Shown here: in pieces, positions 1-64,000 of the stretch | Layout: each line of letters begins with the position of its first letter | Numbering within the stretch: position 1 is the stretch's first letter | Source of the DNA: Giardia intestinalis | Taxonomy: Eukaryota | Strand: one strand, 5' to 3' | DNA: 64,000 nt | NCBI GenBank assembly: GCA_000002435.2 | Contig: CM018793.1 | Program-made: the position numbers and the translations under genes | Notes under the pieces: model-generated | Database searches by the model: none | What the model was told of the DNA's origin: nothing | Seen by the model: the letters and a program-made list of their open reading frames with translations, nothing else

Positions 1-3000
1 GAGATCATGTCGACGCTCACCCTGTGCAGTGCGTCTAGCTCAGTGATGTGTGGGCTCCATCCATCCTCGCATCACATGGTGTGCTTGGGGTGATGCTTCG
101 GTCTGTCGAGGCGTCATCCAAAGCATCACGAGCGATCGGGACCGGTTCGCCGTTAGGCCGTCTCTCTCTACAACCGGCGCCCGTCTACTCGAGGGTGTCA
201 GGCACTGCCAGCTGCTGTGGCAGATGCCCGGCAGGTGGCCCAGGTCACCACTCTTCGGTGCGGGCAGGATCAGTCCACTTCTGTCAGCCAGACACTCCAA
301 GGATCCCGACTTGCCTGTCGAGGGATTCACATGGGTCACGTGTGGGTCCATCCTGGCCAGCTTGGCGAGTGATTGGTGCCATCACTGGCTTCGGCCCTCG
401 GTTGTCTTGGGGGATCCTTGAGACCGGCCAGGAAGGAGGCCTCCTGCCCCTCAGTGCTCCTACACCCAGTGCTGACCGTCAAGCCATGTTGCTTCGCCAG
501 GCCTGTCGCCTCTGTGACTGTCCCCATCGCGTCACTGTCGTCAATATAGACACTGAGTGGGGCATCTCCTTCAGTTCCTGGTGAGCAGGTTCTGTACCAC
601 GCCGCACAGAAGCATGCGCAGGGCCCTGAGGGACCGAGTCCAGATACCTCGTGTGTCGCGGCCGAAGGAAGGCCTCGACGCAGCTCCTCGGGATGAGGGG
701 TACACTTGCCTGGGCGAGGCCGTCTGCTGTTGGGGCTCTCGTTATGTCGAGCAAGACCGCTGTGCCCATCAGTCTGCGTCTCCCTGCACCGTGCGAACGC
801 CGCCCATGTACATCCAGTGGAACGCAGTCTGCTAGGTCTCGAGGAAGGCCAGGGTCTGGGTCTCCAAGCGGCTCGGGACTACCTTGTGAAGCGAATCATG
901 ATCGTCTGCTGATCGTGGTTGTCCTGTCCCATTCTTGGGGAAGGGCCAGGCGGAACCGTACGGAGCACGCATCCCATCCTATGGATCGCACTGAGGATCT
1001 CGTTGAAGGCCTGTTTAGGGGCCCCGGAACGCCTGCACCCGGATGGACTCGCCAGCGCAGGCCCGGGGACTTCGAGCCCCGCGGACTGGCCGTCCGTGCT
1101 CTCCGATGGCTGAGGGGGCTCTTGTCTCTCAGGGGCCAGGCCGTCCTGATCCGGCCCTCTGGATAGCAAGGTGCTGGTCGTCGGTGGCGCTGTCAGGGTG
1201 CAGCTCCCCCTCGAGGCGAGGCAGAGGCTGCAGGCCGGGCAGTAGGATGGTGATGCCGCTCCTCCGCTTCCCCGCTGTGTGAGCGAGGCGCGTCTCCTCG
1301 GCTCTCGACTGGAGCTCTGCGGGGTGGTAGGTACCCTCCCCTGAGCACGTTCGCACGACGGGTGCTGAAGAGGACGTCCTTCTCTATCCCCGTTGCCCCA
1401 CTCAGTAGCACCCTACATCCGGTGTCTGTGCTGTAGTGCGTCTGGACGGCCTCGCCGCGGAGGGTCTTCGCGCAGGACAGGCACGTGCTCTTCCGCTCCT
1501 ACTACTTTGGCGTTCGCCCGGTGCCGCTCCAGCGCAGAGTGCTCCTCTCCGTCAGGTTCCTAAGGTCCTCGTTCTCGCTGTGATACCTGATCTATCCCTC
1601 TTGAGGGGTGGGGTTCACGGTGCACTGGTGCGTGTCCGGGGCGACGTCTCCCTTGTAGAGTTCTGCAGGTTCCACGACCCTCTGGGGATAGCCAGCGACT
1701 GGGACCCCTGTTTGAGGCTAGGGCTGGCCTGGCTCCACCGGGCCGCGAACAACTCAAGGGCGCTCTGGTGTTGCTGGTCTCTCAACCGCACAGACTTGGC
1801 CTGTCCTGGCAGATAGTTGGGGTCGTCCCTGAGCGCCTCCGAGGAGTCTGGGAAGCGCTCCGGTCCGATGCTTTCTGTCCGGGGCATCATGGCAGGCAAT
1901 GGTGAGGGCCCACGCGGGACACCGCGCTCGGGCGCCGAGACCTGGTGCGTGGGCTGGCACCGTCTGTCTGTCGCAAGGCTGCAGAAGGAGCTCAGACGGA
2001 GAGGGTTTCCCAAACGTGTTGCTCGAGGCCCTTCGAGAGTCGAAGGAGGCGTGATAGGAGACGCAGAAGTGGCCGAGTGGCTCCTCGTGCTGTGGATGAT
2101 GTAGGAGGTCCTCAAGGGTACAGGCCCGTAAGTGAACTCCGACATTCGTGAGCCAGTTCGTATAGTCAGTGATTGACCCTGTCGGGGCCAGGTGGTCTCC
2201 TGGAGAAACGGTCATTGAGAGCCTTGCCACCACGCAATCGTTCTTTGACACAGGGAGGTTCGGTGGGGGGAAGAGAATGTGGGAGTTCCCTTACTCTCGT
2301 CTCCTGGCCTCTTCGTTCACGTTGCTGGGCGCTTTCTTGGCGTTTCGCTCCAGGGTCCTAGGGACCTTCCTCAGTGGCGCCTCATGGGAGCAGTCGCGGA
2401 TTTATTGCTTACTGGGGACTGGACATCGGGGCCGTCAGCTTTCTGTTTGGGCTTCTTCTCCCGCCGGAACTGGACGACGTCTGATTTCTGAACTCTGGGT
2501 TCAGGTCTTGGCTGGAAGCAAGCAAAGGCCTGCTTGCCTAAGGTGGTGGTGGCTTGCACGGGAAGATCACACTCAGACAGCAGGTGACAACCTCACCCCA
2601 ATGAAACAGAGAGAGTAAACCTTTTATAATAAAGAACTAGCCTTCATTATCATCGGCCGCTCGCTGTGGGGCGTGGTGCAGCGGGAGCATACTGACACTT
2701 GACATATTTGGCCGGTTTCCGGTTGTTGAGTCACGACCCGGGTTCGACTCCCGGCGCCTCAGTTGTTCGCCTTTTCCCCTTCTGTCCTTTCTCCGCATCC
2801 CTGAGAGGCCACGTTTTAATCTTATTAACCTTAATAGGTGCCCAGTCCACAGGTCGGCGCCTCTGCATGCGGCGAGAAGGCTACTAGAAATCGCCGGTAA
2901 TGCCGATCATTCCAACCTGCTCTATGGCGCGGCGGTAGCAGAGCCTGTCTGCGCCACGGCCACCCATCACATCGCAAATTGCGACTACTCGTTAAGGAGC

Positions 3001-3595
3001 AGCGCTTCTGGAAGTATGTTTGCATGGAAGTGGCCACGCTGCAATGATCTCAAGTCCCTAGGATTGCTCTCTTTTCAGGACAGAACAAAGTTACGGAAGA
3101 TGAAGCCAGATATGCTGATGAATTCTGCAACAGACCCCTTGTGTCTGTAAGCAAAGCATCGACACCTATGTGCTCTGGGCATTGTGATATGAGGCGTAGA
3201 AAAGCCGCAATGCATCCCAAGTCACGGTGTATTGCTCTCGAACTGCCCGCTTAGTTACTCCACGACGTGAGGTAACATATGGCTCTTCACGCTTATATAC
3301 TAATCGGTGTAAAGTCGCGCTACAGAACCTCTGCGCTAATGTTGGCGATCTCCTAAAACCGCAACCCACCAGTTGAGGCAGCGAGCCTGAAAGCCAGACC
3401 ACCATGGTATCCCGGCGTGTGCTGTGTGCCGCTTGCTGAGGCTTTCACTATGGATTCTGTGCTCAAGTGGAATCGTACTCACCTTTACTTTGAGCCGGCC
3501 GAGACTCCGTGCCCTAGCCACTGCAGGCTAGAATAGTACCCCGTCGGCCGGCCGGGCGGAGAGCACCTAGCTACATGAGTCGTTGCCTTAGAGAA
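1..3595 (+). repeat. Left arm of a ~3.6 kb near-perfect inverted repeat. It is GC-rich with no credible ORF and is truncated by the window start, so it may extend further left.
   Basis: The six-frame ORF track is mirror-symmetric. For example 40-351(-) matches 10277-10588(+), 48-584(+) matches 10044-10580(-), and 2169-2618(+) matches 8009-8458(-), with identical translations. Direct comparison shows reverse-complement identity from pos 1/10627 to 3595/7031. The only difference found is a 1-bp indel near 1245/9375. ORFs are overlapping and multi-frame, as expected for GC-rich non-coding DNA. Confidence 0.95.
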
Positions 3596-3796
3596 TTGGT
3601 ATACTGCTTTGTTCAGTCATTCTTACTACTTTGTCGTTTTCAAGTAAAACATGCTTTAAATGGCTCTGGTAATTGTAATGTGTTCCCAACCGTAAATATT
3701 ACTTGTTAGCTTTCATTTTCGCAAGTATCTAGCTTCGACATTTTTGTACCATTACCATCGAAAATAATTTGAGTAGCTTTGCTTTCATAAAAATCC

Positions 3797-6700
3797 ATGA
3801 CAATGCACGACCCTGACCAGCTGAGTCAACCAACTGAACCCCTACGAGTGGACCAATGTAATCCTGTGGCGTGCGGTGTCATTGGAACTGTTTATTCTCT
3901 TAAAAATTATCCTGACGCTGTGGTCAGGGAAATCAAAATCGGCGACCTTCCTCCGGATATTATGACAGCTTTGGAGACAGAAATAGACATTCTGCCTCGA
4001 CTCGCACATCAAAACGTGCTTGAGTATCATCAAGTTTTAACAGCCAAGGATGTAGTCTACATTTGCTTACCCCGTTATTGTTGGACCCTCTCTGCAATAA
4101 TTGCTATTTCCGATATAAAAAACAAGCGTTTTTCCGAGCAGACTGTCTGCATTATATTTGGTCAGATTGCTTCTGCTCTGGCATATCTCCACGATCCAAA
4201 TAAATGTGATATCAAGGGAAATCCCCTCCCAGTCTTTATTCACCAGGATCTCAAGCCAGACAGTATCTTGGTCAGCGCAGACGAAACTCAATATGTTATT
4301 ACAGACTTTGGATTCTGTAGAGAAGACCTAGATAGAGGATCTGTTGTTTTGGGTGTGCCTGAATATGCTGCTCCCGAGGCGCTTATTCTTAAAAAGTATA
4401 CTTCTGCCTCTGATGTATGGAGCTTAGGCTGTATTGTTTATGAACTTATAACTTTAAAAAGGCCTAACTTTGTAGGAACTCGCAAACCAGCCGAAGTTTT
4501 TGTCGATGATTGGAGTCCTAACTTAAGTGCTATCAAGAGTACGTTTCTGAAAGAAATGCTCAGACGCATTTTTGTTGTTAAGCCTGAAAATCGTGTCTCG
4601 GCTAAGGAGCTTGCAGAAATACTTGAGACGTGGAAAAGCTCACGCTATATAATTAGAGAGCTTAAGCACAAGGAGCAACAAATAAAGTGGAATCAGATGC
4701 TCATCGATCGTTCTAAGAGATTAGAGGAAAATTGCAGACAGTTGAAAGCAACGCTAGAAGATTCCAAAGCAGAAGTTAGAAACCAAATAGATACTATAGC
4801 TAAACTTGAAAACCAGAGTAACGAGTCTTCTTTGAGAATTAAACTATTGGAAAAGGAGATTGCTACCTTGAGAAGAACTATAGCATATCTAAGTCCCACT
4901 ACTGAAAGCGCCTCGTCAACTACTCTTATAGATGCTGTGAAAAACAATAGTATTGATTCAGTTAAGTCATTGGTCCAAAACTTAGAAGGACTTGGCCTCC
5001 GTGACGCTACGGATACGACAACTCTTATGTGCGCTGTTCACCAAGGAAAGTCTGAACTTGTTGAGCTTTTGGCAACTCTAAAAATGGGACTGCAGGATAA
5101 TAATGATAGAAATTCTCTTATGCATACTGCGATTCATGATTATCTCCAGGTTTCCAAGATTCTTCTCCCACATGAAACAGAGATTAAAGATGGCAACAAT
5201 AACACAGCCGCGATTCTCACTGCAAAGGAAAGGCATGGAGATATTGTGGATCTTTTCACTTTCTTGAACAAGGATGGTACTACAGCGCTTATGCAGGCAG
5301 TGCTACAAAATAATATTAAAGCAATAGATGTCCTCATTCCCCTCCAAAAGGGCGCCAGAGATAATAAGGGCATGACGGCACTAATGTATGCTGCTGCGAA
5401 TGGTCATACAGATGCCGTGCGTTTTCTTCTTGAGTACGAGAAAGGAATAAAGGACAAAAATGGTCATAATGCACTTTGCCATGCTCTTAAAAATAATCAC
5501 CTAGAAATTGCTAATAGTATTCTTCAGCATGATGATCCTACTGACACCGAAGGAGTTACAGCACTTATGCGAGCAGCCGCGAATAACAATGTAGCAATTG
5601 CAAGGCTACTTTTGCCAATACAAAAATGCCTAAAAGACAATAAGGGAGCAACTGCACTCATGCACGCAGCTAAAGCAGGTAGACTAGAGATGGTTGACTT
5701 GCTCGCTGAGTACGAGTCCAAGTGCAGGGATAATAATGGTCAGACCGCACTTATGTATGCAGCTTCTAATGGCTATTTTCAAGCAACTAAGGCTCTTCTA
5801 AAGTACGAGGTACAAATGAAGGATAATTATAATAACACTGCGCTCTCCTTGGCTATTAAACACAGACACACAGAGATAACTAAGCTTCTTCTTTGGTACG
5901 AAAACGATCCTTCTTGGACTGCTCTCATGTGCGCTGCGGTTACTGGTGATTTTGAAACAGCTAGGAGGCATATCAGTGAAAGAGATCTAGTGGACAATAA
6001 TGGGAGAACAGCTTTAGATCTTGCTAAGGAAGCAGGACATGGATCAGTTATTGAAATTCTTGACCATCTGGATGAAAAGGGTTTTACAGCTCTCATGCGG
6101 GCTGCTGCGCAAGGAGACCTGGATATGGTAAAGGTTCTCATTCCTGTTCAGAAGGGCATGCAAACTGTTACAGATGGAGAATGCTCTTGTAAAAATGATA
6201 AGTACTGGTTCAATAAGGGCACAACGGCACTTATGCTTGCTGCCCACTATGGTCATGTAGACATTGTAAAGGAGCTTGTGAAGCATGAGTACAATGTGCA
6301 CGATACTCGTGGCCGAACTGCTCTCATGATAGCCGCTGCATGGGGGAAGATTAATGTTGTAAGGGATCTTATACCTTTTCAAAAAGGGATGCAAACCACT
6401 GGTGATGGAGAATACGAAGCTGGGGAGCAGGGATTTTGGTTTAATAAAGGCTCTACAGCACTTATATTTGCCTCAAGACATTGCAGACTAAACGTTATCA
6501 AAGAACTTATAGAACATGAAAGCCGAATGCATGATGAGTTTGGTGGAACCGCTCTCATGTGGGCTGCACGACATGGACACACCCAAGCTATTTCACTCCT
6601 AATGGAGAGGGAAGGTCGAATGCAGAATGAACGAGGGTGGACAGCTCTGATGTGGGCTGTGCATAGTATTAAGTTAGAGGCTGTGAAGCTACTAATAGAG

Positions 6701-6907
6701 TATGAAAAGGGAATGAAGAGTACACGTGAATCAGAAACTATTCAGCATAATTCAAGCAGTCTTTCTGTTATTTTCAATGTAATACCGGACTCCTTTCCCT
6801 CGGGCTCAACAGCACTTGCGATAGCTAAGAAATGCAGCAAACTATTCGTTGGAAATTATCACCCCATTATCAATCTTCTTTCTCAGTATCCTGAAGAACG
6901 TTATTAG
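3797..6907 (+). CDS. Protein kinase with a C-terminal ankyrin-repeat domain (Giardia NEK-kinase / Protein 21.1 type). It is the sole gene in the unique core between the inverted-repeat arms.
   Basis: The N-terminal kinase domain shows a catalytic loop HQDLKPDSILV, ITDFGFC (DFG), YAAPE and DVWSLGCIVYEL. A coiled-coil segment follows (aa ~290-360). Then come ~19 ankyrin repeats with TALMxAAxxGH motifs. An A-rich element (ataaaaatcc) sits immediately 5' of the ATG. Confidence 0.9.
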   Translation: MTMHDPDQLSQPTEPLRVDQCNPVACGVIGTVYSLKNYPDAVVREIKIGDLPPDIMTALETEIDILPRLAHQNVLEYHQVLTAKDVVYICLPRYCWTLSAIIAISDIKNKRFSEQTVCIIFGQIASALAYLHDPNKCDIKGNPLPVFIHQDLKPDSILVSADETQYVITDFGFCREDLDRGSVVLGVPEYAAPEALILKKYTSASDVWSLGCIVYELITLKRPNFVGTRKPAEVFVDDWSPNLSAIKSTFLKEMLRRIFVVKPENRVSAKELAEILETWKSSRYIIRELKHKEQQIKWNQMLIDRSKRLEENCRQLKATLEDSKAEVRNQIDTIAKLENQSNESSLRIKLLEKEIATLRRTIAYLSPTTESASSTTLIDAVKNNSIDSVKSLVQNLEGLGLRDATDTTTLMCAVHQGKSELVELLATLKMGLQDNNDRNSLMHTAIHDYLQVSKILLPHETEIKDGNNNTAAILTAKERHGDIVDLFTFLNKDGTTALMQAVLQNNIKAIDVLIPLQKGARDNKGMTALMYAAANGHTDAVRFLLEYEKGIKDKNGHNALCHALKNNHLEIANSILQHDDPTDTEGVTALMRAAANNNVAIARLLLPIQKCLKDNKGATALMHAAKAGRLEMVDLLAEYESKCRDNNGQTALMYAASNGYFQATKALLKYEVQMKDNYNNTALSLAIKHRHTEITKLLLWYENDPSWTALMCAAVTGDFETARRHISERDLVDNNGRTALDLAKEAGHGSVIEILDHLDEKGFTALMRAAAQGDLDMVKVLIPVQKGMQTVTDGECSCKNDKYWFNKGTTALMLAAHYGHVDIVKELVKHEYNVHDTRGRTALMIAAAWGKINVVRDLIPFQKGMQTTGDGEYEAGEQGFWFNKGSTALIFASRHCRLNVIKELIEHESRMHDEFGGTALMWAARHGHTQAISLLMEREGRMQNERGWTALMWAVHSIKLEAVKLLIEYEKGMKSTRESETIQHNSSSLSVIFNVIPDSFPSGSTALAIAKKCSKLFVGNYHPIINLLSQYPEERY

Positions 6908-7030
6908 CCTTTTCGATAGCAGCGTCAATCCTCCACTTCGAGACATCAAAAAACATGCTGAGTTCGTTAGCTTTGGTTTCTCTGCCTTTATTAAAGCTAT
7001 AGCACATTTAAATAGAGAAGTGTTGAAGTA

Positions 7031-10000
7031 GTTCTCTAAGGCAACGACTCATGTAGCTAGGTGCTCTCCGCCCGGCCGGCCGACGGGGTACTATTCTAGC
7101 CTGCAGTGGCTAGGGCACGGAGTCTCGGCCGGCTCAAAGTAAAGGTGAGTACGATTCCACTTGAGCACAGAATCCATAGTGAAAGCCTCAGCAAGCGGCA
7201 CACAGCACACGCCGGGATACCATGGTGGTCTGGCTTTCAGGCTCGCTGCCTCAACTGGTGGGTTGCGGTTTTAGGAGATCGCCAACATTAGCGCAGAGGT
7301 TCTGTAGCGCGACTTTACACCGATTAGTATATAAGCGTGAAGAGCCATATGTTACCTCACGTCGTGGAGTAACTAAGCGGGCAGTTCGAGAGCAATACAC
7401 CGTGACTTGGGATGCATTGCGGCTTTTCTACGCCTCATATCACAATGCCCAGAGCACATAGGTGTCGATGCTTTGCTTACAGACACAAGGGGTCTGTTGC
7501 AGAATTCATCAGCATATCTGGCTTCATCTTCCGTAACTTTGTTCTGTCCTGAAAAGAGAGCAATCCTAGGGACTTGAGATCATTGCAGCGTGGCCACTTC
7601 CATGCAAACATACTTCCAGAAGCGCTGCTCCTTAACGAGTAGTCGCAATTTGCGATGTGATGGGTGGCCGTGGCGCAGACAGGCTCTGCTACCGCCGCGC
7701 CATAGAGCAGGTTGGAATGATCGGCATTACCGGCGATTTCTAGTAGCCTTCTCGCCGCATGCAGAGGCGCCGACCTGTGGACTGGGCACCTATTAAGGTT
7801 AATAAGATTAAAACGTGGCCTCTCAGGGATGCGGAGAAAGGACAGAAGGGGAAAAGGCGAACAACTGAGGCGCCGGGAGTCGAACCCGGGTCGTGACTCA
7901 ACAACCGGAAACCGGCCAAATATGTCAAGTGTCAGTATGCTCCCGCTGCACCACGCCCCACAGCGAGCGGCCGATGATAATGAAGGCTAGTTCTTTATTA
8001 TAAAAGGTTTACTCTCTCTGTTTCATTGGGGTGAGGTTGTCACCTGCTGTCTGAGTGTGATCTTCCCGTGCAAGCCACCACCACCTTAGGCAAGCAGGCC
8101 TTTGCTTGCTTCCAGCCAAGACCTGAACCCAGAGTTCAGAAATCAGACGTCGTCCAGTTCCGGCGGGAGAAGAAGCCCAAACAGAAAGCTGACGGCCCCG
8201 ATGTCCAGTCCCCAGTAAGCAATAAATCCGCGACTGCTCCCATGAGGCGCCACTGAGGAAGGTCCCTAGGACCCTGGAGCGAAACGCCAAGAAAGCGCCC
8301 AGCAACGTGAACGAAGAGGCCAGGAGACGAGAGTAAGGGAACTCCCACATTCTCTTCCCCCCACCGAACCTCCCTGTGTCAAAGAACGATTGCGTGGTGG
8401 CAAGGCTCTCAATGACCGTTTCTCCAGGAGACCACCTGGCCCCGACAGGGTCAATCACTGACTATACGAACTGGCTCACGAATGTCGGAGTTCACTTACG
8501 GGCCTGTACCCTTGAGGACCTCCTACATCATCCACAGCACGAGGAGCCACTCGGCCACTTCTGCGTCTCCTATCACGCCTCCTTCGACTCTCGAAGGGCC
8601 TCGAGCAACACGTTTGGGAAACCCTCTCCGTCTGAGCTCCTTCTGCAGCCTTGCGACAGACAGACGGTGCCAGCCCACGCACCAGGTCTCGGCGCCCGAG
8701 CGCGGTGTCCCGCGTGGGCCCTCACCATTGCCTGCCATGATGCCCCGGACAGAAAGCATCGGACCGGAGCGCTTCCCAGACTCCTCGGAGGCGCTCAGGG
8801 ACGACCCCAACTATCTGCCAGGACAGGCCAAGTCTGTGCGGTTGAGAGACCAGCAACACCAGAGCGCCCTTGAGTTGTTCGCGGCCCGGTGGAGCCAGGC
8901 CAGCCCTAGCCTCAAACAGGGGTCCCAGTCGCTGGCTATCCCCAGAGGGTCGTGGAACCTGCAGAACTCTACAAGGGAGACGTCGCCCCGGACACGCACC
9001 AGTGCACCGTGAACCCCACCCCTCAAGAGGGATAGATCAGGTATCACAGCGAGAACGAGGACCTTAGGAACCTGACGGAGAGGAGCACTCTGCGCTGGAG
9101 CGGCACCGGGCGAACGCCAAAGTAGTAGGAGCGGAAGAGCACGTGCCTGTCCTGCGCGAAGACCCTCCGCGGCGAGGCCGTCCAGACGCACTACAGCACA
9201 GACACCGGATGTAGGGTGCTACTGAGTGGGGCAACGGGGATAGAGAAGGACGTCCTCTTCAGCACCCGTCGTGCGAACGTGCTCAGGGGAGGGTACCTAC
9301 CACCCCGCAGAGCTCCAGTCGAGAGCCGAGGAGACGCGCCTCGCTCACACAGCGGGGAAGCGGAGGAGCGGCATTCACCATCCTACTGCCCGGCCTGCAG
9401 CCTCTGCCTCGCCTCGAGGGGGAGCTGCACCCTGACAGCGCCACCGACGACCAGCACCTTGCTATCCAGAGGGCCGGATCAGGACGGCCTGGCCCCTGAG
9501 AGACAAGAGCCCCCTCAGCCATCGGAGAGCACGGACGGCCAGTCCGCGGGGCTCGAAGTCCCCGGGCCTGCGCTGGCGAGTCCATCCGGGTGCAGGCGTT
9601 CCGGGGCCCCTAAACAGGCCTTCAACGAGATCCTCAGTGCGATCCATAGGATGGGATGCGTGCTCCGTACGGTTCCGCCTGGCCCTTCCCCAAGAATGGG
9701 ACAGGACAACCACGATCAGCAGACGATCATGATTCGCTTCACAAGGTAGTCCCGAGCCGCTTGGAGACCCAGACCCTGGCCTTCCTCGAGACCTAGCAGA
9801 CTGCGTTCCACTGGATGTACATGGGCGGCGTTCGCACGGTGCAGGGAGACGCAGACTGATGGGCACAGCGGTCTTGCTCGACATAACGAGAGCCCCAACA
9901 GCAGACGGCCTCGCCCAGGCAAGTGTACCCCTCATCCCGAGGAGCTGCGTCGAGGCCTTCCTTCGGCCGCGACACACGAGGTATCTGGACTCGGTCCCTC

Positions 10001-10627
10001 AGGGCCCTGCGCATGCTTCTGTGCGGCGTGGTACAGAACCTGCTCACCAGGAACTGAAGGAGATGCCCCACTCAGTGTCTATATTGACGACAGTGACGCG
10101 ATGGGGACAGTCACAGAGGCGACAGGCCTGGCGAAGCAACATGGCTTGACGGTCAGCACTGGGTGTAGGAGCACTGAGGGGCAGGAGGCCTCCTTCCTGG
10201 CCGGTCTCAAGGATCCCCCAAGACAACCGAGGGCCGAAGCCAGTGATGGCACCAATCACTCGCCAAGCTGGCCAGGATGGACCCACACGTGACCCATGTG
10301 AATCCCTCGACAGGCAAGTCGGGATCCTTGGAGTGTCTGGCTGACAGAAGTGGACTGATCCTGCCCGCACCGAAGAGTGGTGACCTGGGCCACCTGCCGG
10401 GCATCTGCCACAGCAGCTGGCAGTGCCTGACACCCTCGAGTAGACGGGCGCCGGTTGTAGAGAGAGACGGCCTAACGGCGAACCGGTCCCGATCGCTCGT
10501 GATGCTTTGGATGACGCCTCGACAGACCGAAGCATCACCCCAAGCACACCATGTGATGCGAGGATGGATGGAGCCCACACATCACTGAGCTAGACGCACT
10601 GCACAGGGTGAGCGTCGACATGATCTC
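7031..10627 (-). repeat. Right arm of the ~3.6 kb inverted repeat. It is the reverse complement of 1-3595.
   Basis: Reverse-complement identity to the left arm is verified at both junctions. The inner boundary reads ...gccttagagaa, after which the arms diverge. The outer boundary reaches the equivalent of window position 1. There is one extra A relative to the left arm near 9375. Confidence 0.95.
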
Positions 10628-11143
10628 GTGCTGAGTGACGGACCACCTGCAAGAGCGCACTGCGATCCATGAGCAGAGGGCCGAGCCTCTTCCCCGACAC
10701 AACACATGGGAGTGCTCCATCGACATCCACAAACGCGTACTATGACTCCAAGATAGAGGCGCACGGGGAGCGCACCCTCTGATCATACTCGGGACCGATG
10801 ATACAATCCGTGAGAAGACGAAGAAGCACCTCGAAGAACTAGAGGTTGATATCCCGAAGTTCATGGCATGCGATCTTCATCATAGAGAACCAAGACCTTG
10901 GAGTACATGACCAGGGTCAGCTGCTCCCTCAAGGCCAAGCTTGCCGTCGCGACTGACGCAGGACCCTGAGATAGTGTGTGCTCACTGGTGCCAAACGGTA
11001 GTGACCCCGACGAGCCAAAGGATGGGATGAATCCTCAGAAGACACCGCGAGAAGCAGCAGAGACTCCCGAGCGGCAGAACAAAACTTCTTCTCCTCCTGC
11101 CGAGATCGAAGACATCCGATCTCAGACTTCAGATTTCAATTTC

Positions 11144-11171
11144 TGGATTCTGGATTGTGGATTGTGGATCT
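11144..11171. repeat. Short tandem repeat (TGGATTN)x4
   Basis: The sequence reads tggattc tggattg tggattg tggatct. Confidence 0.8.
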
Positions 11172-11204
11172 CAGCCATGCAAGGGTGGGAGATACCCGCT
11201 TGCC

Positions 11205-11290
11205 CAGGGTGGCGGTGGCTTGCGTGGAAAGATCACAGACCCTATTTCTTTATTATGGTTTTTAGTGGCTGCTCGCTCGGTCTTCCTCAA
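11205..11290 (+). repeat. Diverged, shortened third copy of an arm segment. It is homologous to left-arm 2536-2690 and lies in left-arm orientation.
   Basis: The arm segment ctgcttgcctaaggtggtggtggcttgcacgggaagatcaca aligns to ccgcttgcccagggtggcggtggcttgcgtggaaagatcaca at about 85% identity. A downstream ...ttttataataaag...ggccgctcgctgtgg aligns to tttctttattatgg...ggctgctcgctcggt with an internal deletion. Confidence 0.55.
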
Positions 11291-14200
11291 CAGCAGATCC
11301 ATAAGGATCACAATGGCTTGAACACAAAGCAAATCCTATACCGCGAATGCAGGGGGCCCTTCATAATGAGTGCAGACTAGGGGCCTAGAGCCAAACGATA
11401 GAAGACAGTAGCTGACCGAGATAGTGACTCCTGTACGCATGAAAGCCCGATCTCCTTGTTATCCGTGTACGACTAATGCATCAAGTAGCCTCCAAACCCC
11501 TAGCCATTAGATTGGCTTATTTCGACTCAACATACGACGCTTTGGCGTTCCCCTTCGTTTCTGGTGCGTTGTGTCACCAAACACAGATACTTTCAAGGGC
11601 TTCTCTGGAGACTACATGTGGCCTTTATATCTATGGGGCCTGTTACGGCAAGCTTAAGAGATACTACGCAGAGTATCGCTTCCGTTGACAACCACCACAA
11701 TATGTAGTTGGTACTCAGCTCTAGTACGCACCGTCATCGAGAGGTACGAATTACTATAGTTTCAAGCAGAAACTTTGAGGCATCTTGCAGGCCTAGAAAG
11801 CTGCCATGATGTATCCAAAAAGATAGGCCGTCCAGGTAATGGGAAGAGACGCAAAGAGATAGAGGTAGACCAGAATGCGATAGAATCAGAGGATCTACCG
11901 GTTGGTGTCAGATTGCGTATGGCTGAAAACTATCTGACCCTCACAAGGTATCTTTCTCCAAATACAGGGTTGCATAAATCATCAGTCAGCTGCCCCCTGC
12001 ATAACAGGTATTAAGTTGCCTTCCGCAAAGTCAGGCCGTTAAAATTAGCAACGTATCTCCCTACTTGTATCTGTTTACAAGTAATTACCTTACGCCACGC
12101 ATGGCTGCTTACACAAATCTATTTGTGGAGCAGTATTTAGCACATTATCTTTTCATTAGGCGGGCTACATTGAAGAAACTGTCCTATTCATCCTAATGAG
12201 TTAAGCTAATCGTAATTGACCATAGGAGTGGCACCCTCCCACAGGCCCATGCTTCGTCTTGCATATTTTTTACTGGAGAAGTTCGTTTGCTGTTTGTACG
12301 ATCCCGGTCTTTATAGCCCTTGCAGCCAAACTCAATTGGATCCATGTCTGATTCTCTGCCCAGGTCTCCTCCCGTCCTCTCTACCCGATCTGCTACTGCA
12401 GTAACGCCTAAGAGACGGTGCTTAGTTCGTATGTTTGTCCAGGCCTTCTGACCACAGAAGTATACGGCGGTTGGAATATCGTTGTGCCAGTCTACAGTTC
12501 CACGAATGCCCGGCCCATAGCAGACTCATTGCGCCTGCTAGCACTGATAAGCGTTATGCACAGAAACTAAGCAGGGTCTGGGTGTAGTGTACGGTGAACA
12601 CTGTGCCAATTAGCCAGAAACAGGAAGCTTTCTCCCGTGCATCAAAGTGCAAAGACGACGCTCAAAAGATGCCATACTGCGTATTGCGAAGTGGGTCAAC
12701 ATGCGTTCCCGTGTTAGGGAAGTTGAATCAGTTGCTGGCCTAAGCCGAGTGTCCTGGTGAGAGCCGCATAGCTACCTACTGTGGAGTCATATGACTCTCT
12801 GTCCTGGCGAAGCAATTTGACTAGGCCTGAGGGTAGCAGAAGCCGTGGCTGAACGGGCTGCGGCACTTCCAGAAGTGCGTTCCTTGATGTTAGCTGCAGC
12901 GTAGCGTTCTAGATGACTATCGATGACACAATTATTACAGCTATTAACCGATATTCCGGCGCGCTCATTGTAATGCCTGTTTGACCATTGGTTGTAGGGT
13001 AGTCGAGCAGTTAGAGATCCTCTGAGTCATGTAACGGTTCGTGCTTGTCTAATGCAAGTTTGAATCAAGGATGCTCCCAGAATGCTCTAAATGATCTGAG
13101 ACCACAGAAGTTCCAGGGGAGCCCACTCTGCTGAGGATGCGCGCCCATCTAGCCCAGGGTGGAGAATGGACCGGCAATAACCCATCTGGCTGTCTACTGG
13201 TCGTGTACTGTTGGGTCACAAAAGATCATGTGGGAACTTTTAGCCGCAATGGCCAGAATATTGGCTCATCTACTGATCCAGACAGATAACGAAGGCCATG
13301 CACCTTCGGAATAATTAAAGCACATCTTCGAGCGGCCCAATGGCTCGCTGCTGTGATCCATGGCCCCAGACGTGGGAAGTGACACGCAACAGTGCAGAGT
13401 AACATAGCAGAATAGAAAGGACACGTCACTCCTGGGGCTGCACTAGCAATAGCATATATTACTAGGGTCAGTTAGCATTCTCACAGTCTCTGCTGCTATG
13501 CTATAGTATTGCTTTAAGGACGTAATCAAGGCTCAAGCGTAATGATTAATGTAGTCCGTCGTAGCGGTAAGAACAACGGGCCCTTGCTTAAGATCTTGCG
13601 TCCCTCAGCTTGTTCTTCCCTAGCATAGCACAGGCCACAGAGGATCCGATCCAGCTCCTCAGCAATAGCCATGGTGAGCTGCTGGCTTCTTCGAGGCCCC
13701 TTCCAACTCTGGCATATGCAACGCAGGCGCCAACAGGTGGCTCTGCCCAGGAAAATAGGCCGGGCGGAGTGTCTATGCACATTGGAGTGCGCGATTTTTT
13801 CCTAGACGCTCATTTTTCTGAATCGAAAGCAAGTCTTGTTACTGGCCAGACAATGACCTACCAAGATGGAAGCCCTGTTGCCACAATGATTAGACACAAA
13901 TTTTCCAATGAACCACACTGTGTATTGCGCGCAATGTGGTACCCTGAAAACCAATCTTCTTACGTAGTGACTATATTTAGCATGCCATAGCCTGGACAGA
14001 AGTTCCTAAAATTAAGCCGTACTATGCTGCAGATCAGTTTTGATACACGCTGATAGATGTTCTAGAGAGTCTGCCCAAGGCATCCTTCTATTAACAGACA
14101 ACACTATGGTTTGTGGATCCTTCCTTCGCCTCTTTCAGTCTAAGCATAACCTTAGTACAAAATCCCAGAGCTCTTTGCTCGATCGCTTGAGATGTCTCGA

Positions 14201-16567
14201 AGTGCCTAGACTTAAGAGAAGCATCTGCCAGCCCTGACGAGTATGGTTGTGCCCTTATTAGAATCGTCCGAAGTGCTCTTCTGTGGTCCCAAAAATGCGT
14301 TAGCATAAAGCAGCGTTCTCTTAACAGGTATCCAGTATGTGCCCACCCGACTATATTACGTGCACGCTAGTTTCGCAAATGGCTCCCTCTTATCTTTAAT
14401 ACCCGGCAGAGTATCCTCAACGATCTTTTCTAGGCCCTTGTAGTACGCATGCATATCCTTCTGATGTTGATGCGCACATGTCAGACCCAGGCCCCAAGAG
14501 ACCTGACGGCAGGCCGAGATTTGCTGCAGCGCGCCATCTTGTAGTCCCCGCTAGTCGTCGCTGGTGACATGCTGAACATACGCTGGAAGGCTGTGCAATG
14601 TAGCTTCTAACGCTGTTGCGGCCCAGCCTTTTCGGTGATTTCTCTGCGAGGGCCACTCCTCCTCTCGGTCTTCCGTGACCGAGATCGAGATCGAGAGTCA
14701 CTACCTATAGTGCCACGGAATTCAAGACGCGGATATCTCGACGGACAGTCTACTCTTCTAGTACCCGATCCATCTCCTTTCAAGGCGGATCTTTATCGAT
14801 GCAGAAGGTAGAAGGCTAGCTCTACTGATGCTTACATGCGGCCTTGCTGGACTGGCCGGTCCTACCGAGCAAGCGGACTCTGTGCAGAGACCCTTGCATA
14901 ACAGAGCATGCAGCGCAGAGAGGTGGGCAGGGACTCCAGTCCGGATCAGAAAAGTGGTTGGACGGGCACCACCGTGCCATCAGCAAGTGTAGACCCTTGG
15001 ATAGGGTGCTTCTTCTATACTCGCGGTCATAGTATTCCCTGCTTGAATGGCTGGGTTATCACCGTCGTCAGGCAAGTCGAGTACATCCAGTGTGACCGTG
15101 TATCTGAGCATGTATGCTTTCTCTTTGCTATTGTCCTTTGGACATACTTGGGCGGTCGCTAAGCTTTTGTCGAAGGCTAGAAGCCGCGGACGCGATCTAT
15201 TGTAAACGGTCTATCTGCGCGTCCCCGAACAAAAGCCAGATCACAGGGGCCAATAGGTGTGAACAGAGATCAAAGCTCTAGAGCCAAGTTCCTCTATGAG
15301 AGAATAGAAGCGGGCCTGCGCTCTTCACTCGGTCGAAGTAAATGGTGTCAGAATTTCTATCGGCAATATCATAGCCAGTAGCAGCCTCTTTTGTGTGGTT
15401 TTTGTCACGTGCCGAAGAATGCACAGGGACAGTGAACGGGCACCGTGGCAGTGCCCGTTGCTTCACAGAGATACCGAAGGGCACAGCAGCTAGTATCTCA
15501 AGCCAGGCTCTCAGAATGTGCAGAGATCCAGATGTCTCATCACTATATTCTTCTCTTTGGGGAGGTTCGGCACTTGCGGCAGAGCTACCCTGCTAGTTGC
15601 AGTATGGAGGCGATGCTCTCAATTATCGTGCTGCGTATGGCAAGGACCCCCGAGATGCTCTCAGAACCTAAAAGGTTCTCTTCTGTGCTTATAGGGAGCC
15701 AGCAGGCCTGAGTAGTGCCGCTTGCGATGTTCCTTATAGCCCCAACTGCTCTCTCCGTCGTGCGAGATAGGCAAACCGGCAGAGGAGCCTCTTCTTTTGA
15801 AATCTAGAACCATCGGGCAGCCTGTACTTGGTCATCGAAAGAGTACGGGGAATCTGATGCTGCACCGAGAACTCTTAAGCAACTGCACAGAGCCTGTCTC
15901 TGTTGCGAGTCTCCGGTAGCTGTGACCAGCATCGAGGTACTCAGCACACTCAATGGCTAGGCGAACACACCGCTTGGCCCGAAGCATCTGCACGATCGCG
16001 CCTCTGCCATCCAGATCCCAGGCTCTTCCTACAAAGCTCGAGAGCAGGCTTTAGATAGCATGCTCCTATCGCTAGTCCGGGATGTCATCTGCCCACAACA
16101 TACGAGGCTCGTCTCCTTCGAGTCCCCCGCTCTTGCAGCTGGCCTGGACAGACTAGAGGTCACCAGGGCAGCTCGCCGAGCCTGCTGTAACGCATAGCGC
16201 TAGAGGCAGGATGCTCTCCGTGCGTCGCCCGTCCGGCAACGGAGGCCGTCTTCGGCCTGCCTCGTCTTCTACGCGCCGGCGGACACTCAGCGGCGACGCG
16301 GGCCACCAGGGCGCTACGGCAAGGGCGTCCCCCCGCAGCAAGGGCCAGCAGGCAGAGGCCCGCGTCGTGAGGCGTATTCAGGAGAAGAGATCATCCTATG
16401 GCGGGACATGTGACTATATCATTTTCACGTGACAATGTCATCTTTTTTGTACCACCAAGGTTGCAGATCCATTAGTGCGTCTACTTTTTCTTTGTTAAGG
16501 CAAAACCTCATTGGCTCTTGAATTCCTTAGCGAATTTCCTTTTCACTTTGTATATTATTAACGCACA

Positions 16568-18367
16568 ATGACTATAGACTTTAGAACCATTAGGCTCCAG
16601 GAGGATAGAACCCGAGGCTTGCATATCAATGAGCGGTGTACATCTGCACTAGGATCTACTGTGACAGATGCTATCGAGGACCTTGAAGGCACAGAAATAA
16701 TACTTAAAAGCAGATACTTGCAAACACCACAAATGTCAACTACACATCGCACTGTCTTTCTTTCGTTGTTACTTAAGCTGCGGGAGGGCATTCGGTATAT
16801 CTTCAACATGTTTTCGTCATTTAAAAAGGAAACGTACCTAATTGGCATTCTTTTGCATACTCATGACGACGGTTTTATGATACTGCAAATTAACACGCAC
16901 GGAATTCTGGACATTCTTCTAGACGAACCCACAGAGCCCTCCACTTCTACAAAATACCTGGCCAAGTTAAAGAAGGCCCTCCTTCAGATTGAGAGCTTTC
17001 CGATGGTCAAGCTAACTATGATGGCTTCTCATACAAATAACATTTCAGTGCTTTTTCTCGGAGCGCTCTTGGGTCTTGAGGGTTTATACTATGATCAAGA
17101 AAATTTCTGTGTAACATCTATTGTTCAATACTACAATGATGCTGCTACCGTTCAGCAGAACCAGGCCAGTTCCCAAGACACCGGTACCTTAGGAGTTACC
17201 TTAAAAGGGATGAGCATGCAACAAACCATAACAGTATCTAAGAGTTTTCGCCTTCTGGTGCTCAGAGGGCCATTTATAAAACCTTATTACTCCATTAAAA
17301 TGGCGGTAGATGTAATACATAAATTGGTAGAGAAGTTCGAGGCGTCCGTTGTTCTCCTGACGGGTCCACTTTTGTTAGAGTACCCTTCCGACCCTACGGA
17401 CTATAACAGTAAGGAGCCCCATAGCCTAGCCCAACAGTACCTTTTGACCTTTCTTCTGGCCTTGCACATCTCCATGCTTGAAAACAGGTGTCATGCTATT
17501 TTGATTACAGATTGTAACTGCCTACTTGCCCCAGATTCATATTACCCTACTCTACCTCATAGTACAATGCTACCAGATACTACTTCACTTTACAAGACAA
17601 TATCGTTTGGCGGTGATCCCCTTTGCTTTTCTATTTGCGGCGTCAATCTTGCGTACTTCAGCAGTGCATTACTTGGATTTCAGTTTATTGAAAGTAGCTA
17701 TCTAAGTCGTCACAAAGAAGCCTTGCCGTCATCTCCACAACCTTCTCATAGTAAGCCTAGTGCGTCAAGTCCTCGTTCGCCTGAATGCCCGTTTGTATCC
17801 TCCTTACCAACTACCTCTCAGTCCAGTCCTTTTAAAAGAGTTACAGTCCCAGATTCGCCATCCCGCAATCTATCTAACGGCCCTCCCATTCTATCTAAAG
17901 TACCCCCTACACCGACACGCTCAGATGAGACCACCGATACACCCCGAACTATACTTCCAAATGAGAACCTCTTGGGTCTATGTGACAGTCTTATTGAAGG
18001 CAGAATACTTGCTCAATCCACTGACGCTGGTATCCTCGTAGGATTGGAACAAAAACGCCTTTTATACTATATCAACGCATCACTTGAGCTTCAAACATCA
18101 ATACCAGAGTTTCCTTCTTCGCGACCTTTGCTTCATTCTAGAACACCAAATGCGTGGTTGAACCCGGAGACAGACATAGTCATAACCACTCTACCAGCAT
18201 TCTCAGCACCCTTATTAGTGACGATATATGGAAAGCCCCGCATAATTGTTCCCCTATTGGAGAAGGATGGACAAGGAGCAGTCATTACGTTACGACAAGG
18301 AAATGGTACTATCGATAATTTGGCACACTGTGAAACCTACAGCTTTGCCATTAACTTTGCAGAATGA
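16568..18367 (+). CDS. Hypothetical protein (599 aa) with a Ser/Pro/Thr-rich low-complexity central region
   Basis: This is a long ORF in a gene-dense region. It has an A/T-rich 5' flank (tatattattaacgcacaATG). No recognisable domain is visible by eye, and the start codon is uncertain. Confidence 0.5.
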   Translation: MTIDFRTIRLQEDRTRGLHINERCTSALGSTVTDAIEDLEGTEIILKSRYLQTPQMSTTHRTVFLSLLLKLREGIRYIFNMFSSFKKETYLIGILLHTHDDGFMILQINTHGILDILLDEPTEPSTSTKYLAKLKKALLQIESFPMVKLTMMASHTNNISVLFLGALLGLEGLYYDQENFCVTSIVQYYNDAATVQQNQASSQDTGTLGVTLKGMSMQQTITVSKSFRLLVLRGPFIKPYYSIKMAVDVIHKLVEKFEASVVLLTGPLLLEYPSDPTDYNSKEPHSLAQQYLLTFLLALHISMLENRCHAILITDCNCLLAPDSYYPTLPHSTMLPDTTSLYKTISFGGDPLCFSICGVNLAYFSSALLGFQFIESSYLSRHKEALPSSPQPSHSKPSASSPRSPECPFVSSLPTTSQSSPFKRVTVPDSPSRNLSNGPPILSKVPPTPTRSDETTDTPRTILPNENLLGLCDSLIEGRILAQSTDAGILVGLEQKRLLYYINASLELQTSIPEFPSSRPLLHSRTPNAWLNPETDIVITTLPAFSAPLLVTIYGKPRIIVPLLEKDGQGAVITLRQGNGTIDNLAHCETYSFAINFAE

Positions 18368-18416
18368 CGTAGTCTAGTTGAAATGTATTCTATATAATTA
18401 ACATTGGAAATTATAA

Positions 18417-18863
18417 ATGACCGAGACAGCAGGTTCACGCGTCAGCACAAGACCACGGGGAAAGCGAGTTCGTCACCCACCTGGGTATAGATCCTCTACG
18501 ATTATCTCTTCTGAACTCGATACAGCGCCGCTTCAATCGCGCCCCTGGCTTGCAAGAATGGAGTATCTATACAAGCTGTCCCACCTGCTTCCGTTTCATT
18601 CACAGCACTATCTCAAGCGCATGCTAGGAATCGCGGCAATGACAACTCTTCGTTTAGACCCTTCAATTAAGGGTACTATATGTAAGAGATGTAAATACCT
18701 TCTGATCCCGCACCAGACTGCAACACTTAGCGTCTATCGCCGTGCCCCACAACTACAGTGTCTAAATTGCGGAGCGATGCGTATCCTTGCCCAAACTAAA
18801 AAATCTAAAGCTCTTCATGAAGCACATAGGTCTCCACAAAAATCTGGGACACAAGGCTTATGA
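18417..18863 (+). CDS. RNase P/MRP protein subunit Rpr2/Rpp21 homologue
   Basis: The segment MEYLYKLSHLL...HYLKRMLGIAAMTTLRLDPSIKGTICKRCKYLLIPHQTATLSVYRR...LQCLNCGAMR matches the Rpr2/Rpp21 family pattern. That pattern is an N-terminal helix, LRLDPxxKRxxCKxCxxLLIPG, and a second CxxC zinc-ribbon pair. Confidence 0.65.
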   Translation: MTETAGSRVSTRPRGKRVRHPPGYRSSTIISSELDTAPLQSRPWLARMEYLYKLSHLLPFHSQHYLKRMLGIAAMTTLRLDPSIKGTICKRCKYLLIPHQTATLSVYRRAPQLQCLNCGAMRILAQTKKSKALHEAHRSPQKSGTQGL

Positions 18864-20511
18864 GCATAGAGACGTGTATTCTAATAGGTCGTTTCCTTTA
18901 TGCATAGTCAGCAATGTCATTGACGCAAGTTTTGCTTGTACATTAAGCCTATTGCATGTGCTATCAACCCTCTCACAGATTTACTTTTGGCTCCTGGCTA
19001 CTACAGCTCTGTGTGCTTGCACCCATTACTCGCATTTTCCGACGGAGTTAGATGACAGTCAGACATCAGTGCACTTCAGTATGACCGAGACAGGTTTGTG
19101 CAAGTACATAGCCAGCGGATTTGATATTGCACCAATGGCTGCTCAGGGCGTCGCTGGAATGGAGATGGATCTCACCATAGGTGTAATTAAAGTCAAGGTA
19201 TCGGATTTGTCCGTGAATGAGCTATCAGTTGAGAGCTATAAAACCCCCCTCATTGAAAATGCAGATAGTCGCTATGTTGAGTTTACTGGAATTACCATTG
19301 AAATTCAGTTGAAAATCGCTGTTACTGTCTTGCTTGTCCCCATGGAGGCTGTGATCTCGATTGGGATACCGCGTGCGAACGGCTACGCTTCCGGCCAAGT
19401 TGATATCAGCAACACGTGTCCTTACCATATATCTATAGACATCACTAACACGAAGATTGATTTTGATGAGATCACTCTTCAAGTTGTTGATGGGGATTCA
19501 GGGCTGTTGGGGTCGTTCTTACCTGGCTTCAAGTCTCAGATAGAGTCGGTCTTGAAGGGCGACCAGATGTCTTCTACTATGGCACAGGCATTCAATGCGA
19601 TCAAAGATGGGATGGAGAGTAGTGCCGACTACATTATCAACTTCTATGAGGACTCGGCAAAGAAGAAGACGCTCGTTGATGTACGCTATACTGGGTTTCT
19701 TTGGGGTCGTAACTTAGTCACGTTGAAGGCAGGTGGATACACTTATCCGTTTCTTGATGCTGGTGCCGATGGCTCCACACAGATACATTATGAAGGACAA
19801 CGAGAGACAGCGACTATGCCAACACAACTAAATGACAAGGACTGGCAGTTTATCATTGATGTGTCCGCATTTAAGTCTAACCTGGACGTGAACAATCGAG
19901 AAGCAAAGCTTTACGATGTCCAGTTCCGGTCTGACGACCTTAAATCTGTTTTTGGTAAAGCGTCGGCACCGGGTCATCTGATGGTGGCCGTTACAAACAA
20001 CGCCTCTCCAACTGTGTTAAAGGTAGGGGGCGCGGGCCTCAAGTGCTCTTTTGACATCACCGCAAAGATGTGGATTACCAAGAGTGATACGGACATGGAG
20101 AAGCAAGAGGATATTGGGTCTGTGCACCTTGTTTTTAGTGGTCTGGCGGCAGTCGGAGCAGACCAGTATCTCTGGACGGAGACTCTGAACACTACCATAA
20201 TATATCCTTCCTTTGAACAAATAATAGACATTAAGGGAGAAGTGTTGGAGAACCACGCTTCGTTTACACCAGGGGATGAGTACTGGTATAAGGAGATAGG
20301 CTCTGCCCTGGAGGTGGATTATTTCGGTGCACTCCACCCTATTCTTAGAAGGACCGGTCTTACATGGACTAATTTGAATTTTGCTAATTTCTCCGGTGTC
20401 CAGATAGTGTACCTCCCCGAGACGCTGGTCCTTGTCAGTGGGGACTTCTTTGACACTGCTGCTTCTGCAAGTAGTAGGGGTCACAGACGGCAGCCCCTTT
20501 CTCTTCGCTAA
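18787..20511 (+). CDS. Hypothetical protein with an internal hydrophobic stretch (possible signal anchor). The annotated ORF start overlaps the Rpr2 gene by 77 nt in another frame, so the true start may be the ATG at 19081.
   Basis: This is a 574-aa ORF. A hydrophobic segment FACTLSLLHVLSTLSQIYFWLLATTALCAC sits at aa 49-78, followed by a long mixed beta-rich body. No in-frame Met lies between the Rpr2 stop and the hydrophobic segment. Confidence 0.5.
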   Translation: MPKLKNLKLFMKHIGLHKNLGHKAYEHRDVYSNRSFPLCIVSNVIDASFACTLSLLHVLSTLSQIYFWLLATTALCACTHYSHFPTELDDSQTSVHFSMTETGLCKYIASGFDIAPMAAQGVAGMEMDLTIGVIKVKVSDLSVNELSVESYKTPLIENADSRYVEFTGITIEIQLKIAVTVLLVPMEAVISIGIPRANGYASGQVDISNTCPYHISIDITNTKIDFDEITLQVVDGDSGLLGSFLPGFKSQIESVLKGDQMSSTMAQAFNAIKDGMESSADYIINFYEDSAKKKTLVDVRYTGFLWGRNLVTLKAGGYTYPFLDAGADGSTQIHYEGQRETATMPTQLNDKDWQFIIDVSAFKSNLDVNNREAKLYDVQFRSDDLKSVFGKASAPGHLMVAVTNNASPTVLKVGGAGLKCSFDITAKMWITKSDTDMEKQEDIGSVHLVFSGLAAVGADQYLWTETLNTTIIYPSFEQIIDIKGEVLENHASFTPGDEYWYKEIGSALEVDYFGALHPILRRTGLTWTNLNFANFSGVQIVYLPETLVLVSGDFFDTAASASSRGHRRQPLSLR

Positions 20512-20597
20512 TGTGTGAAAGACCACTGTGAGTGCAAACACTGCCTTTGATGTTCTGGCTTGTGTAAATATGTCTTCTATTAAGTACTACCACTTTA

Positions 20598-21110
20598 CTA
20601 GTCCCAAAATGCTCCTAGGGCTTTAGATTCTTTGAGAAATGTATCTTTCCACGTCATGACTCTCTTTAAGGAAATGTACTCTTGGCCTCCATGAGTAACA
20701 ATAGAAGGTGCTAGATAACGCTTAAAGTGGTCAACCATCTTGATAGTGGCTCGGTTCAAAAGAGTGAGCTCATAGTCAGTTGGCTGATACGGTAGGTTCT
20801 GGTCCACAGACTCTAAAGGAACCAAGGTCAAGCAAAGAGAGAATGGCAGCTCTGCCTTATTAAGCCGCTCTAACCCAGTGACAAACGTAATGCTAGGAGA
20901 ATACTCTGTCAGGTAACCAATCTTCTCGTAAAATCCATCAGCAGAAACAGCAACCTCGACGGCGCAACTGGTCAAGCTGGCAGGGGTAAATGTAAAAACG
21001 CTGATGTTTCCGAGGCCGAAGGAATTAGGAAACGAAAGAACATAGTTCCCTTCTGTGGTCTGCTGGAATTGGTCTGAGTACCCCAGATGACAAACAACGC
21101 AGCCAAACAT
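20598..21110 (-). CDS. Hypothetical protein (170 aa)
   Basis: This is an ORF between two confidently coding neighbours, with compact spacing. No domain was recognised. Confidence 0.4.
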   Translation of the reverse strand: MFGCVVCHLGYSDQFQQTTEGNYVLSFPNSFGLGNISVFTFTPASLTSCAVEVAVSADGFYEKIGYLTEYSPSITFVTGLERLNKAELPFSLCLTLVPLESVDQNLPYQPTDYELTLLNRATIKMVDHFKRYLAPSIVTHGGQEYISLKRVMTWKDTFLKESKALGAFWD

Positions 21111-21179
21111 GGCAGGTCCAGATCAATCTTTATTAATTTAAAATTTCTTTTTTGAGACAAAGACCACCCTCCCCGTTCT

Positions 21180-22340
21180 ATGATTGACATCCAGGCAAAG
21201 ATTCGACACCAGGCACTCAGCAACGCTGCCGCGCTCAAAGAGGTCGGGGAATTTGTTGAGCGTATCTCCAAGAAGGACGAGGAAGCCACACACGCTGCCG
21301 CCACATTTGATCCATCGACCGTTAAAGTGCCCCCCATCCGGTGCTATGAGATTCCACTTGAGGAAGAAAAATCGGGGCTGTACACCGCTGAAGAGTATAA
21401 GGCTGTTGGTAACAAGCTGTTTGGAGAGCGCAAGTTTGAGAAGGCATTGGACTACTACGAGTGTGCCGGACGCATAGACCCAGGTATGGCGGCTGCCTTT
21501 GGGAATGCAGGCCTCTGCTACCAAAAGCTTAAGCGCGAAGATGAGGCCCTTGCCTCCTTCTCACGAGCTATAGGGATAGACCCTCAATATACGAAGATAC
21601 TCGTAAGACGTGGACGTCTGTATCTAGATCGAGGAGACTACCAAGCCTCATACGCCGACCTGTCCTTGGCACTCACTCTCCTTCCTGAGAAGGGGCGACA
21701 GGAGGTGCAGCAGGACTTAGAGCTTGTTAAATCAAAGTTAGTACCGGTGACTACTGTCACTACTACCACTGTAGGAGCAGCCGATATATTTGCTACTCAA
21801 AACACAGCAAGCAGAGGGAAATCCATCGCCATAGACATGAGCTGTCTCGATGAGGCGGTCGAGTCAAAGTCTCCCATAGGCTCTCCGTCACGCCCAACAG
21901 CCGTTCGGTTACGAGATTGCAAGAGAAACATCCCTTCCAACAAAGCCAAGCCTTCCGTTCCTCCTCCACCAACTTCAGCATTTTCTTTGTATAGCGACGT
22001 GCTTCATCTAAGTGAGCACTTGGACGTCTTGGCAGAATATCTTAACTCCTTCCACAGTGCGGTATTAGAATCTTACCTGTCAAGCCAGTTGACTGATAAG
22101 GAAATCAAGAGCATCGTGGCTGCCATTGGCCTACACAAGCTTTCCGCAAAGAAAACCATCAATACCCTTTATGCACTGACTCGCTTACCAAATCTCTCCT
22201 TCCTAAGCCCCTTTTTGTCAGAGGAGATAAAAACGACCATGCGTGCTACTCTTGAGTGGGCATTGCATCAGATTCCAGAGGACCAGGCTGAAGTATATAA
22301 TGAGAGAAACGATGAGGTGCGCGAGGCCTTTTGTCTCTAG
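21180..22340 (+). CDS. TPR-repeat protein
   Basis: At least three consecutive tetratricopeptide repeats are present: AEEYKAVGNKLFGERKFEKALDYYECAGRIDP, AAAFGNAGLCYQKLKREDEALASFSRAIGIDP and YTKILVRRGRLYLDRGDYQASYADLSLALTLLP. Confidence 0.7.
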   Translation: MIDIQAKIRHQALSNAAALKEVGEFVERISKKDEEATHAAATFDPSTVKVPPIRCYEIPLEEEKSGLYTAEEYKAVGNKLFGERKFEKALDYYECAGRIDPGMAAAFGNAGLCYQKLKREDEALASFSRAIGIDPQYTKILVRRGRLYLDRGDYQASYADLSLALTLLPEKGRQEVQQDLELVKSKLVPVTTVTTTTVGAADIFATQNTASRGKSIAIDMSCLDEAVESKSPIGSPSRPTAVRLRDCKRNIPSNKAKPSVPPPPTSAFSLYSDVLHLSEHLDVLAEYLNSFHSAVLESYLSSQLTDKEIKSIVAAIGLHKLSAKKTINTLYALTRLPNLSFLSPFLSEEIKTTMRATLEWALHQIPEDQAEVYNERNDEVREAFCL

Positions 22341-22535
22341 TTGTACTCGTATCTGTGTCCTGAGAGGGACATAGATCGATCCCTGAAGCCGTGTAGGTGT
22401 AAGAACCTATAGCAGCACGTTCTAAAGTAAACAGCCAGGTTTTAAAAGCACCCACTATTTACAGTCCCCCCGAAGGATAGAAAAATGAAGTAAGATAGAA
22501 CTAGTCTCCCATCATAGCTGAGTTGAAGTTGAGAA

Positions 22536-23663
22536 TCAATACACATCAACGTCCATCTGCTGACGTCGGATGTTGGCAGCTGCATCTTTGATTAGAGAAG
22601 GTGGTAAACTGATCCCCTTCGCCTTAAGCATTTGGCGAAGCTCGGTGACCTCTATTTTAGGATGCTCAGCTAAGATAGCTGCGATTGTTGAGTGCATTTC
22701 GGGGGAAACAACCTTCTTGGATCTCCGCCCCCTCGGCCCCACCTCAAGCTGACCACAATCTCGGAACTTTCTAACGATGTTTATTGCTGCACTATACTTT
22801 AGGTTGAGTTGCTTCACTGCTGATTGCACGTTCATCCCATCAATGCACACCATGTGAATAAGCCGCTCACGCGTTTCCTGGGGTATGATTAAATACTCTC
22901 TTTTGTTGCTAGCTGATCTCCCTCGTTGAGGGATATGAATAGAATGATCTTCAGGGCCAAGCTCACTAATGCTTAGTTGGTCATGTTCGTGGATTTGATT
23001 CTGGTTATAATCTTGGTGACCGTTGTTCTCTTCTGGCATGGTGTTGATCCCTAAAGTGAGGCTAAGCTTAGGATCAGAAGCCGGTCCATGATCATGAGGC
23101 AGGTCAGGGTCGTGGACAAGAGTGATAGTATTATCGGGAGCCGAGTTAGAATCGGAGCCGAGGCTAGTGCCAATCCGCTGCTCAACGTGCTTAACTATGC
23201 CTTGCTGATTTTGGCCAGGACCCAGATTGGCGGGTGGCATGAAGTCATCTCTGAAGAGCTGCCCATTGTCGACTTGCGGTAGCTCAAAGACATGATCCAT
23301 GTCTGGTCTATAGAATGTACAGCCCATGCTCCTTTTCCCGCTGCTGCTAGATAGCGATACATTAATCGATGGTGGGTCATTCAACCCTATTCGACTGGCC
23401 TTCAGAGAAGATGAATGCGAGCTAGGAGTGCTGCCATTTGAGCCTATATCTTTAAAAACAGGTAACATGTCACCATCTCCAGGGATAGCTGAGATGGTGG
23501 ATCGCCGCAAATTCCGAGCGGATGTGATAAGCCCCGGGGGCAACTGTCTAAACAATGGGGAGGTTAATTCCCGACTAAGCTCGGTCATCAGGTCTGTACC
23601 GCTTCCTGAGAAGACAGGAGCATGCTCATCATACTCGGACATTGGCAATGTATAGGTGAGCAA
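22536..23663 (-). CDS. DNA-binding protein with a C-terminal paired / Tc1-like bipartite HTH domain. It may be a Pax-like factor or a transposase-derived protein, and it has no DDE catalytic domain.
   Basis: The C-terminal ~110 aa read ETRERLIHMVCIDGMNVQSAVKQLNLKYSAAINIVRKFRDCGQLEVGPRGRRSKKVVSPEMHSTIAAILAEHPKIEVTELRQMLKAKG. This follows the PAI/RED paired-domain and Tc1-transposase N-terminal pattern R.RIV...G.S...IS..L.VS...V.KI..R..ETG...P...GG.KP.V.TP.....I......P..T..E....L. The N-terminal 250 aa are low-complexity and Ser-rich. Confidence 0.55.
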   Translation of the reverse strand: MLTYTLPMSEYDEHAPVFSGSGTDLMTELSRELTSPLFRQLPPGLITSARNLRRSTISAIPGDGDMLPVFKDIGSNGSTPSSHSSSLKASRIGLNDPPSINVSLSSSSGKRSMGCTFYRPDMDHVFELPQVDNGQLFRDDFMPPANLGPGQNQQGIVKHVEQRIGTSLGSDSNSAPDNTITLVHDPDLPHDHGPASDPKLSLTLGINTMPEENNGHQDYNQNQIHEHDQLSISELGPEDHSIHIPQRGRSASNKREYLIIPQETRERLIHMVCIDGMNVQSAVKQLNLKYSAAINIVRKFRDCGQLEVGPRGRRSKKVVSPEMHSTIAAILAEHPKIEVTELRQMLKAKGISLPPSLIKDAAANIRRQQMDVDVY

Positions 23664-23745
23664 GACCGAGAGGTCTGCAACCGACAGGTATTTTTTTAGG
23701 CTGACGAATCAGAAGACGGTTTACTTTGGACGGGGGTATACAATC

Positions 23746-24462
23746 TTAGATAAAAGATCCAGGAGTACTGAGCAGGGACGTACCTTCAGGTTGGAGGATG
23801 CCCGAGTTTGGTTTTATGGGCGCGGAGGATCTCTTTTGCCTTTTAATGAGGAAATAGAAAGCCAGAGTTGTCATAACTGCACAGAGAAGTACGGTGACTA
23901 TCACTGAGATGGCTACGGCTGCGCCTGCCGAAAGACACTTATCAGAATTTCCAAAACCTGCACAGATGCAATCTCCATAGGCCATAGTCCACCCATTCTT
24001 GCATGATACGCAGTGTTCTCGCTCTCTGTCGTACGAGTCGTTATATCGAAAGCACATTCCTCGACTCAGAGATCGATAGCAGCCGTTCCCGATTTTCTGA
24101 TACCCTTTGCTACAATCGTGACACGTTGGGACAATCTGGTCTCCCTCATGCTTAAGGTTGCAGTTTCCAAATTCAAACTGCTTCCAGCAACTTTTATCTA
24201 TAAGGACGTGGTCGTTCGTGCAAGCCGTACATCTGATTTCCTCGTCATTATAATGAAAGCAATTCTCGTTGAAGCAATATGTGCATGTAGGGTAGCACAA
24301 TCTGTCCGCGTCAGTGTCTTGGGGATTCACGTAGGGCGTGTATCCTACCTGGCACGTGCAAGCGTCTGTACCCGCACCAGTTATGCAAGGAGCGGGATCA
24401 GTTGCACCTTTAAATCTATATGGCAGAAGCCACAGTGTAGCTGCAACTAGAGTAGCAGCCAT
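23746..24462 (-). CDS. Cysteine-rich type I membrane protein resembling a high-cysteine membrane protein, with EGF/furin-like repeats
   Basis: It has an N-terminal signal peptide (MAATLVAATLWLLPYRFKGA) and ~30 Cys residues with many CxxC/CxC spacings. A C-terminal TM helix (AAVAISVIVTVLLCAVMTTLAFYFLI) follows, then a basic cytoplasmic tail (KRQKR...). Confidence 0.6.
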   Translation of the reverse strand: MAATLVAATLWLLPYRFKGATDPAPCITGAGTDACTCQVGYTPYVNPQDTDADRLCYPTCTYCFNENCFHYNDEEIRCTACTNDHVLIDKSCWKQFEFGNCNLKHEGDQIVPTCHDCSKGYQKIGNGCYRSLSRGMCFRYNDSYDREREHCVSCKNGWTMAYGDCICAGFGNSDKCLSAGAAVAISVIVTVLLCAVMTTLAFYFLIKRQKRSSAPIKPNSGILQPEGTSLLSTPGSFI

Positions 24463-24602
24463 CTATAAACAAGCGAGAGATTTATTTTCCCTTACAAGAG
24501 AAAAGATTTGCTTTCTAAACTCAGAGAGAGGCCCTTAGTGTAAAATAGTAGAGTAAAGTTAAGGCAGATCAAGGCGGAGTACCTTTTACACGCTATAGTA
24601 AT

Positions 24603-25652
24603 TTACATCATCCTTTTAGCGGCTTCAGCTATGTTTTCTAGACAGGGTCTTTCCGCTGGGTCTATAGATAGACAGGCGTTTAAGACGTGCCTCAATTCAT
24701 CACTAAATTGGCTCTGTGACTGTTGCATCACGTTCGGGCTACCATTATTAGATGGAATCTGCTTCGTAGGAAGCCTTGTAGGAAGTTCGATGGGCCTGGG
24801 AAGACGTGTTATGCTTAAGTAGAGGTCTATTTCGCGTCCTGTGGTAAATGGGCGCTTCTTGAAGATCAGCTCGTACAAGTAGCAGCCAAGGGCCCATATA
24901 TCGCCCGACAGAAGAGTATTTGTCGCTCCAGGGACGCTGTCACCGTTGCTGTTGGTTTCAAGTTGCTCGGGCGCCTTGTACAAGTCTATGGCTACGGATA
25001 TGTGCAGATTTAGGGGTGCGGTTATTTTCAGCTCTGACGACATCCCCACATCCATGAGCTTCACACTCCCATCTTTGTCCAGGTATATGTTTTCGGGCTT
25101 AAGAGAGGCATGTGCCACAGGGCCCCTACCAAGGGGGTTTCCGTGCAAATATCTGAGCGCGGACACTATCTGACTCAAGGTCTTCCATATCATGGACTCA
25201 GTCATGGGCTCGTGGCTTCCAGAAGCACCCATGCTCTCTCTCAAGCTGGGACGGGCCTCATCACGCGAAACTAGCTCTCTAGCGTCCCCGAGGAGAGGGG
25301 AGATAATGTACAATCGAAGGATAGTTGAATCATATATGGCATCGATGGGCGAATTGATGTTTGGATGGCATAGCTGCAGCTGGATACTCGCACACTCAAG
25401 GAGCTGCTTTTGATGAGGCTCAGTATACATGTCACAAGGTATTTCTTTGCATGCAAAAACCGTTTTGGTATTTTTCTTACGAACGACATATACGCGGCCG
25501 TGTGGACCCAGGCCCACCGAGGCTGACATTATGAAGTACGTTTTTGTCTCATCACTATAAGGGTTTAGTTTGACAGTCTTTTCAACAGGGATTTCCTCTT
25601 TATCATAATACTCAGCCAGGCTACCACTCCTAATCCCCGCGGGAAACGCCAT
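24603..25652 (-). CDS. Protein-kinase-fold protein, predicted pseudokinase
   Basis: The kinase fold is recognisable through VFACKEI (VAIK Lys), a catalytic loop LKPENIYLD, YKAPE and DIWALGCYLYELIF. However HRD is replaced by HAS, so the catalytic Asp is lost, and DFG is replaced by DVG. Confidence 0.75.
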   Translation of the reverse strand: MAFPAGIRSGSLAEYYDKEEIPVEKTVKLNPYSDETKTYFIMSASVGLGPHGRVYVVRKKNTKTVFACKEIPCDMYTEPHQKQLLECASIQLQLCHPNINSPIDAIYDSTILRLYIISPLLGDARELVSRDEARPSLRESMGASGSHEPMTESMIWKTLSQIVSALRYLHGNPLGRGPVAHASLKPENIYLDKDGSVKLMDVGMSSELKITAPLNLHISVAIDLYKAPEQLETNSNGDSVPGATNTLLSGDIWALGCYLYELIFKKRPFTTGREIDLYLSITRLPRPIELPTRLPTKQIPSNNGSPNVMQQSQSQFSDELRHVLNACLSIDPAERPCLENIAEAAKRMM

Positions 25653-25718
25653 CTAGCGACCTTTTTTTGTTTACATGTAAATATTTAGTGTTTTAGATGT
25701 GGCGTCGATGCAGCACCG

Positions 25719-26624
25719 CTACCGCCTCCCAACGTGCATGGCCCGCATCAAGACCACTAACATACCCACGACATCGGAGTATATCTTCAAGGTGTATTTG
25801 GCCCAATCAGAGCAAGTACTCTTATTGACTGCCAACCACACATCAACTATCAAAAACAAAGCATATACAAGGCAAATAAGGACAGAAACTACCACAGTGG
25901 TTATTGAGTAAGATTTTTGGCTCCCGAAGAGATTCCAAATGAAGAGCATGGGGTACAGTAGCCAGAGGAGCTGACTGCAGCAAATGGCTATCAGAATCAT
26001 CACCCAAACCTTTGTCTCGCTCTTAATGCACAGCGCTATAGATGTACAGAAGACCAAAATGAACAGAACACAGAGTAATGATGATCCAAAAACTATGATG
26101 TTGGTCACCATTGAAAGGCCGATAAAGAGTATGCTCGAGAAAACTGGCCCAATTATCAGCAGGGTGATCGTGCCACACTTTCCAATAGAATCCATGCAGC
26201 ACGAATTGATCATAGAAATTACGATATACCCTATGCAGCCGACAGCAATCAGGATTACCTCGGTGATAAAGTACGTATACAGTAGTTCAGGTGAAACGAC
26301 TCCGTTATGAACTTTGAAAATAACAGTCGTTACTAATATGTATAACCCGATTGTTAAGATTGCAGTTCCCATTATCATTATTGCCAGGGTCAAATATATC
26401 TTAATAGTCAATGATCGGCGGATTGATGTCTCAAAACCATTAACGGTCTGTTCATACAAACTGTTACTGCCTCTTGTGTTGACATTGCTCGTGTATTTGT
26501 GGCCATCCTCGATTCTATTCATTCTTAGCGTTTCCTCATTCTCCTGCCTTCTACTGAATCCAGCAGGAGCCAAATAGGGCTGGGGGCATCTCGCTTGGTC
26601 GTACGATGTCATGAGCTTCTCCAC
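25719..26624 (-). CDS. Multi-pass membrane protein (about 6-7 predicted TM helices), hypothetical
   Basis: There are repeated ~20-aa hydrophobic segments, including LTLAIMIMGTAILTIGLYILVTTVIF, ITEVILIAVGCIGYIVISMI, ITLLIIGPVFSSILFIGLSMV, LLCVLFILVFCTSIALCI, WVMILIAICCSQLLWLLYPMLFI and VVVSVLICLVYALFLIVDVWLAV. Confidence 0.55.
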   Translation of the reverse strand: MEKLMTSYDQARCPQPYLAPAGFSRRQENEETLRMNRIEDGHKYTSNVNTRGSNSLYEQTVNGFETSIRRSLTIKIYLTLAIMIMGTAILTIGLYILVTTVIFKVHNGVVSPELLYTYFITEVILIAVGCIGYIVISMINSCCMDSIGKCGTITLLIIGPVFSSILFIGLSMVTNIIVFGSSLLCVLFILVFCTSIALCIKSETKVWVMILIAICCSQLLWLLYPMLFIWNLFGSQKSYSITTVVVSVLICLVYALFLIVDVWLAVNKSTCSDWAKYTLKIYSDVVGMLVVLMRAMHVGRR

Positions 26625-26877
26625 CTGATTTTTTAAATCTCTTTTTTAAACCTGCGATGTCTATCATTAATGCATAAAGTTATTAAGCAAATTGTAAAGC
26701 CTTTAGCCTTTCAGCAATTGTCTTTTAAATCAACACCTTGAGAACAAAACATAACGCATCAGCGGTTGAACCATGGCCATCTAGAACCAGTGCGCTGTAC
26801 ATACTATAAACCCTGTGCATACTATTTTTACACTCCTTCAACACATACGTTGCGGTGTTCAGCCAATTTTTCGGAAG

Positions 26878-29800
26878 TTATGTTGTCAAGAGAACATCTA
26901 AGAAAAACCTCGCTCCATATTCCTCGAGCTGCTCTCGGAGTGGCTTACTATTGGATTTTAGATCTCTATGTTGCGATAGAATAGATAATACATTGTTGAT
27001 ATGGCAGCCCCGGATGTAACTCAGCCCTGCCATGATCACGTCAGCCATTCTCTTGTACGCGCCCTTAAATCCGGTGCTACGATAGATGATGTCAAGCAAG
27101 GATTGAGCCAGATAATCGGCTGACCTTTGGGAGATAACTGCGGTATCGACTACGGCAATGTGCACTAGAGCGACGCGGGTAAACGTTAGAATGTTGATAA
27201 ACCCATGAGACGTGGGTGGGAATATCTGGAGAACTCGCCGGGCCACATAGAGTGCTTTTACGAGTAGGCCTGCTCGAGCATACGCCTCCAGCAGCACGGA
27301 GCAAACAAGCTTAGAGGGCAAGAGCGTTGCGTCGGAGCGCATGTATTGAATGCTTAATATCGAAATGCTGTCAAAGTCGGGAAGGGACTCCTTGTAGATT
27401 GCCTTGGCACCCTTGCTAGTAAAGGGAGTGGATTCAGAGTCGTCAGTGGGAGCCCCCTCTGACTTCTGTGTAGAGATAAAGGTAATGTTGTCCTTTTCAA
27501 GCAGTTCCGCCTCATTTCTAATTCTGAAATACTTGCAGCAGCACGCAATCACAAAGATGCATACATTGAATACGCATTCCTTTATAGCCACCATGTTGTT
27601 GTAAGCGACCTGGCACTCAAAGGCCAGCGTTTCCAGCTCACTAGCATTTCTGAAGGAGAGGAAAGCACTGGTCGCATAGAGGCACAGAGCGAGAGGCTGC
27701 GATATAACATTCTCTACCACATCGCTGGATAGGAGATAGATCGTCTGTTTGTACGAAATAAGGTGAGCACGCACGGTTTGATCAATGTGGGGAAGAATGT
27801 GTATTGACGTTAGCTCAAAGATGTAAGATAGTAGAGGAGGAATAAAGTTGTAACTCTGTAACGACCTCTCCGCAGAGCCCATTGTTTTTTGAGACTTTGT
27901 TTCTTCTAGCTGCAGCATCTCTGCAACGGCCTTCACAATGTGGAACATTGCGGCCTTGGGGAGCTCGTGAATGTAACTTGGAGCAATAGCTGCAAGAATC
28001 CCTATCATGGCAATTCCCTCAATTGTTGTCCCATACAAGAGGCACCGCTCCACCATAGCTGCTGCCAGTGACAAGTACAGCTCCGTTAAGTCCCGTAAGA
28101 AAAGCGCATAAAAGATAAGGAAGAGGAGCTTTTGGATGGATCTCTCCAGCAACGATGCCCTCTTCATATATTGCATAAGCGCATAGGGGGTCGAGGGAGA
28201 CTTCAGTGAGTCAAAAGCAACCATGATTGCAGCCTGTGGATGCGGCTTCAGTCCATTACCCTCAACAAGATTGGTAGTGAAGAGAAGAGAGAGGGTCGCA
28301 ACAATAGTGTCCCGGTGAATGCTTTTATTCATGGTTATCATAGGTAGGAAAGCGTTGATGTGCGCCTCATCTCCAAGCAACTTCTGCAGCATTGAGACAG
28401 CGATTGAGACAGCCCGCGCCGGCTTGTTACTCTGTATCATGCCCAGTGTCCACTCCCATATAAGTCCCAGCCAGTAATGCTTGTACACCTCATTTGATAG
28501 TTTGTCGGTTACATATGTGGACTGCACCAGATTGTATCTTGTGGTGAAGCGGATTGACTGTACCGAATAGCAGATGCTGTTTGCACATGTAAAGTTAAAT
28601 AGCAAGGGAAATGCATTGTACAACGCGGTAAGTTCAGAATCGGTACCGACCTGTATGGTCTCATTATACATTGTGTCAATCATGTCTGTCGGATCCGTCC
28701 CATTGGGGTCTGACTTTGAAACCAGGCTTTGGAGCGCATTTGGTTTACCAGGCAGAGCATCTGCATTGCCACTGGTAATGGGAGAGCTGTGGGCACTGTT
28801 AGGGTTTGAGAGTACACCTATGGTACACTTGAGTAGCGAGTCTAGGTCAAGGGAATTAGCAGTTTTGAACGTCAGCAGGGGCCTCTTCTGGGCAACAACC
28901 TTATAGTTCGACAGGGACCAGTTCTGCCTTTCCATTGGATTGAGACATAGCATGGCCATAGCAGTCCAGATTTCGTGCTCAGCTGACTTTGCCATTGAAA
29001 GGTATTTGCTGATGTCAGCAAAGCTCTTAGAGAGGATGTCGCATGCATATGTGTTTAGTCTCAGAAGTTCATACTGGTCATAAATGTCGAGCAATTTGCT
29101 TGCACACGGATTGAGGCACTTCAGAAGCTTGGTTATGTCCACAAAAAGTCCATCATATTGCTCTAGGAGACATGCCCGTGTGCTTGGTGTTCTGAGGTCG
29201 GCTTCCATTTGCTTAAGAAAAGCCTCTTGCTGTTGCCAGTTGTTTACCCCCATGTTATGGTCAAAAAAGAAGGTCTTGTGAGTGCGCAAAGCAATCCGTA
29301 ATGAAAGAGAGGCCTTGTTAATCTGAAGATCATTTAATGAAACATCTGCCGCCTTACCCGAAGCCCTCAATAGAGAAACAAAGTCCAAGTGGAGCTTTCT
29401 GATTAGTTCTCCCGTCTCCAGCTCTCTGGGATCATAGTTTCTTATATAGAGGGACGGCTTAAGGTCGGATTTTCTCTCCAAAACAGAGTCCCGTGCAATC
29501 CACCTCTTCCGAAGATATAGTGCGATCAGGAATAGCTTTTGGCTCATGCCAGATGTAAATGACTCTTCCAGAACCTTGCATAGACTGATATTATTAAACA
29601 GAAAAATGTAGCCTATCCGATTTGTAGATTTGTTAGGATTGTAGGGATTGTGGGCTAGGTCCACGCCATGGTCTGCACCTCCTTGTGCATAAAGCGGATG
29701 CCTAAGCTGTACAAATTGTGGGGCGCAAGAAATTAGATGCATATTAGAAAGCTCAGTGAGAGACGTGAGGATCACATCGTCGTTACTGTAATTGAGGGCA

Positions 29801-32598
29801 CTTGTAAGCCAGCGCATGTCGAAAATAGTGCCAAAGACAGACGATGCGCAAAGTATACCCATGTCCCCGTCCGATAGCTTCTTAGAGTTTCTCAAACCAA
29901 GAAAGCGTCTTAAGATAACCTGATCTATGTCAGGAATCGCGTCTAGAGCAGTCTTGCTATAGCGCGCTTGCGAGCCTGTGATGCCAGAAATACCATACAG
30001 CGTCAGAATCAGCAATTTGATGTTGAGCATTATTGACCCTGATTTCCTCAAGATCTGCTCCACCAAGTCCACCGTATTAACAGATGGGAGTCCTCCCTTT
30101 CCTTCTGGGCCATCTGGCGATAACATGAGGGACTTCAATATAAAGGTTTGTGCCATGTCATCTGGAACTTGATCCAGTAAGATGTAAGACGGGTTAAGCA
30201 AGCGTTTGACTGCTAAGTTGAAGCTGTATGGCCGGGCAAATAGGTCTTTAATCTTTAGCTCTTGGTTGGAATTGCGTGCAGAAGCAGAATATCCTTGAAC
30301 ATAGCTTTGCTTTATACCAGAAGAGAGAACCGATGCCCCTGAGGCGCTGTTGACGCTAGTTGATGAGCGTGCGTCATCAACTGTCGACTGAGCCTGCGTC
30401 TTGGTACTAGCTTGATGAGTGGGAGACTCTTTGGATAGCACCTTGAAGGACGATAAGATCTTTTTTGCTCTGCTGTACTGCTTGCCAGAAACAGGAGAGA
30501 CAGCATCATCCTTTGTATTCGGCGCAGAGTCAGGTGTTCCAGTCCATGAAAAGCTCTCGGGATATATGCAAGGGGAAAGAGACTCACTTAAAATGACATA
30601 AAATCTATCAACATTGAGATTGCCTACGAAAGAATAAAATCTTTTGATGAAGTCCTTACTGCACTCAGAGACTAGGTCGTCGAGAACAAGGACAAAGACA
30701 GATGCACGGGTAAGCACAGAGCGAACCAAAATCCCAAAGACGGACTCATAGTAATCTATGGAGACAGCAGTTTTAATATCATCTAGCTTCCCGCGTATGT
30801 TCATTGCTGCAGCCAGAGATGGTAGAACAAAGGGTAACTTAGCTAGTATACTGGGATTCATCTTTTCTCCGATGCTACTGAGCAAGGGCTTGTCATCTAA
30901 CCTAGCGATATACCTAGCAAGATAGAGATCTATCAAATGAAACTCACCGTCGAACTCAATGTACGAGTGTGTGAGCTTGCACTTTATATCATCTTCTGTG
31001 AGATACAACATGGGCGACAATTCTGGGCCTGAAATACAAGACAGCACATCACCATTATCCTCTGTTTGTATGTGACTTTCAAATCGCTTCAGTTGCTCGG
31101 GTGTTTCAATTTCTTGCATACTTTTAGGCAACTCCCTAATCAGGTGTGAAGTTGTGTGACACATTCTGTAGTAGGTAGCATCGCATGTGTAAAGGTTGCG
31201 CTCATCATCAAACGCAAAAGAGCTAGAGATTTGCTTGAAAGGCACATAAAGGCAGAAGCCGAGCAGGCTATCTCTGACTATACGCATTAGGTCCCCAAGC
31301 AACACAGACCTGCCAGATCCCCGTAGGCCAGCCAAGCAGCAAATCTTTTTCAGAGGTCGAGCTGCACACTGGGTCTTAGTTGAAGAATAGGCAAATAAGT
31401 TTTGCTGAAGGGCCGGAGTCTCCTTTTTTATATTTTCGAACGCTAACATTGCTTTTCTAGTGGCTAAAATGTCATATATCTCTGGAAGCTCTACCGAATA
31501 ATGGGACGCCGTATAGCACTCGACTACATAGTTAGTATCTGTCTTGAAAAGAGCTCGACGAAATTCAACCGGAAAAGTCTCTGAAATGTTCTTCAGTATT
31601 GCTTGAATGTGTATGTCATTGAATGAGAGCCGTATGGAGAGCATTCTCTTCACCATCACCTCAGAGGATAGAGGGTTTATGGGCATGTTCTTAGGTAAGG
31701 ATGCCTCGAGAAGCATTGCTGGGTTTGCGTTGACCGCCTTCCAATAATTCAAAATGTCAGTGTGAGCCTCTGCTGCAGAAAGATAGATCCGAGACTCTGA
31801 AAGGCACAGCAGGCGTAAGATAAACTCGTTGCAGAATGGACCCAAGCTGTACTGCTGGAGCTTCTTGAGCGCGTCCTCCCTTGCTCGTCTCCACCCCGGT
31901 TCTGCGTCATGATATTTCAGTGAGAACGGGGAGGGTGGACACTCTTGCGTGAGAAGCTTGTAGAGGAAAAACCCCATTTGGTAAAGGTCTGTAAGTGGGC
32001 TAAACCTGAGGTTGAAGCGAACGCGCTCTGTGGGTGTAATAGCCAGGAACTTTCGCAGCTCAGTAAGGTGTACAACGAAACTTCCTGTTTGAAGAAAGGA
32101 CTCTGAAAGAGGAGGAGCATACATAATTATGTCATGGAAATCTGCGGAATTAAACCGTGGTGGAATGTAGGAATGAAGCGCTGTTTCGAAGTCAGGGGTT
32201 GTTTTGATGATTCCGTATGATGCCACCAACATTTTGTTATCACAGGAGTCAAGGAAGACAGATTCTGATGTTATGTTTCTGTGTAGCGTGTTTATTGAGT
32301 GTATCTTAGCCAGTATTTCAAGGCATGCGATGGCAAGGACCACAAGCTGCCCGGGTTTGCGAGACCACGAGTCTGGAGTAAAGTGGGAGATTGGTCTACC
32401 AGGCGTAGAGATAGAGCGAATGAAGATAACGTCCCCAGACCTCTCCAAGTAGTCTGGGATAATCACTCCATTCTGGCCACGGAGGATAACCCTCTGCATT
32501 TCGAGTGAATGGTAATAGGCATCGGCGTGCTCATCGGCCCATCCGAGCGTAAGAACCGAAGTTTCAATACACACGCGCGGCTGTGACCTTACAGCCAT
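26878..32598 (-). CDS. Giant protein (1906 aa). It has an N-terminal pseudokinase domain, a degenerate P-loop/Walker-like segment and a long alpha-helical (TPR/HEAT-like) region.
   Basis: This is one continuous 5.7 kb ORF. At aa ~55-225 there is a kinase-like region with IHSINTLHRNITSESVFLD (HRD replaced by HRN), VASYG in place of DFG, and DLYQMGFFLYKLLTQECPP (subdomain IX). At aa ~424-431 the motif GLRGSGRS resembles a Walker A with Lys replaced by Arg. At aa ~633-642 the motif VFVLVLDDLV resembles a Walker B. The remainder is leucine-rich and helical. Confidence 0.7.
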   Translation of the reverse strand: MAVRSQPRVCIETSVLTLGWADEHADAYYHSLEMQRVILRGQNGVIIPDYLERSGDVIFIRSISTPGRPISHFTPDSWSRKPGQLVVLAIACLEILAKIHSINTLHRNITSESVFLDSCDNKMLVASYGIIKTTPDFETALHSYIPPRFNSADFHDIIMYAPPLSESFLQTGSFVVHLTELRKFLAITPTERVRFNLRFSPLTDLYQMGFFLYKLLTQECPPSPFSLKYHDAEPGWRRAREDALKKLQQYSLGPFCNEFILRLLCLSESRIYLSAAEAHTDILNYWKAVNANPAMLLEASLPKNMPINPLSSEVMVKRMLSIRLSFNDIHIQAILKNISETFPVEFRRALFKTDTNYVVECYTASHYSVELPEIYDILATRKAMLAFENIKKETPALQQNLFAYSSTKTQCAARPLKKICCLAGLRGSGRSVLLGDLMRIVRDSLLGFCLYVPFKQISSSFAFDDERNLYTCDATYYRMCHTTSHLIRELPKSMQEIETPEQLKRFESHIQTEDNGDVLSCISGPELSPMLYLTEDDIKCKLTHSYIEFDGEFHLIDLYLARYIARLDDKPLLSSIGEKMNPSILAKLPFVLPSLAAAMNIRGKLDDIKTAVSIDYYESVFGILVRSVLTRASVFVLVLDDLVSECSKDFIKRFYSFVGNLNVDRFYVILSESLSPCIYPESFSWTGTPDSAPNTKDDAVSPVSGKQYSRAKKILSSFKVLSKESPTHQASTKTQAQSTVDDARSSTSVNSASGASVLSSGIKQSYVQGYSASARNSNQELKIKDLFARPYSFNLAVKRLLNPSYILLDQVPDDMAQTFILKSLMLSPDGPEGKGGLPSVNTVDLVEQILRKSGSIMLNIKLLILTLYGISGITGSQARYSKTALDAIPDIDQVILRRFLGLRNSKKLSDGDMGILCASSVFGTIFDMRWLTSALNYSNDDVILTSLTELSNMHLISCAPQFVQLRHPLYAQGGADHGVDLAHNPYNPNKSTNRIGYIFLFNNISLCKVLEESFTSGMSQKLFLIALYLRKRWIARDSVLERKSDLKPSLYIRNYDPRELETGELIRKLHLDFVSLLRASGKAADVSLNDLQINKASLSLRIALRTHKTFFFDHNMGVNNWQQQEAFLKQMEADLRTPSTRACLLEQYDGLFVDITKLLKCLNPCASKLLDIYDQYELLRLNTYACDILSKSFADISKYLSMAKSAEHEIWTAMAMLCLNPMERQNWSLSNYKVVAQKRPLLTFKTANSLDLDSLLKCTIGVLSNPNSAHSSPITSGNADALPGKPNALQSLVSKSDPNGTDPTDMIDTMYNETIQVGTDSELTALYNAFPLLFNFTCANSICYSVQSIRFTTRYNLVQSTYVTDKLSNEVYKHYWLGLIWEWTLGMIQSNKPARAVSIAVSMLQKLLGDEAHINAFLPMITMNKSIHRDTIVATLSLLFTTNLVEGNGLKPHPQAAIMVAFDSLKSPSTPYALMQYMKRASLLERSIQKLLFLIFYALFLRDLTELYLSLAAAMVERCLLYGTTIEGIAMIGILAAIAPSYIHELPKAAMFHIVKAVAEMLQLEETKSQKTMGSAERSLQSYNFIPPLLSYIFELTSIHILPHIDQTVRAHLISYKQTIYLLSSDVVENVISQPLALCLYATSAFLSFRNASELETLAFECQVAYNNMVAIKECVFNVCIFVIACCCKYFRIRNEAELLEKDNITFISTQKSEGAPTDDSESTPFTSKGAKAIYKESLPDFDSISILSIQYMRSDATLLPSKLVCSVLLEAYARAGLLVKALYVARRVLQIFPPTSHGFINILTFTRVALVHIAVVDTAVISQRSADYLAQSLLDIIYRSTGFKGAYKRMADVIMAGLSYIRGCHINNVLSILSQHRDLKSNSKPLREQLEEYGARFFLDVLLTT

Positions 32599-32609
32599 TG
32601 GTTTTAAAT

Positions 32610-34457
32610 TTACTGTGTTTTTTGTATCGATAGATTTTGATCTGCAAAGAGGAGATCGTCGTCCATTGTTTCGAGCATGGCGTGGATATCATCAATGGAA
32701 AAGAGATTTTCTATTCCCAGCTCTTTAATATCAGTAGCAACTTCTGCAAGGGAGCCCTTTGAAAGGCGTTCCATTAGGAGATAGACCTTCGATCCTTCTG
32801 CTTCTCTCAGAAGCGGACTATTTTGCGCATTCTTCTCCCACAGATGTTCAGCATAGGGCCTGGCCTCCAGTATACGATAGTCTAGAGCATGGGATATGGC
32901 TAACCCCAGGTCGACATAGTTCATTTTCATGCACTGGTAGTAGGTGTTGTGGAGAATGGTCACCCCTAGATCGGCAAGTTCTTTGTAGGTACTCTTGTAA
33001 ATGCAGAGGCCCAGCTGTACTGCGCATTCCAATCGATCAACCTTAATCAACAACTTTGCAATCCACTCTGTTGCACGCAGCAGAGGCACAGAAAGCTTTA
33101 GGCTATTGTTGTCAAGAAGAGTTGGCTCTACTGCAGCAGCGTCACGGATGTGCTCAAGGCTAGAAAGTAGTGCTTGTCCCAGTGTGACAATCTGCTGCTC
33201 CAGAATATCTGGCAAGCCGTCCGTAAAGATAGACAAGGCATTGCTCCCAATTGTGTCTTTCCAAATGCCAACTAAGATGTCTAGGCTGTCATCCTGGAAC
33301 CTTAGCGGTATATCCTTTGGCTTTCTAGTCTCCAATCTGTTTGCGAGCTCCCGGGCAGCAAGGATAAATGAGTCTGCGTTTTGGACAGTGAACGCAAGGG
33401 CGTGATTGGGATTCGCTGAGAGGATATGATGTAAGAAAAGGGTGTGCTGGTTCAGGTGCTCCGAAAGTCGTATAAACAGGGGCAATGCCCGCTCAAATAT
33501 TATCACCAAGTGACCAGCTAGCAAGAGGATACGGAAGACAACTGGTGTGATAGATAGTAATCTCTTGAGGTCAAGAAGTGCGCTTTCAGGGTGAATGGGT
33601 ATAGGGCACAGTCCTACATCATAGAGGCATATCTTTCCGCTCGTGGTACTCATAACCACGATACCCAGCTCTGACGATACAGCACAGCAAGTTGGGATAT
33701 CTCCACTCAACAGTGCTTGATCAGCAGCGTCTGTCCAGGTATGTTTGACGTGAAGATTAGCTAACGGAATAGTTACCTCCTTCCCACGATCATCCACACC
33801 ATTCCAATGGGCGAAGAGGCTAGATATCGACCCGAGGATTAAGGTTCCAGTCCTGTCTATGGCAACAAAGTGGTGCATGCTTGCTGTAGCATAAACGGGA
33901 GAACTTGCCAGTTCAATAGCGAATTGAGAGCAAACAGTATTAGAAGGAGTGATAGTTCGCTTGATAGATATAACAAGGCGGGACGGCTGAAACTTTCGTA
34001 CGAAAAATGTGATCAACATACTCTCTAGTAGCACAGATTCTATAAGAACGGTGTCGCTAGGAAGGTCTAGGGAGGCGACCACAGCAGTTTCTCCGTTAGA
34101 GCTACCCCTGTGAGCCTCTATCAGATTTTCACTTCTAACGTAGTGCAAAGGAAGGGCATGGAGAGGTATTTCACTGATCATCTCGAGGCTGGCAACCTCC
34201 TGCAGAAATAGGGTACGCAAATCAAACATAAAAGCGTGTGACCGAGAAAACCCCACAACAAAGTAATAATCGCCAGCAGCATGTGCAAACACTGGACACG
34301 ATGTAAGTGCGACGCGGAAGAAAGGCATATATAGTTCAGGCAGGGGTCGTTTGAGAAGCTCATGTGGGCGTAGCAGAGCAGAAGGCTCACACGTATCACT
34401 GAGGTACAAAAGTTTAGAGAAAGGAGCGTCAAGGGGGTTATGTTCAAAGGAGCGCAT
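32610..34457 (-). CDS. Hypothetical protein (615 aa)
   Basis: This is a long ORF. Its stop codon lies only 11 nt upstream of the next gene's ATG. No domain was recognised. It could carry an N-terminal beta-rich and a C-terminal helical region. Confidence 0.5.
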   Translation of the reverse strand: MRSFEHNPLDAPFSKLLYLSDTCEPSALLRPHELLKRPLPELYMPFFRVALTSCPVFAHAAGDYYFVVGFSRSHAFMFDLRTLFLQEVASLEMISEIPLHALPLHYVRSENLIEAHRGSSNGETAVVASLDLPSDTVLIESVLLESMLITFFVRKFQPSRLVISIKRTITPSNTVCSQFAIELASSPVYATASMHHFVAIDRTGTLILGSISSLFAHWNGVDDRGKEVTIPLANLHVKHTWTDAADQALLSGDIPTCCAVSSELGIVVMSTTSGKICLYDVGLCPIPIHPESALLDLKRLLSITPVVFRILLLAGHLVIIFERALPLFIRLSEHLNQHTLFLHHILSANPNHALAFTVQNADSFILAARELANRLETRKPKDIPLRFQDDSLDILVGIWKDTIGSNALSIFTDGLPDILEQQIVTLGQALLSSLEHIRDAAAVEPTLLDNNSLKLSVPLLRATEWIAKLLIKVDRLECAVQLGLCIYKSTYKELADLGVTILHNTYYQCMKMNYVDLGLAISHALDYRILEARPYAEHLWEKNAQNSPLLREAEGSKVYLLMERLSKGSLAEVATDIKELGIENLFSIDDIHAMLETMDDDLLFADQNLSIQKTQ

Positions 34458-34551
34458 GCTCTAGTCTAAATGGGGACAAACGAGTGATGTGCAAGCGATC
34501 GCTTGAAAGGATCAGAGATCTGGGACAGAAAAATAAAAACGCAGCGAGATT

Positions 34552-35841
34552 ATGCAGTCGCTGAAAGACCATGAATACGATTACAACGAGATTGACAATA
34601 TTCTCAACCAATACCTAAATAGATACGGCATCTCCTACACTGGATCCGTAGCGGCAGATGAACAGTCTCAGACCCGTAAGGATGTATTAACAGCAACTCC
34701 AGTGAGTTCGGCCCTTCGACCGAGTCAACTAGGGCCAGCTCGTGAGAATGATGCTACTACATTGCATGACACACCACGGACTGTGGGGTATGAAGCTAAA
34801 CAAGAAGGCTCCTTGATGATGACGCAGAACGATGGTGACGACCCAGTGCAACTTGATTTGGTAGACTTGGAGGACCAGTCACATGTCAACGAATCTAGGA
34901 CGGTTCCCAACGTGGAACGCAACGAACGAAAGATAGTCGCACACGAGCCATCCATCTCCACACTTACCAGAGATATTAATGCATTGGAACAACGGGTTCT
35001 TGGTAACCAGAGGCCCAACGTTCATTTGGCTAACCTAGAAGATGACAAGAGCAGGGCAGAGACAGCCATCCAGCTCGATGACCTGGACGATGTACTAACT
35101 TTGAGTGAAAACATGAGCGAATCTCTTAGTCAGCACACACGTGCCCTTGCACGACTTCAGTCTAATCTTAGAAACTACAGTAGACATACGAATTCCGCAA
35201 ACATTTTATCTAATACTCGGAAATATTCAGGATACAAACATGCACTTGCCCAGCAGTACTACACTAAGGGGAAGCGTCCACCATCATGTCAGCGGACAAA
35301 TAGAAGTGGGCCATCGACCTCACACAGAATGTCCTCCTCACTTCCTGACATGTCTCTGCAAACACCAAAGACTCTGACGAAGAGTACTAACAGCAATCCC
35401 ATTTACACATCAAGATCCGAGAGTCAGCGGAGGTCACAGTCCCAAACACAATACTCGCGCAGCGTGCTGGACGACAGCCTGCTGGACTACCCGTTCGACA
35501 CCAGCAACAAGCTTGTCGGGGCGAGCAGGGCTCTCGACGCCGACGCCGCCTCGACGGTCGTCGTCAACGGGAAGCTGACGTCCATCGAGGCCAGAACCCT
35601 GTTGGGGCGGGTGCACACCATGGAGCTTCTGCTCGACCAGTCGGCCCAGACGATCGGGGAGCTGCGCCGCGAAAACGCCAGGCTGCAGCGGGTCATCCTG
35701 TCCAAGGACGCATCGACGCAGAAGATCTTGACCCTCGAAGCAGAGGTCCTCGCCCTACGCAAGAGCCTCAAGCAGTCCGAGGAATCCCGACGGCGACAGG
35801 CCACCCTCATCGAAAGACTCAAGGCAGATTCTGGCGTATGA
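34552..35841 (+). CDS. Hypothetical protein with a C-terminal coiled-coil (429 aa). Its last ~100 codons include the 288-bp segment that is duplicated at 59325-59612.
   Basis: The ORF has a Ser-rich middle section. The C-terminal sequence LLGRVHTMELLLDQSAQTIGELRRENARLQRVILSKDASTQKILTLEAEVLALRKSLKQSEE has a heptad character. Confidence 0.55.
   Translation: MQSLKDHEYDYNEIDNILNQYLNRYGISYTGSVAADEQSQTRKDVLTATPVSSALRPSQLGPARENDATTLHDTPRTVGYEAKQEGSLMMTQNDGDDPVQLDLVDLEDQSHVNESRTVPNVERNERKIVAHEPSISTLTRDINALEQRVLGNQRPNVHLANLEDDKSRAETAIQLDDLDDVLTLSENMSESLSQHTRALARLQSNLRNYSRHTNSANILSNTRKYSGYKHALAQQYYTKGKRPPSCQRTNRSGPSTSHRMSSSLPDMSLQTPKTLTKSTNSNPIYTSRSESQRRSQSQTQYSRSVLDDSLLDYPFDTSNKLVGASRALDADAASTVVVNGKLTSIEARTLLGRVHTMELLLDQSAQTIGELRRENARLQRVILSKDASTQKILTLEAEVLALRKSLKQSEESRRRQATLIERLKADSGV
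35430..35717 (+). repeat. Copy A of a 288-bp perfect direct repeat, lying within the 3' coding region of CDS 34552-35841
   Basis: This is identical nucleotide-for-nucleotide to 59325-59612. The flanks diverge immediately on both sides. Confidence 0.9.
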
Positions 35842-35862
35842 GCCAGCGAACGAGCACGGTGA

Positions 35863-35869
35863 ATTCACT
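35863..35869 (-). promoter_or_regulatory. Putative Giardia-type polyadenylation signal (AGTGAAT, matching AGTRAAY) 9 nt downstream of the GAPDH stop
   Basis: The minus strand reads TAA gccgcaacc AGTGAAT tc. Confidence 0.35.
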
Positions 35870-35878
35870 GGTTGCGGC

Positions 35879-36913
<1,035 letters not shown>

Positions 36914-37395
36914 TTAAGTTTTTTCACTCAGAATACTTTGGACATTCAGGTGGCTTTAGAAAAGATTAGCAGGAGTAAGTTCCCAGGAATACAAGGCTGC
37001 AGACCGGATTTACCTCACTTTGAAGGCTCATTAGCAATGATCAATTTCCATCATCTGTAAATTTTAAGGTAGATCAATCTTTCTTAAGGACTGCACCGAA
37101 CAGATGGTGACCTACAGATCAGCTCATGGGTCTTCAGGCTTCAATGTCACTCTTTCGGCTTTTCATTTACATTTTAGGCAGCCTCTGGATCTTTAGAGCT
37201 GTCCTTGATGTGTCAAAAGCGTTTCAGGACAGAAGTAACGATAGGCCTACCTGACACAACAGCTTAGAAAGAGTGGAGCAAGCAGCCACATTCGACAGAC
37301 GATTATTTAAGTGCGAGGGGAGTAGCGAGGCATTGTTCTTAGAAGTTTGTTCAGTAAATTGCATGGAACATACATGAAGGTAAGTTAATTGTTTG

Positions 37396-38043
37396 CTAAT
37401 GCTGCTTTGATTGTCTGCATGTAGATTTGGGCTTTCGAGGTGTGGCGGCAGAGGACAATCTTGTGTGAACATTAGCTTCTGTATACAACAAGTTTCTTCT
37501 TGATTCTTCTGCTTTCCGCTTGGCAGTAGCTTCCCAGTCGTACCGAAATGGGGGCAGGCGAGCAGAGACAGAGCTCAATCTACTAATGTCTGCATAGTAC
37601 CGCGGCGATTTACCATCTATATCGAGTGTAGTGACATTAGCTCCAGACTCAATTAGGACATGGGCTATGTCTGGATGACCCTTGATGCACGCTATGTGAA
37701 GAGGTGTCCTGCCATGGTTGTCGACTGCATCCAGGTCGAGGTAGGCCTTTCTTTTAAGGAGACACGTCAACATTTCGAGGTCATTGCTTGCAGCGCATCT
37801 ATGCACTACCGTCCCACCGTGAATCGCTGGGTCAGCCACGTTAAAATTAAAGCCCTTTTCGAAGAGATAGTCCAATGTATTTACGTTGCCATTGGCGACT
37901 GCTATGTGAACCGGAGGAACCTCGAAGCTGTACTTTTGGAGCGGAAAGATTGCTTTTGCAAAAATCCACTCCATACGAGCCAAATCCCCCTCATATGTGT
38001 ACGCTGTGAACAGCTCGGCAAGTAAATCCTCCGTCTTACTCAT
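37396..38043 (-). CDS. Small ankyrin-repeat protein (215 aa)
   Basis: Ankyrin repeats are present, including VHIAVANGNVNTLDYLFEKG, TVVHRCAASNDLEMLTCLLK and RTPLHIACIKGHPDIAHVLIESGANV. Confidence 0.8.
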   Translation of the reverse strand: MSKTEDLLAELFTAYTYEGDLARMEWIFAKAIFPLQKYSFEVPPVHIAVANGNVNTLDYLFEKGFNFNVADPAIHGGTVVHRCAASNDLEMLTCLLKRKAYLDLDAVDNHGRTPLHIACIKGHPDIAHVLIESGANVTTLDIDGKSPRYYADISRLSSVSARLPPFRYDWEATAKRKAEESRRNLLYTEANVHTRLSSAATPRKPKSTCRQSKQH

Positions 38044-38106
38044 CAGGCGTGCCTTGCGAGAAGCCTAAACCTCGCCTACTTCTAAAACAAAAATATCCGG
38101 GTTCTG

Positions 38107-38829
38107 ATGACACAGAACGGAGCATCGCAAATCCCCGAAAATGTACTCAAGTGTGCATACACACGCATCACCGATGATCTTCGGCAGGCCCTCCTAAAGT
38201 GCATTGATTCTACTAAGAAGGCACGCACATTTGGGAGCGTTTTTGCAGAACCGGTTGATTACGTTGCGTTGGGCATACCAGACTATATCGAGGTCATTAA
38301 GCGGCCGATGGACCTCAGTACTCTCAAGAGCAATTTACTTGTTGGCGAGTATATCTTTCTCCACGAGTTCCTCAAGGACGCAGAACTTATCTTTTCCAAC
38401 TGTAGGACGTACAACGGAATGTCGAACGACGGATACTTTTGGAAGGCCGCCGAAGAGGTTGAGAAGTTTTTCATCAATACAATCTCGCGCATAGATGGCT
38501 TGAACCTCACTTTAGACATCTATAAGAAGATAGTCCAATCTCCCATACCTGTCATTCCAGAGTACAGTGAGCTTCCTATGACGGTCTCCGAACTGCAGAT
38601 AATGATCAAGAGAATGTCCGAACTGCCCAAGCCTGCGTTGACAGCGTGCATCCAGTACTATCTGCAGAGGAAAGGTGCGAGCGCGGAGGAGATGGCCGGG
38701 AAAGAGTTTACTTTGCACTTTGTCAGCACTGACAGCGCAATCCTTAGAGACCTTGACAAACTAATAAGAAAGAAAGCAATGGAGGCCAAAGAAAACAAAA
38801 CTCAACGGGCAAAGAAGCTAAAGCATTGA
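38107..38829 (+). CDS. Bromodomain protein (240 aa)
   Basis: The segment FAEPVDYVALGIPDYIEVIKRPMDLSTLKSNLLVGEYIFLHEFLKDAELIFSNCRTYNG matches a bromodomain. Its PMDL, the conserved Tyr and the acetyl-lysine-binding YN are all present. The gene is divergent from the ankyrin gene across a 63-nt spacer. Confidence 0.8.
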   Translation: MTQNGASQIPENVLKCAYTRITDDLRQALLKCIDSTKKARTFGSVFAEPVDYVALGIPDYIEVIKRPMDLSTLKSNLLVGEYIFLHEFLKDAELIFSNCRTYNGMSNDGYFWKAAEEVEKFFINTISRIDGLNLTLDIYKKIVQSPIPVIPEYSELPMTVSELQIMIKRMSELPKPALTACIQYYLQRKGASAEEMAGKEFTLHFVSTDSAILRDLDKLIRKKAMEAKENKTQRAKKLKH

Positions 38830-39011
38830 TGTGTATCTCAAATGAATAAGCACGCTACTACTTGATACACAATCGTCACGCTTCTGTATGTTTCCGCTTT
38901 ACCTACTGTGATATGTTAACGAAGAAGCAACCGAAGCCCAAACGTACGGCAAAGTACGTAGCCAGAGGAAGTCTTGGGCCACTATGTGGGCTGAGCTATC
39001 TATATCTATCT

Positions 39012-40040
39012 TTAGAATGACTCTAGAGCCGGTTGGAGAGCAGAGCGCCACGATTCACCCAAGTTCTTCTCCTGCTCTGCCAGCGACAGGCTGTTTGCCG
39101 CGGCAGCAGTACTGGCTGTACTAATCCCAGCTCCATGGAAAAGTGAGCCACGAGAGTTCGCAGTTGATGGCCGCGAAGATCCTTGAGCAGCTGCATATGT
39201 GTTTAGGCCAGCACTTGTAACATTAGGTGCTGTCCCCGTTAAGCCTCTACTATGCTGTACAGGTTGCTTCTGTGTGCGGGCCGTGGATCCATGGTGGAGC
39301 CTGTCGAGCCCTGCAGCCTCCAATCGTTGATGAGAATCCATACCCTTGTTTAGTAGGTTCTGAGACAGGTGCTGGTTCATCATCTGCTCGCAGGCCGTTA
39401 TGTTCTCCGTGAGTGTGTTCCTGTACGCTATTGCAGAGGTAGTAAGGTCCAGATGGGCGGTTGCATTCATCGACCTGTCCACATCAAGGCCACTAGTATT
39501 AAGCTGGGATGCGCTACCCGCGGTGTACTGGTTCTGTGATCGCATATATGTGTTATAGATCATACGATTTGTGTTATTTGCCAGCGTACGTTGCTCTTGT
39601 GGGTCAATCTGATGTTTGAAGCTGACAGTTGGCGTCGTAGCTTCAGCCGGTCGTTCTGTGGCAGTCAGATTGCGATATGTGAGTGTAGAAGTAAAGTAGT
39701 TATCACGAAATGTGTCTGTGTCCCATATGTTCGTGGTGTTCAGCAAATTCATTAGCCTTAGGGTGTCAGTTGCATCGCCTTGTGGTAAAAGTGCTGTATC
39801 TAGAGTGAGGTTCATCAGAGTGTCATTAGGCTTCAAACCATTGCGAGCTTGCATGTAGTCTCGGAGCCTAATCTCCTCGAATTGAAACTCAATAAAGTTG
39901 TTTGAGAAATCAGAAATGATCAGTGTCTCTTCCTTAAAGGGCAATACCTCTTGAGTTACCCGTGCCCCCTGACGAGATGGAGCGACTGGTTTTGCGTCTG
40001 GAATGGTGGTGGGCTGGATTGATGAGTGTAGGGTGGGCAT
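39012..40040 (-). CDS. Hypothetical protein (342 aa), rich in Asn, Thr and Ser
   Basis: This is an ORF in a dense gene array. No domain was recognised. Confidence 0.45.
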   Translation of the reverse strand: MPTLHSSIQPTTIPDAKPVAPSRQGARVTQEVLPFKEETLIISDFSNNFIEFQFEEIRLRDYMQARNGLKPNDTLMNLTLDTALLPQGDATDTLRLMNLLNTTNIWDTDTFRDNYFTSTLTYRNLTATERPAEATTPTVSFKHQIDPQEQRTLANNTNRMIYNTYMRSQNQYTAGSASQLNTSGLDVDRSMNATAHLDLTTSAIAYRNTLTENITACEQMMNQHLSQNLLNKGMDSHQRLEAAGLDRLHHGSTARTQKQPVQHSRGLTGTAPNVTSAGLNTYAAAQGSSRPSTANSRGSLFHGAGISTASTAAAANSLSLAEQEKNLGESWRSALQPALESF

Positions 40041-40176
40041 TTTTTTGAATCTGTAAAGCTATTTTTTAAATTGCTGTGTCGTTAGTATCTCTGCAATTTC
40101 CTCCACGCAAGGTCCCTGGTGCAATGAGCAGTGTGAGCAAGACGTAGACAGACGCATATGTAGTATCATTTACTGT

Positions 40177-40770
40177 CTAGTCGTCCTTCCACTGTCCACG
40201 CTTGTTCTCCTCGATTGGAGTGGAAAATTGGGCATGCCTTGGATAGCGGCCCAATTCAGGGCCAGTGCGGCGCACGTTGATTGTTCCTGTACTGTACAAC
40301 GTCACAGGGTGGTCATAGCGCGCTTGAGTAAGCGGTCTTTCAATCTCTGGCTTGGAGTAGTCTGCAGTGTATGTACTAATCTTTTCGCCATCCGCAATCC
40401 GACCGGCCCTTCCATCTAAAGCATCTTGACGTAGCTGGACATAGCTAGCCCATTCCTTTTCAGCTTGTGCACGAAATCTGGCCTCCAAAGCGGTCCCACT
40501 GGTGACGGGGCGGCCCACTGTATCAAAATTACAGTTGGGGTTGAAATACTCCTTCTTATTGGCACGAAAATCTCCATATTCCTTGTTCGTTGTGTCACTG
40601 GGCATCTTTTGATCCGGATTCGTTGTCTGTACATATACCGTTGGCACTCTACACGTTCCCATCTTGACGGTTCCATCGGGATTCAAGGCGGTCTCGTAGA
40701 GAGATCTCTCCTCAACCCAGTTATCGATCAAGACACGAGGGGGGCCGGGTTCCCGATTGTAAAGGTTCAT
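40177..40770 (-). CDS. Hypothetical protein (197 aa)
   Basis: This is an ORF with compact spacing. No domain was recognised. Confidence 0.45.
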   Translation of the reverse strand: MNLYNREPGPPRVLIDNWVEERSLYETALNPDGTVKMGTCRVPTVYVQTTNPDQKMPSDTTNKEYGDFRANKKEYFNPNCNFDTVGRPVTSGTALEARFRAQAEKEWASYVQLRQDALDGRAGRIADGEKISTYTADYSKPEIERPLTQARYDHPVTLYSTGTINVRRTGPELGRYPRHAQFSTPIEENKRGQWKDD

Positions 40771-40813
40771 TTCTTTGAAGAGTCCGAGGGTTCTTTGAAT
40801 TACGTTTTGAAGT

Positions 40814-40825
40814 AAAAATTAAAAC
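40814..40825 (+). promoter_or_regulatory. A/T-rich initiator-like element AAAAATTAAAAC, 3 nt upstream of the ATG at 40829
   Basis: An identical 12-mer recurs 6 nt upstream of the ATG at 52887. It resembles the diplomonad AT-rich initiator. Confidence 0.45.
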
Positions 40826-40828
40826 AAC

Positions 40829-42904
40829 ATGGATTATCAGCGGTCACGGCAAAAGAGCCCAGTCGGGAAAAAACAGTGGCTATCTAGTAGTCAGCGGGAT
40901 CATCGGGCTTCCTGCACTACTGCTTCAGTTGATCTCCGCTGCGGATCCCAAAAGTATTTTGACAATTGTATGTCATCGCCTCAGATTTCTCAAGAATCTA
41001 GTGGGATAACACCCGTCCCAACAAACTATCACTACAAAGACTGTGCTGTTCAGCGGAAGGGCCATCAAAGCCTTTCTGGGATCGGTGTTATGGACACTGA
41101 ATGTTGCTTTGATTTACCTTCTATACCTGCCTCTGACCGGCAAAATTCATCATCGGAGATATCCCAACCATACATGCTTCGATCAGACCGTGCTCAGCAA
41201 ATATACAAGCCTCGCGCTATACGGCCAGCAGCTGGCCACACCGCGGTGGTCTATGGGCACAATCAAAGTCAACACCAGGAGGATATGCTCCCGCGGAATG
41301 TCTATAAAAAGCTAACTCAGATGCTTCAAGCCAAAATTGCCGCTGATAGCGCATACACTGAGGAAGACCTTGTCCGGCTGTTCACTTCCCTTTATTTTTC
41401 TAATGCTACGTTGGACAAATATGCGCTTGTAAAGTACATAGAGACAATGGCCGAGGCGTTTGCAGTCAGTGACCCGCTGCGTATTATTCGGGAGAAGAAC
41501 CTCGCGCAAGGCCTGGACATCTTTGGCAAGAGCATAGCCGATACAAGTATACGACTACCTAGCGAATTATCTCATGAGTCTATTTCTAAAGCTGCAGATA
41601 AGTTGCTTCTACGAACTTTAACGCGTAGTTCTAACAATCCACGGACACAACGAAGTTCTGGCACTCATAGCTTGCCTGTCTCTTTGCCAGCTTTGCCAAA
41701 CACCCTGAGCACTGGACAGAAGAGTAGTTCTTCTTTCCATAATCACTCAACTGTGCAACCAACTACTTGTCTGCAATCTCCTTCTCCTCCATCGATCTCT
41801 ACAAACCAAGGTTTAAACACTGATTCTACTCTTAAAATCTTAAGTCTAACCACTCCAGTTTGTCCTCCACTAGTGCAGTCAAAGCAACAGCAACAACAAC
41901 AGCAATCTGTGTCTCAAATACCTCCTGCAACCCTCCAGGAACAGTTTCAAAGAATACTAGAGCAGCAAGCTATTCAACAAGCTCAGCAGCAGGCCCAAAT
42001 ACAGCTTCTACAGCAGCAGCTATGCATCCAGCAAGAGTTGCAACAGCAGCAACTGCTTGAACATCAAATTTATAATGAAAGGATCCGAAATCAGGAATAT
42101 ATCGATTATCTACATACAAACAGGCAGGTGGAACCCTTTCCGCATCTCGCTCGCATGCCAACTGCGTCTCTATCTCTTCCTCGGTCTACAACTGTGGCAA
42201 CCTCTCGATCTGCAGGGGGCATGGGTGTTTTCAAAATACCAGTAAGAAGAAGGCAAACTGTCAATTGCCACCAGCTAAACACTAGAGCGAACGTATCTCC
42301 TGATAGAGCGCATGTTAGTGATCGACGGCAGCAGCTTCTCTATGAGTGCCGTTCTCGTGCACAGGAGCTGGCTGATATCCTTCTCTCTAATAAGATAACA
42401 GATAGCCAAACAGCGAATGAACTGGCAAAGGTTGATTGGAACCAGTTTACCTATTCAAAGGAATTAGAGAACGACCGGGTTTATGATGCACCCGCGCTCC
42501 CCAGTCAGGTAGATATACCAACGGGTATGCAGAACAGCGCTTCCCAGGCTCCATTAATCGTTGTCGAGGAGCTTGACAAGGCCGTACAGAACACAGTACA
42601 GGAGGATCTGCCAGACACCCCCATCCTTCTTTCTAAGTGCAGGCCAAGACGAGCAGGAACTCCTCTGTTATACAGAGAAGGAATTACGACTATTTTATCA
42701 TACGATGATGAAGATACAGACCCTAACATCATTTGTAAGTTAGAGTCTAGAGGCAGAAGTAGGCTTGGAAGGCGTCATATGAATTCAGATCTGGATCACC
42801 ACCAGTTTAGTGTCGACATTGATGTTGAGTTAGAGGCAGACTCTGTTACACTCGACAATATGCCCACCACCAGCAAGCGCCCCGCAGATCATCCTGTACT
42901 ATAG
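40829..42904 (+). CDS. Gln-rich (poly-Q coiled-coil) hypothetical protein (691 aa)
   Basis: The start codon is preceded by AAAAATTAAAAC. A QQQQQQQSVSQ...QQAQQQAQIQLLQQQLCIQQELQQQQLL tract is present. Confidence 0.55.
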   Translation: MDYQRSRQKSPVGKKQWLSSSQRDHRASCTTASVDLRCGSQKYFDNCMSSPQISQESSGITPVPTNYHYKDCAVQRKGHQSLSGIGVMDTECCFDLPSIPASDRQNSSSEISQPYMLRSDRAQQIYKPRAIRPAAGHTAVVYGHNQSQHQEDMLPRNVYKKLTQMLQAKIAADSAYTEEDLVRLFTSLYFSNATLDKYALVKYIETMAEAFAVSDPLRIIREKNLAQGLDIFGKSIADTSIRLPSELSHESISKAADKLLLRTLTRSSNNPRTQRSSGTHSLPVSLPALPNTLSTGQKSSSSFHNHSTVQPTTCLQSPSPPSISTNQGLNTDSTLKILSLTTPVCPPLVQSKQQQQQQQSVSQIPPATLQEQFQRILEQQAIQQAQQQAQIQLLQQQLCIQQELQQQQLLEHQIYNERIRNQEYIDYLHTNRQVEPFPHLARMPTASLSLPRSTTVATSRSAGGMGVFKIPVRRRQTVNCHQLNTRANVSPDRAHVSDRRQQLLYECRSRAQELADILLSNKITDSQTANELAKVDWNQFTYSKELENDRVYDAPALPSQVDIPTGMQNSASQAPLIVVEELDKAVQNTVQEDLPDTPILLSKCRPRRAGTPLLYREGITTILSYDDEDTDPNIICKLESRGRSRLGRRHMNSDLDHHQFSVDIDVELEADSVTLDNMPTTSKRPADHPVL

Positions 42905-43137
42905 TGAAATGGCACAGAAAAGCTGACCACTAGTGAATTATTATCTCCTGTCGAACACTGCCTTGTGCTAGGCCATAGTTCTTACACATTAGCCCCAAGA
43001 ATGAATTTACCTGAGAGTTGCACGCAACCCTTGAAGTATACAATCCTAGTATCTACTGAGGTCTTATCTTACGAACTGACCCTGCACAGTGCAACGAGAT
43101 ACCTCTTTAACGTGGCAGCCAGCCAGCCAGATGCAAA

Positions 43138-43401
43138 TCACTGGAAGATGGAGAGAAGTCTCTGGAACACGGTTAGTCGCTCTGTTCTGCCTCTAACAGG
43201 CTGCCAGGCAATCTCCATTTGGTTATAATAAGGCCAGTCTGGAACTGTCGCCAGTGCTGCCAGACACAGGCCAAAGGCGTGAACAAGAAGACCAATGCCC
43301 ATGTTCTTGAAGGCCCAGGCTGTTAGAAGACCGAACAGTGCAAACAAAATAATGATCAGACGCATCAAGTGCCCCGCGCGAATCTGTCCTCTATAATCCA
43401 T
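43138..43401 (-). CDS. SPCS1: Signal peptidase complex subunit 1 (SPC12/Spc1)
   Basis: This 87-aa protein shows an MDYRGQ N-terminus, two TM helices, and PDWPYY plus IAWQPV motifs. These parallel MDYKGQ, PPWPIY and LKWLPV of SPCS1. Confidence 0.8.
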   Translation of the reverse strand: MDYRGQIRAGHLMRLIIILFALFGLLTAWAFKNMGIGLLVHAFGLCLAALATVPDWPYYNQMEIAWQPVRGRTERLTVFQRLLSIFQ

Positions 43402-43424
43402 TCTTTTAAAAATAGGAGAGTCGA

Positions 43425-45410
43425 ATGCCCCTTCCTGTTGGTGATATCTGTAGAAAATTCAATACCGTTGTGCAGATACTGATTCTGATGACTACCAGCA
43501 TCGTCCTGTTCTCCTCTCCCTTCTGCCTTGTCTACTATGTTTCTTTCTCATACAAATTAGATTTCCTTGGAATGCTTGTAAGTCCCGTGACTCTCGTGCT
43601 AGTTGCCTTGATTTATAATGTCTCTCTTTTAGTCTACACGGCGTGTCTATTCTTCTCTAGGACACGCGCTCCAGAGCTGGAGTCAGATGCCTACATGAAC
43701 AAACGGTCGAAGAGTGACCTTGAGCGACAGCACCTCCTAGCCAATGAGCACCCTCTAGGAGATGTGGATGTAGATGATCGGTATACGAGAACAGCAAAGA
43801 CTCACCTTGGCCCTCTTCAGAGCTTCTTTATGAGGTACATTAAAAGACATAACATCACGGCACTGGTCTTATTCTTGCTTTCCTGGGTATTCGCACTGGC
43901 TATAGCTTGTTATTATTATGCTCCTTTTAACCCAATTAAAATTAAGTCAATCAAACCATATCAAACCCTCGCATATTCGAATGCATCAGAATCCATTCAA
44001 ATCACGTGGAACAAAGACAAGTCGCGGGATAACAAGCTCCTGGTGTTCAAAGAAAACTGGATGCCAACCCGGGACGACATGGTGAACCCCTCTCTGTGGG
44101 ATGAGATTGTCCCATCTGTTAACAGCAATCAGCGCTACGCAGTCTTTACTAATTTGACACCGGGGCGATGCTACTACTACTATGTCCCATCATTTACGAC
44201 ATCAGATGAGCTTAATAGCATGTGCCTCCTCCCCACTGATGCCCAGCCAACAATAGCGATTATCGCTGATATGGATTCCTCCCCGTACATCAATCGGCTG
44301 CTCAACGAGAGATTGCATAGTCTCAACCCAAATCTGACAGTCCTCCTGGGCAACATGGTGAAGTTTGGAACTCAGGAATCTGAATGGCTACTATTTATGC
44401 AATCGCAGGGGGTGTTCAACTATTTTCGAAAAAATCCTGCTGTTGCACTTCCGGGTTTTAAAGAATCTAAGGGGTCTGCCTTCTTTTCAAATCGCCCCCG
44501 TTACTTCTATTCCCTGGTGTTTTCTGACTCCCAAGTTCTTTCTCGACACAACAATAACAGTAACAGCAGCAACAGCAAGGCCCACTATAGCACAGAGGTA
44601 GCCAAGAGTACGCAACCCATATTGCATCGACGCACACACTCATACACCCCCAAGACCGTCAGTTCTAAGCCACAGCCATATTACACAGACGATGATATGA
44701 AGTATATACCAGAGCATCTGCGCGAATACTATCATGATGAGCAAGTGATATTGGAGCAACAGGAGACAGTGGGCGAGTACAAATACTATATAACCGGTGA
44801 TATGGCCCTCGTCCTCTTGGATTCGATGCAAGAAACCAAGCGTGCACACAAATATAAGGTCCGGCTTGGCTCATTTTTGACGGTTGAGCAGGTCAATTGG
44901 TTAGTTTCAATCCTGGAGACCGATGCTGTGAAACGGGTATCACATGTGGTCTTGTTTGTGCAGGCACCTCTTTATAGCACAGCTGAATTCAGCGGGGTAA
45001 CACTGCTTGCAGAGTTACTCGAGCCGATTATTTGTACATATAGGATCTCTGCTGTCTTTGCTGCAGATTCACGTATTTATGAACTCTATCATGATAGCAA
45101 CACCTGTAGTACATATGGGGTCAACCACACCTTCCTTCACGTAACAGTTGGTAGCGGAGGCTCGCCGCCTGCGTCCATGCTATCCCTCTTTCTGGGGAAG
45201 CGGCGCTGGAATGCACTGAGCTACTCTGCCAACTCCTCTGGAGAGGATCCAGAGCCTGCCAACGGCCTGCGTACCAGGGTGTATGCAAGGTCAGGGTTTA
45301 CATATGCGACACTGGCTCTTACTACGGATCATGCATTAGTGGTTACCGCGTACGATATCACCACAGGAAAAGAGGTCAGCAACTTTCAGCTATCCGTGCA
45401 GAAGCGATGA
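43425..45410 (+). CDS. Membrane protein (661 aa) with N-terminal TM helices and a possible degenerate calcineurin-like/purple-acid-phosphatase-like domain
   Basis: Two to three hydrophobic helices lie at the N-terminus. The later motifs IAIIADMDSSPY, TVLLGNMVKFG and YYITGDMALVLLDS loosely resemble metallophosphoesterase motifs, but the metal ligands are not conserved. The gene is divergent from SPCS1 across a 23-nt spacer. Confidence 0.5.
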   Translation: MPLPVGDICRKFNTVVQILILMTTSIVLFSSPFCLVYYVSFSYKLDFLGMLVSPVTLVLVALIYNVSLLVYTACLFFSRTRAPELESDAYMNKRSKSDLERQHLLANEHPLGDVDVDDRYTRTAKTHLGPLQSFFMRYIKRHNITALVLFLLSWVFALAIACYYYAPFNPIKIKSIKPYQTLAYSNASESIQITWNKDKSRDNKLLVFKENWMPTRDDMVNPSLWDEIVPSVNSNQRYAVFTNLTPGRCYYYYVPSFTTSDELNSMCLLPTDAQPTIAIIADMDSSPYINRLLNERLHSLNPNLTVLLGNMVKFGTQESEWLLFMQSQGVFNYFRKNPAVALPGFKESKGSAFFSNRPRYFYSLVFSDSQVLSRHNNNSNSSNSKAHYSTEVAKSTQPILHRRTHSYTPKTVSSKPQPYYTDDDMKYIPEHLREYYHDEQVILEQQETVGEYKYYITGDMALVLLDSMQETKRAHKYKVRLGSFLTVEQVNWLVSILETDAVKRVSHVVLFVQAPLYSTAEFSGVTLLAELLEPIICTYRISAVFAADSRIYELYHDSNTCSTYGVNHTFLHVTVGSGGSPPASMLSLFLGKRRWNALSYSANSSGEDPEPANGLRTRVYARSGFTYATLALTTDHALVVTAYDITTGKEVSNFQLSVQKR

Positions 45411-45458
45411 CTTGCTATCACCACTATTGCACACCCACAGACCCCTTAGAGATCCATC

Positions 45459-46913
45459 TCACTTGTATTCTTTTATCTTGTCCAACAGCATATTGAATTT
45501 GGCGTTTATTTCTTTCTCTCTAATGTTTTCACTCAAGCTCTTCTTCAGCCATGTGCGGTTTTGATGAGCCAGAGCTTGTTCGCAAGACTTCGTCTCCTGC
45601 TCTTCTAATCTCACTGCCAATTTTAGATGTTGCATCTCCTGTTTTTCAAGCTCCCTCTCCTGTTGTCTGGCCATTTTCTTGAAGTGCATATCTCTGTCGT
45701 ACTCTTGCTTGAGTGCAACAGCCTCTTCTTTCTTACGAGCAATGTAGCTAAGTTGGGCATTGTGAATATCTTTCCTTATCGCACGGGCCTCCTCTCTGTC
45801 TCTGTCTTGCTGCTCCTTTTCCTCCATAGCTCTTTGGCCACGTTCATGCCTCGCCTCGTCATCAGCGTCTTTTAGAAATTCTTTCACCCTTATCTTATGT
45901 GCCCGCAGTATATTAATTTTATCCTCTGGGCCTGCGTAGCAATCCATCATCCTCTCAGCAGCCTTCTCCGATATTTTTGCCTGCCGCTTGCTCTCAATTA
46001 AAGAATCTACGAATTCTTGGTTTTTAATTGCTTCGAGTCTCCGCTGCTCGGCCTCCTGGGCGGCTCGTAACTTCATTTCGTTCATGTATTCATGTGCTTT
46101 TCTGCTCTCCTCCTCCTTCTCTGCCTGTTTAATGGAATCTTGAACCTTCCTTATTTCATCTTCCTGTTTTTTAAATTCTTCTACTTCACGTTGGTAGTCA
46201 GCCTTCTTCTTTAGCTCTTTTTCACTATCAGCTGCACGCTCAGTATAGATCTCTGTTAATATATCTTTTATCTCTTGCCTTTCTTGCTTGAGTCTCTCCT
46301 GCTTTTCTTCGTCGGCTTTGCGTTTATTGTCCGCAATGGTCTCCAGCTGCAATCTGGCCGCTTCTGTGTCTGGACGATGAGTTTGCCGAAGGTACATGGT
46401 GTTCCGTTTGTTGAACAGGCCTCTTGCTTCCTTCTCTGTTGACTCTAGGAGAGGCAAGAGGGCAGCCTTTTCATCGATACTCATGGAGTAGTCAACTACT
46501 GCTACTGTGTTATTCGTCAATAGTTTAACGAGGGCATCTGCTTTTATGGCAGATGAAGCGCTAGTAGACATCGATTTGGTATCAGATGGTAGAAAAGGCT
46601 CCACATTAGACTCTGAGACAATAGGGTCTCTACCACCAGACTGGGGGCTCATGATGTGTAGTGGGGTCGTAGATAAGCGCATAACCTTGTAGGTCTGTGG
46701 TGTCTGGGCGGTTAGCTCAGCGTTACTGACCCGTGATCCCGAGAGCGAAGCAAGGAGCGATACGGGCTGCGACGGGCGTAATCTGCCAGGAGTTTGTGTA
46801 GATTGCGATGCTATCGGCAAAATGGGCTCAGCAGGCACGGTTATACCTAGATGATCTAGAACATTAAAAGCCATCTGAATTTTAGTGAATTTCCACCTCA
46901 AGACCTTAAGCAA
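45459..46913 (-). CDS. Coiled-coil protein rich in Glu, Lys and Arg. It resembles trichohyalin-plectin-homology (TPH) proteins and may be axonemal.
   Basis: About 300 aa form a continuous charged heptad region, EEKQERLKQERQEIKD...RRLEAIKNQEF...REEARAIRKD. Confidence 0.5.
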   Translation of the reverse strand: MLKVLRWKFTKIQMAFNVLDHLGITVPAEPILPIASQSTQTPGRLRPSQPVSLLASLSGSRVSNAELTAQTPQTYKVMRLSTTPLHIMSPQSGGRDPIVSESNVEPFLPSDTKSMSTSASSAIKADALVKLLTNNTVAVVDYSMSIDEKAALLPLLESTEKEARGLFNKRNTMYLRQTHRPDTEAARLQLETIADNKRKADEEKQERLKQERQEIKDILTEIYTERAADSEKELKKKADYQREVEEFKKQEDEIRKVQDSIKQAEKEEESRKAHEYMNEMKLRAAQEAEQRRLEAIKNQEFVDSLIESKRQAKISEKAAERMMDCYAGPEDKINILRAHKIRVKEFLKDADDEARHERGQRAMEEKEQQDRDREEARAIRKDIHNAQLSYIARKKEEAVALKQEYDRDMHFKKMARQQERELEKQEMQHLKLAVRLEEQETKSCEQALAHQNRTWLKKSLSENIREKEINAKFNMLLDKIKEYK

Positions 46914-46994
46914 GGACCTTAAAGCAGATGCCTTGATTACATTAGTAGCTTTAGACTCAATAAGAATTCAGTAAGGATTTACTAATAAAGACGA

Positions 46995-47855
46995 TTACGA
47001 AGTGACTGGCTTCAGTGATCCGATTACCTTTTGGACAGCAAGGACAGTCTGCACGAGGTCGCTGACGACATAGCCACAGGCCATGGCTCTGTGCTCACTT
47101 CCAATAAGCTCTGTCACATCTATACCCAAGAGAAGGTTAATTGTCTCCTGCACAAGGACCAAGATTTCCGGGTCCACATCTGCTTCTCTTTCCTCAAGGT
47201 GAGAAATAATGTGGCGAATTTCCTCTTCAAGAATCTGAAGAGCGGCCGAATATTGCCTAATCTGCATAGGAAAGGTGGAACTTCCTGTGTGAGACGTTAT
47301 TGCTCCAGTAGAGACGGAGTTATCTGTGGCAGAGTCCCCGCTCAAAACGACCCGCTCAACGTCTGAAACCATGACCTTTGATGCAATAAGGTGTGCAGAT
47401 ATCACCCCATTGACTGTAGCGAAGGCGTATGCACGAATGCACGGTCTGTAAACATCGATGTCCGAACTGAGCTCAGTGCAATCGACACACAGTAGAACCT
47501 TTGTGTGATCATTCTTAAACCCTAGGTGCTCGTGGATGACCATATCTGCAACCTGAATGGCAGTCCCACTTGTGTACCAACCCACCACACCCTCGAAGTG
47601 GTAGACGCGTTGGTAGAGAGACAGCATCTTCTTCTGGTACAGCATGTCTATATAAAATACGCCATCCTGCCCGCGAGCTTCAGAAAATGGAACGGGAAAG
47701 CTCGTTGTTACCCGCACCGTTCCCTCTGAACAGGTGCCAATTAAACAGCCCAACACTCGGCGGTTTTCCGGTCCACCATCTGCAAGTATTCGCCGACGGT
47801 GATCTGCGACGGATAAGATGACTGTTGGGCTGACCTGGACCTCAAGCTGAGCCAT
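46995..47855 (-). CDS. MPN (Mov34/JAB) domain protein of the non-catalytic Rpn8 / eIF3f / CSN6 type
   Basis: The MPN core VILSVADHRRR...VLGCLIG...VGWYTSG is present. There is no JAMM HxH-x7-S-xx-D motif. Confidence 0.8.
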   Translation of the reverse strand: MAQLEVQVSPTVILSVADHRRRILADGGPENRRVLGCLIGTCSEGTVRVTTSFPVPFSEARGQDGVFYIDMLYQKKMLSLYQRVYHFEGVVGWYTSGTAIQVADMVIHEHLGFKNDHTKVLLCVDCTELSSDIDVYRPCIRAYAFATVNGVISAHLIASKVMVSDVERVVLSGDSATDNSVSTGAITSHTGSSTFPMQIRQYSAALQILEEEIRHIISHLEEREADVDPEILVLVQETINLLLGIDVTELIGSEHRAMACGYVVSDLVQTVLAVQKVIGSLKPVTS

Positions 47856-48170
47856 AGCAAACTCCTAGTTTAATTAAAACCCTGTTACCCTGTTTCAATC
47901 AGGCATCATCAACAGCTCCCATCAATCCGCTGGAAGCCCTCTGTGCTGCTTCATCTGTGTATGCTCTGTGGTAGTGGTGTCGTGGACTTGCGCAGACGCT
48001 AGACAACGTGCTAATTTTCGGTCTTTTTGTACGTTGATGGGAGATGTACCCACAGAGTAACACTCCTAACATTATTACCTGTTAGGTACACTGATCGAAA
48101 TTGACCGGGGCGATCTGAGAGCATAAAGGTCAAAGCCATGGACACTATTCGGGATGTGAGTGGCTAACTT

Positions 48171-48193
48171 GCATGCATGCATGCATGCATGCA
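48171..48193. repeat. (GCAT)n / (CATG)n microsatellite
   Basis: The sequence reads gcatgcatgcatgcatgcatgca. Confidence 0.9.
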
Positions 48194-48394
48194 CTTGTAG
48201 CTAAAACCGTGGGGCAAAGGTCACTTGGGCTCTTTCGTAACCTGTCTGTGACCGTAGCAAAGCGCTCGGGCTGATTAAAGAAATCTATGGTTGTGTTTAC
48301 CTTTTTGGACACGTAAACGCACGCGCTTAATTACGTAGCCGGCCACGAAAGCAATTGAATGAAGGTAAATTTGACTTTGGGTAAATAAAGTTAA

Positions 48395-49033
48395 ATGTGG
48401 CCCACCTTCGCTAAATATGAAGAGTACTATGACTTCACTGTCTCGCGTTCCATAGAAAAGGATTGCTACTGTTATACTTTAGCCCCATCATCACCCATTT
48501 CTGTTCCTGGTGTAATCAAATTTTTGAACTGCTACTTCTCCTCCGTGCTAATACTTTTCACTCACGTTAATACGTCAACTCGCGTACAGGCCACGGAGTG
48601 GATTCAGCTCATGCCAACTCCATACCTTGCCGAGGGAGGTACAGATGTCTTTACAATTTACCGCGAAGCCTTTCTTCCACCGTACAACAAAGAGAATGGT
48701 GCCTTAGATAAGCTAGAACTAATACATCTTCTTTGCAAGCAGCCATCGCCAATGTGGGCCAACACCTCATTGTCACAATTTACTCTGTTTCATCGCATAT
48801 ATACCGATGTGTCGCGCTTGACACAGCCGCAGGCGCCCCAAATGATGTTTCAAGACAGATGCGAGCGGAATGGTACGCTTGTTTCCAAGAAAATATATAC
48901 ATTATTAAATTCCATCGCAGGGGCTCAGTACTACCTAGAGCAAGTTCAGGAACTGGATAAGAACGCACAGGTAAGCCCCACTACCAACCCAACTTCCACA
49001 GATGTCATTTGCACAGACTTGTCTAAGTACTGA
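48395..49033 (+). CDS. Hypothetical protein (212 aa)
   Basis: This is an ORF. No domain was recognised. Confidence 0.4.
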   Translation: MWPTFAKYEEYYDFTVSRSIEKDCYCYTLAPSSPISVPGVIKFLNCYFSSVLILFTHVNTSTRVQATEWIQLMPTPYLAEGGTDVFTIYREAFLPPYNKENGALDKLELIHLLCKQPSPMWANTSLSQFTLFHRIYTDVSRLTQPQAPQMMFQDRCERNGTLVSKKIYTLLNSIAGAQYYLEQVQELDKNAQVSPTTNPTSTDVICTDLSKY

Positions 49034-49046
49034 GTCCGGCCCACCA

Positions 49047-50819
49047 TCAGTCGATGCTCTCAATGTAATTTTCTAACTTAACAAACGTAGGAAAATCGAT
49101 ATAAGAGGTTCTAGCATACATTTGATTGCAGATGTCCTCAATTATTGCCCTTTTCCTATCGTGGTCTCTCTCCGAAAGATCCTGTCTCCACAGCCTATGC
49201 CGAGAAGAGGCAACGGACTGGTCTGCTTGGCGTCCCTTCTCCACACGCGGAAAGTACCTGTAGCGCCAGCTGACTGCAAAAGCGTGAGGTGGCATGACAT
49301 AAGGTGTTCCCGTGGTCGTGGTCGTGGAGGTGCTTGTGCTAACATTCATTCCGGGGGCGCGTGCATATCGTCCACCAGCCGAGCCCGGCGGGAGCTCAAT
49401 TCGCATGTGCCCAGGGATTCTCACCCTCGCTGGGTGCATCAGCATAGCACCGTTCATTGGGTACTTATTTATCTGGGCCACATGGGGAGGGAGCTCTCGC
49501 CCAGCCTGCTCTACGGCCACCCGATTCATTCTTGCTGATAATGACGTGTCTACTTGCAGTGCCATAACACTAGGAGGAACGCATGTGCGGGCAGAATGAG
49601 TTTCATAGGAGTTCCTGTACTTTGCGGCGGCATCTGCCAGCAATCCCCCAAGGCAACCTCTTGTGATACGAGCATCCCTCTGCTCTCTACCGGGTCTCTC
49701 AATGAGCTTCTCCTCGTCTTCCTCAAGGAACCCGTAGAGCTCGTTATTGATAAAACCAGAATCTACGCCAAAATCGGGCAACATTGCGGTAAGGAGCTCT
49801 TCTGACATGTTAGATGTAAGACCACTACTCTCTATTAACTTGGAATATTCGCCACCTTCCAGTTTGAGATTAGAGTAACTACTTGCACTTCGTATTATAG
49901 CGTTTTGTAGATTGGCTGAGTTGATAAAGGGATAGCGCCCCTGATTATAGCTAACGGGACCCTGCATCTGCCCTGGATGCTGAGCATTTGGGACGGTACC
50001 TATCCGGCTTAACGAGGACTTTATTAGTGTGTCACATATAGTGTTATTTAGAGTGTCTCGGAATAATAGCACGTGACTAGATTGAGAGCCATCTCCCTTA
50101 TATGTATGGTCTAAGATCGCTCCAGATAGGATATCTCGCTGAGCCTGAGTGAATGTGTACTTCCCATAAACGCGTGAAGGAGACGTAGCCGCAAGACAAA
50201 CCCGGGTGTTGAACTGTCTTGCGACCTCTGCTTCTCCTAGTTCAGTAAGGGAGCCTCCTAGATTAGCGTAGAAAGCCAGAATTGCAATCGCCTGACTAAA
50301 CTGGACGTAGTTGTCCCTCAGCTCCTCGTCAGTACCTCTAAGTACATATTTATCGTTAGTAAAATTCTGCTTCCAGAGAATAATATTTGCGTACTGCTGA
50401 AATGCATGCAGACAGGTGACAGGTGAAAAGTCTCTGTGCTTAAGTCGTGACGAAACGGCGATGAAGTTGAAGCTGTTCTCTCTTGTTAGGTCAACGATTT
50501 CCACTAGCTGCGCGAAGGACCAGCGAGGGAAGTCGTTTATATGCAATAAGTAGGAATAGTAGCGCTCTTCCGATAAAAGGGGGAATGGAGGAATAGTAAG
50601 GCTTTTGATTGTGCTCCTGTAGCGATTAACCAGGCTCTTGCCGCTTTCGTTTGCGAAGGGTGTCAGTAGTGCCACCGGAGGGATGTATCGATGGTCGCTT
50701 GCAGTTGGATGTACATCAGAGAGCTGCCCTGTTACTAAAACCTTGGTGGCTGGTTTAATATAATGCTGAAGAGATGCAAATGGATGATTGGAGGCCCTGG
50801 GTTCATTGTTGTTGCTCAT
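49047..50819 (-). CDS. Hypothetical protein (590 aa)
   Basis: This is a long ORF. It is convergent with 48395-49033 across a 13-nt gap. No domain was recognised. Confidence 0.5.
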   Translation of the reverse strand: MSNNNEPRASNHPFASLQHYIKPATKVLVTGQLSDVHPTASDHRYIPPVALLTPFANESGKSLVNRYRSTIKSLTIPPFPLLSEERYYSYLLHINDFPRWSFAQLVEIVDLTRENSFNFIAVSSRLKHRDFSPVTCLHAFQQYANIILWKQNFTNDKYVLRGTDEELRDNYVQFSQAIAILAFYANLGGSLTELGEAEVARQFNTRVCLAATSPSRVYGKYTFTQAQRDILSGAILDHTYKGDGSQSSHVLLFRDTLNNTICDTLIKSSLSRIGTVPNAQHPGQMQGPVSYNQGRYPFINSANLQNAIIRSASSYSNLKLEGGEYSKLIESSGLTSNMSEELLTAMLPDFGVDSGFINNELYGFLEEDEEKLIERPGREQRDARITRGCLGGLLADAAAKYRNSYETHSARTCVPPSVMALQVDTSLSARMNRVAVEQAGRELPPHVAQINKYPMNGAMLMHPARVRIPGHMRIELPPGSAGGRYARAPGMNVSTSTSTTTTTGTPYVMPPHAFAVSWRYRYFPRVEKGRQADQSVASSRHRLWRQDLSERDHDRKRAIIEDICNQMYARTSYIDFPTFVKLENYIESID

Positions 50820-50888
50820 GAAAAGTTACTTTAGATCTGGAAGTTTAAATTTGGAAGCTCTATTGTTGGCATTACCGGTGAGTTCATC

Positions 50889-52709
50889 ATGAGGCCAACT
50901 CCTAGTTCTTCCAAGAACACTACAACGCCTCAGGGACCGGGAGATCTCTCTGCAAGTTCTTCTAATTCCGTTCGCCCGTCGCATAGGACGCAGTTGATAC
51001 ACAGTTCAAAGGGAACCAGTGAGAATGCTACCAATGATAATCTAATACGTTTGACACAAGAAAATCTATATTTACGGACGAGACTAGAGCAAAGCAAGGT
51101 CTTATTACGGGATATCACCAATGCAGCAAAGATTAATAATAGCCAGTTGGAGTTAATGAAGACCTATAAAGAACAGTATGAGGGAATGTCCAAGCGTTTA
51201 GCAGATGTAGAAGCAGCGTACTTAGCAGATGCCGAACGGCTCCAGCAACTCTTGGCTGACAATCAAGTATTACAGCGTCAAATTGGAGAACTAACTGTGG
51301 TAAACAATGCCTACTGTGAAGCCTTGACAGGCCTTCAGAGTATGCACGGGGAGATGGTTGAGACCCATACAAAGGCTGTCACTTCCAATCCAACCCTGGC
51401 TTTGTCAACAGATTATACTGCACTTAATAATGCACTTAAGAAAGACGTCCAAAAACAGCTGCTAGCAGGCATTGAGTCTAGCTTAATGCAGCTAATATCA
51501 AAGCACGATCCTTCTACCGCAAACGCCGGACGTGGAACGTCTAGAAGCATAATATCTAAATCTAAATCCAAATCAAATAGTACAATTAACAATTTACAAA
51601 TAAAATTAGACAGATTGGCAGTAAAATCTAGGTCGCGAAGCAGCTCTTATGGCGCTCATAAAAGGAAGGAATCTGGAAAAGTCGCAAGAACAGCCAGTAG
51701 CGGAGCTAAGCGAGCTCGTAGCACGGGCGGCTCTGGAACTGCTTCTACAAAGGTCACTCTTGATCAAGTTACTAGGTTAACATTTAAAGAAGCGGAGACA
51801 CCGCGACAAAATATTGAGCCAAGACCATCGTTGTCCGAGTATCCGTACAGAGATTCCTCTCATGTATCTTCAGAACTGGAGGGATCTAGGGTCCCCGACA
51901 ATAGCTTTACAGCACGAGATGTGGGCACAATAGAAAGCGGGGGATGTACGCCTTCCTTTTCTACTAAGGGTGCTCAGTCGAGTCAAGTAACCCCTGGTAC
52001 AAGCAATCCTCAACCGAAGCGGTCCACCACACTTAGTGACACCCTTCAAGGAGGCGATGTTTATGGGAGTACTGATAACGTTGCCTTTGTGTCGGTCAAC
52101 ACATCACTAGTTAATGAGAAAATAGACCATGCAGAGCAAGGACTGCACCAAGGAGTAGTAGCTCCTGGGCACATCTCCGAATTTTATAAGCAGCATATCC
52201 GGACAGTTACTGAGCCTCTACTGCAAAGCATTGCTGGCCTAGAACATGATAATAAAACACTACAAGTTGTAGTGGAATCTAAGGACAAGGAGATATGCAT
52301 GTTAAAGGAAATGTTAGCTAGATTATATGCTAAGCCAGAAGGCATACAACCAGGTTCAATTGCTCCAGCATTTTCAGAATCATCGTCCACTATAGGCAGT
52401 AGTGCTGAATATTCTAATCGTTTGTCTAATAATAGCACATCCTATTCGCATACAGATAGAGGACTCAAAGACATGGAATCCATTGGTATGTGTACAGGGA
52501 GCGGACTTAATACGAGTAACACTAGTTTAAGATGCAAGGATCTAAACACATCTAAGGATGCGCTAGGCTCTAGCTCTCCTCGTAAAGACTACAAAATAGC
52601 GTCATCTGGGGACTATGCCGTGTTGAGCGATGTTGAACGGGTGCGCAGCATTTTGCAAGACGTGGAGAAGATGCAGCAACAAATAGTTTCTGAAACGCCG
52701 AGCTCTTGA
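50889..52709 (+). CDS. Hypothetical protein (606 aa) with an N-terminal coiled-coil and a Ser/Thr-rich C-terminal half
   Basis: This is an ORF. The segment LIRLTQENLYLRTRLEQSKVLLRDI...LQQLLADNQVLQRQIGELT shows a heptad pattern. Confidence 0.5.
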   Translation: MRPTPSSSKNTTTPQGPGDLSASSSNSVRPSHRTQLIHSSKGTSENATNDNLIRLTQENLYLRTRLEQSKVLLRDITNAAKINNSQLELMKTYKEQYEGMSKRLADVEAAYLADAERLQQLLADNQVLQRQIGELTVVNNAYCEALTGLQSMHGEMVETHTKAVTSNPTLALSTDYTALNNALKKDVQKQLLAGIESSLMQLISKHDPSTANAGRGTSRSIISKSKSKSNSTINNLQIKLDRLAVKSRSRSSSYGAHKRKESGKVARTASSGAKRARSTGGSGTASTKVTLDQVTRLTFKEAETPRQNIEPRPSLSEYPYRDSSHVSSELEGSRVPDNSFTARDVGTIESGGCTPSFSTKGAQSSQVTPGTSNPQPKRSTTLSDTLQGGDVYGSTDNVAFVSVNTSLVNEKIDHAEQGLHQGVVAPGHISEFYKQHIRTVTEPLLQSIAGLEHDNKTLQVVVESKDKEICMLKEMLARLYAKPEGIQPGSIAPAFSESSSTIGSSAEYSNRLSNNSTSYSHTDRGLKDMESIGMCTGSGLNTSNTSLRCKDLNTSKDALGSSSPRKDYKIASSGDYAVLSDVERVRSILQDVEKMQQQIVSETPSS

Positions 52710-52868
52710 AGTCACAAACAGTCGCATTGAGCATTGGGACTCTTTTATCCGGTGCCAATATAACTTAACCACGTATGACCTCTGAGTGACCCCTTGTGCC
52801 TCGAAGGTTTCAAGTTTTGTAAATTGTTATCTTGCTTGCTAATCATATCAACTCAATCCTATCTATCC

Positions 52869-52880
52869 AAAAATTAAAAC
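52869..52880 (+). promoter_or_regulatory. A/T-rich initiator-like element AAAAATTAAAAC upstream of the SNF2 gene
   Basis: This is the same 12-mer as at 40814-40825. Its 3' end lies 6 nt from the ATG. Confidence 0.45.
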
Positions 52881-52886
52881 GGAACA

Positions 52887-55800
52887 ATGTCTGAAGCGAG
52901 CCCTCAGGGTATCCAAGTAGAAAATCTGAGAGCCACCCTTGCTGACGACCTAATTCCTAATGAGCTGCGGGACACATTTAATGGAAAGCTGCACTTTTAC
53001 CAAAAGGAGACAGTCAACTTTCTAATTTTACGCTACAATGAATATATGCGCAATTTAGACAACCCAGACATTAAGTCAACTCAGCAACACATCAAGAAGC
53101 TCACTGGGTTCATCGTAGGGCATGAAATGGGTCTTGGAAAGACGGTTATGGTACTGTTTTTCTTGCGCTGCATAATCAAGCATCCACACCCTGTGATGCG
53201 TCCCCAGCGCATTGTCATTGTAGTGCAGAAAGTACTAATCCCGCAATGGAAGCAGGAGATAAGCAGATGGTGCCAAGCAATTCCGCTTTATACATATCAC
53301 GGAAGCCATCAGCAGCGCAGACAAAAGCTTATGCGTGCGAAAAATGAGCGCGTATGCATCATCTTGACAACGTACGCAATGATAAGTAACGATGGGGAAT
53401 ACATTATGAGTGTTTTGAAAGATACAAACCCATCTTACTCCAGCCTTCTCCCATCCGTAGCTTCTGACTCGTCTAGTAGCACTTCTATTGATTCCATTTC
53501 TGCACAACCTATAACAGCTGTGACTCCTAACGCTATAGGCAATGCCGAAACAGGATCTACTGATCAAGTGGACCAAGAGCTTTCCAGCTCCAGTAGCTTC
53601 CTCGACCCAGTGTCTGAGTTCTCTTGGATGATAAAGAAGCGATCAGAGACTCCTGGGAAAAGCGCTGCGGCAGAGGCTGCACATCGTTTAAAGCACCTTT
53701 CTCTTCAGAGTCCATCTGAGCCCAAACCAAAGCATAATAACACTAACGAAATCATCCATCCTTCTTCACAACTGCCCACTCTCCCTGCCTCACAGGCTCA
53801 AACAACAAATAGCACTTCAGTCCAGGGTAATGATAGCAATCCAGAAAATCTCATGTATCTTGCTCCTCCTCCATCCAGCAAGCTTCCAAAGCATTGTATA
53901 GACATCCTTATTATGGACGAGGCGACCGCCATTAAGAATACTGCTACTAAGATATCACGGGGGTTGAAGAGTATAGACGCAGGCTTTAAGCTAGCGCTGA
54001 CCGGCACACCTGTGATCAACAACCTGGGTGAGCTTTGGGCAATCGCCGATTATATTAATCCTGGATACTTTGGAAATCGAACTCAATTCGATAAAAATAT
54101 TGCTAAACCCATTAATACTGGCGAGCTTCAGGACGCCACGGCGCGCGAGAGGTTCATTGCACAAAAGGTACGACGGGCTCTTAAAGCTAAGCTTTACCCC
54201 ATCCTCATTCGCCGCACAACTGCAGATCTTGGGTCCTTAGACGTCAACAAGATAACCATTACGTTCTGGATCCCACTTAACGAAGTCCAGTTTATCCTGT
54301 ACGGTTCTGCACTTAGAGCAAAAGCTTTCCAGGAGATTTATTGCAACTCATCCAACTACACAAAGATGATTTATTTGCTGCATCTCTTGCGTAAAGTGTG
54401 CGACAATCCTTGTGAGCTATCCACAGAGGACGCTGGTTTCTTTAAGGGTAACTTAGAAAAGGCAATCCTTAATATAAAGCAAAAAGCAACGCAACCACAG
54501 GCCCGCGATGGCGACTACCTGCAGATTCTAGAAGACCTACAGATATCTAAGGCATCAGACCAAGATCTTCCTCAGCAAGACCCTCCACGCTTGGCTAGAT
54601 CAAGTTCCGCTAATGATACTGATATTCCTCTTATCAATGGTCAGCCTACCTTGTCTCACGACATGGAACACGTCAAAAGAACCGGTGAGATGGATGCAGT
54701 AGATACACCTGAACGAGCTGGTCTCAATGAAGAAGATAGTAGCGACAATGAGCAGGACGCCCAAGAATGGGCATTGGCGCGCTCATTTGATGAATACATC
54801 CACAAATCCCCAGATCACTACGACCTTACGGTTCGGAGTATCACCGCTCTCTCTAGCAAGTATTCACTTTTCATGGAACTAATTACTCATATCAAGAACA
54901 ACAACCATCGTGCACTCATTTTTTGCGACTACCAGATAATATTCAGCATGCTGGAGCACCTACTGTCCCATAATGATATTCCATATTTACGTCTTGACGG
55001 CACGATAGCCGATGTTTCTGAACGTGATAGGATCTGCAAAAGCTTCAACGCAAACAAAAGGTACACCGCTCTTCTCATCTCAATTAAGCTGGGCTCCATG
55101 GGTCTTAATCTTACTGGAGCAAATAGGGTAATTCTGTTTGCCCCTGCGTGGAGCCTGCAAGTAGAAGAGCAAGCGATAGCTCGAGCCTATCGAATGGGAC
55201 AGAAACACAATGTGGTAGTCTACAAGCTGGCCTGCATCAACACATTGGAGGAGAAGATGGTGGTGCGCCAACTGCAAAAGGCCGGTATAGCTAATGTAAC
55301 ACTCGACGATGAGAAACACAGATCTGTAATCAAGAAAACTGATTTGGGCAATCTATTTGAGTTCAGCCCTAGCAAAAGATTGGAAGGGCAGTTGCCAGAG
55401 AATATTAAACATCACGCAACATCAGAACATGTGCGGTGGACGATTCAACAGGCGCTTGGGTCATCATGGTGCGGTGACGAACAAACAGAAGCGGATAAGG
55501 AGTTGGAATTTGTGAACTCTTTAATCACTAGGGACTTTTGTATCGATGTGTCAGTGCTTGATTATCTACACAGTAAAGCGAACATAGACAAGGAGATGGA
55601 TATCTCCGAGCAGGCATCGTCGCAGCTGGGAGCATCAGACTTTGATAGAATCTTATCCGTGGGGCTAGAAGCGTCTTCCAAGCCGGAAGAAGATAACTCA
55701 GGAGGAGAAAACCATGCGAACCTGGTGTTCATTTATATTGAGTCTCATCGTACTAACTATTTCCGAAGTATCATGGTAGCAATCTTCACTTATTGTAAAG

Positions 55801-56990
55801 TTCGACCATCAAATCTTGATGACGCGCTGAATGCGTACTCTAAACGATTGCGTGATAGCATATACACTATGAAAAAGAACAGCAATCACACCAGGACTTA
55901 CATACCCAGACCATTTGTTCCATTTGTGAATCCAAAGAACCTCGCCCACGTTGCCGAGTGGCAGTGCTACCTCGCGTGGGCAGTTCTGAGGGCATCTATT
56001 CACACAGCCGACGCAGAAGCTTTCCCACCCGAACTTCAGGACTTCAAAATAACATCGCGTGAGAGACTAGCGTTCGCAACATCCGACCCTAAGATTCAAG
56101 AACTGTATGCCTACTTTAACTTTCAGCTTAATAGTATCATTTCTCACTTCACAATTGAAATAAAAGGGAGCCTGATTGCAGAGATGCCAGACATTTGCGA
56201 GATTTGCAGCACAAACACCGTGGAGGAATACGTCATTTACCTGCACAATCTGGTTGTCAGTAGAATCAAGCTCCTAATGAGCAATAAGAGTACCTTTAGA
56301 CCCACTCCCACTTATCCTGCAACGCTGAACATAATATGCTCTTTGTGTCAAGCCAATAAAATACCTTTAGCAACTCTAATTGCAGCATATGACAATCCGC
56401 AGAATTGGATCAATTCAAGGTTCAAGCAAGCGCCTCAGATAGAAAAGGAGAAAAAGAAGATTCCATTACTCTGGGGCCCGATGGCAAATGAGTTTGAGAA
56501 AGTACAGAAGTCTACGCTGACTAAACTGCTACAGAAGATGTATGGTCATATCAATTACGCTATCCTTGACACATGCCTACTTGATTCTAAACCATTGGAT
56601 CCAGCGGGTCAGGCAACAACTAATACCATATCATTAAGCGACGTCACAACGTGCTTTGAAGATGAGATAGTTATCATGCAAGCAAACGACACCTTCAGCA
56701 AGATACTGAGTCAGTACCGCTTGATGAGCAACGAGGTTAGGGCAGTAATTCTTCAGGATACTTATCAGAAGCTATGCCACTATCAGACATTACTGCCAGA
56801 CAATGCTCATCACATAGCTCCCGCCCAATTTACTAACCTCATCGCTGTGTCCGCGCCGAATGCACCTCAGCATACCTACGAACCTGAGTCCAATGTTAGT
56901 GTTAGAGAGAAATTGCAGACTGAGGCACAGCCCAGTGGTTCTAACGCGAAAGGCTACGAAGACGAGGAATCAATTGATATACTTGCGTGA
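52887..56990 (+). CDS. SNF2-family ATP-dependent helicase / chromatin remodeller (1367 aa)
   Basis: The conserved helicase motifs are present: motif I GHEMGLGKTV, motif II MDEATAIKN (DEAx), motif III LALTGTPVINNLGELWA, and the C-terminal lobe LIFCDYQ...LRLDGT...GSMGLNLTGANRVILFAPAWSLQVEEQAIARAYRMGQ. A large low-complexity insertion separates the motif groups. The C-terminal ~480 aa are unassigned. Confidence 0.9.
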   Translation: MSEASPQGIQVENLRATLADDLIPNELRDTFNGKLHFYQKETVNFLILRYNEYMRNLDNPDIKSTQQHIKKLTGFIVGHEMGLGKTVMVLFFLRCIIKHPHPVMRPQRIVIVVQKVLIPQWKQEISRWCQAIPLYTYHGSHQQRRQKLMRAKNERVCIILTTYAMISNDGEYIMSVLKDTNPSYSSLLPSVASDSSSSTSIDSISAQPITAVTPNAIGNAETGSTDQVDQELSSSSSFLDPVSEFSWMIKKRSETPGKSAAAEAAHRLKHLSLQSPSEPKPKHNNTNEIIHPSSQLPTLPASQAQTTNSTSVQGNDSNPENLMYLAPPPSSKLPKHCIDILIMDEATAIKNTATKISRGLKSIDAGFKLALTGTPVINNLGELWAIADYINPGYFGNRTQFDKNIAKPINTGELQDATARERFIAQKVRRALKAKLYPILIRRTTADLGSLDVNKITITFWIPLNEVQFILYGSALRAKAFQEIYCNSSNYTKMIYLLHLLRKVCDNPCELSTEDAGFFKGNLEKAILNIKQKATQPQARDGDYLQILEDLQISKASDQDLPQQDPPRLARSSSANDTDIPLINGQPTLSHDMEHVKRTGEMDAVDTPERAGLNEEDSSDNEQDAQEWALARSFDEYIHKSPDHYDLTVRSITALSSKYSLFMELITHIKNNNHRALIFCDYQIIFSMLEHLLSHNDIPYLRLDGTIADVSERDRICKSFNANKRYTALLISIKLGSMGLNLTGANRVILFAPAWSLQVEEQAIARAYRMGQKHNVVVYKLACINTLEEKMVVRQLQKAGIANVTLDDEKHRSVIKKTDLGNLFEFSPSKRLEGQLPENIKHHATSEHVRWTIQQALGSSWCGDEQTEADKELEFVNSLITRDFCIDVSVLDYLHSKANIDKEMDISEQASSQLGASDFDRILSVGLEASSKPEEDNSGGENHANLVFIYIESHRTNYFRSIMVAIFTYCKVRPSNLDDALNAYSKRLRDSIYTMKKNSNHTRTYIPRPFVPFVNPKNLAHVAEWQCYLAWAVLRASIHTADAEAFPPELQDFKITSRERLAFATSDPKIQELYAYFNFQLNSIISHFTIEIKGSLIAEMPDICEICSTNTVEEYVIYLHNLVVSRIKLLMSNKSTFRPTPTYPATLNIICSLCQANKIPLATLIAAYDNPQNWINSRFKQAPQIEKEKKKIPLLWGPMANEFEKVQKSTLTKLLQKMYGHINYAILDTCLLDSKPLDPAGQATTNTISLSDVTTCFEDEIVIMQANDTFSKILSQYRLMSNEVRAVILQDTYQKLCHYQTLLPDNAHHIAPAQFTNLIAVSAPNAPQHTYEPESNVSVREKLQTEAQPSGSNAKGYEDEESIDILA

Positions 56991-57017
56991 GAACCCATTG
57001 CGCAAGTCCACACTGAG

Positions 57018-58655
57018 CTATCTTTTGATGCCCTTGGCTCTACCTTCTACAGTACCCGGTGTCACAAAATTGAAAACCTTTTCCGAAATCTTAGCATCTT
57101 CGAATAATAACAGTAGTGAGGATGGAGTGGCAAGTCTCCCCTGCAGCTGCTTGGCAACTTCTTCCACTTCATTCGTAGGCAAGTAGCGCCGAAGATTCTG
57201 CACGAACTTGGAAGTGCCAAGGCAAGAGCACAGGGCAGCGTAATCCAGTTTCAATCTTGCTCCATCTGCACCAAGAGTGCTGCAATCTCCCAGGACATGT
57301 TGTGCATGCGCCTTATCTCCTCTAAAGAGCTTCAAGCTGGATAGCTGGGCTGTTGTTGAACGCTCAGTTAGAGATAGGGACAAGCAGTTCCCCACAATTC
57401 TTGCAAACTCCATCAGCTCTGTTTCTCTACCTGTCTCGTGTCCGAATCTAATCTTTATGCAGCAACTCACGAAATCAATCAGATCGGGCCCTTCCTCCGT
57501 AAGAATATTCTCTATCTCGGGAGAAAGGCTGCCTGAGTGGTCATCGGAATTAGGTTCAAGCAGATTGTGTAGATGGAGATTGACTTTGGCTCTGAAAGCG
57601 TCAGCGGTAGTGTTCGGCGATAACGTATACCCACAAACCATACAGTACGAAAGAAAAAGATCATAAATTTGTTTCTTATATGTTTGAATGAAGAGCATGC
57701 GCATTCTGAACAAATAAACATTGTGTTTTTGCGAGGCATCTTGTCTGGGCGGTTTTGGGTTGGAGGGGCTAGAGTTATTATTTGTGCGAGGGTTGTCATG
57801 CTCTAGTGGAAGAAAGAACACAACTCGAGATATGATTGATTCTAGAAGAGTCAACCCCAGTGAATACACATCTCCCAAAGCATCAAGAGACGTGGGTGTT
57901 ACACTTTCTTGTCGGTCAAAGAGGGAACCATTAGTAGAAAGGAAATCATAGCATCTGAGCGTCGATTCAGGCGCCCTGTACACGAGGGTGCACGTTGTTC
58001 CCGTTGAAATGGGGGAGTAGTGATCGGCGGAAAGAACCTCAGGCTCAGCGTAGTTAGCAGAAGCACTTGGAGAGGAATAAACACAATATTTAGCCATCCC
58101 CAGGTCTGCAAGAAAAGCAGAGCCGTTGCCATCCAGAAGAATGTTCGACGGCTTGACGTCTCTGTGTGCGATCCCCAGTCTGTGAAGGTTCCGAAGACAA
58201 GTAACCACAGAGTGCCAGAAGAACACCATCTGGGACAGTGTAAAGCTGCTTACTAAGTTGTACGTTCGGAACCTTTCACAGTCGTGTGGATAGAGCGGAG
58301 TGACAAGGCAGATTAGCGAAGAGCAGTTCTCGAAATGCTTCGCAAAGGGTAAGTCTTTCGTTGTATCATCGAGTCGTAATTTGAAGCTCGAGATAAGATC
58401 GATTGCAGGATTCTTAAAAGGCTGGCCGCCAGCCGTAACCTGAGCCAGGTATGCGAGTAAGGTCACTTCACGCAGCACCAGATGGTTGAAAACGCCTGAA
58501 ATGCCGACAGCCTTGAGAGCAACAGGTTTGCCCGTCTCCTTATCTATCCCCTTGTAGATCGTGCCGTACGCGCCTGCTCCGAGGTATCCTGCGGGTGACC
58601 AGTCGATCGCATACCGCTCGAGGGAAGAGGGGATGGTCGGCTGTGGCTCGGTCAT
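57018..58655 (-). CDS. Ser/Thr protein kinase (predicted active) with a ~260-aa C-terminal extension. The start is taken as Met-19 of the annotated ORF (MTEPQ...) so that the CDS does not read through the tRNA.
   Basis: Kinase motifs are intact: GAGAYGTIYKG, VALKAV, HRDVKPSNILLD, DLGMAKY and YRAPE. The ATG at 58653-58655 lies 15 nt downstream of the tRNA-His 3' end. The ORF-track start at 58709 would overlap the tRNA. Confidence 0.8.
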   Translation of the reverse strand: MTEPQPTIPSSLERYAIDWSPAGYLGAGAYGTIYKGIDKETGKPVALKAVGISGVFNHLVLREVTLLAYLAQVTAGGQPFKNPAIDLISSFKLRLDDTTKDLPFAKHFENCSSLICLVTPLYPHDCERFRTYNLVSSFTLSQMVFFWHSVVTCLRNLHRLGIAHRDVKPSNILLDGNGSAFLADLGMAKYCVYSSPSASANYAEPEVLSADHYSPISTGTTCTLVYRAPESTLRCYDFLSTNGSLFDRQESVTPTSLDALGDVYSLGLTLLESIISRVVFFLPLEHDNPRTNNNSSPSNPKPPRQDASQKHNVYLFRMRMLFIQTYKKQIYDLFLSYCMVCGYTLSPNTTADAFRAKVNLHLHNLLEPNSDDHSGSLSPEIENILTEEGPDLIDFVSCCIKIRFGHETGRETELMEFARIVGNCLSLSLTERSTTAQLSSLKLFRGDKAHAQHVLGDCSTLGADGARLKLDYAALCSCLGTSKFVQNLRRYLPTNEVEEVAKQLQGRLATPSSLLLLFEDAKISEKVFNFVTPGTVEGRAKGIKR

Positions 58656-58666
58656 CAAAACAAGGG

Positions 58667-58670
58667 AAAA
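58667..58670 (-). terminator. Pol III oligo-T terminator following tRNA-His
   Basis: The minus strand reads ...CCCGGC A TTTT CCCTTGTTTTG ATG. Confidence 0.5.
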
Positions 58671-58742
58671 TGCCGGGACCGGGAATCGAACCCGGATTGT
58701 TCGGACCACAACCGAACGTACTAGCCTTTATACGATCCCAGC
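58671..58742 (-). tRNA. tRNA-His (anticodon GTG)
   Basis: A manual cloverleaf fits. The acceptor is GCTGGGA/TCCCGGC with one G-T pair. Residues 8-9 are TC. The D-arm is GTAT-AAAGGCTA-GTAC. The anticodon stem is TTCGG/CCGAA with loop TTGTGGT (U33, anticodon GTG, G37). The variable loop is CAAT. The T-arm is CCGGG-TTCGATT-CCCGG. The discriminator is A. The gene is followed immediately by TTTT. Confidence 0.85.
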
Positions 58743-59307
58743 CCGGCGGGCGCGACAAGCTAAAACCAACGGAAATAATCGTATTGGCAGATGGTTTGTG
58801 GTGTGAAATGCGTTCGGCTATGGAACAGCTGATCCAATCCACACTACAGACATCATGTGATACTTGCACGAGACTTCCACGTACTATAGCTCCCCACATA
58901 GGGCGGGCTCCCAAGGCTGCAACAGGGCCACTAGGGGTCTGCTCAGGGAGCCGCAAGGCAGCACCAGCAGACTGCTCCCAACGGTGGTGCTCTTTACGCT
59001 ATCGAGACGGAGGCGCCGTTCTTTGTCCTTTGCCTCTGCTGCTGTGTTAGGGCTTGATCTACCGGGCCTGGCAGGAATAGCGGTACCAGAGGGTGCTACC
59101 ATAGCAGGCGTCCCGGTACGTCTTCCGGCAGGATGGATTGCCATACAATGGAGAGTGTGGTTGAAAACCCTGCTGCTTACGGGAAACCAGTTCGGACCGC
59201 CTGCTGTCTTGGTGTGGCCGTGCTGCCCAGCTGGATCAAGGTAGTAGTCCCACTGAAACCCGTCACCTTCACGGACACCTTCTACCCTCTTGCAAGATAG
59301 GAACTGA

Positions 59308-59612
59308 GTGCTGAGGACAGTACAGAGGTCACAGTCCCAAACACAATACTCGCGCAGCGTGCTGGACGACAGCCTGCTGGACTACCCGTTCGACACCAGC
59401 AACAAGCTTGTCGGGGCGAGCAGGGCTCTCGACGCCGACGCCGCCTCGACGGTCGTCGTCAACGGGAAGCTGACGTCCATCGAGGCCAGAACCCTGTTGG
59501 GGCGGGTGCACACCATGGAGCTTCTGCTCGACCAGTCGGCCCAGACGATCGGGGAGCTGCGCCGCGAAAACGCCAGGCTGCAGCGGGTCATCCTGTCCAA
59601 GGACGCATCGAC
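59308..59612 (+). pseudogene. Truncated duplicate (gene fragment) of the 3' part of CDS 34552-35841. It contains copy B of the 288-bp perfect repeat (59325-59612).
   Basis: The 178-aa ORF 59308-59844 shares ...SQSQTQYSRSVLDD...RLQRVILSKDAST with the 429-aa protein. The 288 nt are identical. The ORF lacks the upstream 330 codons of the parent gene, and its 3' end runs antisense into the ankyrin gene. Confidence 0.7.
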
Positions 59613-59674
59613 ACCCAATCACAATGAAGAGTGGATCAAGAATATTCACTTCAAGATTTTGCGGAGAGTGGCCA

Positions 59675-62290
59675 CTAGTTGCCTGAGGTTCCTCCTTTCC
59701 CTTCGAGGATGGCTATTATCTTCTTTTGACCCAACTGCCTGGCTATGTCAAGGGCAGTCCTTTTACCATTATCCCTCATGTCTCCCTCCTCTTCCAGGAG
59801 CAGCCTGGCACACTCTGTGTGGCCATTCTGTGCTGCAAACATAAGGGCTGTTAGTCCACCACTCCCTTGCATTCCCCCCTCCTTCTCTAGGAGCAACTCG
59901 ACACACTTCTGATGGCCGTTCCCTGCTGCCCACATGAGAGCAGTCTTACCATTGCTATCCTTCATGCACCCTTCCCTCTCTAAAAGCAGCTCGACGCACT
60001 CTATCTTATTGTTCTGTGCTGCAAACATAAGGGCCGTCATTCCACCACTCCCCTGCATACGCCCTTCCTTTTCTAAGAGTAGCTTGACACATTCTATGTG
60101 ACCTTCCTTTGCTGCAGCTATGAGGGCGGTCCATCCGTCAGTCCTCTGCATGCGCCCCTCCTTCTCTAGGAGTAGCTCGACGCACTCTGGGTAGCCTTTC
60201 TCTGCTGCCCTCATCAGTGCTGTTTCCCTGTAGGTGAGCCAGTGGCCTATCTTGACATCCCCCGTCGCTGTCTGTTTCCCCTGGAGGGGAGCAAGTGCCT
60301 TCACAGTCGTCAAATCGTTTCTGTCGACAGCTCTCATGAGCGCTGTGACTCCATCCTTATCGGTGGGATCGAGGAGCTCCACGATGTCCTTGCACCCCGC
60401 CCTCGCTGCTATGATCAGTGCAGTGTCTCCATTGCTATTCTTTTTGTCCTTGTCAGAAAGGTACTTCTTGACTGTTGTGACGTCCCCATCCGCAGCAGCG
60501 CGCATGAGTGGGGTCCAGGATGAGACATCATGCTCACTCGTGCGCTTACAGAGCAGTCTGGCACAGTCTGGATGACCATATCTCTCGGCTACATCGAGGG
60601 CGGTCTCTCTATCATTATTTTTTATATCCTTTTCTCTCTCTAGGAGTAGCCTAGCACAGTCTGAGTGGCCATATTTTGCTGCACACATAAGAGCGGTCCA
60701 TCCGCCACTATCTCTCATGCCTCCCTCCTTCTCCAGGAGTAGCTTAATACATTCTAGGTGACCTTTCTCTGCTGCAAACATGAGGGCTGTCATTCCATCA
60801 CCCCTCTGCATGCACCCCTCTTTCTTTAGGAGCAATCTGGCACAGCCTGTGTGCCCGCTGTGTGCTGCAAACATAAGGGCGGTCCATCCATTATTATCTC
60901 TCAGACCTCCCTCCTTTTCTAGGAACAACTCGACGCACTCCGGGTGGCCATACCATGCTGCAAACATGAGGGCGGTCCATCCACTACTATCCCTGAGACC
61001 CTCCTCCTTCTCTAGAAGCACCTTCGCTGCCCCTGCATGACCACGTGCTGCTGCCCTCATCAGTGCTGTTCCCTTACAGATGGGCCAGCGGCCTATCTTG
61101 ACATCCCCCGTCGCTTTCTGTCCCCCCTGAAGGGGGAGGAGGGCCCGCACGGCCGGTAGGTTGCTTCTATCAGCAGCTCTCATGAGGGCAGTGACTCCAT
61201 CCTCGTCGGTGGGATCGAGGAGCTCCACTATGTTCTTGTGCCCTGCCCTTGCAGCTATGATTAGCGCAGTCTCGCCGTCATTGTTCTTCTTATCTTTGTC
61301 CGAAAGGTACTTCTTGACCGCCTCAACGTTTCCGTCTGCAGCAGCGTTCATGAGGGGCGTCCAAAACGAACCTTCATGCTTGCGAAGAAGCAAAGCTATA
61401 TCTGTGTGCTTGTTCATGAGGGCATGCATAACGGCGGTGTTTCCGTCCTTATCCTTCATCTCCTTCTCGTGCTCGAAGAGGATCTCCACTGCTCCCTGGT
61501 GGCCCTGACGTGCAGCCCACATGAGTGCCGTCATCCCAGTGATATCTGCACGCCTCTTCTCATGGAGACTGCTCTTGATTGCATTGGTGTCCCCAAAGTA
61601 TGCAGAGTAGATAAGGTTTGTCCAGCCTAAGGCATCACGCTCGCCTTTGCGCTCACAGAGCAATCTGACACAGCCTGTGTGGCCATTGTATGCTGCAAAC
61701 ATGAGAGCAGTCCACCCATTACTATCTCTCATGCCCCCCTCCTTTTCTAGAAGCAGTCTGGCACACTCTGTGTGGCCTTTCTCTGCCGCAAACATGAGGG
61801 CTGTCATTCCACCACTCTTCTGCATGCATCCTTCTTCTTCTAAGAGTAGCTTAACGCACTCTGTGTAACCATTTTGTGCTGCAAACATGAGGGCGGTCTT
61901 ATCATTGCTATCCTTCATGCGCCCCTCCTTCTCCAGGAGTAGCTTAATACATTCTAGGTGGCCGTTCTGTGCTGCAAACATGAGGGCGGTCTTGCGGTTG
62001 CTATCCCTCACGCCGTTTTCTTCCTTCACAAGTAGCTCTACCACTCTTTCGTGCCCACGCACTGCAGCTATCATTAGAGCTGTTCCATCACGTATGACCC
62101 AGCGGCCTATCTTGACACTCCCCTTATTCGGTCCAAGCTGAGTAGGTTGATCATCAATAATCCTTTCCACTTCCTCCGCATTACCTTTGTAAGCAGCCCA
62201 CATGAGGTCAGTTGCAAAATAGTCCCTCGTAAGAGCAAAAGTGCCAACTTCTTCGCCTTCAACTTCTCTAGCAGGAACGTCACTCAGCAT
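59675..62290 (-). CDS. Ankyrin-repeat protein (871 aa, ~24 repeats) of Giardia Protein 21.1 type
   Basis: The repeat LLEKEGxMxDSxGxTALMFAAxxGHxECxxLLLE recurs throughout. There is a three-fold modular substructure, each module beginning ...KIGRW...TALM.AA.RGH. The start codon is preceded by aataaaaa. Confidence 0.9.
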   Translation of the reverse strand: MLSDVPAREVEGEEVGTFALTRDYFATDLMWAAYKGNAEEVERIIDDQPTQLGPNKGSVKIGRWVIRDGTALMIAAVRGHERVVELLVKEENGVRDSNRKTALMFAAQNGHLECIKLLLEKEGRMKDSNDKTALMFAAQNGYTECVKLLLEEEGCMQKSGGMTALMFAAEKGHTECARLLLEKEGGMRDSNGWTALMFAAYNGHTGCVRLLCERKGERDALGWTNLIYSAYFGDTNAIKSSLHEKRRADITGMTALMWAARQGHQGAVEILFEHEKEMKDKDGNTAVMHALMNKHTDIALLLRKHEGSFWTPLMNAAADGNVEAVKKYLSDKDKKNNDGETALIIAARAGHKNIVELLDPTDEDGVTALMRAADRSNLPAVRALLPLQGGQKATGDVKIGRWPICKGTALMRAAARGHAGAAKVLLEKEEGLRDSSGWTALMFAAWYGHPECVELFLEKEGGLRDNNGWTALMFAAHSGHTGCARLLLKKEGCMQRGDGMTALMFAAEKGHLECIKLLLEKEGGMRDSGGWTALMCAAKYGHSDCARLLLEREKDIKNNDRETALDVAERYGHPDCARLLCKRTSEHDVSSWTPLMRAAADGDVTTVKKYLSDKDKKNSNGDTALIIAARAGCKDIVELLDPTDKDGVTALMRAVDRNDLTTVKALAPLQGKQTATGDVKIGHWLTYRETALMRAAEKGYPECVELLLEKEGRMQRTDGWTALIAAAKEGHIECVKLLLEKEGRMQGSGGMTALMFAAQNNKIECVELLLEREGCMKDSNGKTALMWAAGNGHQKCVELLLEKEGGMQGSGGLTALMFAAQNGHTECARLLLEEEGDMRDNGKRTALDIARQLGQKKIIAILEGKGGTSGN

Positions 62291-62940
62291 TTTTTATTCC
62301 ATCAAAGCTAAAATAGAGTAAATGATATAATGTCATTCCATGTATGATAGCATAACTATGCGCTTGCTCTTCTTTTCTTACTTTGCTAGTAATTATGTAA
62401 CATATGGTGTTCACTGCGCCCATGACCCCGGCCTCTGTCCCTTCGTGCTGCAACTGACCGGGATCTTGTGACAGTCATGATCTCCGACGCCTTATGTTTA
62501 CATCTGTGAGTCTTCTATGGTTGAGAAGAATGTCTGTACGAACAGTATGGGGCTCTCCCATGGTTCGCAGCTACACCCATTGCAGAATCTCCCTGAAAAT
62601 AGCCTGCACCACTTCCCCGTCATCCTATCGGAGGAAAGATCAATCTCTTTGTTGCTAATATTTGCGGTGAGAAAGCCAAGCGCAAGGCTGTCGTGCATCG
62701 AAGTCCATTTCTGTAGACCGTAGCAAGCTCCCGCTTTGGTTTGAAAAGCTTCACTGAACCTGCTCTACAGCTGACCATCTAATGCATACTCTTCTATCTG
62801 TCTGAGCAGTAAATTGTAAGGTCAACTAAACCTCAGACATCTTCCTTTTCTAAAATTAGGATTATAGGCTTCATCATGATGGGTATGAGGTTATGACAGC
62901 AATCCTTTGACCTGGGAAGAAGAGTGACAGGGTATCTTGT

Positions 62941-63525
62941 TTATGAACGTGCTTGTTTATATATGAACGTCAAAAGACTGCCTAGCGCACGGAGAAACTT
63001 AAACCCGATTTGAGAATTTAGCCAAGTTCTGCAGTTTGCGAACCTAGCACGAGCCTGCAGTTCATGGGTGTCTATCCCCACAACCCCAAGTATCCAAGGA
63101 AGACCTCCTGTTACTAGATTTAAGTAGGATGCCTGGTAGTCCTTCCCTTGCAGCGCACGTTCGAGACAAGCCCGGAGATCTTCAGCTGCGCACGACTGCA
63201 TTCGCCGGGCCTTCAGTAACTGAATAAGTGGCGCAATCCCTAATCGCACTTGTGATATCTCTTTGCCATCCCCACCGGCGATCTGTTCTCGAGCTCTCCA
63301 CTCCAAGAGAACTCGCTTAATCACAATCAGGGAATACAGCTGTGCATCGTAGGACACTTGCCCGTCTGACAAGTATCGGGAGTTGTATTTATGCAGCTTT
63401 GGGTTGGCGAGTAGCTCCCTCACTTGCGCTGCAAGGGGAGATGCACACAGTGGGCAAGCCTCAACCTGCCCTGAGAGTTTCACAAGCGCCCGGAGACGCG
63501 CAGACGAAGAGAAGGAGAGGGACAC
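62941..63525 (-). CDS. Hypothetical protein (194 aa)
   Basis: This is an ORF. No domain was recognised. Confidence 0.4.
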   Translation of the reverse strand: MSLSFSSSARLRALVKLSGQVEACPLCASPLAAQVRELLANPKLHKYNSRYLSDGQVSYDAQLYSLIVIKRVLLEWRAREQIAGGDGKEISQVRLGIAPLIQLLKARRMQSCAAEDLRACLERALQGKDYQASYLNLVTGGLPWILGVVGIDTHELQARARFANCRTWLNSQIGFKFLRALGSLLTFIYKQARS

Positions 63526-63548
63526 TTCTATTTACTACTTCTATTTAC

Positions 63549-63950
63549 TTAAACATAGATAAGGTCATCCAGGACCCGACCCTTTGCATACCCTGGCCGG
63601 CTAAGAATGTCACTGCCATCCTTGGTGGTGCACAGACCAACTGTGTTGTTTGCGGCAGCAACCGCTGAGGCGTAGGCGCCAAAGAGCGTCGCATGCGCCA
63701 CACCATCACCAACGCCACGCGGAAGCGGCCGACCATGGCTGACAGCAGGTGACCCTGAACTCAGCCCCATGGTGCTATCGCGGGACATAGACGAGCGCGC
63801 AAGTGCAGAGTCCTCCAGAAAGCCTGCGGAGCCAGAGAAGATGGGCGCCTTGCCGGCTGAGTAGCTGAGGTAGTCTATGCTCTCAAAGTTGTCATAAACC
63901 GGCCTAGAAACGTCGCGCGAAGACTCCATGCAAGAGCGGATGCTTCTCAC
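63549..63950 (-). CDS. Hypothetical ORF. It may be a 3' fragment of a gene continuing beyond the window end.
   Basis: The coordinates come from the six-frame ORF track. My own read of the last lines is off by 1 nt from that track, so I have not verified the start. The reading frame may stay open to the window edge. Confidence 0.25.
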   Translation of the reverse strand: MRSIRSCMESSRDVSRPVYDNFESIDYLSYSAGKAPIFSGSAGFLEDSALARSSMSRDSTMGLSSGSPAVSHGRPLPRGVGDGVAHATLFGAYASAVAAANNTVGLCTTKDGSDILSRPGYAKGRVLDDLIYV

Positions 63951-64000
63951 TGCGCGATCGTCGTGGTCCGACGACGAAAGGAATCTGCTAGTGGTGGTTA

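Follow-up and report, generated by a model that had tools for sequence, protein, structure and literature searches.

Giardia Pax1, a known transcription regulator, carries a C-terminal bipartite helix-turn-helix domain that appears no closer to metazoan Pax proteins than to transposase modules

[quoted passage not shown] The Pax1 gene (XM_001704983) was described by Wang et al. 2010 (J Biol Chem 285:32213), and the functional statements given here are second-hand, taken from later papers of the same laboratory. According to these papers (PMC3280250, PMC6411161), the Pax1 protein was detected with antibodies and localises to nuclei, pax1 is up-regulated in encystation and placed downstream of ERK1, and ERK1, whose complexes phosphorylate Pax1, is co-precipitated with it. 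The first of them further states that the DNA bound by Pax1 comprises AT-rich initiators (those of cwp1-3, myb2 and ran) and poly(A) tracts with T insertions rather than Pax consensus sites, that the protein represses its own gene, and that its localisation to nuclei, its binding to DNA and its transactivation all depend on the C-terminal domain and on the basic residues within it (PMC3280250). Neither a homeodomain nor an octapeptide is present in Pax1 (PMC3280250). Pax2 resembles Pax1 in these respects: its paired-like domain is C-terminal and accompanied by neither homeodomain nor octapeptide, and the protein, a target of ERK1, localises to nuclei, where AT-rich initiators are its binding sites and cwp1-3 and myb2 are activated by it. 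The two differ in that Pax2 has 302 aa and that their paired domains are only 11% identical (PMC3280250).

Three groups of proteins bear comparison with the Giardia domain. The metazoan paired domain (Pax6 6PAX, Pax5 1K78, Prd 1PDN and Pax8 2K27) shares with it the PAI plus RED architecture and a linker that can be aligned, whereas identity to these solved domains is about 20% and the linker reads PRGRRSKK in Giardia and GGSKP in metazoans. The N-terminal domains of IS630/Tc1-mariner transposases (NF033545; Sleeping Beauty 2M8E/5UNK; Tc3 1U78) have a bipartite helix-turn-helix (HTH) that may be of the same type as the Giardia domain; unlike these transposases, Pax1 has neither a DDE/D domain nor terminal inverted repeats, is present once in the window, carries its HTH at the C-terminus and lies in synteny of the kind seen for host genes. 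Finally, domesticated modules such as those of CENP-B (1HLV) and SETMAR (7S03) show a bipartite HTH of the transposase type retained in host proteins, where it binds DNA in a cellular role. Both are among the structural matches of Pax1, although with weaker scores than Pax, and they differ from it in lacking specific sequence similarity and in having other functions.

The window, by which we mean the whole stretch of 64,000 nucleotides of Giardia intestinalis DNA that was analysed (GCA_000002435.2 CM018793.1), contains a minus-strand open reading frame at 22536..23663. Its mechanical start is a TTG at 23663, which gives the 375 residues numbered in the earlier note. However, both annotation and conservation place the start at the ATG at 23642, giving a protein of 368 aa that begins MSEYDEH, and the TTG start adds seven codons absent from the annotated protein. 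All five Giardia orthologues start at the same MSEYDEH/MSDYDEH. The product is identical to GL50803_0032686 of Giardia duodenalis WB (P0001) over its full length (100% identity, 100% coverage, 368 aa), and thus belongs to Giardia Pax1 (GL50803_32686) by sequence identity, which makes the window DNA of Giardia duodenalis assemblage A (WB). The open reading frame is therefore the published, experimentally characterised pax1 (ORF 32686; PMC3280250, PMC6411161), a real feature that was already known, and since the gene has been published since 2010 its finding here adds nothing new. The reading that best accounts for its architecture and proposed mechanism together takes pax1 to be a cellular gene, present in single copy, that encodes a nuclear DNA-binding transcription regulator; we assign this reading a probability of about 0.85. 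The features of the gene and of the DNA upstream of it are collected in Table 1.

Table 1. Coordinates of pax1, of the segments of its product and of the adjoining intergenic DNA, counted from the first letter of the window.
Feature	Position	Strand	Remarks
pax1 coding sequence (GL50803_32686)	22536..23642	minus	368 codons plus TGA stop
N-terminal region, residues 1-247	22902..23642	minus	predicted disordered, acidic, Ser/Pro-rich
Conserved patch, residues 1-40	23523..23642	minus	invariant S28-P29 within SPLFRxLPPGL
Conserved patch, residues 61-120	23283..23462	minus	invariant GSNGSTPS with T72-P73
First HTH (PAI-like), residues 247-296	22755..22904	minus	helices 255-267, 272-279, 283-296; pLDDT ~80-92
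Basic linker, residues 297-313, GQLEVGPRGRRSKKVVS	22704..22754	minus	sequence read directly; low pLDDT
Second HTH (RED-like), residues 314-365	22548..22703	minus	helices 314-326, 332-341, 348-365; pLDDT ~80-89
Intergenic region, 103 nt, 5' of pax1	23643..23745	minus	sequence read directly
A-rich tract TAAAAAAATA	23689-23698		within the 103-nt intergenic region upstream of pax1
AGTAAAC, poly(A)-signal-like	23719-23725		assigned to the gene upstream of pax1

The C-terminal domain was recognised by the Pfam PAX model (PF00292), which scored 24.6 bits (E 2.5e-5) against the isolated C-terminal 124 residues and aligned over model positions 18-109, and 21.4 bits against the full protein, on either side of the Pfam cut-off of 22 bits. 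HTH_32 also reached 24.6 bits, as compared with its cut-off of 33.7 bits, and HTH_32, HTH_29 and HTH_SB were all weaker matches than PAX. The first HTH aligns from PAX position 18 onward, and the second matches HTH_32, as well as PAX up to position 109. No other Pfam domain, DDE/D included, was found in Pax1 at E<=10, and neither DDE_3 nor any other catalytic domain of Pfam matched. When the sequences of the PDB were searched with phmmer, the only matches were Prd, Pax8, Pax5 and Pax6 (E 0.003-0.018, about 93 residues aligned).

AlphaFold modelling of the full protein placed six helices within residues 255-367, arranged as two three-helix bundles, with a pLDDT of 73-92 in the domain; a domain-only model built from an alignment of 19 sequences had a mean pLDDT of 75.8, rising to about 90 in the first bundle. 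With either model, Pax6, Pax5, Prd and Pax8 were the top four Foldseek matches in the PDB (best E 4.6e-4), followed at lower ranks by CENP-B, IstA, Mos1 and Tc3. The domain spans residues 248-368, and the protein, 368 residues long, ends three residues past the last helix. These results bear out what the earlier note had claimed from the sequence, namely a bipartite HTH at the C-terminus, inverse to the domain order of transposases, in a protein devoid of a transposase catalytic core: the match to PAX is significant, and both three-helix HTH subdomains are present in the AlphaFold models. The suggestion that the protein is either a Pax-like factor or a domesticated Tc1/mariner module was also sound, the protein being the published transcription factor Pax1. 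The two alternatives are not really exclusive, however, as judged from the sequence comparisons described below, in which the domain appears to be as near to the IS630/Tc1 HTH as to Pax.

The segments of the domain are highly conserved within Giardia. Residues 261-300 are 100% invariant in the five Giardia duodenalis orthologues (P0001-P0005), whose overall identities to Pax1 are 91% for assemblage E, 74% for assemblage B and 63% for two further lineages. The helices of the first HTH are preceded by a basic and aromatic arm, KREYLIIPQ, and a KRxY arm is common to the ciliate-type relatives. The low pLDDT of the linker between the two bundles is as expected for a flexible linker. Its sequence GPRGRRSKK (G302-K310) is invariant in Giardia and contains the core R304-G305-R306, encoded at 22725-22733. 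Tc1 transposases have a GRPR-like motif, which the basic, Arg-rich linker of Pax1 recalls, a likeness that we regard as a lead only.

The N-terminal region evolves under different constraints, with identities between assemblages of 55-90% as compared with 85-99% for the C-terminal domain. It had been described in the earlier note as Ser-rich and of low complexity. The composition is as stated, since the first 244 residues contain 13.5% Ser and 9% Pro and carry a net charge of -14, and residues 1-247 have a pLDDT below 50 in the model of the full protein; nevertheless, the region is not featureless, because in residues 1-40 and 61-120 between 60 and 80% of the columns are invariant among the five orthologues. 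The invariant pairs S28-P29 and T72-P73 within these two patches are the only S/T-P sites of the N-terminal region. Because ERK1 phosphorylation of Pax1 has been reported (PMC3280250), both are candidate MAPK (ERK1) sites, although S28-P29 may alternatively form part of a docking motif. The disordered, acidic N-terminus would provide both activation and regulation by MAPK.

An exhaustive profile search extended the family beyond Giardia duodenalis. It found, in Logan assembly SRR31929897, a protein of 201 aa (P0006) that ends in the same domain (44% identity), keeps the RGR core of the linker (as GSRGRKSRK) and has only about 80 residues before the domain. The gene for this protein is convergent with a gene for an RPAP3-like TPR protein, just as pax1 is convergent with such a gene in the window (21180..22340), and the TPR proteins are 38-45% identical. 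P0006 is the positional orthologue of pax1 in a distant Giardia-like species. Its layout shows placement of the domain at the C-terminus to be ancestral and the N-terminal region to be fast-evolving.

On its other side, pax1 closes, at the downstream end, a series of membrane and kinase-like genes on the same strand (23746-32598). The open reading frames upstream of it are one of 1906 aa, a multi-pass membrane one, a kinase-like one and a Cys-rich membrane one (23746-24462). The earlier note had placed the gene upstream of this membrane and pseudokinase cluster; pax1 is on the minus strand, so it lies downstream of the cluster. Given the reported binding of Pax1 to poly(A) tracts and the reported repression of pax1 by its own product, the A-rich tract in the intergenic region 5' of pax1 could be an autoregulatory site. 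An Rfam scan of the window returned one unrelated tRNA only, and the open reading frames located in the inverted-repeat arms and the gene-poor stretch of the window had no Pfam match.

A mode of DNA binding can be proposed from these features. As paired domains and Tc3 do, the protein would place the third helix of each bundle in adjacent major grooves, while the PRGRRSKK linker, with its AT-hook-like RGR core, would follow the minor groove along A/T tracts, where it is narrow. Placement of the linker in the minor groove would account for a loose, AT-rich specificity. In the phmmer alignment the recognition-helix residues of the Giardia domain differ from those of Pax, so that the geometry of the Pax6 contacts with DNA is not simply transferable, in keeping with a different DNA specificity.

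How the domain relates to the Pax family of animals is a separate question, and the PAX score is of little help in answering it. A Pax6 fragment (without its hairpin) scores 203.7 bits with the PAX model, far from the 24.6 bits of the Giardia domain, whereas the same model gives 34.2 bits with an Anopheles protein composed of ZAD and DDE_3, 23-27 bits with IS630-like fragments and 28.1 bits with Sleeping Beauty, whose N-terminal query sequence was validated by a full-length HTH_SB match of 98.7 bits. At the score level of the Giardia domain, then, the PAX model does not separate Pax proteins from transposases, and a strong match rising above the transposase level is absent. The NCBIfam IS630 model (NF033545) scores practically the same on the Giardia domain as does PAX (24.8 bits, E 1.3e-5, positions 2-96), a value far short of the cut-off of 100 set for whole proteins, as Pax1 has the DNA-binding part alone. 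Moreover, the orthologue from the distant species reaches 28.1 bits with the IS630 model and has no match to PAX at E<=0.01. Among the other features of the Pax family proper, the bipartite PAI plus RED fold with linker is present, as six helices in two bundles. The N-terminal beta-hairpin is not, as PAX positions 1-17 are unaligned and the corresponding residues, which include the KREYLIIPQ arm, are modelled as coil with a pLDDT of about 49. Nor is there an N-terminal paired domain combined with an octapeptide or homeodomain, the domain being C-terminal and no other Pfam domain being detected. A fifth feature, sequence-specific DNA binding as a transcription factor, is reported from experiments as binding to AT-rich initiators and transactivation of cwp1-3 and myb2 (PMC3280250, PMC6411161). 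Of these five, three are lacking in the Giardia protein, and the label 'Pax' is weak. As far as sequence comparison can tell, the Giardia domain belongs to the paired/Tc1-IS630 superfamily of bipartite HTH domains and seems no closer to metazoan Pax than to the transposase modules.

The explanation of the origin that survives best, to which we give about even odds, is an independent one, in which the Giardia domain was either captured separately as an IS630/Tc1 DNA-binding module or belongs to an older, related family of protist HTH proteins, and is not an orthologue of metazoan Pax. This explanation concerns origin and is compatible with function as a transcription factor. It is favored by the tie between the two curated models, by the PAX score at the level of transposases and the IS630 match of the distant orthologue, by the absence of beta-hairpin, octapeptide and homeodomain together with the C-terminal position, and by the identity of the nearest relatives. 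A profile search of 1.84 billion representative proteins gave 36 matches at E<=1e-3, among which there was neither a canonical Pax protein nor a protein of the length of Pax2 (302 aa), which is not encoded in the window. The top relatives outside Giardia (35-51 bits) were transposase-type N-termini and HTH proteins of ciliates and microsporidia, although they stand out as the best scores of a very large library, and the score alone is not phylogeny, which weakens the argument. They include an insect DDE_3 protein, IS630-like fragments, short microsporidian proteins of Cucumispora that run into transposase-like sequence, and many short proteins from contigs of about 1 kb, one of them from the ciliate Nyctotherus, that share the signature KRxY...IK.AA..L.INYSTAK over the first HTH only. 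With phmmer and a single Giardia domain as query, scores were likewise higher for Cucumispora (44-48 bits) and IS630-like proteins (33-36 bits) than for Pax (18-21 bits) and Sleeping Beauty (21.5 bits). The profile used in that large search, built narrowly from near-identical Giardia domains and of reduced sensitivity against the PDB, gave only 12.9 bits for Prd, with spurious OPA1 matches on top. With a broader family profile, Pax6 (E 6.6e-11) and Sleeping Beauty (PAI 4e-6, RED 0.004) were about equal when the Sleeping Beauty matches were summed. On the other hand, the nearest solved structures are the four paired domains, by Foldseek as well as by phmmer, ahead of Tc3, Mos1 and CENP-B; the spacing of the linker, G-x-[IL]-x-x-G...K-x-V-x-[ST]-P, fits that of Pax well in the alignment; and no DDE transposase or transposon remnant of this type was seen in the window.

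Another explanation concerns what Pax1 does rather than where it came from, namely that it is a general binder of AT tracts and core promoters (initiators), acting at many promoters and not as a dedicated activator of encystation. By the same secondary account, Pax1 binds the initiator of ran, a constitutive promoter that it does not activate, as well as those of cwp, and poly(A) with various T insertions; its overexpression raises 38 genes and lowers 54, with small fold changes (PMC3280250). The basic RGR linker also suggests binding in the minor groove with low specificity. Against this, overexpression is stated to increase the mRNAs of cwp1-3 and myb2 by about 1.57-3.0-fold (PMC3280250), and pax1 is reported both to be up-regulated in encystation and to act downstream of ERK1. 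We consider the general role plausible though less likely than not, and the specificity of Pax1 for encystation genes is not firmly established, given that the effects are modest and that the ran promoter is bound too.

Less probable still is the proposal that Giardia Pax1 shares its capture event with animal Pax and is a true pre-metazoan member of the family. Some reviews cite the Giardia protein as evidence for PAX before metazoans, and in favor of this PAX is the best Pfam match and, with the isolated domain, just exceeds its cut-off, and paired domains lead the structural matches. Every point that favors an independent origin counts against it, however, and between diplomonads and animals only transposase-like or PAI-only proteins turned up. 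Burglin and Affolter, too, state that the relationship of the Giardia Pax protein to transposases has not been elucidated. If this proposal were true, the origin of the paired domain would be pushed back to early eukaryotes. Finally, a decaying transposon fragment or annotation artefact lacking a cellular function, for which nothing speaks but the likeness to transposase HTH modules, is rejected as highly improbable, because the reading frame is intact and at least five Giardia lineages conserve it, the domain being near-invariant among them, synteny is kept in the distant species, the published protein was detected with antibodies and studied experimentally, a tblastn search of the 64-kb window returned the gene itself only, the protein has no DDE domain, and no inverted repeats bracket pax1 within 20500-26000.

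As a regulator of cyst-wall genes, and hence of transmission, pax1 matters in the biology of Giardia. With regard to the origin of its domain, we tentatively propose, at somewhat less than even odds, that Giardia 'Pax' represents an unrecognised protist family of bipartite or PAI-only HTH regulators, derived from or sister to the IS630/Tc1 modules and independent of the capture that gave rise to animal Pax; Giardia Pax1, its orthologue in the distant species, the ciliate KRxY...INYSTAK proteins and the microsporidian proteins may be its members. If so, the claim made in reviews that PAX existed before metazoans would be unfounded. Since the Pax label rests on a model match that ordinary transposases also reach, these results suggest caution with labels of 'Paired domain-containing protein' that are assigned automatically in protists and microsporidia.

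A distant Giardia-like genome carries a syntenic orthologue of pax1 (Table) that retains the C-terminal HTH-HTH domain at 44% identity and adjoins the same convergent RPAP3-like gene as in the window. Immediately 5' of the ATG of this orthologue lies the AT-rich sequence AATTCAAAAATTC.

Coordinates of the features discussed
Feature	Location	Strand	Remarks
Syntenic pax1 orthologue	L001 (Logan SRR31929897, 82.9-kb contig) 6001-6606		201 aa only
Inverted repeat arms	window 1-3595 and 7032-10627		perfect, 100% identical
Protein-kinase and ankyrin-repeat ORF	window 3797..6907		1036 aa
Kinase-domain ORF	window 24603-25652	-	349 aa; Pkinase 115 bits
1906-aa ORF	window 26878-32598	-	
tRNA gene	window 58671-58742	-	Rfam 56.1 bits

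Among the genes near pax1, the 349-aa kinase-domain ORF encodes HASLKPEN in place of the expected HRDLKPEN, and hence lacks the catalytic Asp, and carries DVG in place of DFG. These substitutions and the motif LHRNITSES at the N-terminus of the 1906-aa ORF, all read from the translations, agree with the suggestion of the earlier note that a membrane/pseudokinase gene cluster adjoins pax1, and both ORFs look like pseudokinases.

The left end of the window is occupied by an inverted repeat with arms of at least 3.6 kb; the left arm reaches the window edge and may extend further. The outer parts of the repeat are GC-rich (0.61-0.68), and the 3.4-kb segment between the arms, which is AT-richer, contains most of the protein-kinase and ankyrin-repeat ORF. 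Every ORF within the arms is shorter than 200 aa, and none of these has a Pfam match. This arrangement could be a genuine palindromic structure or an assembly artefact. In the adjoining ~6 kb (10628-16567) the longest ORF is 134 aa, the rest of the genome being tightly packed, and a Pfam search with the two ORFs of 126-134 aa in this stretch returned no match. Elsewhere, the tRNA gene overlaps the 5' end of the mechanically called ORF 57018..58709, indicating that the GTG start of this ORF has probably been set too far upstream.

With the PAX model (PF00292), the N-termini of ordinary Tc1/IS630-type transposases score 23-34 bits and exceed the gathering score of 22 bits; the proteins concerned are P0008, P0010, P0025, P0027 and P0041. 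NCBI even gives one relative, from the microsporidian Cucumispora, the name 'Paired box protein Pax-1'. For non-animal proteins, an automatically assigned 'paired domain' name is likely to be an over-annotation.

The first HTH in Giardia Pax1 has the signature KRxY..I...R..L..LV..G..IK.AA..L.INYSTAK in common with a set of short proteins from outside the window (P0019-P0024, P0028-P0030, P0032, P0035 and P0037-P0040), which are encoded mostly on ~1-kb contigs, include one member from the ciliate Nyctotherus ovalis and lack the second HTH. Only generic HTH_28/HTH_23 matches were obtained for these proteins in Pfam, and they may constitute an undescribed family of protist HTH regulators.

Follow-up and report, generated by a model that had tools for sequence, protein, structure and literature searches.

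The hypothetical protein GL50803_17527 of Giardia intestinalis is a degenerate eukaryotic variant of a layout known from bacteria rather than a new kind of system. It consists, in this order, of a kinase-fold domain, an AAA_16-type P-loop domain and about 900 aa of helices, and profile comparison shows that the N-terminal part of bacterial Pkinase-AAA_16 sensors contains homologues of the first two modules in a collinear arrangement. We consider it fairly probable that the protein is a single-copy, diplomonad-specific signalling ATPase of the STAND class which carries a degenerate kinase as its N-terminal “effector,” and a role as an uncharacterised signalling hub is plausible. The signalling repertoire of Giardia is famously reduced and divergent, and the majority of its large proteins are unannotated.

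The gene was analysed within a stretch of 64,000 nucleotides (the window; assembly GCA_000002435.2, contig CM018793.1), to which all positions refer; every feature described here lies on the minus strand. A complete open reading frame of 1906 aa plus stop (26878..32598) encodes a product that is residue for residue identical to GL50803_0017527 (A8BSN9) of G. intestinalis WB, annotated as “hypothetical protein.” A preliminary description of the sequence had given this length and a set of motifs, all of which are present where it placed them. Translation starts at the first ATG, 11 nt past the stop codon of the upstream gene (32610-32612), and due to this stop codon an N-terminal extension is impossible; the start point is common to all nine orthologues. 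The 11-nt intergenic spacer directly before the ATG (32599..32609) is AT-rich, with AAATTTAAAACC running into it, and this AT-rich stretch may represent a Giardia-type initiator. The orthologue search proposed in the preliminary description retrieved orthologues from diplomonads only (G. muris, Hexamita, Spironucleus and two environmental relatives). Every sampled diplomonad has a 1:1 orthologue of this single-copy gene, and overall identity among the nine diplomonad sequences is only 18–40%. It is not listed in the tables of the published 2011 Giardia kinome catalogue, and a literature search by gene ID, UniProt accession and Giardia plus STAND found nothing.

Outside the diplomonads, an exhaustive search of 1.8 billion representatives identified Pkinase-AAA_16 proteins as seven of 20 matches, and the nearest relatives are Pkinase-AAA_16-TPR-GAF-output proteins, which bears out the STAND/PknK-like layout proposed from the motifs. 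Most of these sensors come from filamentous cyanobacteria, are annotated as “AAA family ATPase” or “hybrid sensor histidine kinase,” and end in HisKA/HATPase/REC, class III cyclase or GGDEF modules behind the GAF domain. The hhalign comparison of the orthologue profile with the bacterial family (99.2%, E 7e-20) spans 421 columns from kinase helix C via Walker A to Walker B. A 66-sequence bacterial (cyanobacterial) profile yielded one collinear alignment of 583 columns (E 7e-19), extending through the helical/winged-helix-like region after the NTPase. This larger profile gave no better isolated matches for the NTPase, the helical-domain/winged-helix region or the helical tail, and its NTPase match fell into two segments, one at Walker A (E 5e-5) and one at Walker B (E 5e-3). 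The Giardia protein and the bacterial sensors thus share an N-terminal Ser/Thr-kinase fold followed directly by an AAA_16 P-loop domain, collinearity over at least 420–580 aligned columns, a long helical region past the NTPase and a similar length (~1700–2100 aa in bacteria). In contrast, the bacterial sensors possess an intact kinase (Pkinase E 1e-33 to 1e-43), a Walker A Lys and a C-terminal GAF domain with an enzymatic output, whereas the Giardia protein shows a truncated dead kinase, a Walker A Arg and two large inserts, and has no GAF or output domain.

The pseudokinase occupies residues ~1–290 (31729..32598), an assignment drawn from hhalign, Foldseek, PADLOC, the similarity to VRK3 and conservation. 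Compared on its own, the segment ~19–290 aligns with bacterial kinase domains (hhalign, 99.3%, E 6e-21). It is furthermore matched by the PADLOC kinase model MkoA (E 9e-7), and the top Foldseek matches of its structural model are exclusively protein kinases, with E down to 4e-5 and TM of about 0.45–0.5 from a low-confidence model. At the level of single sequences, no orthologue reaches the Pkinase Pfam gathering score, Pfam/NCBIfam scans return sub-threshold AAA_16, Bud32 and MAD6 matches and no more, and phmmer against the PDB gives just marginal kinase matches (E 0.14). The C-lobe is complete, and the N-lobe is cut down to about one strand, helix C and beta4–5. Only 18 residues precede the helix-C-equivalent segment, as opposed to 47 in bacterial relatives; the Gly-rich loop, most of beta1–3 and the VAIK Lys of beta3, ~30 residues in all, are missing.

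The catalytic motifs of the C-lobe are degenerate as well. Sequence and orthologue alignment identify a catalytic-loop remnant within LHRNITSESVFLD (residues 105–117), where HRD is replaced by HRN (residues 106–108; 32275..32283). Within this triplet all nine sequences share R107 alone, the Giardia clade also keeps H106 throughout, and Hexamita and Spironucleus read LRQ and VRG, respectively. The position of the catalytic Asn is taken by Ser113 in Giardia-clade sequences. Downstream, VASYG (residues 125–129) contains SYG in place of DFG (residues 127–129; 32212..32220), so that the Mg-binding Asp is lost; Y128 is invariant in 9/9 sequences and G129 only in the six of the Giardia clade. A subdomain IX-like segment, DLYQMGFFLYKLL, follows at residues 204–216, with an invariant D204 in DLYQMG. 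Judged by the missing catalytic residues, the N-terminal kinase-fold domain is catalytically dead, in agreement with the earlier designation as a pseudokinase. The strong conservation of the domain, including H106 in the Giardia clade and R107 throughout, could also fit an atypical but active phosphotransferase with relocated catalytic residues, as in WNK and some other “pseudokinases.” Such activity is very unlikely given the N-lobe loss behind a fixed start codon, the replacement of both catalytic residues (Asp and Asn) as well as the DFG Asp, and the loss of HRN itself in Hexamitinae. No part of the protein is better conserved than the pseudokinase (50% identity to G. muris), and this speaks for a function that has been kept without catalysis.

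In the PDB, the closest sequence match to the catalytic-loop segment is human VRK3 (E 0.0045; HGNVTAENIFVD...LAGYG against HRNITSESVFLD...ASYG), which likewise keeps a kinase fold without catalytic residues. Unlike the Giardia protein, VRK3 has a full N-lobe and no NTPase fusion; the similarity is short and probably reflects convergent degeneration. Several other identities were rejected. Vps15/PIK3R4 is characterised by an N-myristoylated Gly2, a HEAT region and a C-terminal WD40 propeller; the Giardia sequence starts MAVR, has no WD40 or HEAT Pfam match, and its tail is all-helical in the model up to residue 1594. No WD40, HEAT/ARM, Roc or COR matches were obtained that would indicate a Vps15, ULK4/Fused, SCYL or ROCO-type protein, and none of these surfaced in the exhaustive search. 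Membership in the Giardia Nek expansion was set aside on two grounds, absence from the kinome tables and nearest relatives that are AAA_16-linked bacterial-type kinases.

A helical linker, poorly conserved according to model and alignment (residues 291–414; 31357..31728), connects the pseudokinase to an AAA_16/STAND-type P-loop NTPase core (residues ~415–680; 30559..31356). When this core alone is compared with the AAA_16 region of bona fide members, hhalign aligns the two (95.3%, E 2e-8) and places GLRGSGRS (residues 424–431; 31306..31329) on the AAA_16 Walker A, with Arg430 (codon AGG) for the canonical Lys. The Walker B VFVLVLDD (residues 634–641; 30676..30699), part of VFVLVLDDLV at residues 634–643, lies 210 aa past Walker A; its D640 and D641 are invariant in 9/9 orthologues. 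The strand RFYVILSE (residues 665–672; 30583..30606), with invariant R665 and E672, may occupy a sensor-1-like position, as it matches the bacterial “AYRDNE” strand by eye just past the end of the hhalign alignment. G424, G429, D640, D641 and R665 are all invariant across the nine diplomonad sequences, and this invariance at 18–40% identity, together with the kinase and NTPase hhalign alignments, places the motifs beyond chance. The long Walker A–B spacing, which had made the NTPase assignment speculative in the preliminary description, is accounted for by a helical insertion typical of AAA_16 (spacing ~125 aa in bacterial relatives) and by a Giardia-specific insert (residues ~478–532) that adds about 40 aa, and the assignment is now firmer than first claimed.

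Pfam AAA_16 matches are sub-threshold in five of the six Giardia-clade orthologues scanned (best E 3.7e-4). GL50803_17527 itself scores 15.3 bits against AAA_16 (PF13191; E 0.029), below the gathering threshold of 32.6 bits, and the Spironucleus orthologue matches ATPase_2 (Pfam/NCBIfam, E 4.8e-5). No single orthologue sequence attains the AAA_16 gathering score, and the homology is visible only in profile–profile comparison. The two AlphaFold models have low confidence (mean pLDDT 54 and 48). They place a beta-loop-helix ... strand-helix-strand arrangement around Walker A and B, with a beta-alpha-beta core at pLDDT 76–89, in support of the P-loop fold for which structure prediction had been proposed as a check. 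A Foldseek search of the second model (residues 395–1594) against the PDB gave nothing at E <= 1e-3, and the NTPase profile found P-loop-local PDB matches only (UvrA and a helicase loader, E 0.06–0.2). The low Pfam score and the empty Foldseek result would suit chance motif matches in a helical protein of which the kinase-like domain alone is real. This reading is already disfavoured and scarcely credible, given an NTPase-only match that is collinear and correctly spaced past the kinase match, the invariant motif residues and the predicted core.

Eight of nine lineages keep the Walker A consensus GxxGxG[KR][ST], and the remaining one reads GKKLGGKT. Five lineages (P0002, P0006, P0007, Hexamita and Spironucleus) carry Lys, and Arg occurs in G. 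intestinalis A/E-type sequences, P0003, P0004 and G. muris. Lys is probably ancestral and the Arg of GL50803_17527 lineage-specific: the substitution reported in the preliminary description is present but is not a feature of the family. Due to this replacement in the studied strain and several relatives, hydrolysis and perhaps binding may be impaired. It is thus possible, though we give it a distinctly smaller chance than a signalling ATPase, that kinase and NTPase are both relics in a static helical scaffold whose P-loop region merely keeps the fold. Besides the Walker A Arg, such a double pseudoenzyme would be in line with large lineage-specific inserts interrupting the NTPase domain and with weaker conservation in the NTPase core than in the pseudokinase or the helical regions (identity to G. 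muris 32%, as against 50%). Conversely, all diplomonads, despite deep divergence, keep the Walker A glycines and [ST] together with R665 and the Walker B DD. Since the exchanged residue stays basic and close relatives such as P0002 have retained or regained Lys, the motif looks like a constrained nucleotide site and not like decay.

The NTPase core is split from its next strand by a Ser-rich insert (22% Ser; residues 681–790; 30229..30558) which is modelled with low confidence and contains the conserved serine cluster RSSTSVNSASGASVLS, where S748, S751 and S759 are invariant. Residues ~791–1000 (29599..30228) are a candidate fifth strand, helical domain and winged-helix region. Here, “SYILLDQVPDDMAQTF” aligns with the bacterial “I.L.nL...dv.qL” segment, “RKSGSIMLNIKLL” with “KT.GNPFF” and “LSDGDMGILCASSVFGTIFD” with “LP.etq.vL.lAAciG..Fd”; the Pro of the “GxP”-equivalent segment is absent (RKSGS). 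In hhalign, residues 791–960 are collinear with the bacterial segment following AAA_16 at E 8e-4 to 1e-2, compared to 0.09–0.27 for the reversed-template control, and the whole region falls inside the single 583-column alignment. The AlphaFold model contains helix-helix-strand-strand elements at low pLDDT. Together, these observations are no more than suggestive of helical-domain/winged-helix homology.

The C-terminal region (residues ~1001–1906; 26881..29598) is all-helical according to the AlphaFold model, which extends to residue 1594, with two low-complexity breaks (~1271–1325 and ~1701–1735) and a diplomonad-invariant motif, LN.C....DI(Y/F)DQ.E.(L/M).LN, at residues 1162–1182. STAND NTPases have a C-terminal sensor of a repeat type such as TPR, LRR, WD40 or ANK. 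Of the “TPR-like” region proposed earlier, the helical character is supported and the TPR assignment is not: no orthologue scanned matches a Pfam TPR family, and self-comparison of residues 1000–1906 detected no internal repeats. GL50803_17527 and its orthologues show no Pfam match to a GAF or output domain. The tail shows weak homology to the bacterial family (E 1e-3 to 1e-2, with the control at about 0.1), and hhalign found nothing for residues 1560–1906 (E 0.86). Within diplomonads, the tail is as conserved as the kinase (44–50% identity to G. muris). This conservation of a putative sensor bears on a further reading, an NLR-like surveillance receptor in which the helical region senses a pathogen-derived (e.g., from Giardiavirus) or stress-derived molecule and the kinase-like domain sets off a response, in the manner of fungal NLRs and of bacterial Avs or kinase-based defence proteins. 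An N-terminal effector, a NOD and a C-terminal helical sensor do form the NLR/Avs architecture, and the defence kinases MkoA, PD-T4-6 and MAD6 are among the best library matches of the kinase domain. We nevertheless regard such a receptor as improbable, as the gene is single-copy with strict orthology across the sampled diplomonads, its putative sensor is well conserved, unlike those of fast-evolving, expanded immune receptors, and the PADLOC and NCBIfam matches are generic kinase-domain matches far under family cut-offs.

The simplest form of the common layout is PknK, which by its published description resembles the Giardia protein in having no GAF/output module. PknK figures in the literature as a kinase and is far shorter than the Giardia protein. 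In Mycobacterium tuberculosis, it comprises an N-terminal kinase, a STAND NTPase and a helical, MalT-like C-terminal region (PMC4381067, PMC1262709), and it has been classed as a STAND kinase under the building plan of a NOD (NBD-HD-WHD) combined with sensor and effector (PMC4381067). MalT differs from the Giardia protein in having a C-terminal DNA-binding domain as effector and no kinase-like domain, and its inducer and oligomerisation are known.

If GL50803_17527 works as a STAND-class signalling ATPase, binding of a ligand or partner would, as in STAND proteins, release a nucleotide-binding domain that the helical C-terminal region otherwise keeps closed. The domain would then swap its nucleotide and the protein would multimerise, bringing the dead kinase domains together as a docking or allosteric platform for partners rather than a phosphotransferase. 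Regulatory phosphorylation would be likely to fall on the Ser-rich insert of the ATPase module, which carries the invariant serine cluster. A more far-reaching and rather doubtful proposal is that a bacterial Pkinase-AAA_16-TPR sensor of cyanobacterial type entered the diplomonad ancestor by lateral transfer and later lost kinase chemistry and output domain, leaving a nucleotide-gated oligomerising hub with the dead kinase as signalling surface. If true, Metamonada would thereby have their first described STAND/NLR-like switch, and the Lys/Arg toggle in Walker A between Giardia lineages would mark a change from switching driven by hydrolysis to switching by binding alone.

A conserved 1906-aa “hypothetical protein” has now been given a testable domain assignment, and a kinase-STAND module which is abundant in bacteria is present in a eukaryotic parasite lineage in doubly degenerate form. 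Should the protein be a scaffold only, its interest would lie in its evolutionary history, and it would otherwise be an ordinary structural protein of one lineage. With a still switching NTPase, the protein would provide a handle on how a pseudokinase is deployed through oligomerisation. As a drug target it would be parasite-specific, the exhaustive search having detected homologues only in diplomonads and among bacteria-type sensors.

The minus-strand ORF at 26878..32598 of the window encodes 1906 aa. Its product has exactly the sequence of the Giardia intestinalis WB "hypothetical protein" GL50803_0017527 (XP_001705039.1, UniProt A8BSN9); some orthologues carry the automatic UniRef name "Protein kinase domain-containing protein". 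The gene is absent from the 2011 Giardia kinome tables, and a literature search found no paper that names it or ties Giardia to STAND proteins. All motifs on which the preliminary description had based an N-terminal pseudokinase and a P-loop-like segment are present where it placed them, namely HRN (residues 106–108), SYG (127–129), DLYQMG (204–209), Walker A GLRGSGRS (424–431) and Walker B VFVLVLDD (634–641). The ATG, directly preceded by an AT-rich stretch, comes 11 nt after the point where the upstream gene stops, and the short N-terminus is real because all orthologues share the same start point.

Several other features were recorded in the window. Two genes downstream, a 349-aa protein (24603–25652, minus strand) carries a complete Pkinase domain (Pfam E 5e-33) and is presumably one of the many stand-alone (Nek-like) Giardia kinases. 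A 386-aa protein (21180–22340, plus strand) combines TPR repeats with RPAP3_C in an RPAP3/Tah1-like (R2TP co-chaperone) architecture, and a 375-aa ORF (22536–23663, minus strand; TTG start as listed) has weak C-terminal PAX/homeodomain-like HTH matches (E 2e-4, below cut-off). A 238-aa Cys-rich protein (23746–24462, minus strand), which has a hydrophobic segment at the C-terminus and matches no Pfam family, resembles by eye the Giardia cysteine-rich membrane proteins. Likewise by eye, a 336-aa ORF (35879–36889, minus strand) resembles glyceraldehyde-3-phosphate dehydrogenase (INGFGRIGR..., SNASCTTNC); the two long plus-strand ORFs antisense to it (282 and 235 aa; 36069–37060) are probably spurious. 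G+C reaches 62–64% in two 2-kb blocks (1–2000 and 8001–10000), compared with 44–52% in the rest of the window.

A word-indexed search recovered only Giardia orthologues (81–85% identity for other assemblages, 39% for G. muris) and one 29% identical relative from a sequencing run. This Ala/Gly-rich orthologue (P0006), from a GC-rich Giardia-like diplomonad, is encoded on an 83-kb contig (L001, run SRR31929897) beside genes for proteins of 7055 and >2767 aa. When 1.8 billion representatives were searched exhaustively with an HMM profile of the N-terminal 740 aa (E ≤ 1e-3), three more orthologues emerged, a 2104-aa metagenomic protein and those of Hexamita inflata (1429 aa) and Spironucleus salmonicida (1464 aa), and besides these just 20 further proteins. 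Since the orthologues, for which the preliminary description had proposed a search, came from diplomonads only and neither search found a Giardia paralogue, the family is single-copy and, as far as the searched libraries show, confined to diplomonads. On its architecture alone an NLR-like immune role is possible, but it is disfavoured, given a single-copy gene with 1:1 orthology and a conserved "sensor."

Seven of the 20 distant hits carry a canonical Pkinase domain at about residues 10–260, followed directly by a strong Pfam AAA_16 match at about 300–490. One is a 444-aa fragment; the other six (1700–2150 aa) continue with a helical region of about 800 aa, a GAF domain and an output module. 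The module is either a class III cyclase, GGDEF, or a histidine kinase that in some cases is joined to a receiver. A search seeded with these Pkinase-AAA_16 proteins yielded at least 8000 family members at E ≤ 1e-50, the majority from filamentous cyanobacteria; family names include "AAA family ATPase," "hybrid sensor histidine kinase/response regulator" and "serine/threonine protein kinase." Some members show Pfam TPR matches in the helical region, and one gene lies in compact bacterial-type surroundings with a tandem paralogue adjacent. The family corresponds to the "dual protein kinases" described by Krupa and Srinivasan (PMC1262709) and, like PknK, belongs to the STAND kinases (PMC4381067); the kinase-STAND module itself is already well known in bacteria.

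Profile–profile comparisons of diplomonad queries with bacterial targets establish sequence homology for kinase and NTPase. Six full-length Giardia-clade orthologues matched six bacterial proteins (99.2%, E 7e-20) over 421 columns spanning kinase helix C, Walker A and Walker B. The two domains were also tested separately, which makes the NTPase assignment independent of the kinase match: residues 1–300 matched the bacterial kinase domain (99.3%, E 6e-21) and residues 400–690 the AAA_16 segment (95.3%, E 2e-8). Against a 66-sequence bacterial profile, the full diplomonad profile gave one collinear alignment of 583 columns (E 7e-19) reaching through the post-NTPase segment; with isolated diplomonad sub-profiles this deeper profile brought no gain. 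Homology is likely for the helical-domain/winged-helix part, where residues ~791–960 match the bacterial segment directly after AAA_16 (E 8e-4 to 1e-2) and SYILLDQVPDDMAQTF, RKSGSIMLNIKLL and LSDGDMGILCASSVFGTIFD face bacterial "I.L.nL...dv.qL," "KT.GNPFF" and "LP.etq.vL.lAAciG..Fd," respectively. It is only suggestive for the helical tail, where residues ~1385–1553 align with the helical region of the bacterial proteins at E 4e-3 to 0.15. A reversed-template control for these two weaker matches gave E 0.09–0.27. In the profile comparison with the bacterial family, residues 1560–1906 match nothing, and neither GAF nor an output domain was detected there.

The stretch before the helix-C-equivalent segment is just 18 residues long, compared with 47 in the bacterial relatives, so that the protein lacks the Gly-rich loop and the region of the VAIK lysine. 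In place of HRD it has HRN, and Hexamitinae have LRQ or VRG; Ser occupies the catalytic-loop Asn position and S/T-Y-G stands instead of DFG. Judged by its motifs, the kinase domain is dead. The fold proposed earlier is nevertheless recognizable in the profile match, in PADLOC kinase models (MkoA, E 9e-7) and in Foldseek, where the top matches of the AlphaFold model of residues 1–740 are protein kinases only (E 4e-5, TM about 0.45–0.5), although the quality of this model is poor, with a mean pLDDT of 54. Among PDB sequences, the pseudokinase VRK3 matches best (E 0.0045). The domain is the most conserved part of the protein (50% identity in G. muris, 44% in P0006, 39% in the orthologue P0007, 28% in Hexamita, 24% in Spironucleus), a pattern consistent with a non-catalytic function having been kept.

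The NTPase, put forward with reserve because of its long Walker spacing, is borne out by its separate profile match; the spacing (210 aa, compared with ~125 aa in the bacterial relatives) is explained by the helical insertion usual in AAA_16 domains together with a further, Giardia-specific insert (residues 478–532). Both AlphaFold models place strands with flanking helices at 419–425 and 635–640, around Walker A and B, and pLDDT is 76–89 over residues 534–674. Foldseek of the second model returned nothing significant, the proteins named there being Pex1, Cdc6, RFC, SSO1545 and BrxC. Neither outcome that would have overturned the preliminary description, lack of a P-loop fold or of a kinase fold, was observed. 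The Walker A pattern GxxGxG[KR][ST] is kept in eight of nine lineages, and GKKLGGKT of P0007 still matches GxxxxGK[ST]; the nine diplomonad sequences all share the Walker B DD, R665 and E672. At the [KR] position of Walker A, Lys is found in P0002 (an orthologue 84% identical), P0006, P0007, Hexamita and Spironucleus, and Arg in the WB, DH and P15 strains, the orthologues P0003 and P0004, and G. muris. From this distribution Lys is probably ancestral. A single A/G transition separates it from the Arg430 codon (AGG, window 31309–31311), and such a toggle among close lineages implies either recurrent change or a reversion at a normally immutable residue. The main rival reading, that the NTPase is like the kinase just a structural relic, draws on this Lys-to-Arg change and on an NTPase core less conserved than the pseudokinase (32% identity in G. 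muris, 20% in P0006, 25% in P0007, 21% in both Hexamita and Spironucleus).

The NTPase module is interrupted between the R665 strand and the next predicted strand (804–808) by a disordered, fast-evolving insert (residues 681–790; 22% Ser, very low pLDDT). Within it lies a conserved serine cluster, RSSTSVNSASGASVLS (residues 738–765, window 30304–30387), in which S748, S751 and S759 are invariant in 9/9 diplomonad sequences and which looks like a regulatory phosphorylation patch. Of the long helical region with TPR-like repeats described earlier, the helical character stands, tail residues 1001–1906 being predicted helical over the modelled stretch (to residue 1594); as to the repeats, neither a Pfam TPR match nor an internal repeat was detected in this tail. 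The surrounding helical region diverges, but the motif LN.C....DI(Y/F)DQ.E.(L/M).LN at 1162–1182, also written LNPC....DIYDQYELLRLN (residues 1160–1185, window 29044–29121), is almost invariant across diplomonad orthologues; the TPR-like region of the bacterial proteins aligns weakly with it (E 0.4–0.5) at its start, "HLN...LN..A".

STAND proteins keep their NOD, the NBD-HD-WHD switch, closed until a trigger leads to nucleotide exchange and multimerisation (PMC4381067). By analogy, we infer that the helical C-terminal region would hold the NOD shut until a ligand or partner binds, whereupon nucleotide exchange and multimerisation would display the N-terminal domains as an array. Because the N-terminal domain cannot phosphorylate, it would serve as a docking or allosteric surface, and the serine cluster may contribute phospho-regulation. 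As the module is known in bacteria and neither the gene nor a link between Giardia and STAND proteins was found in the literature, the protein is classified as a new, degenerate, output-less, eukaryotic and diplomonad-specific variant of the bacterial module.
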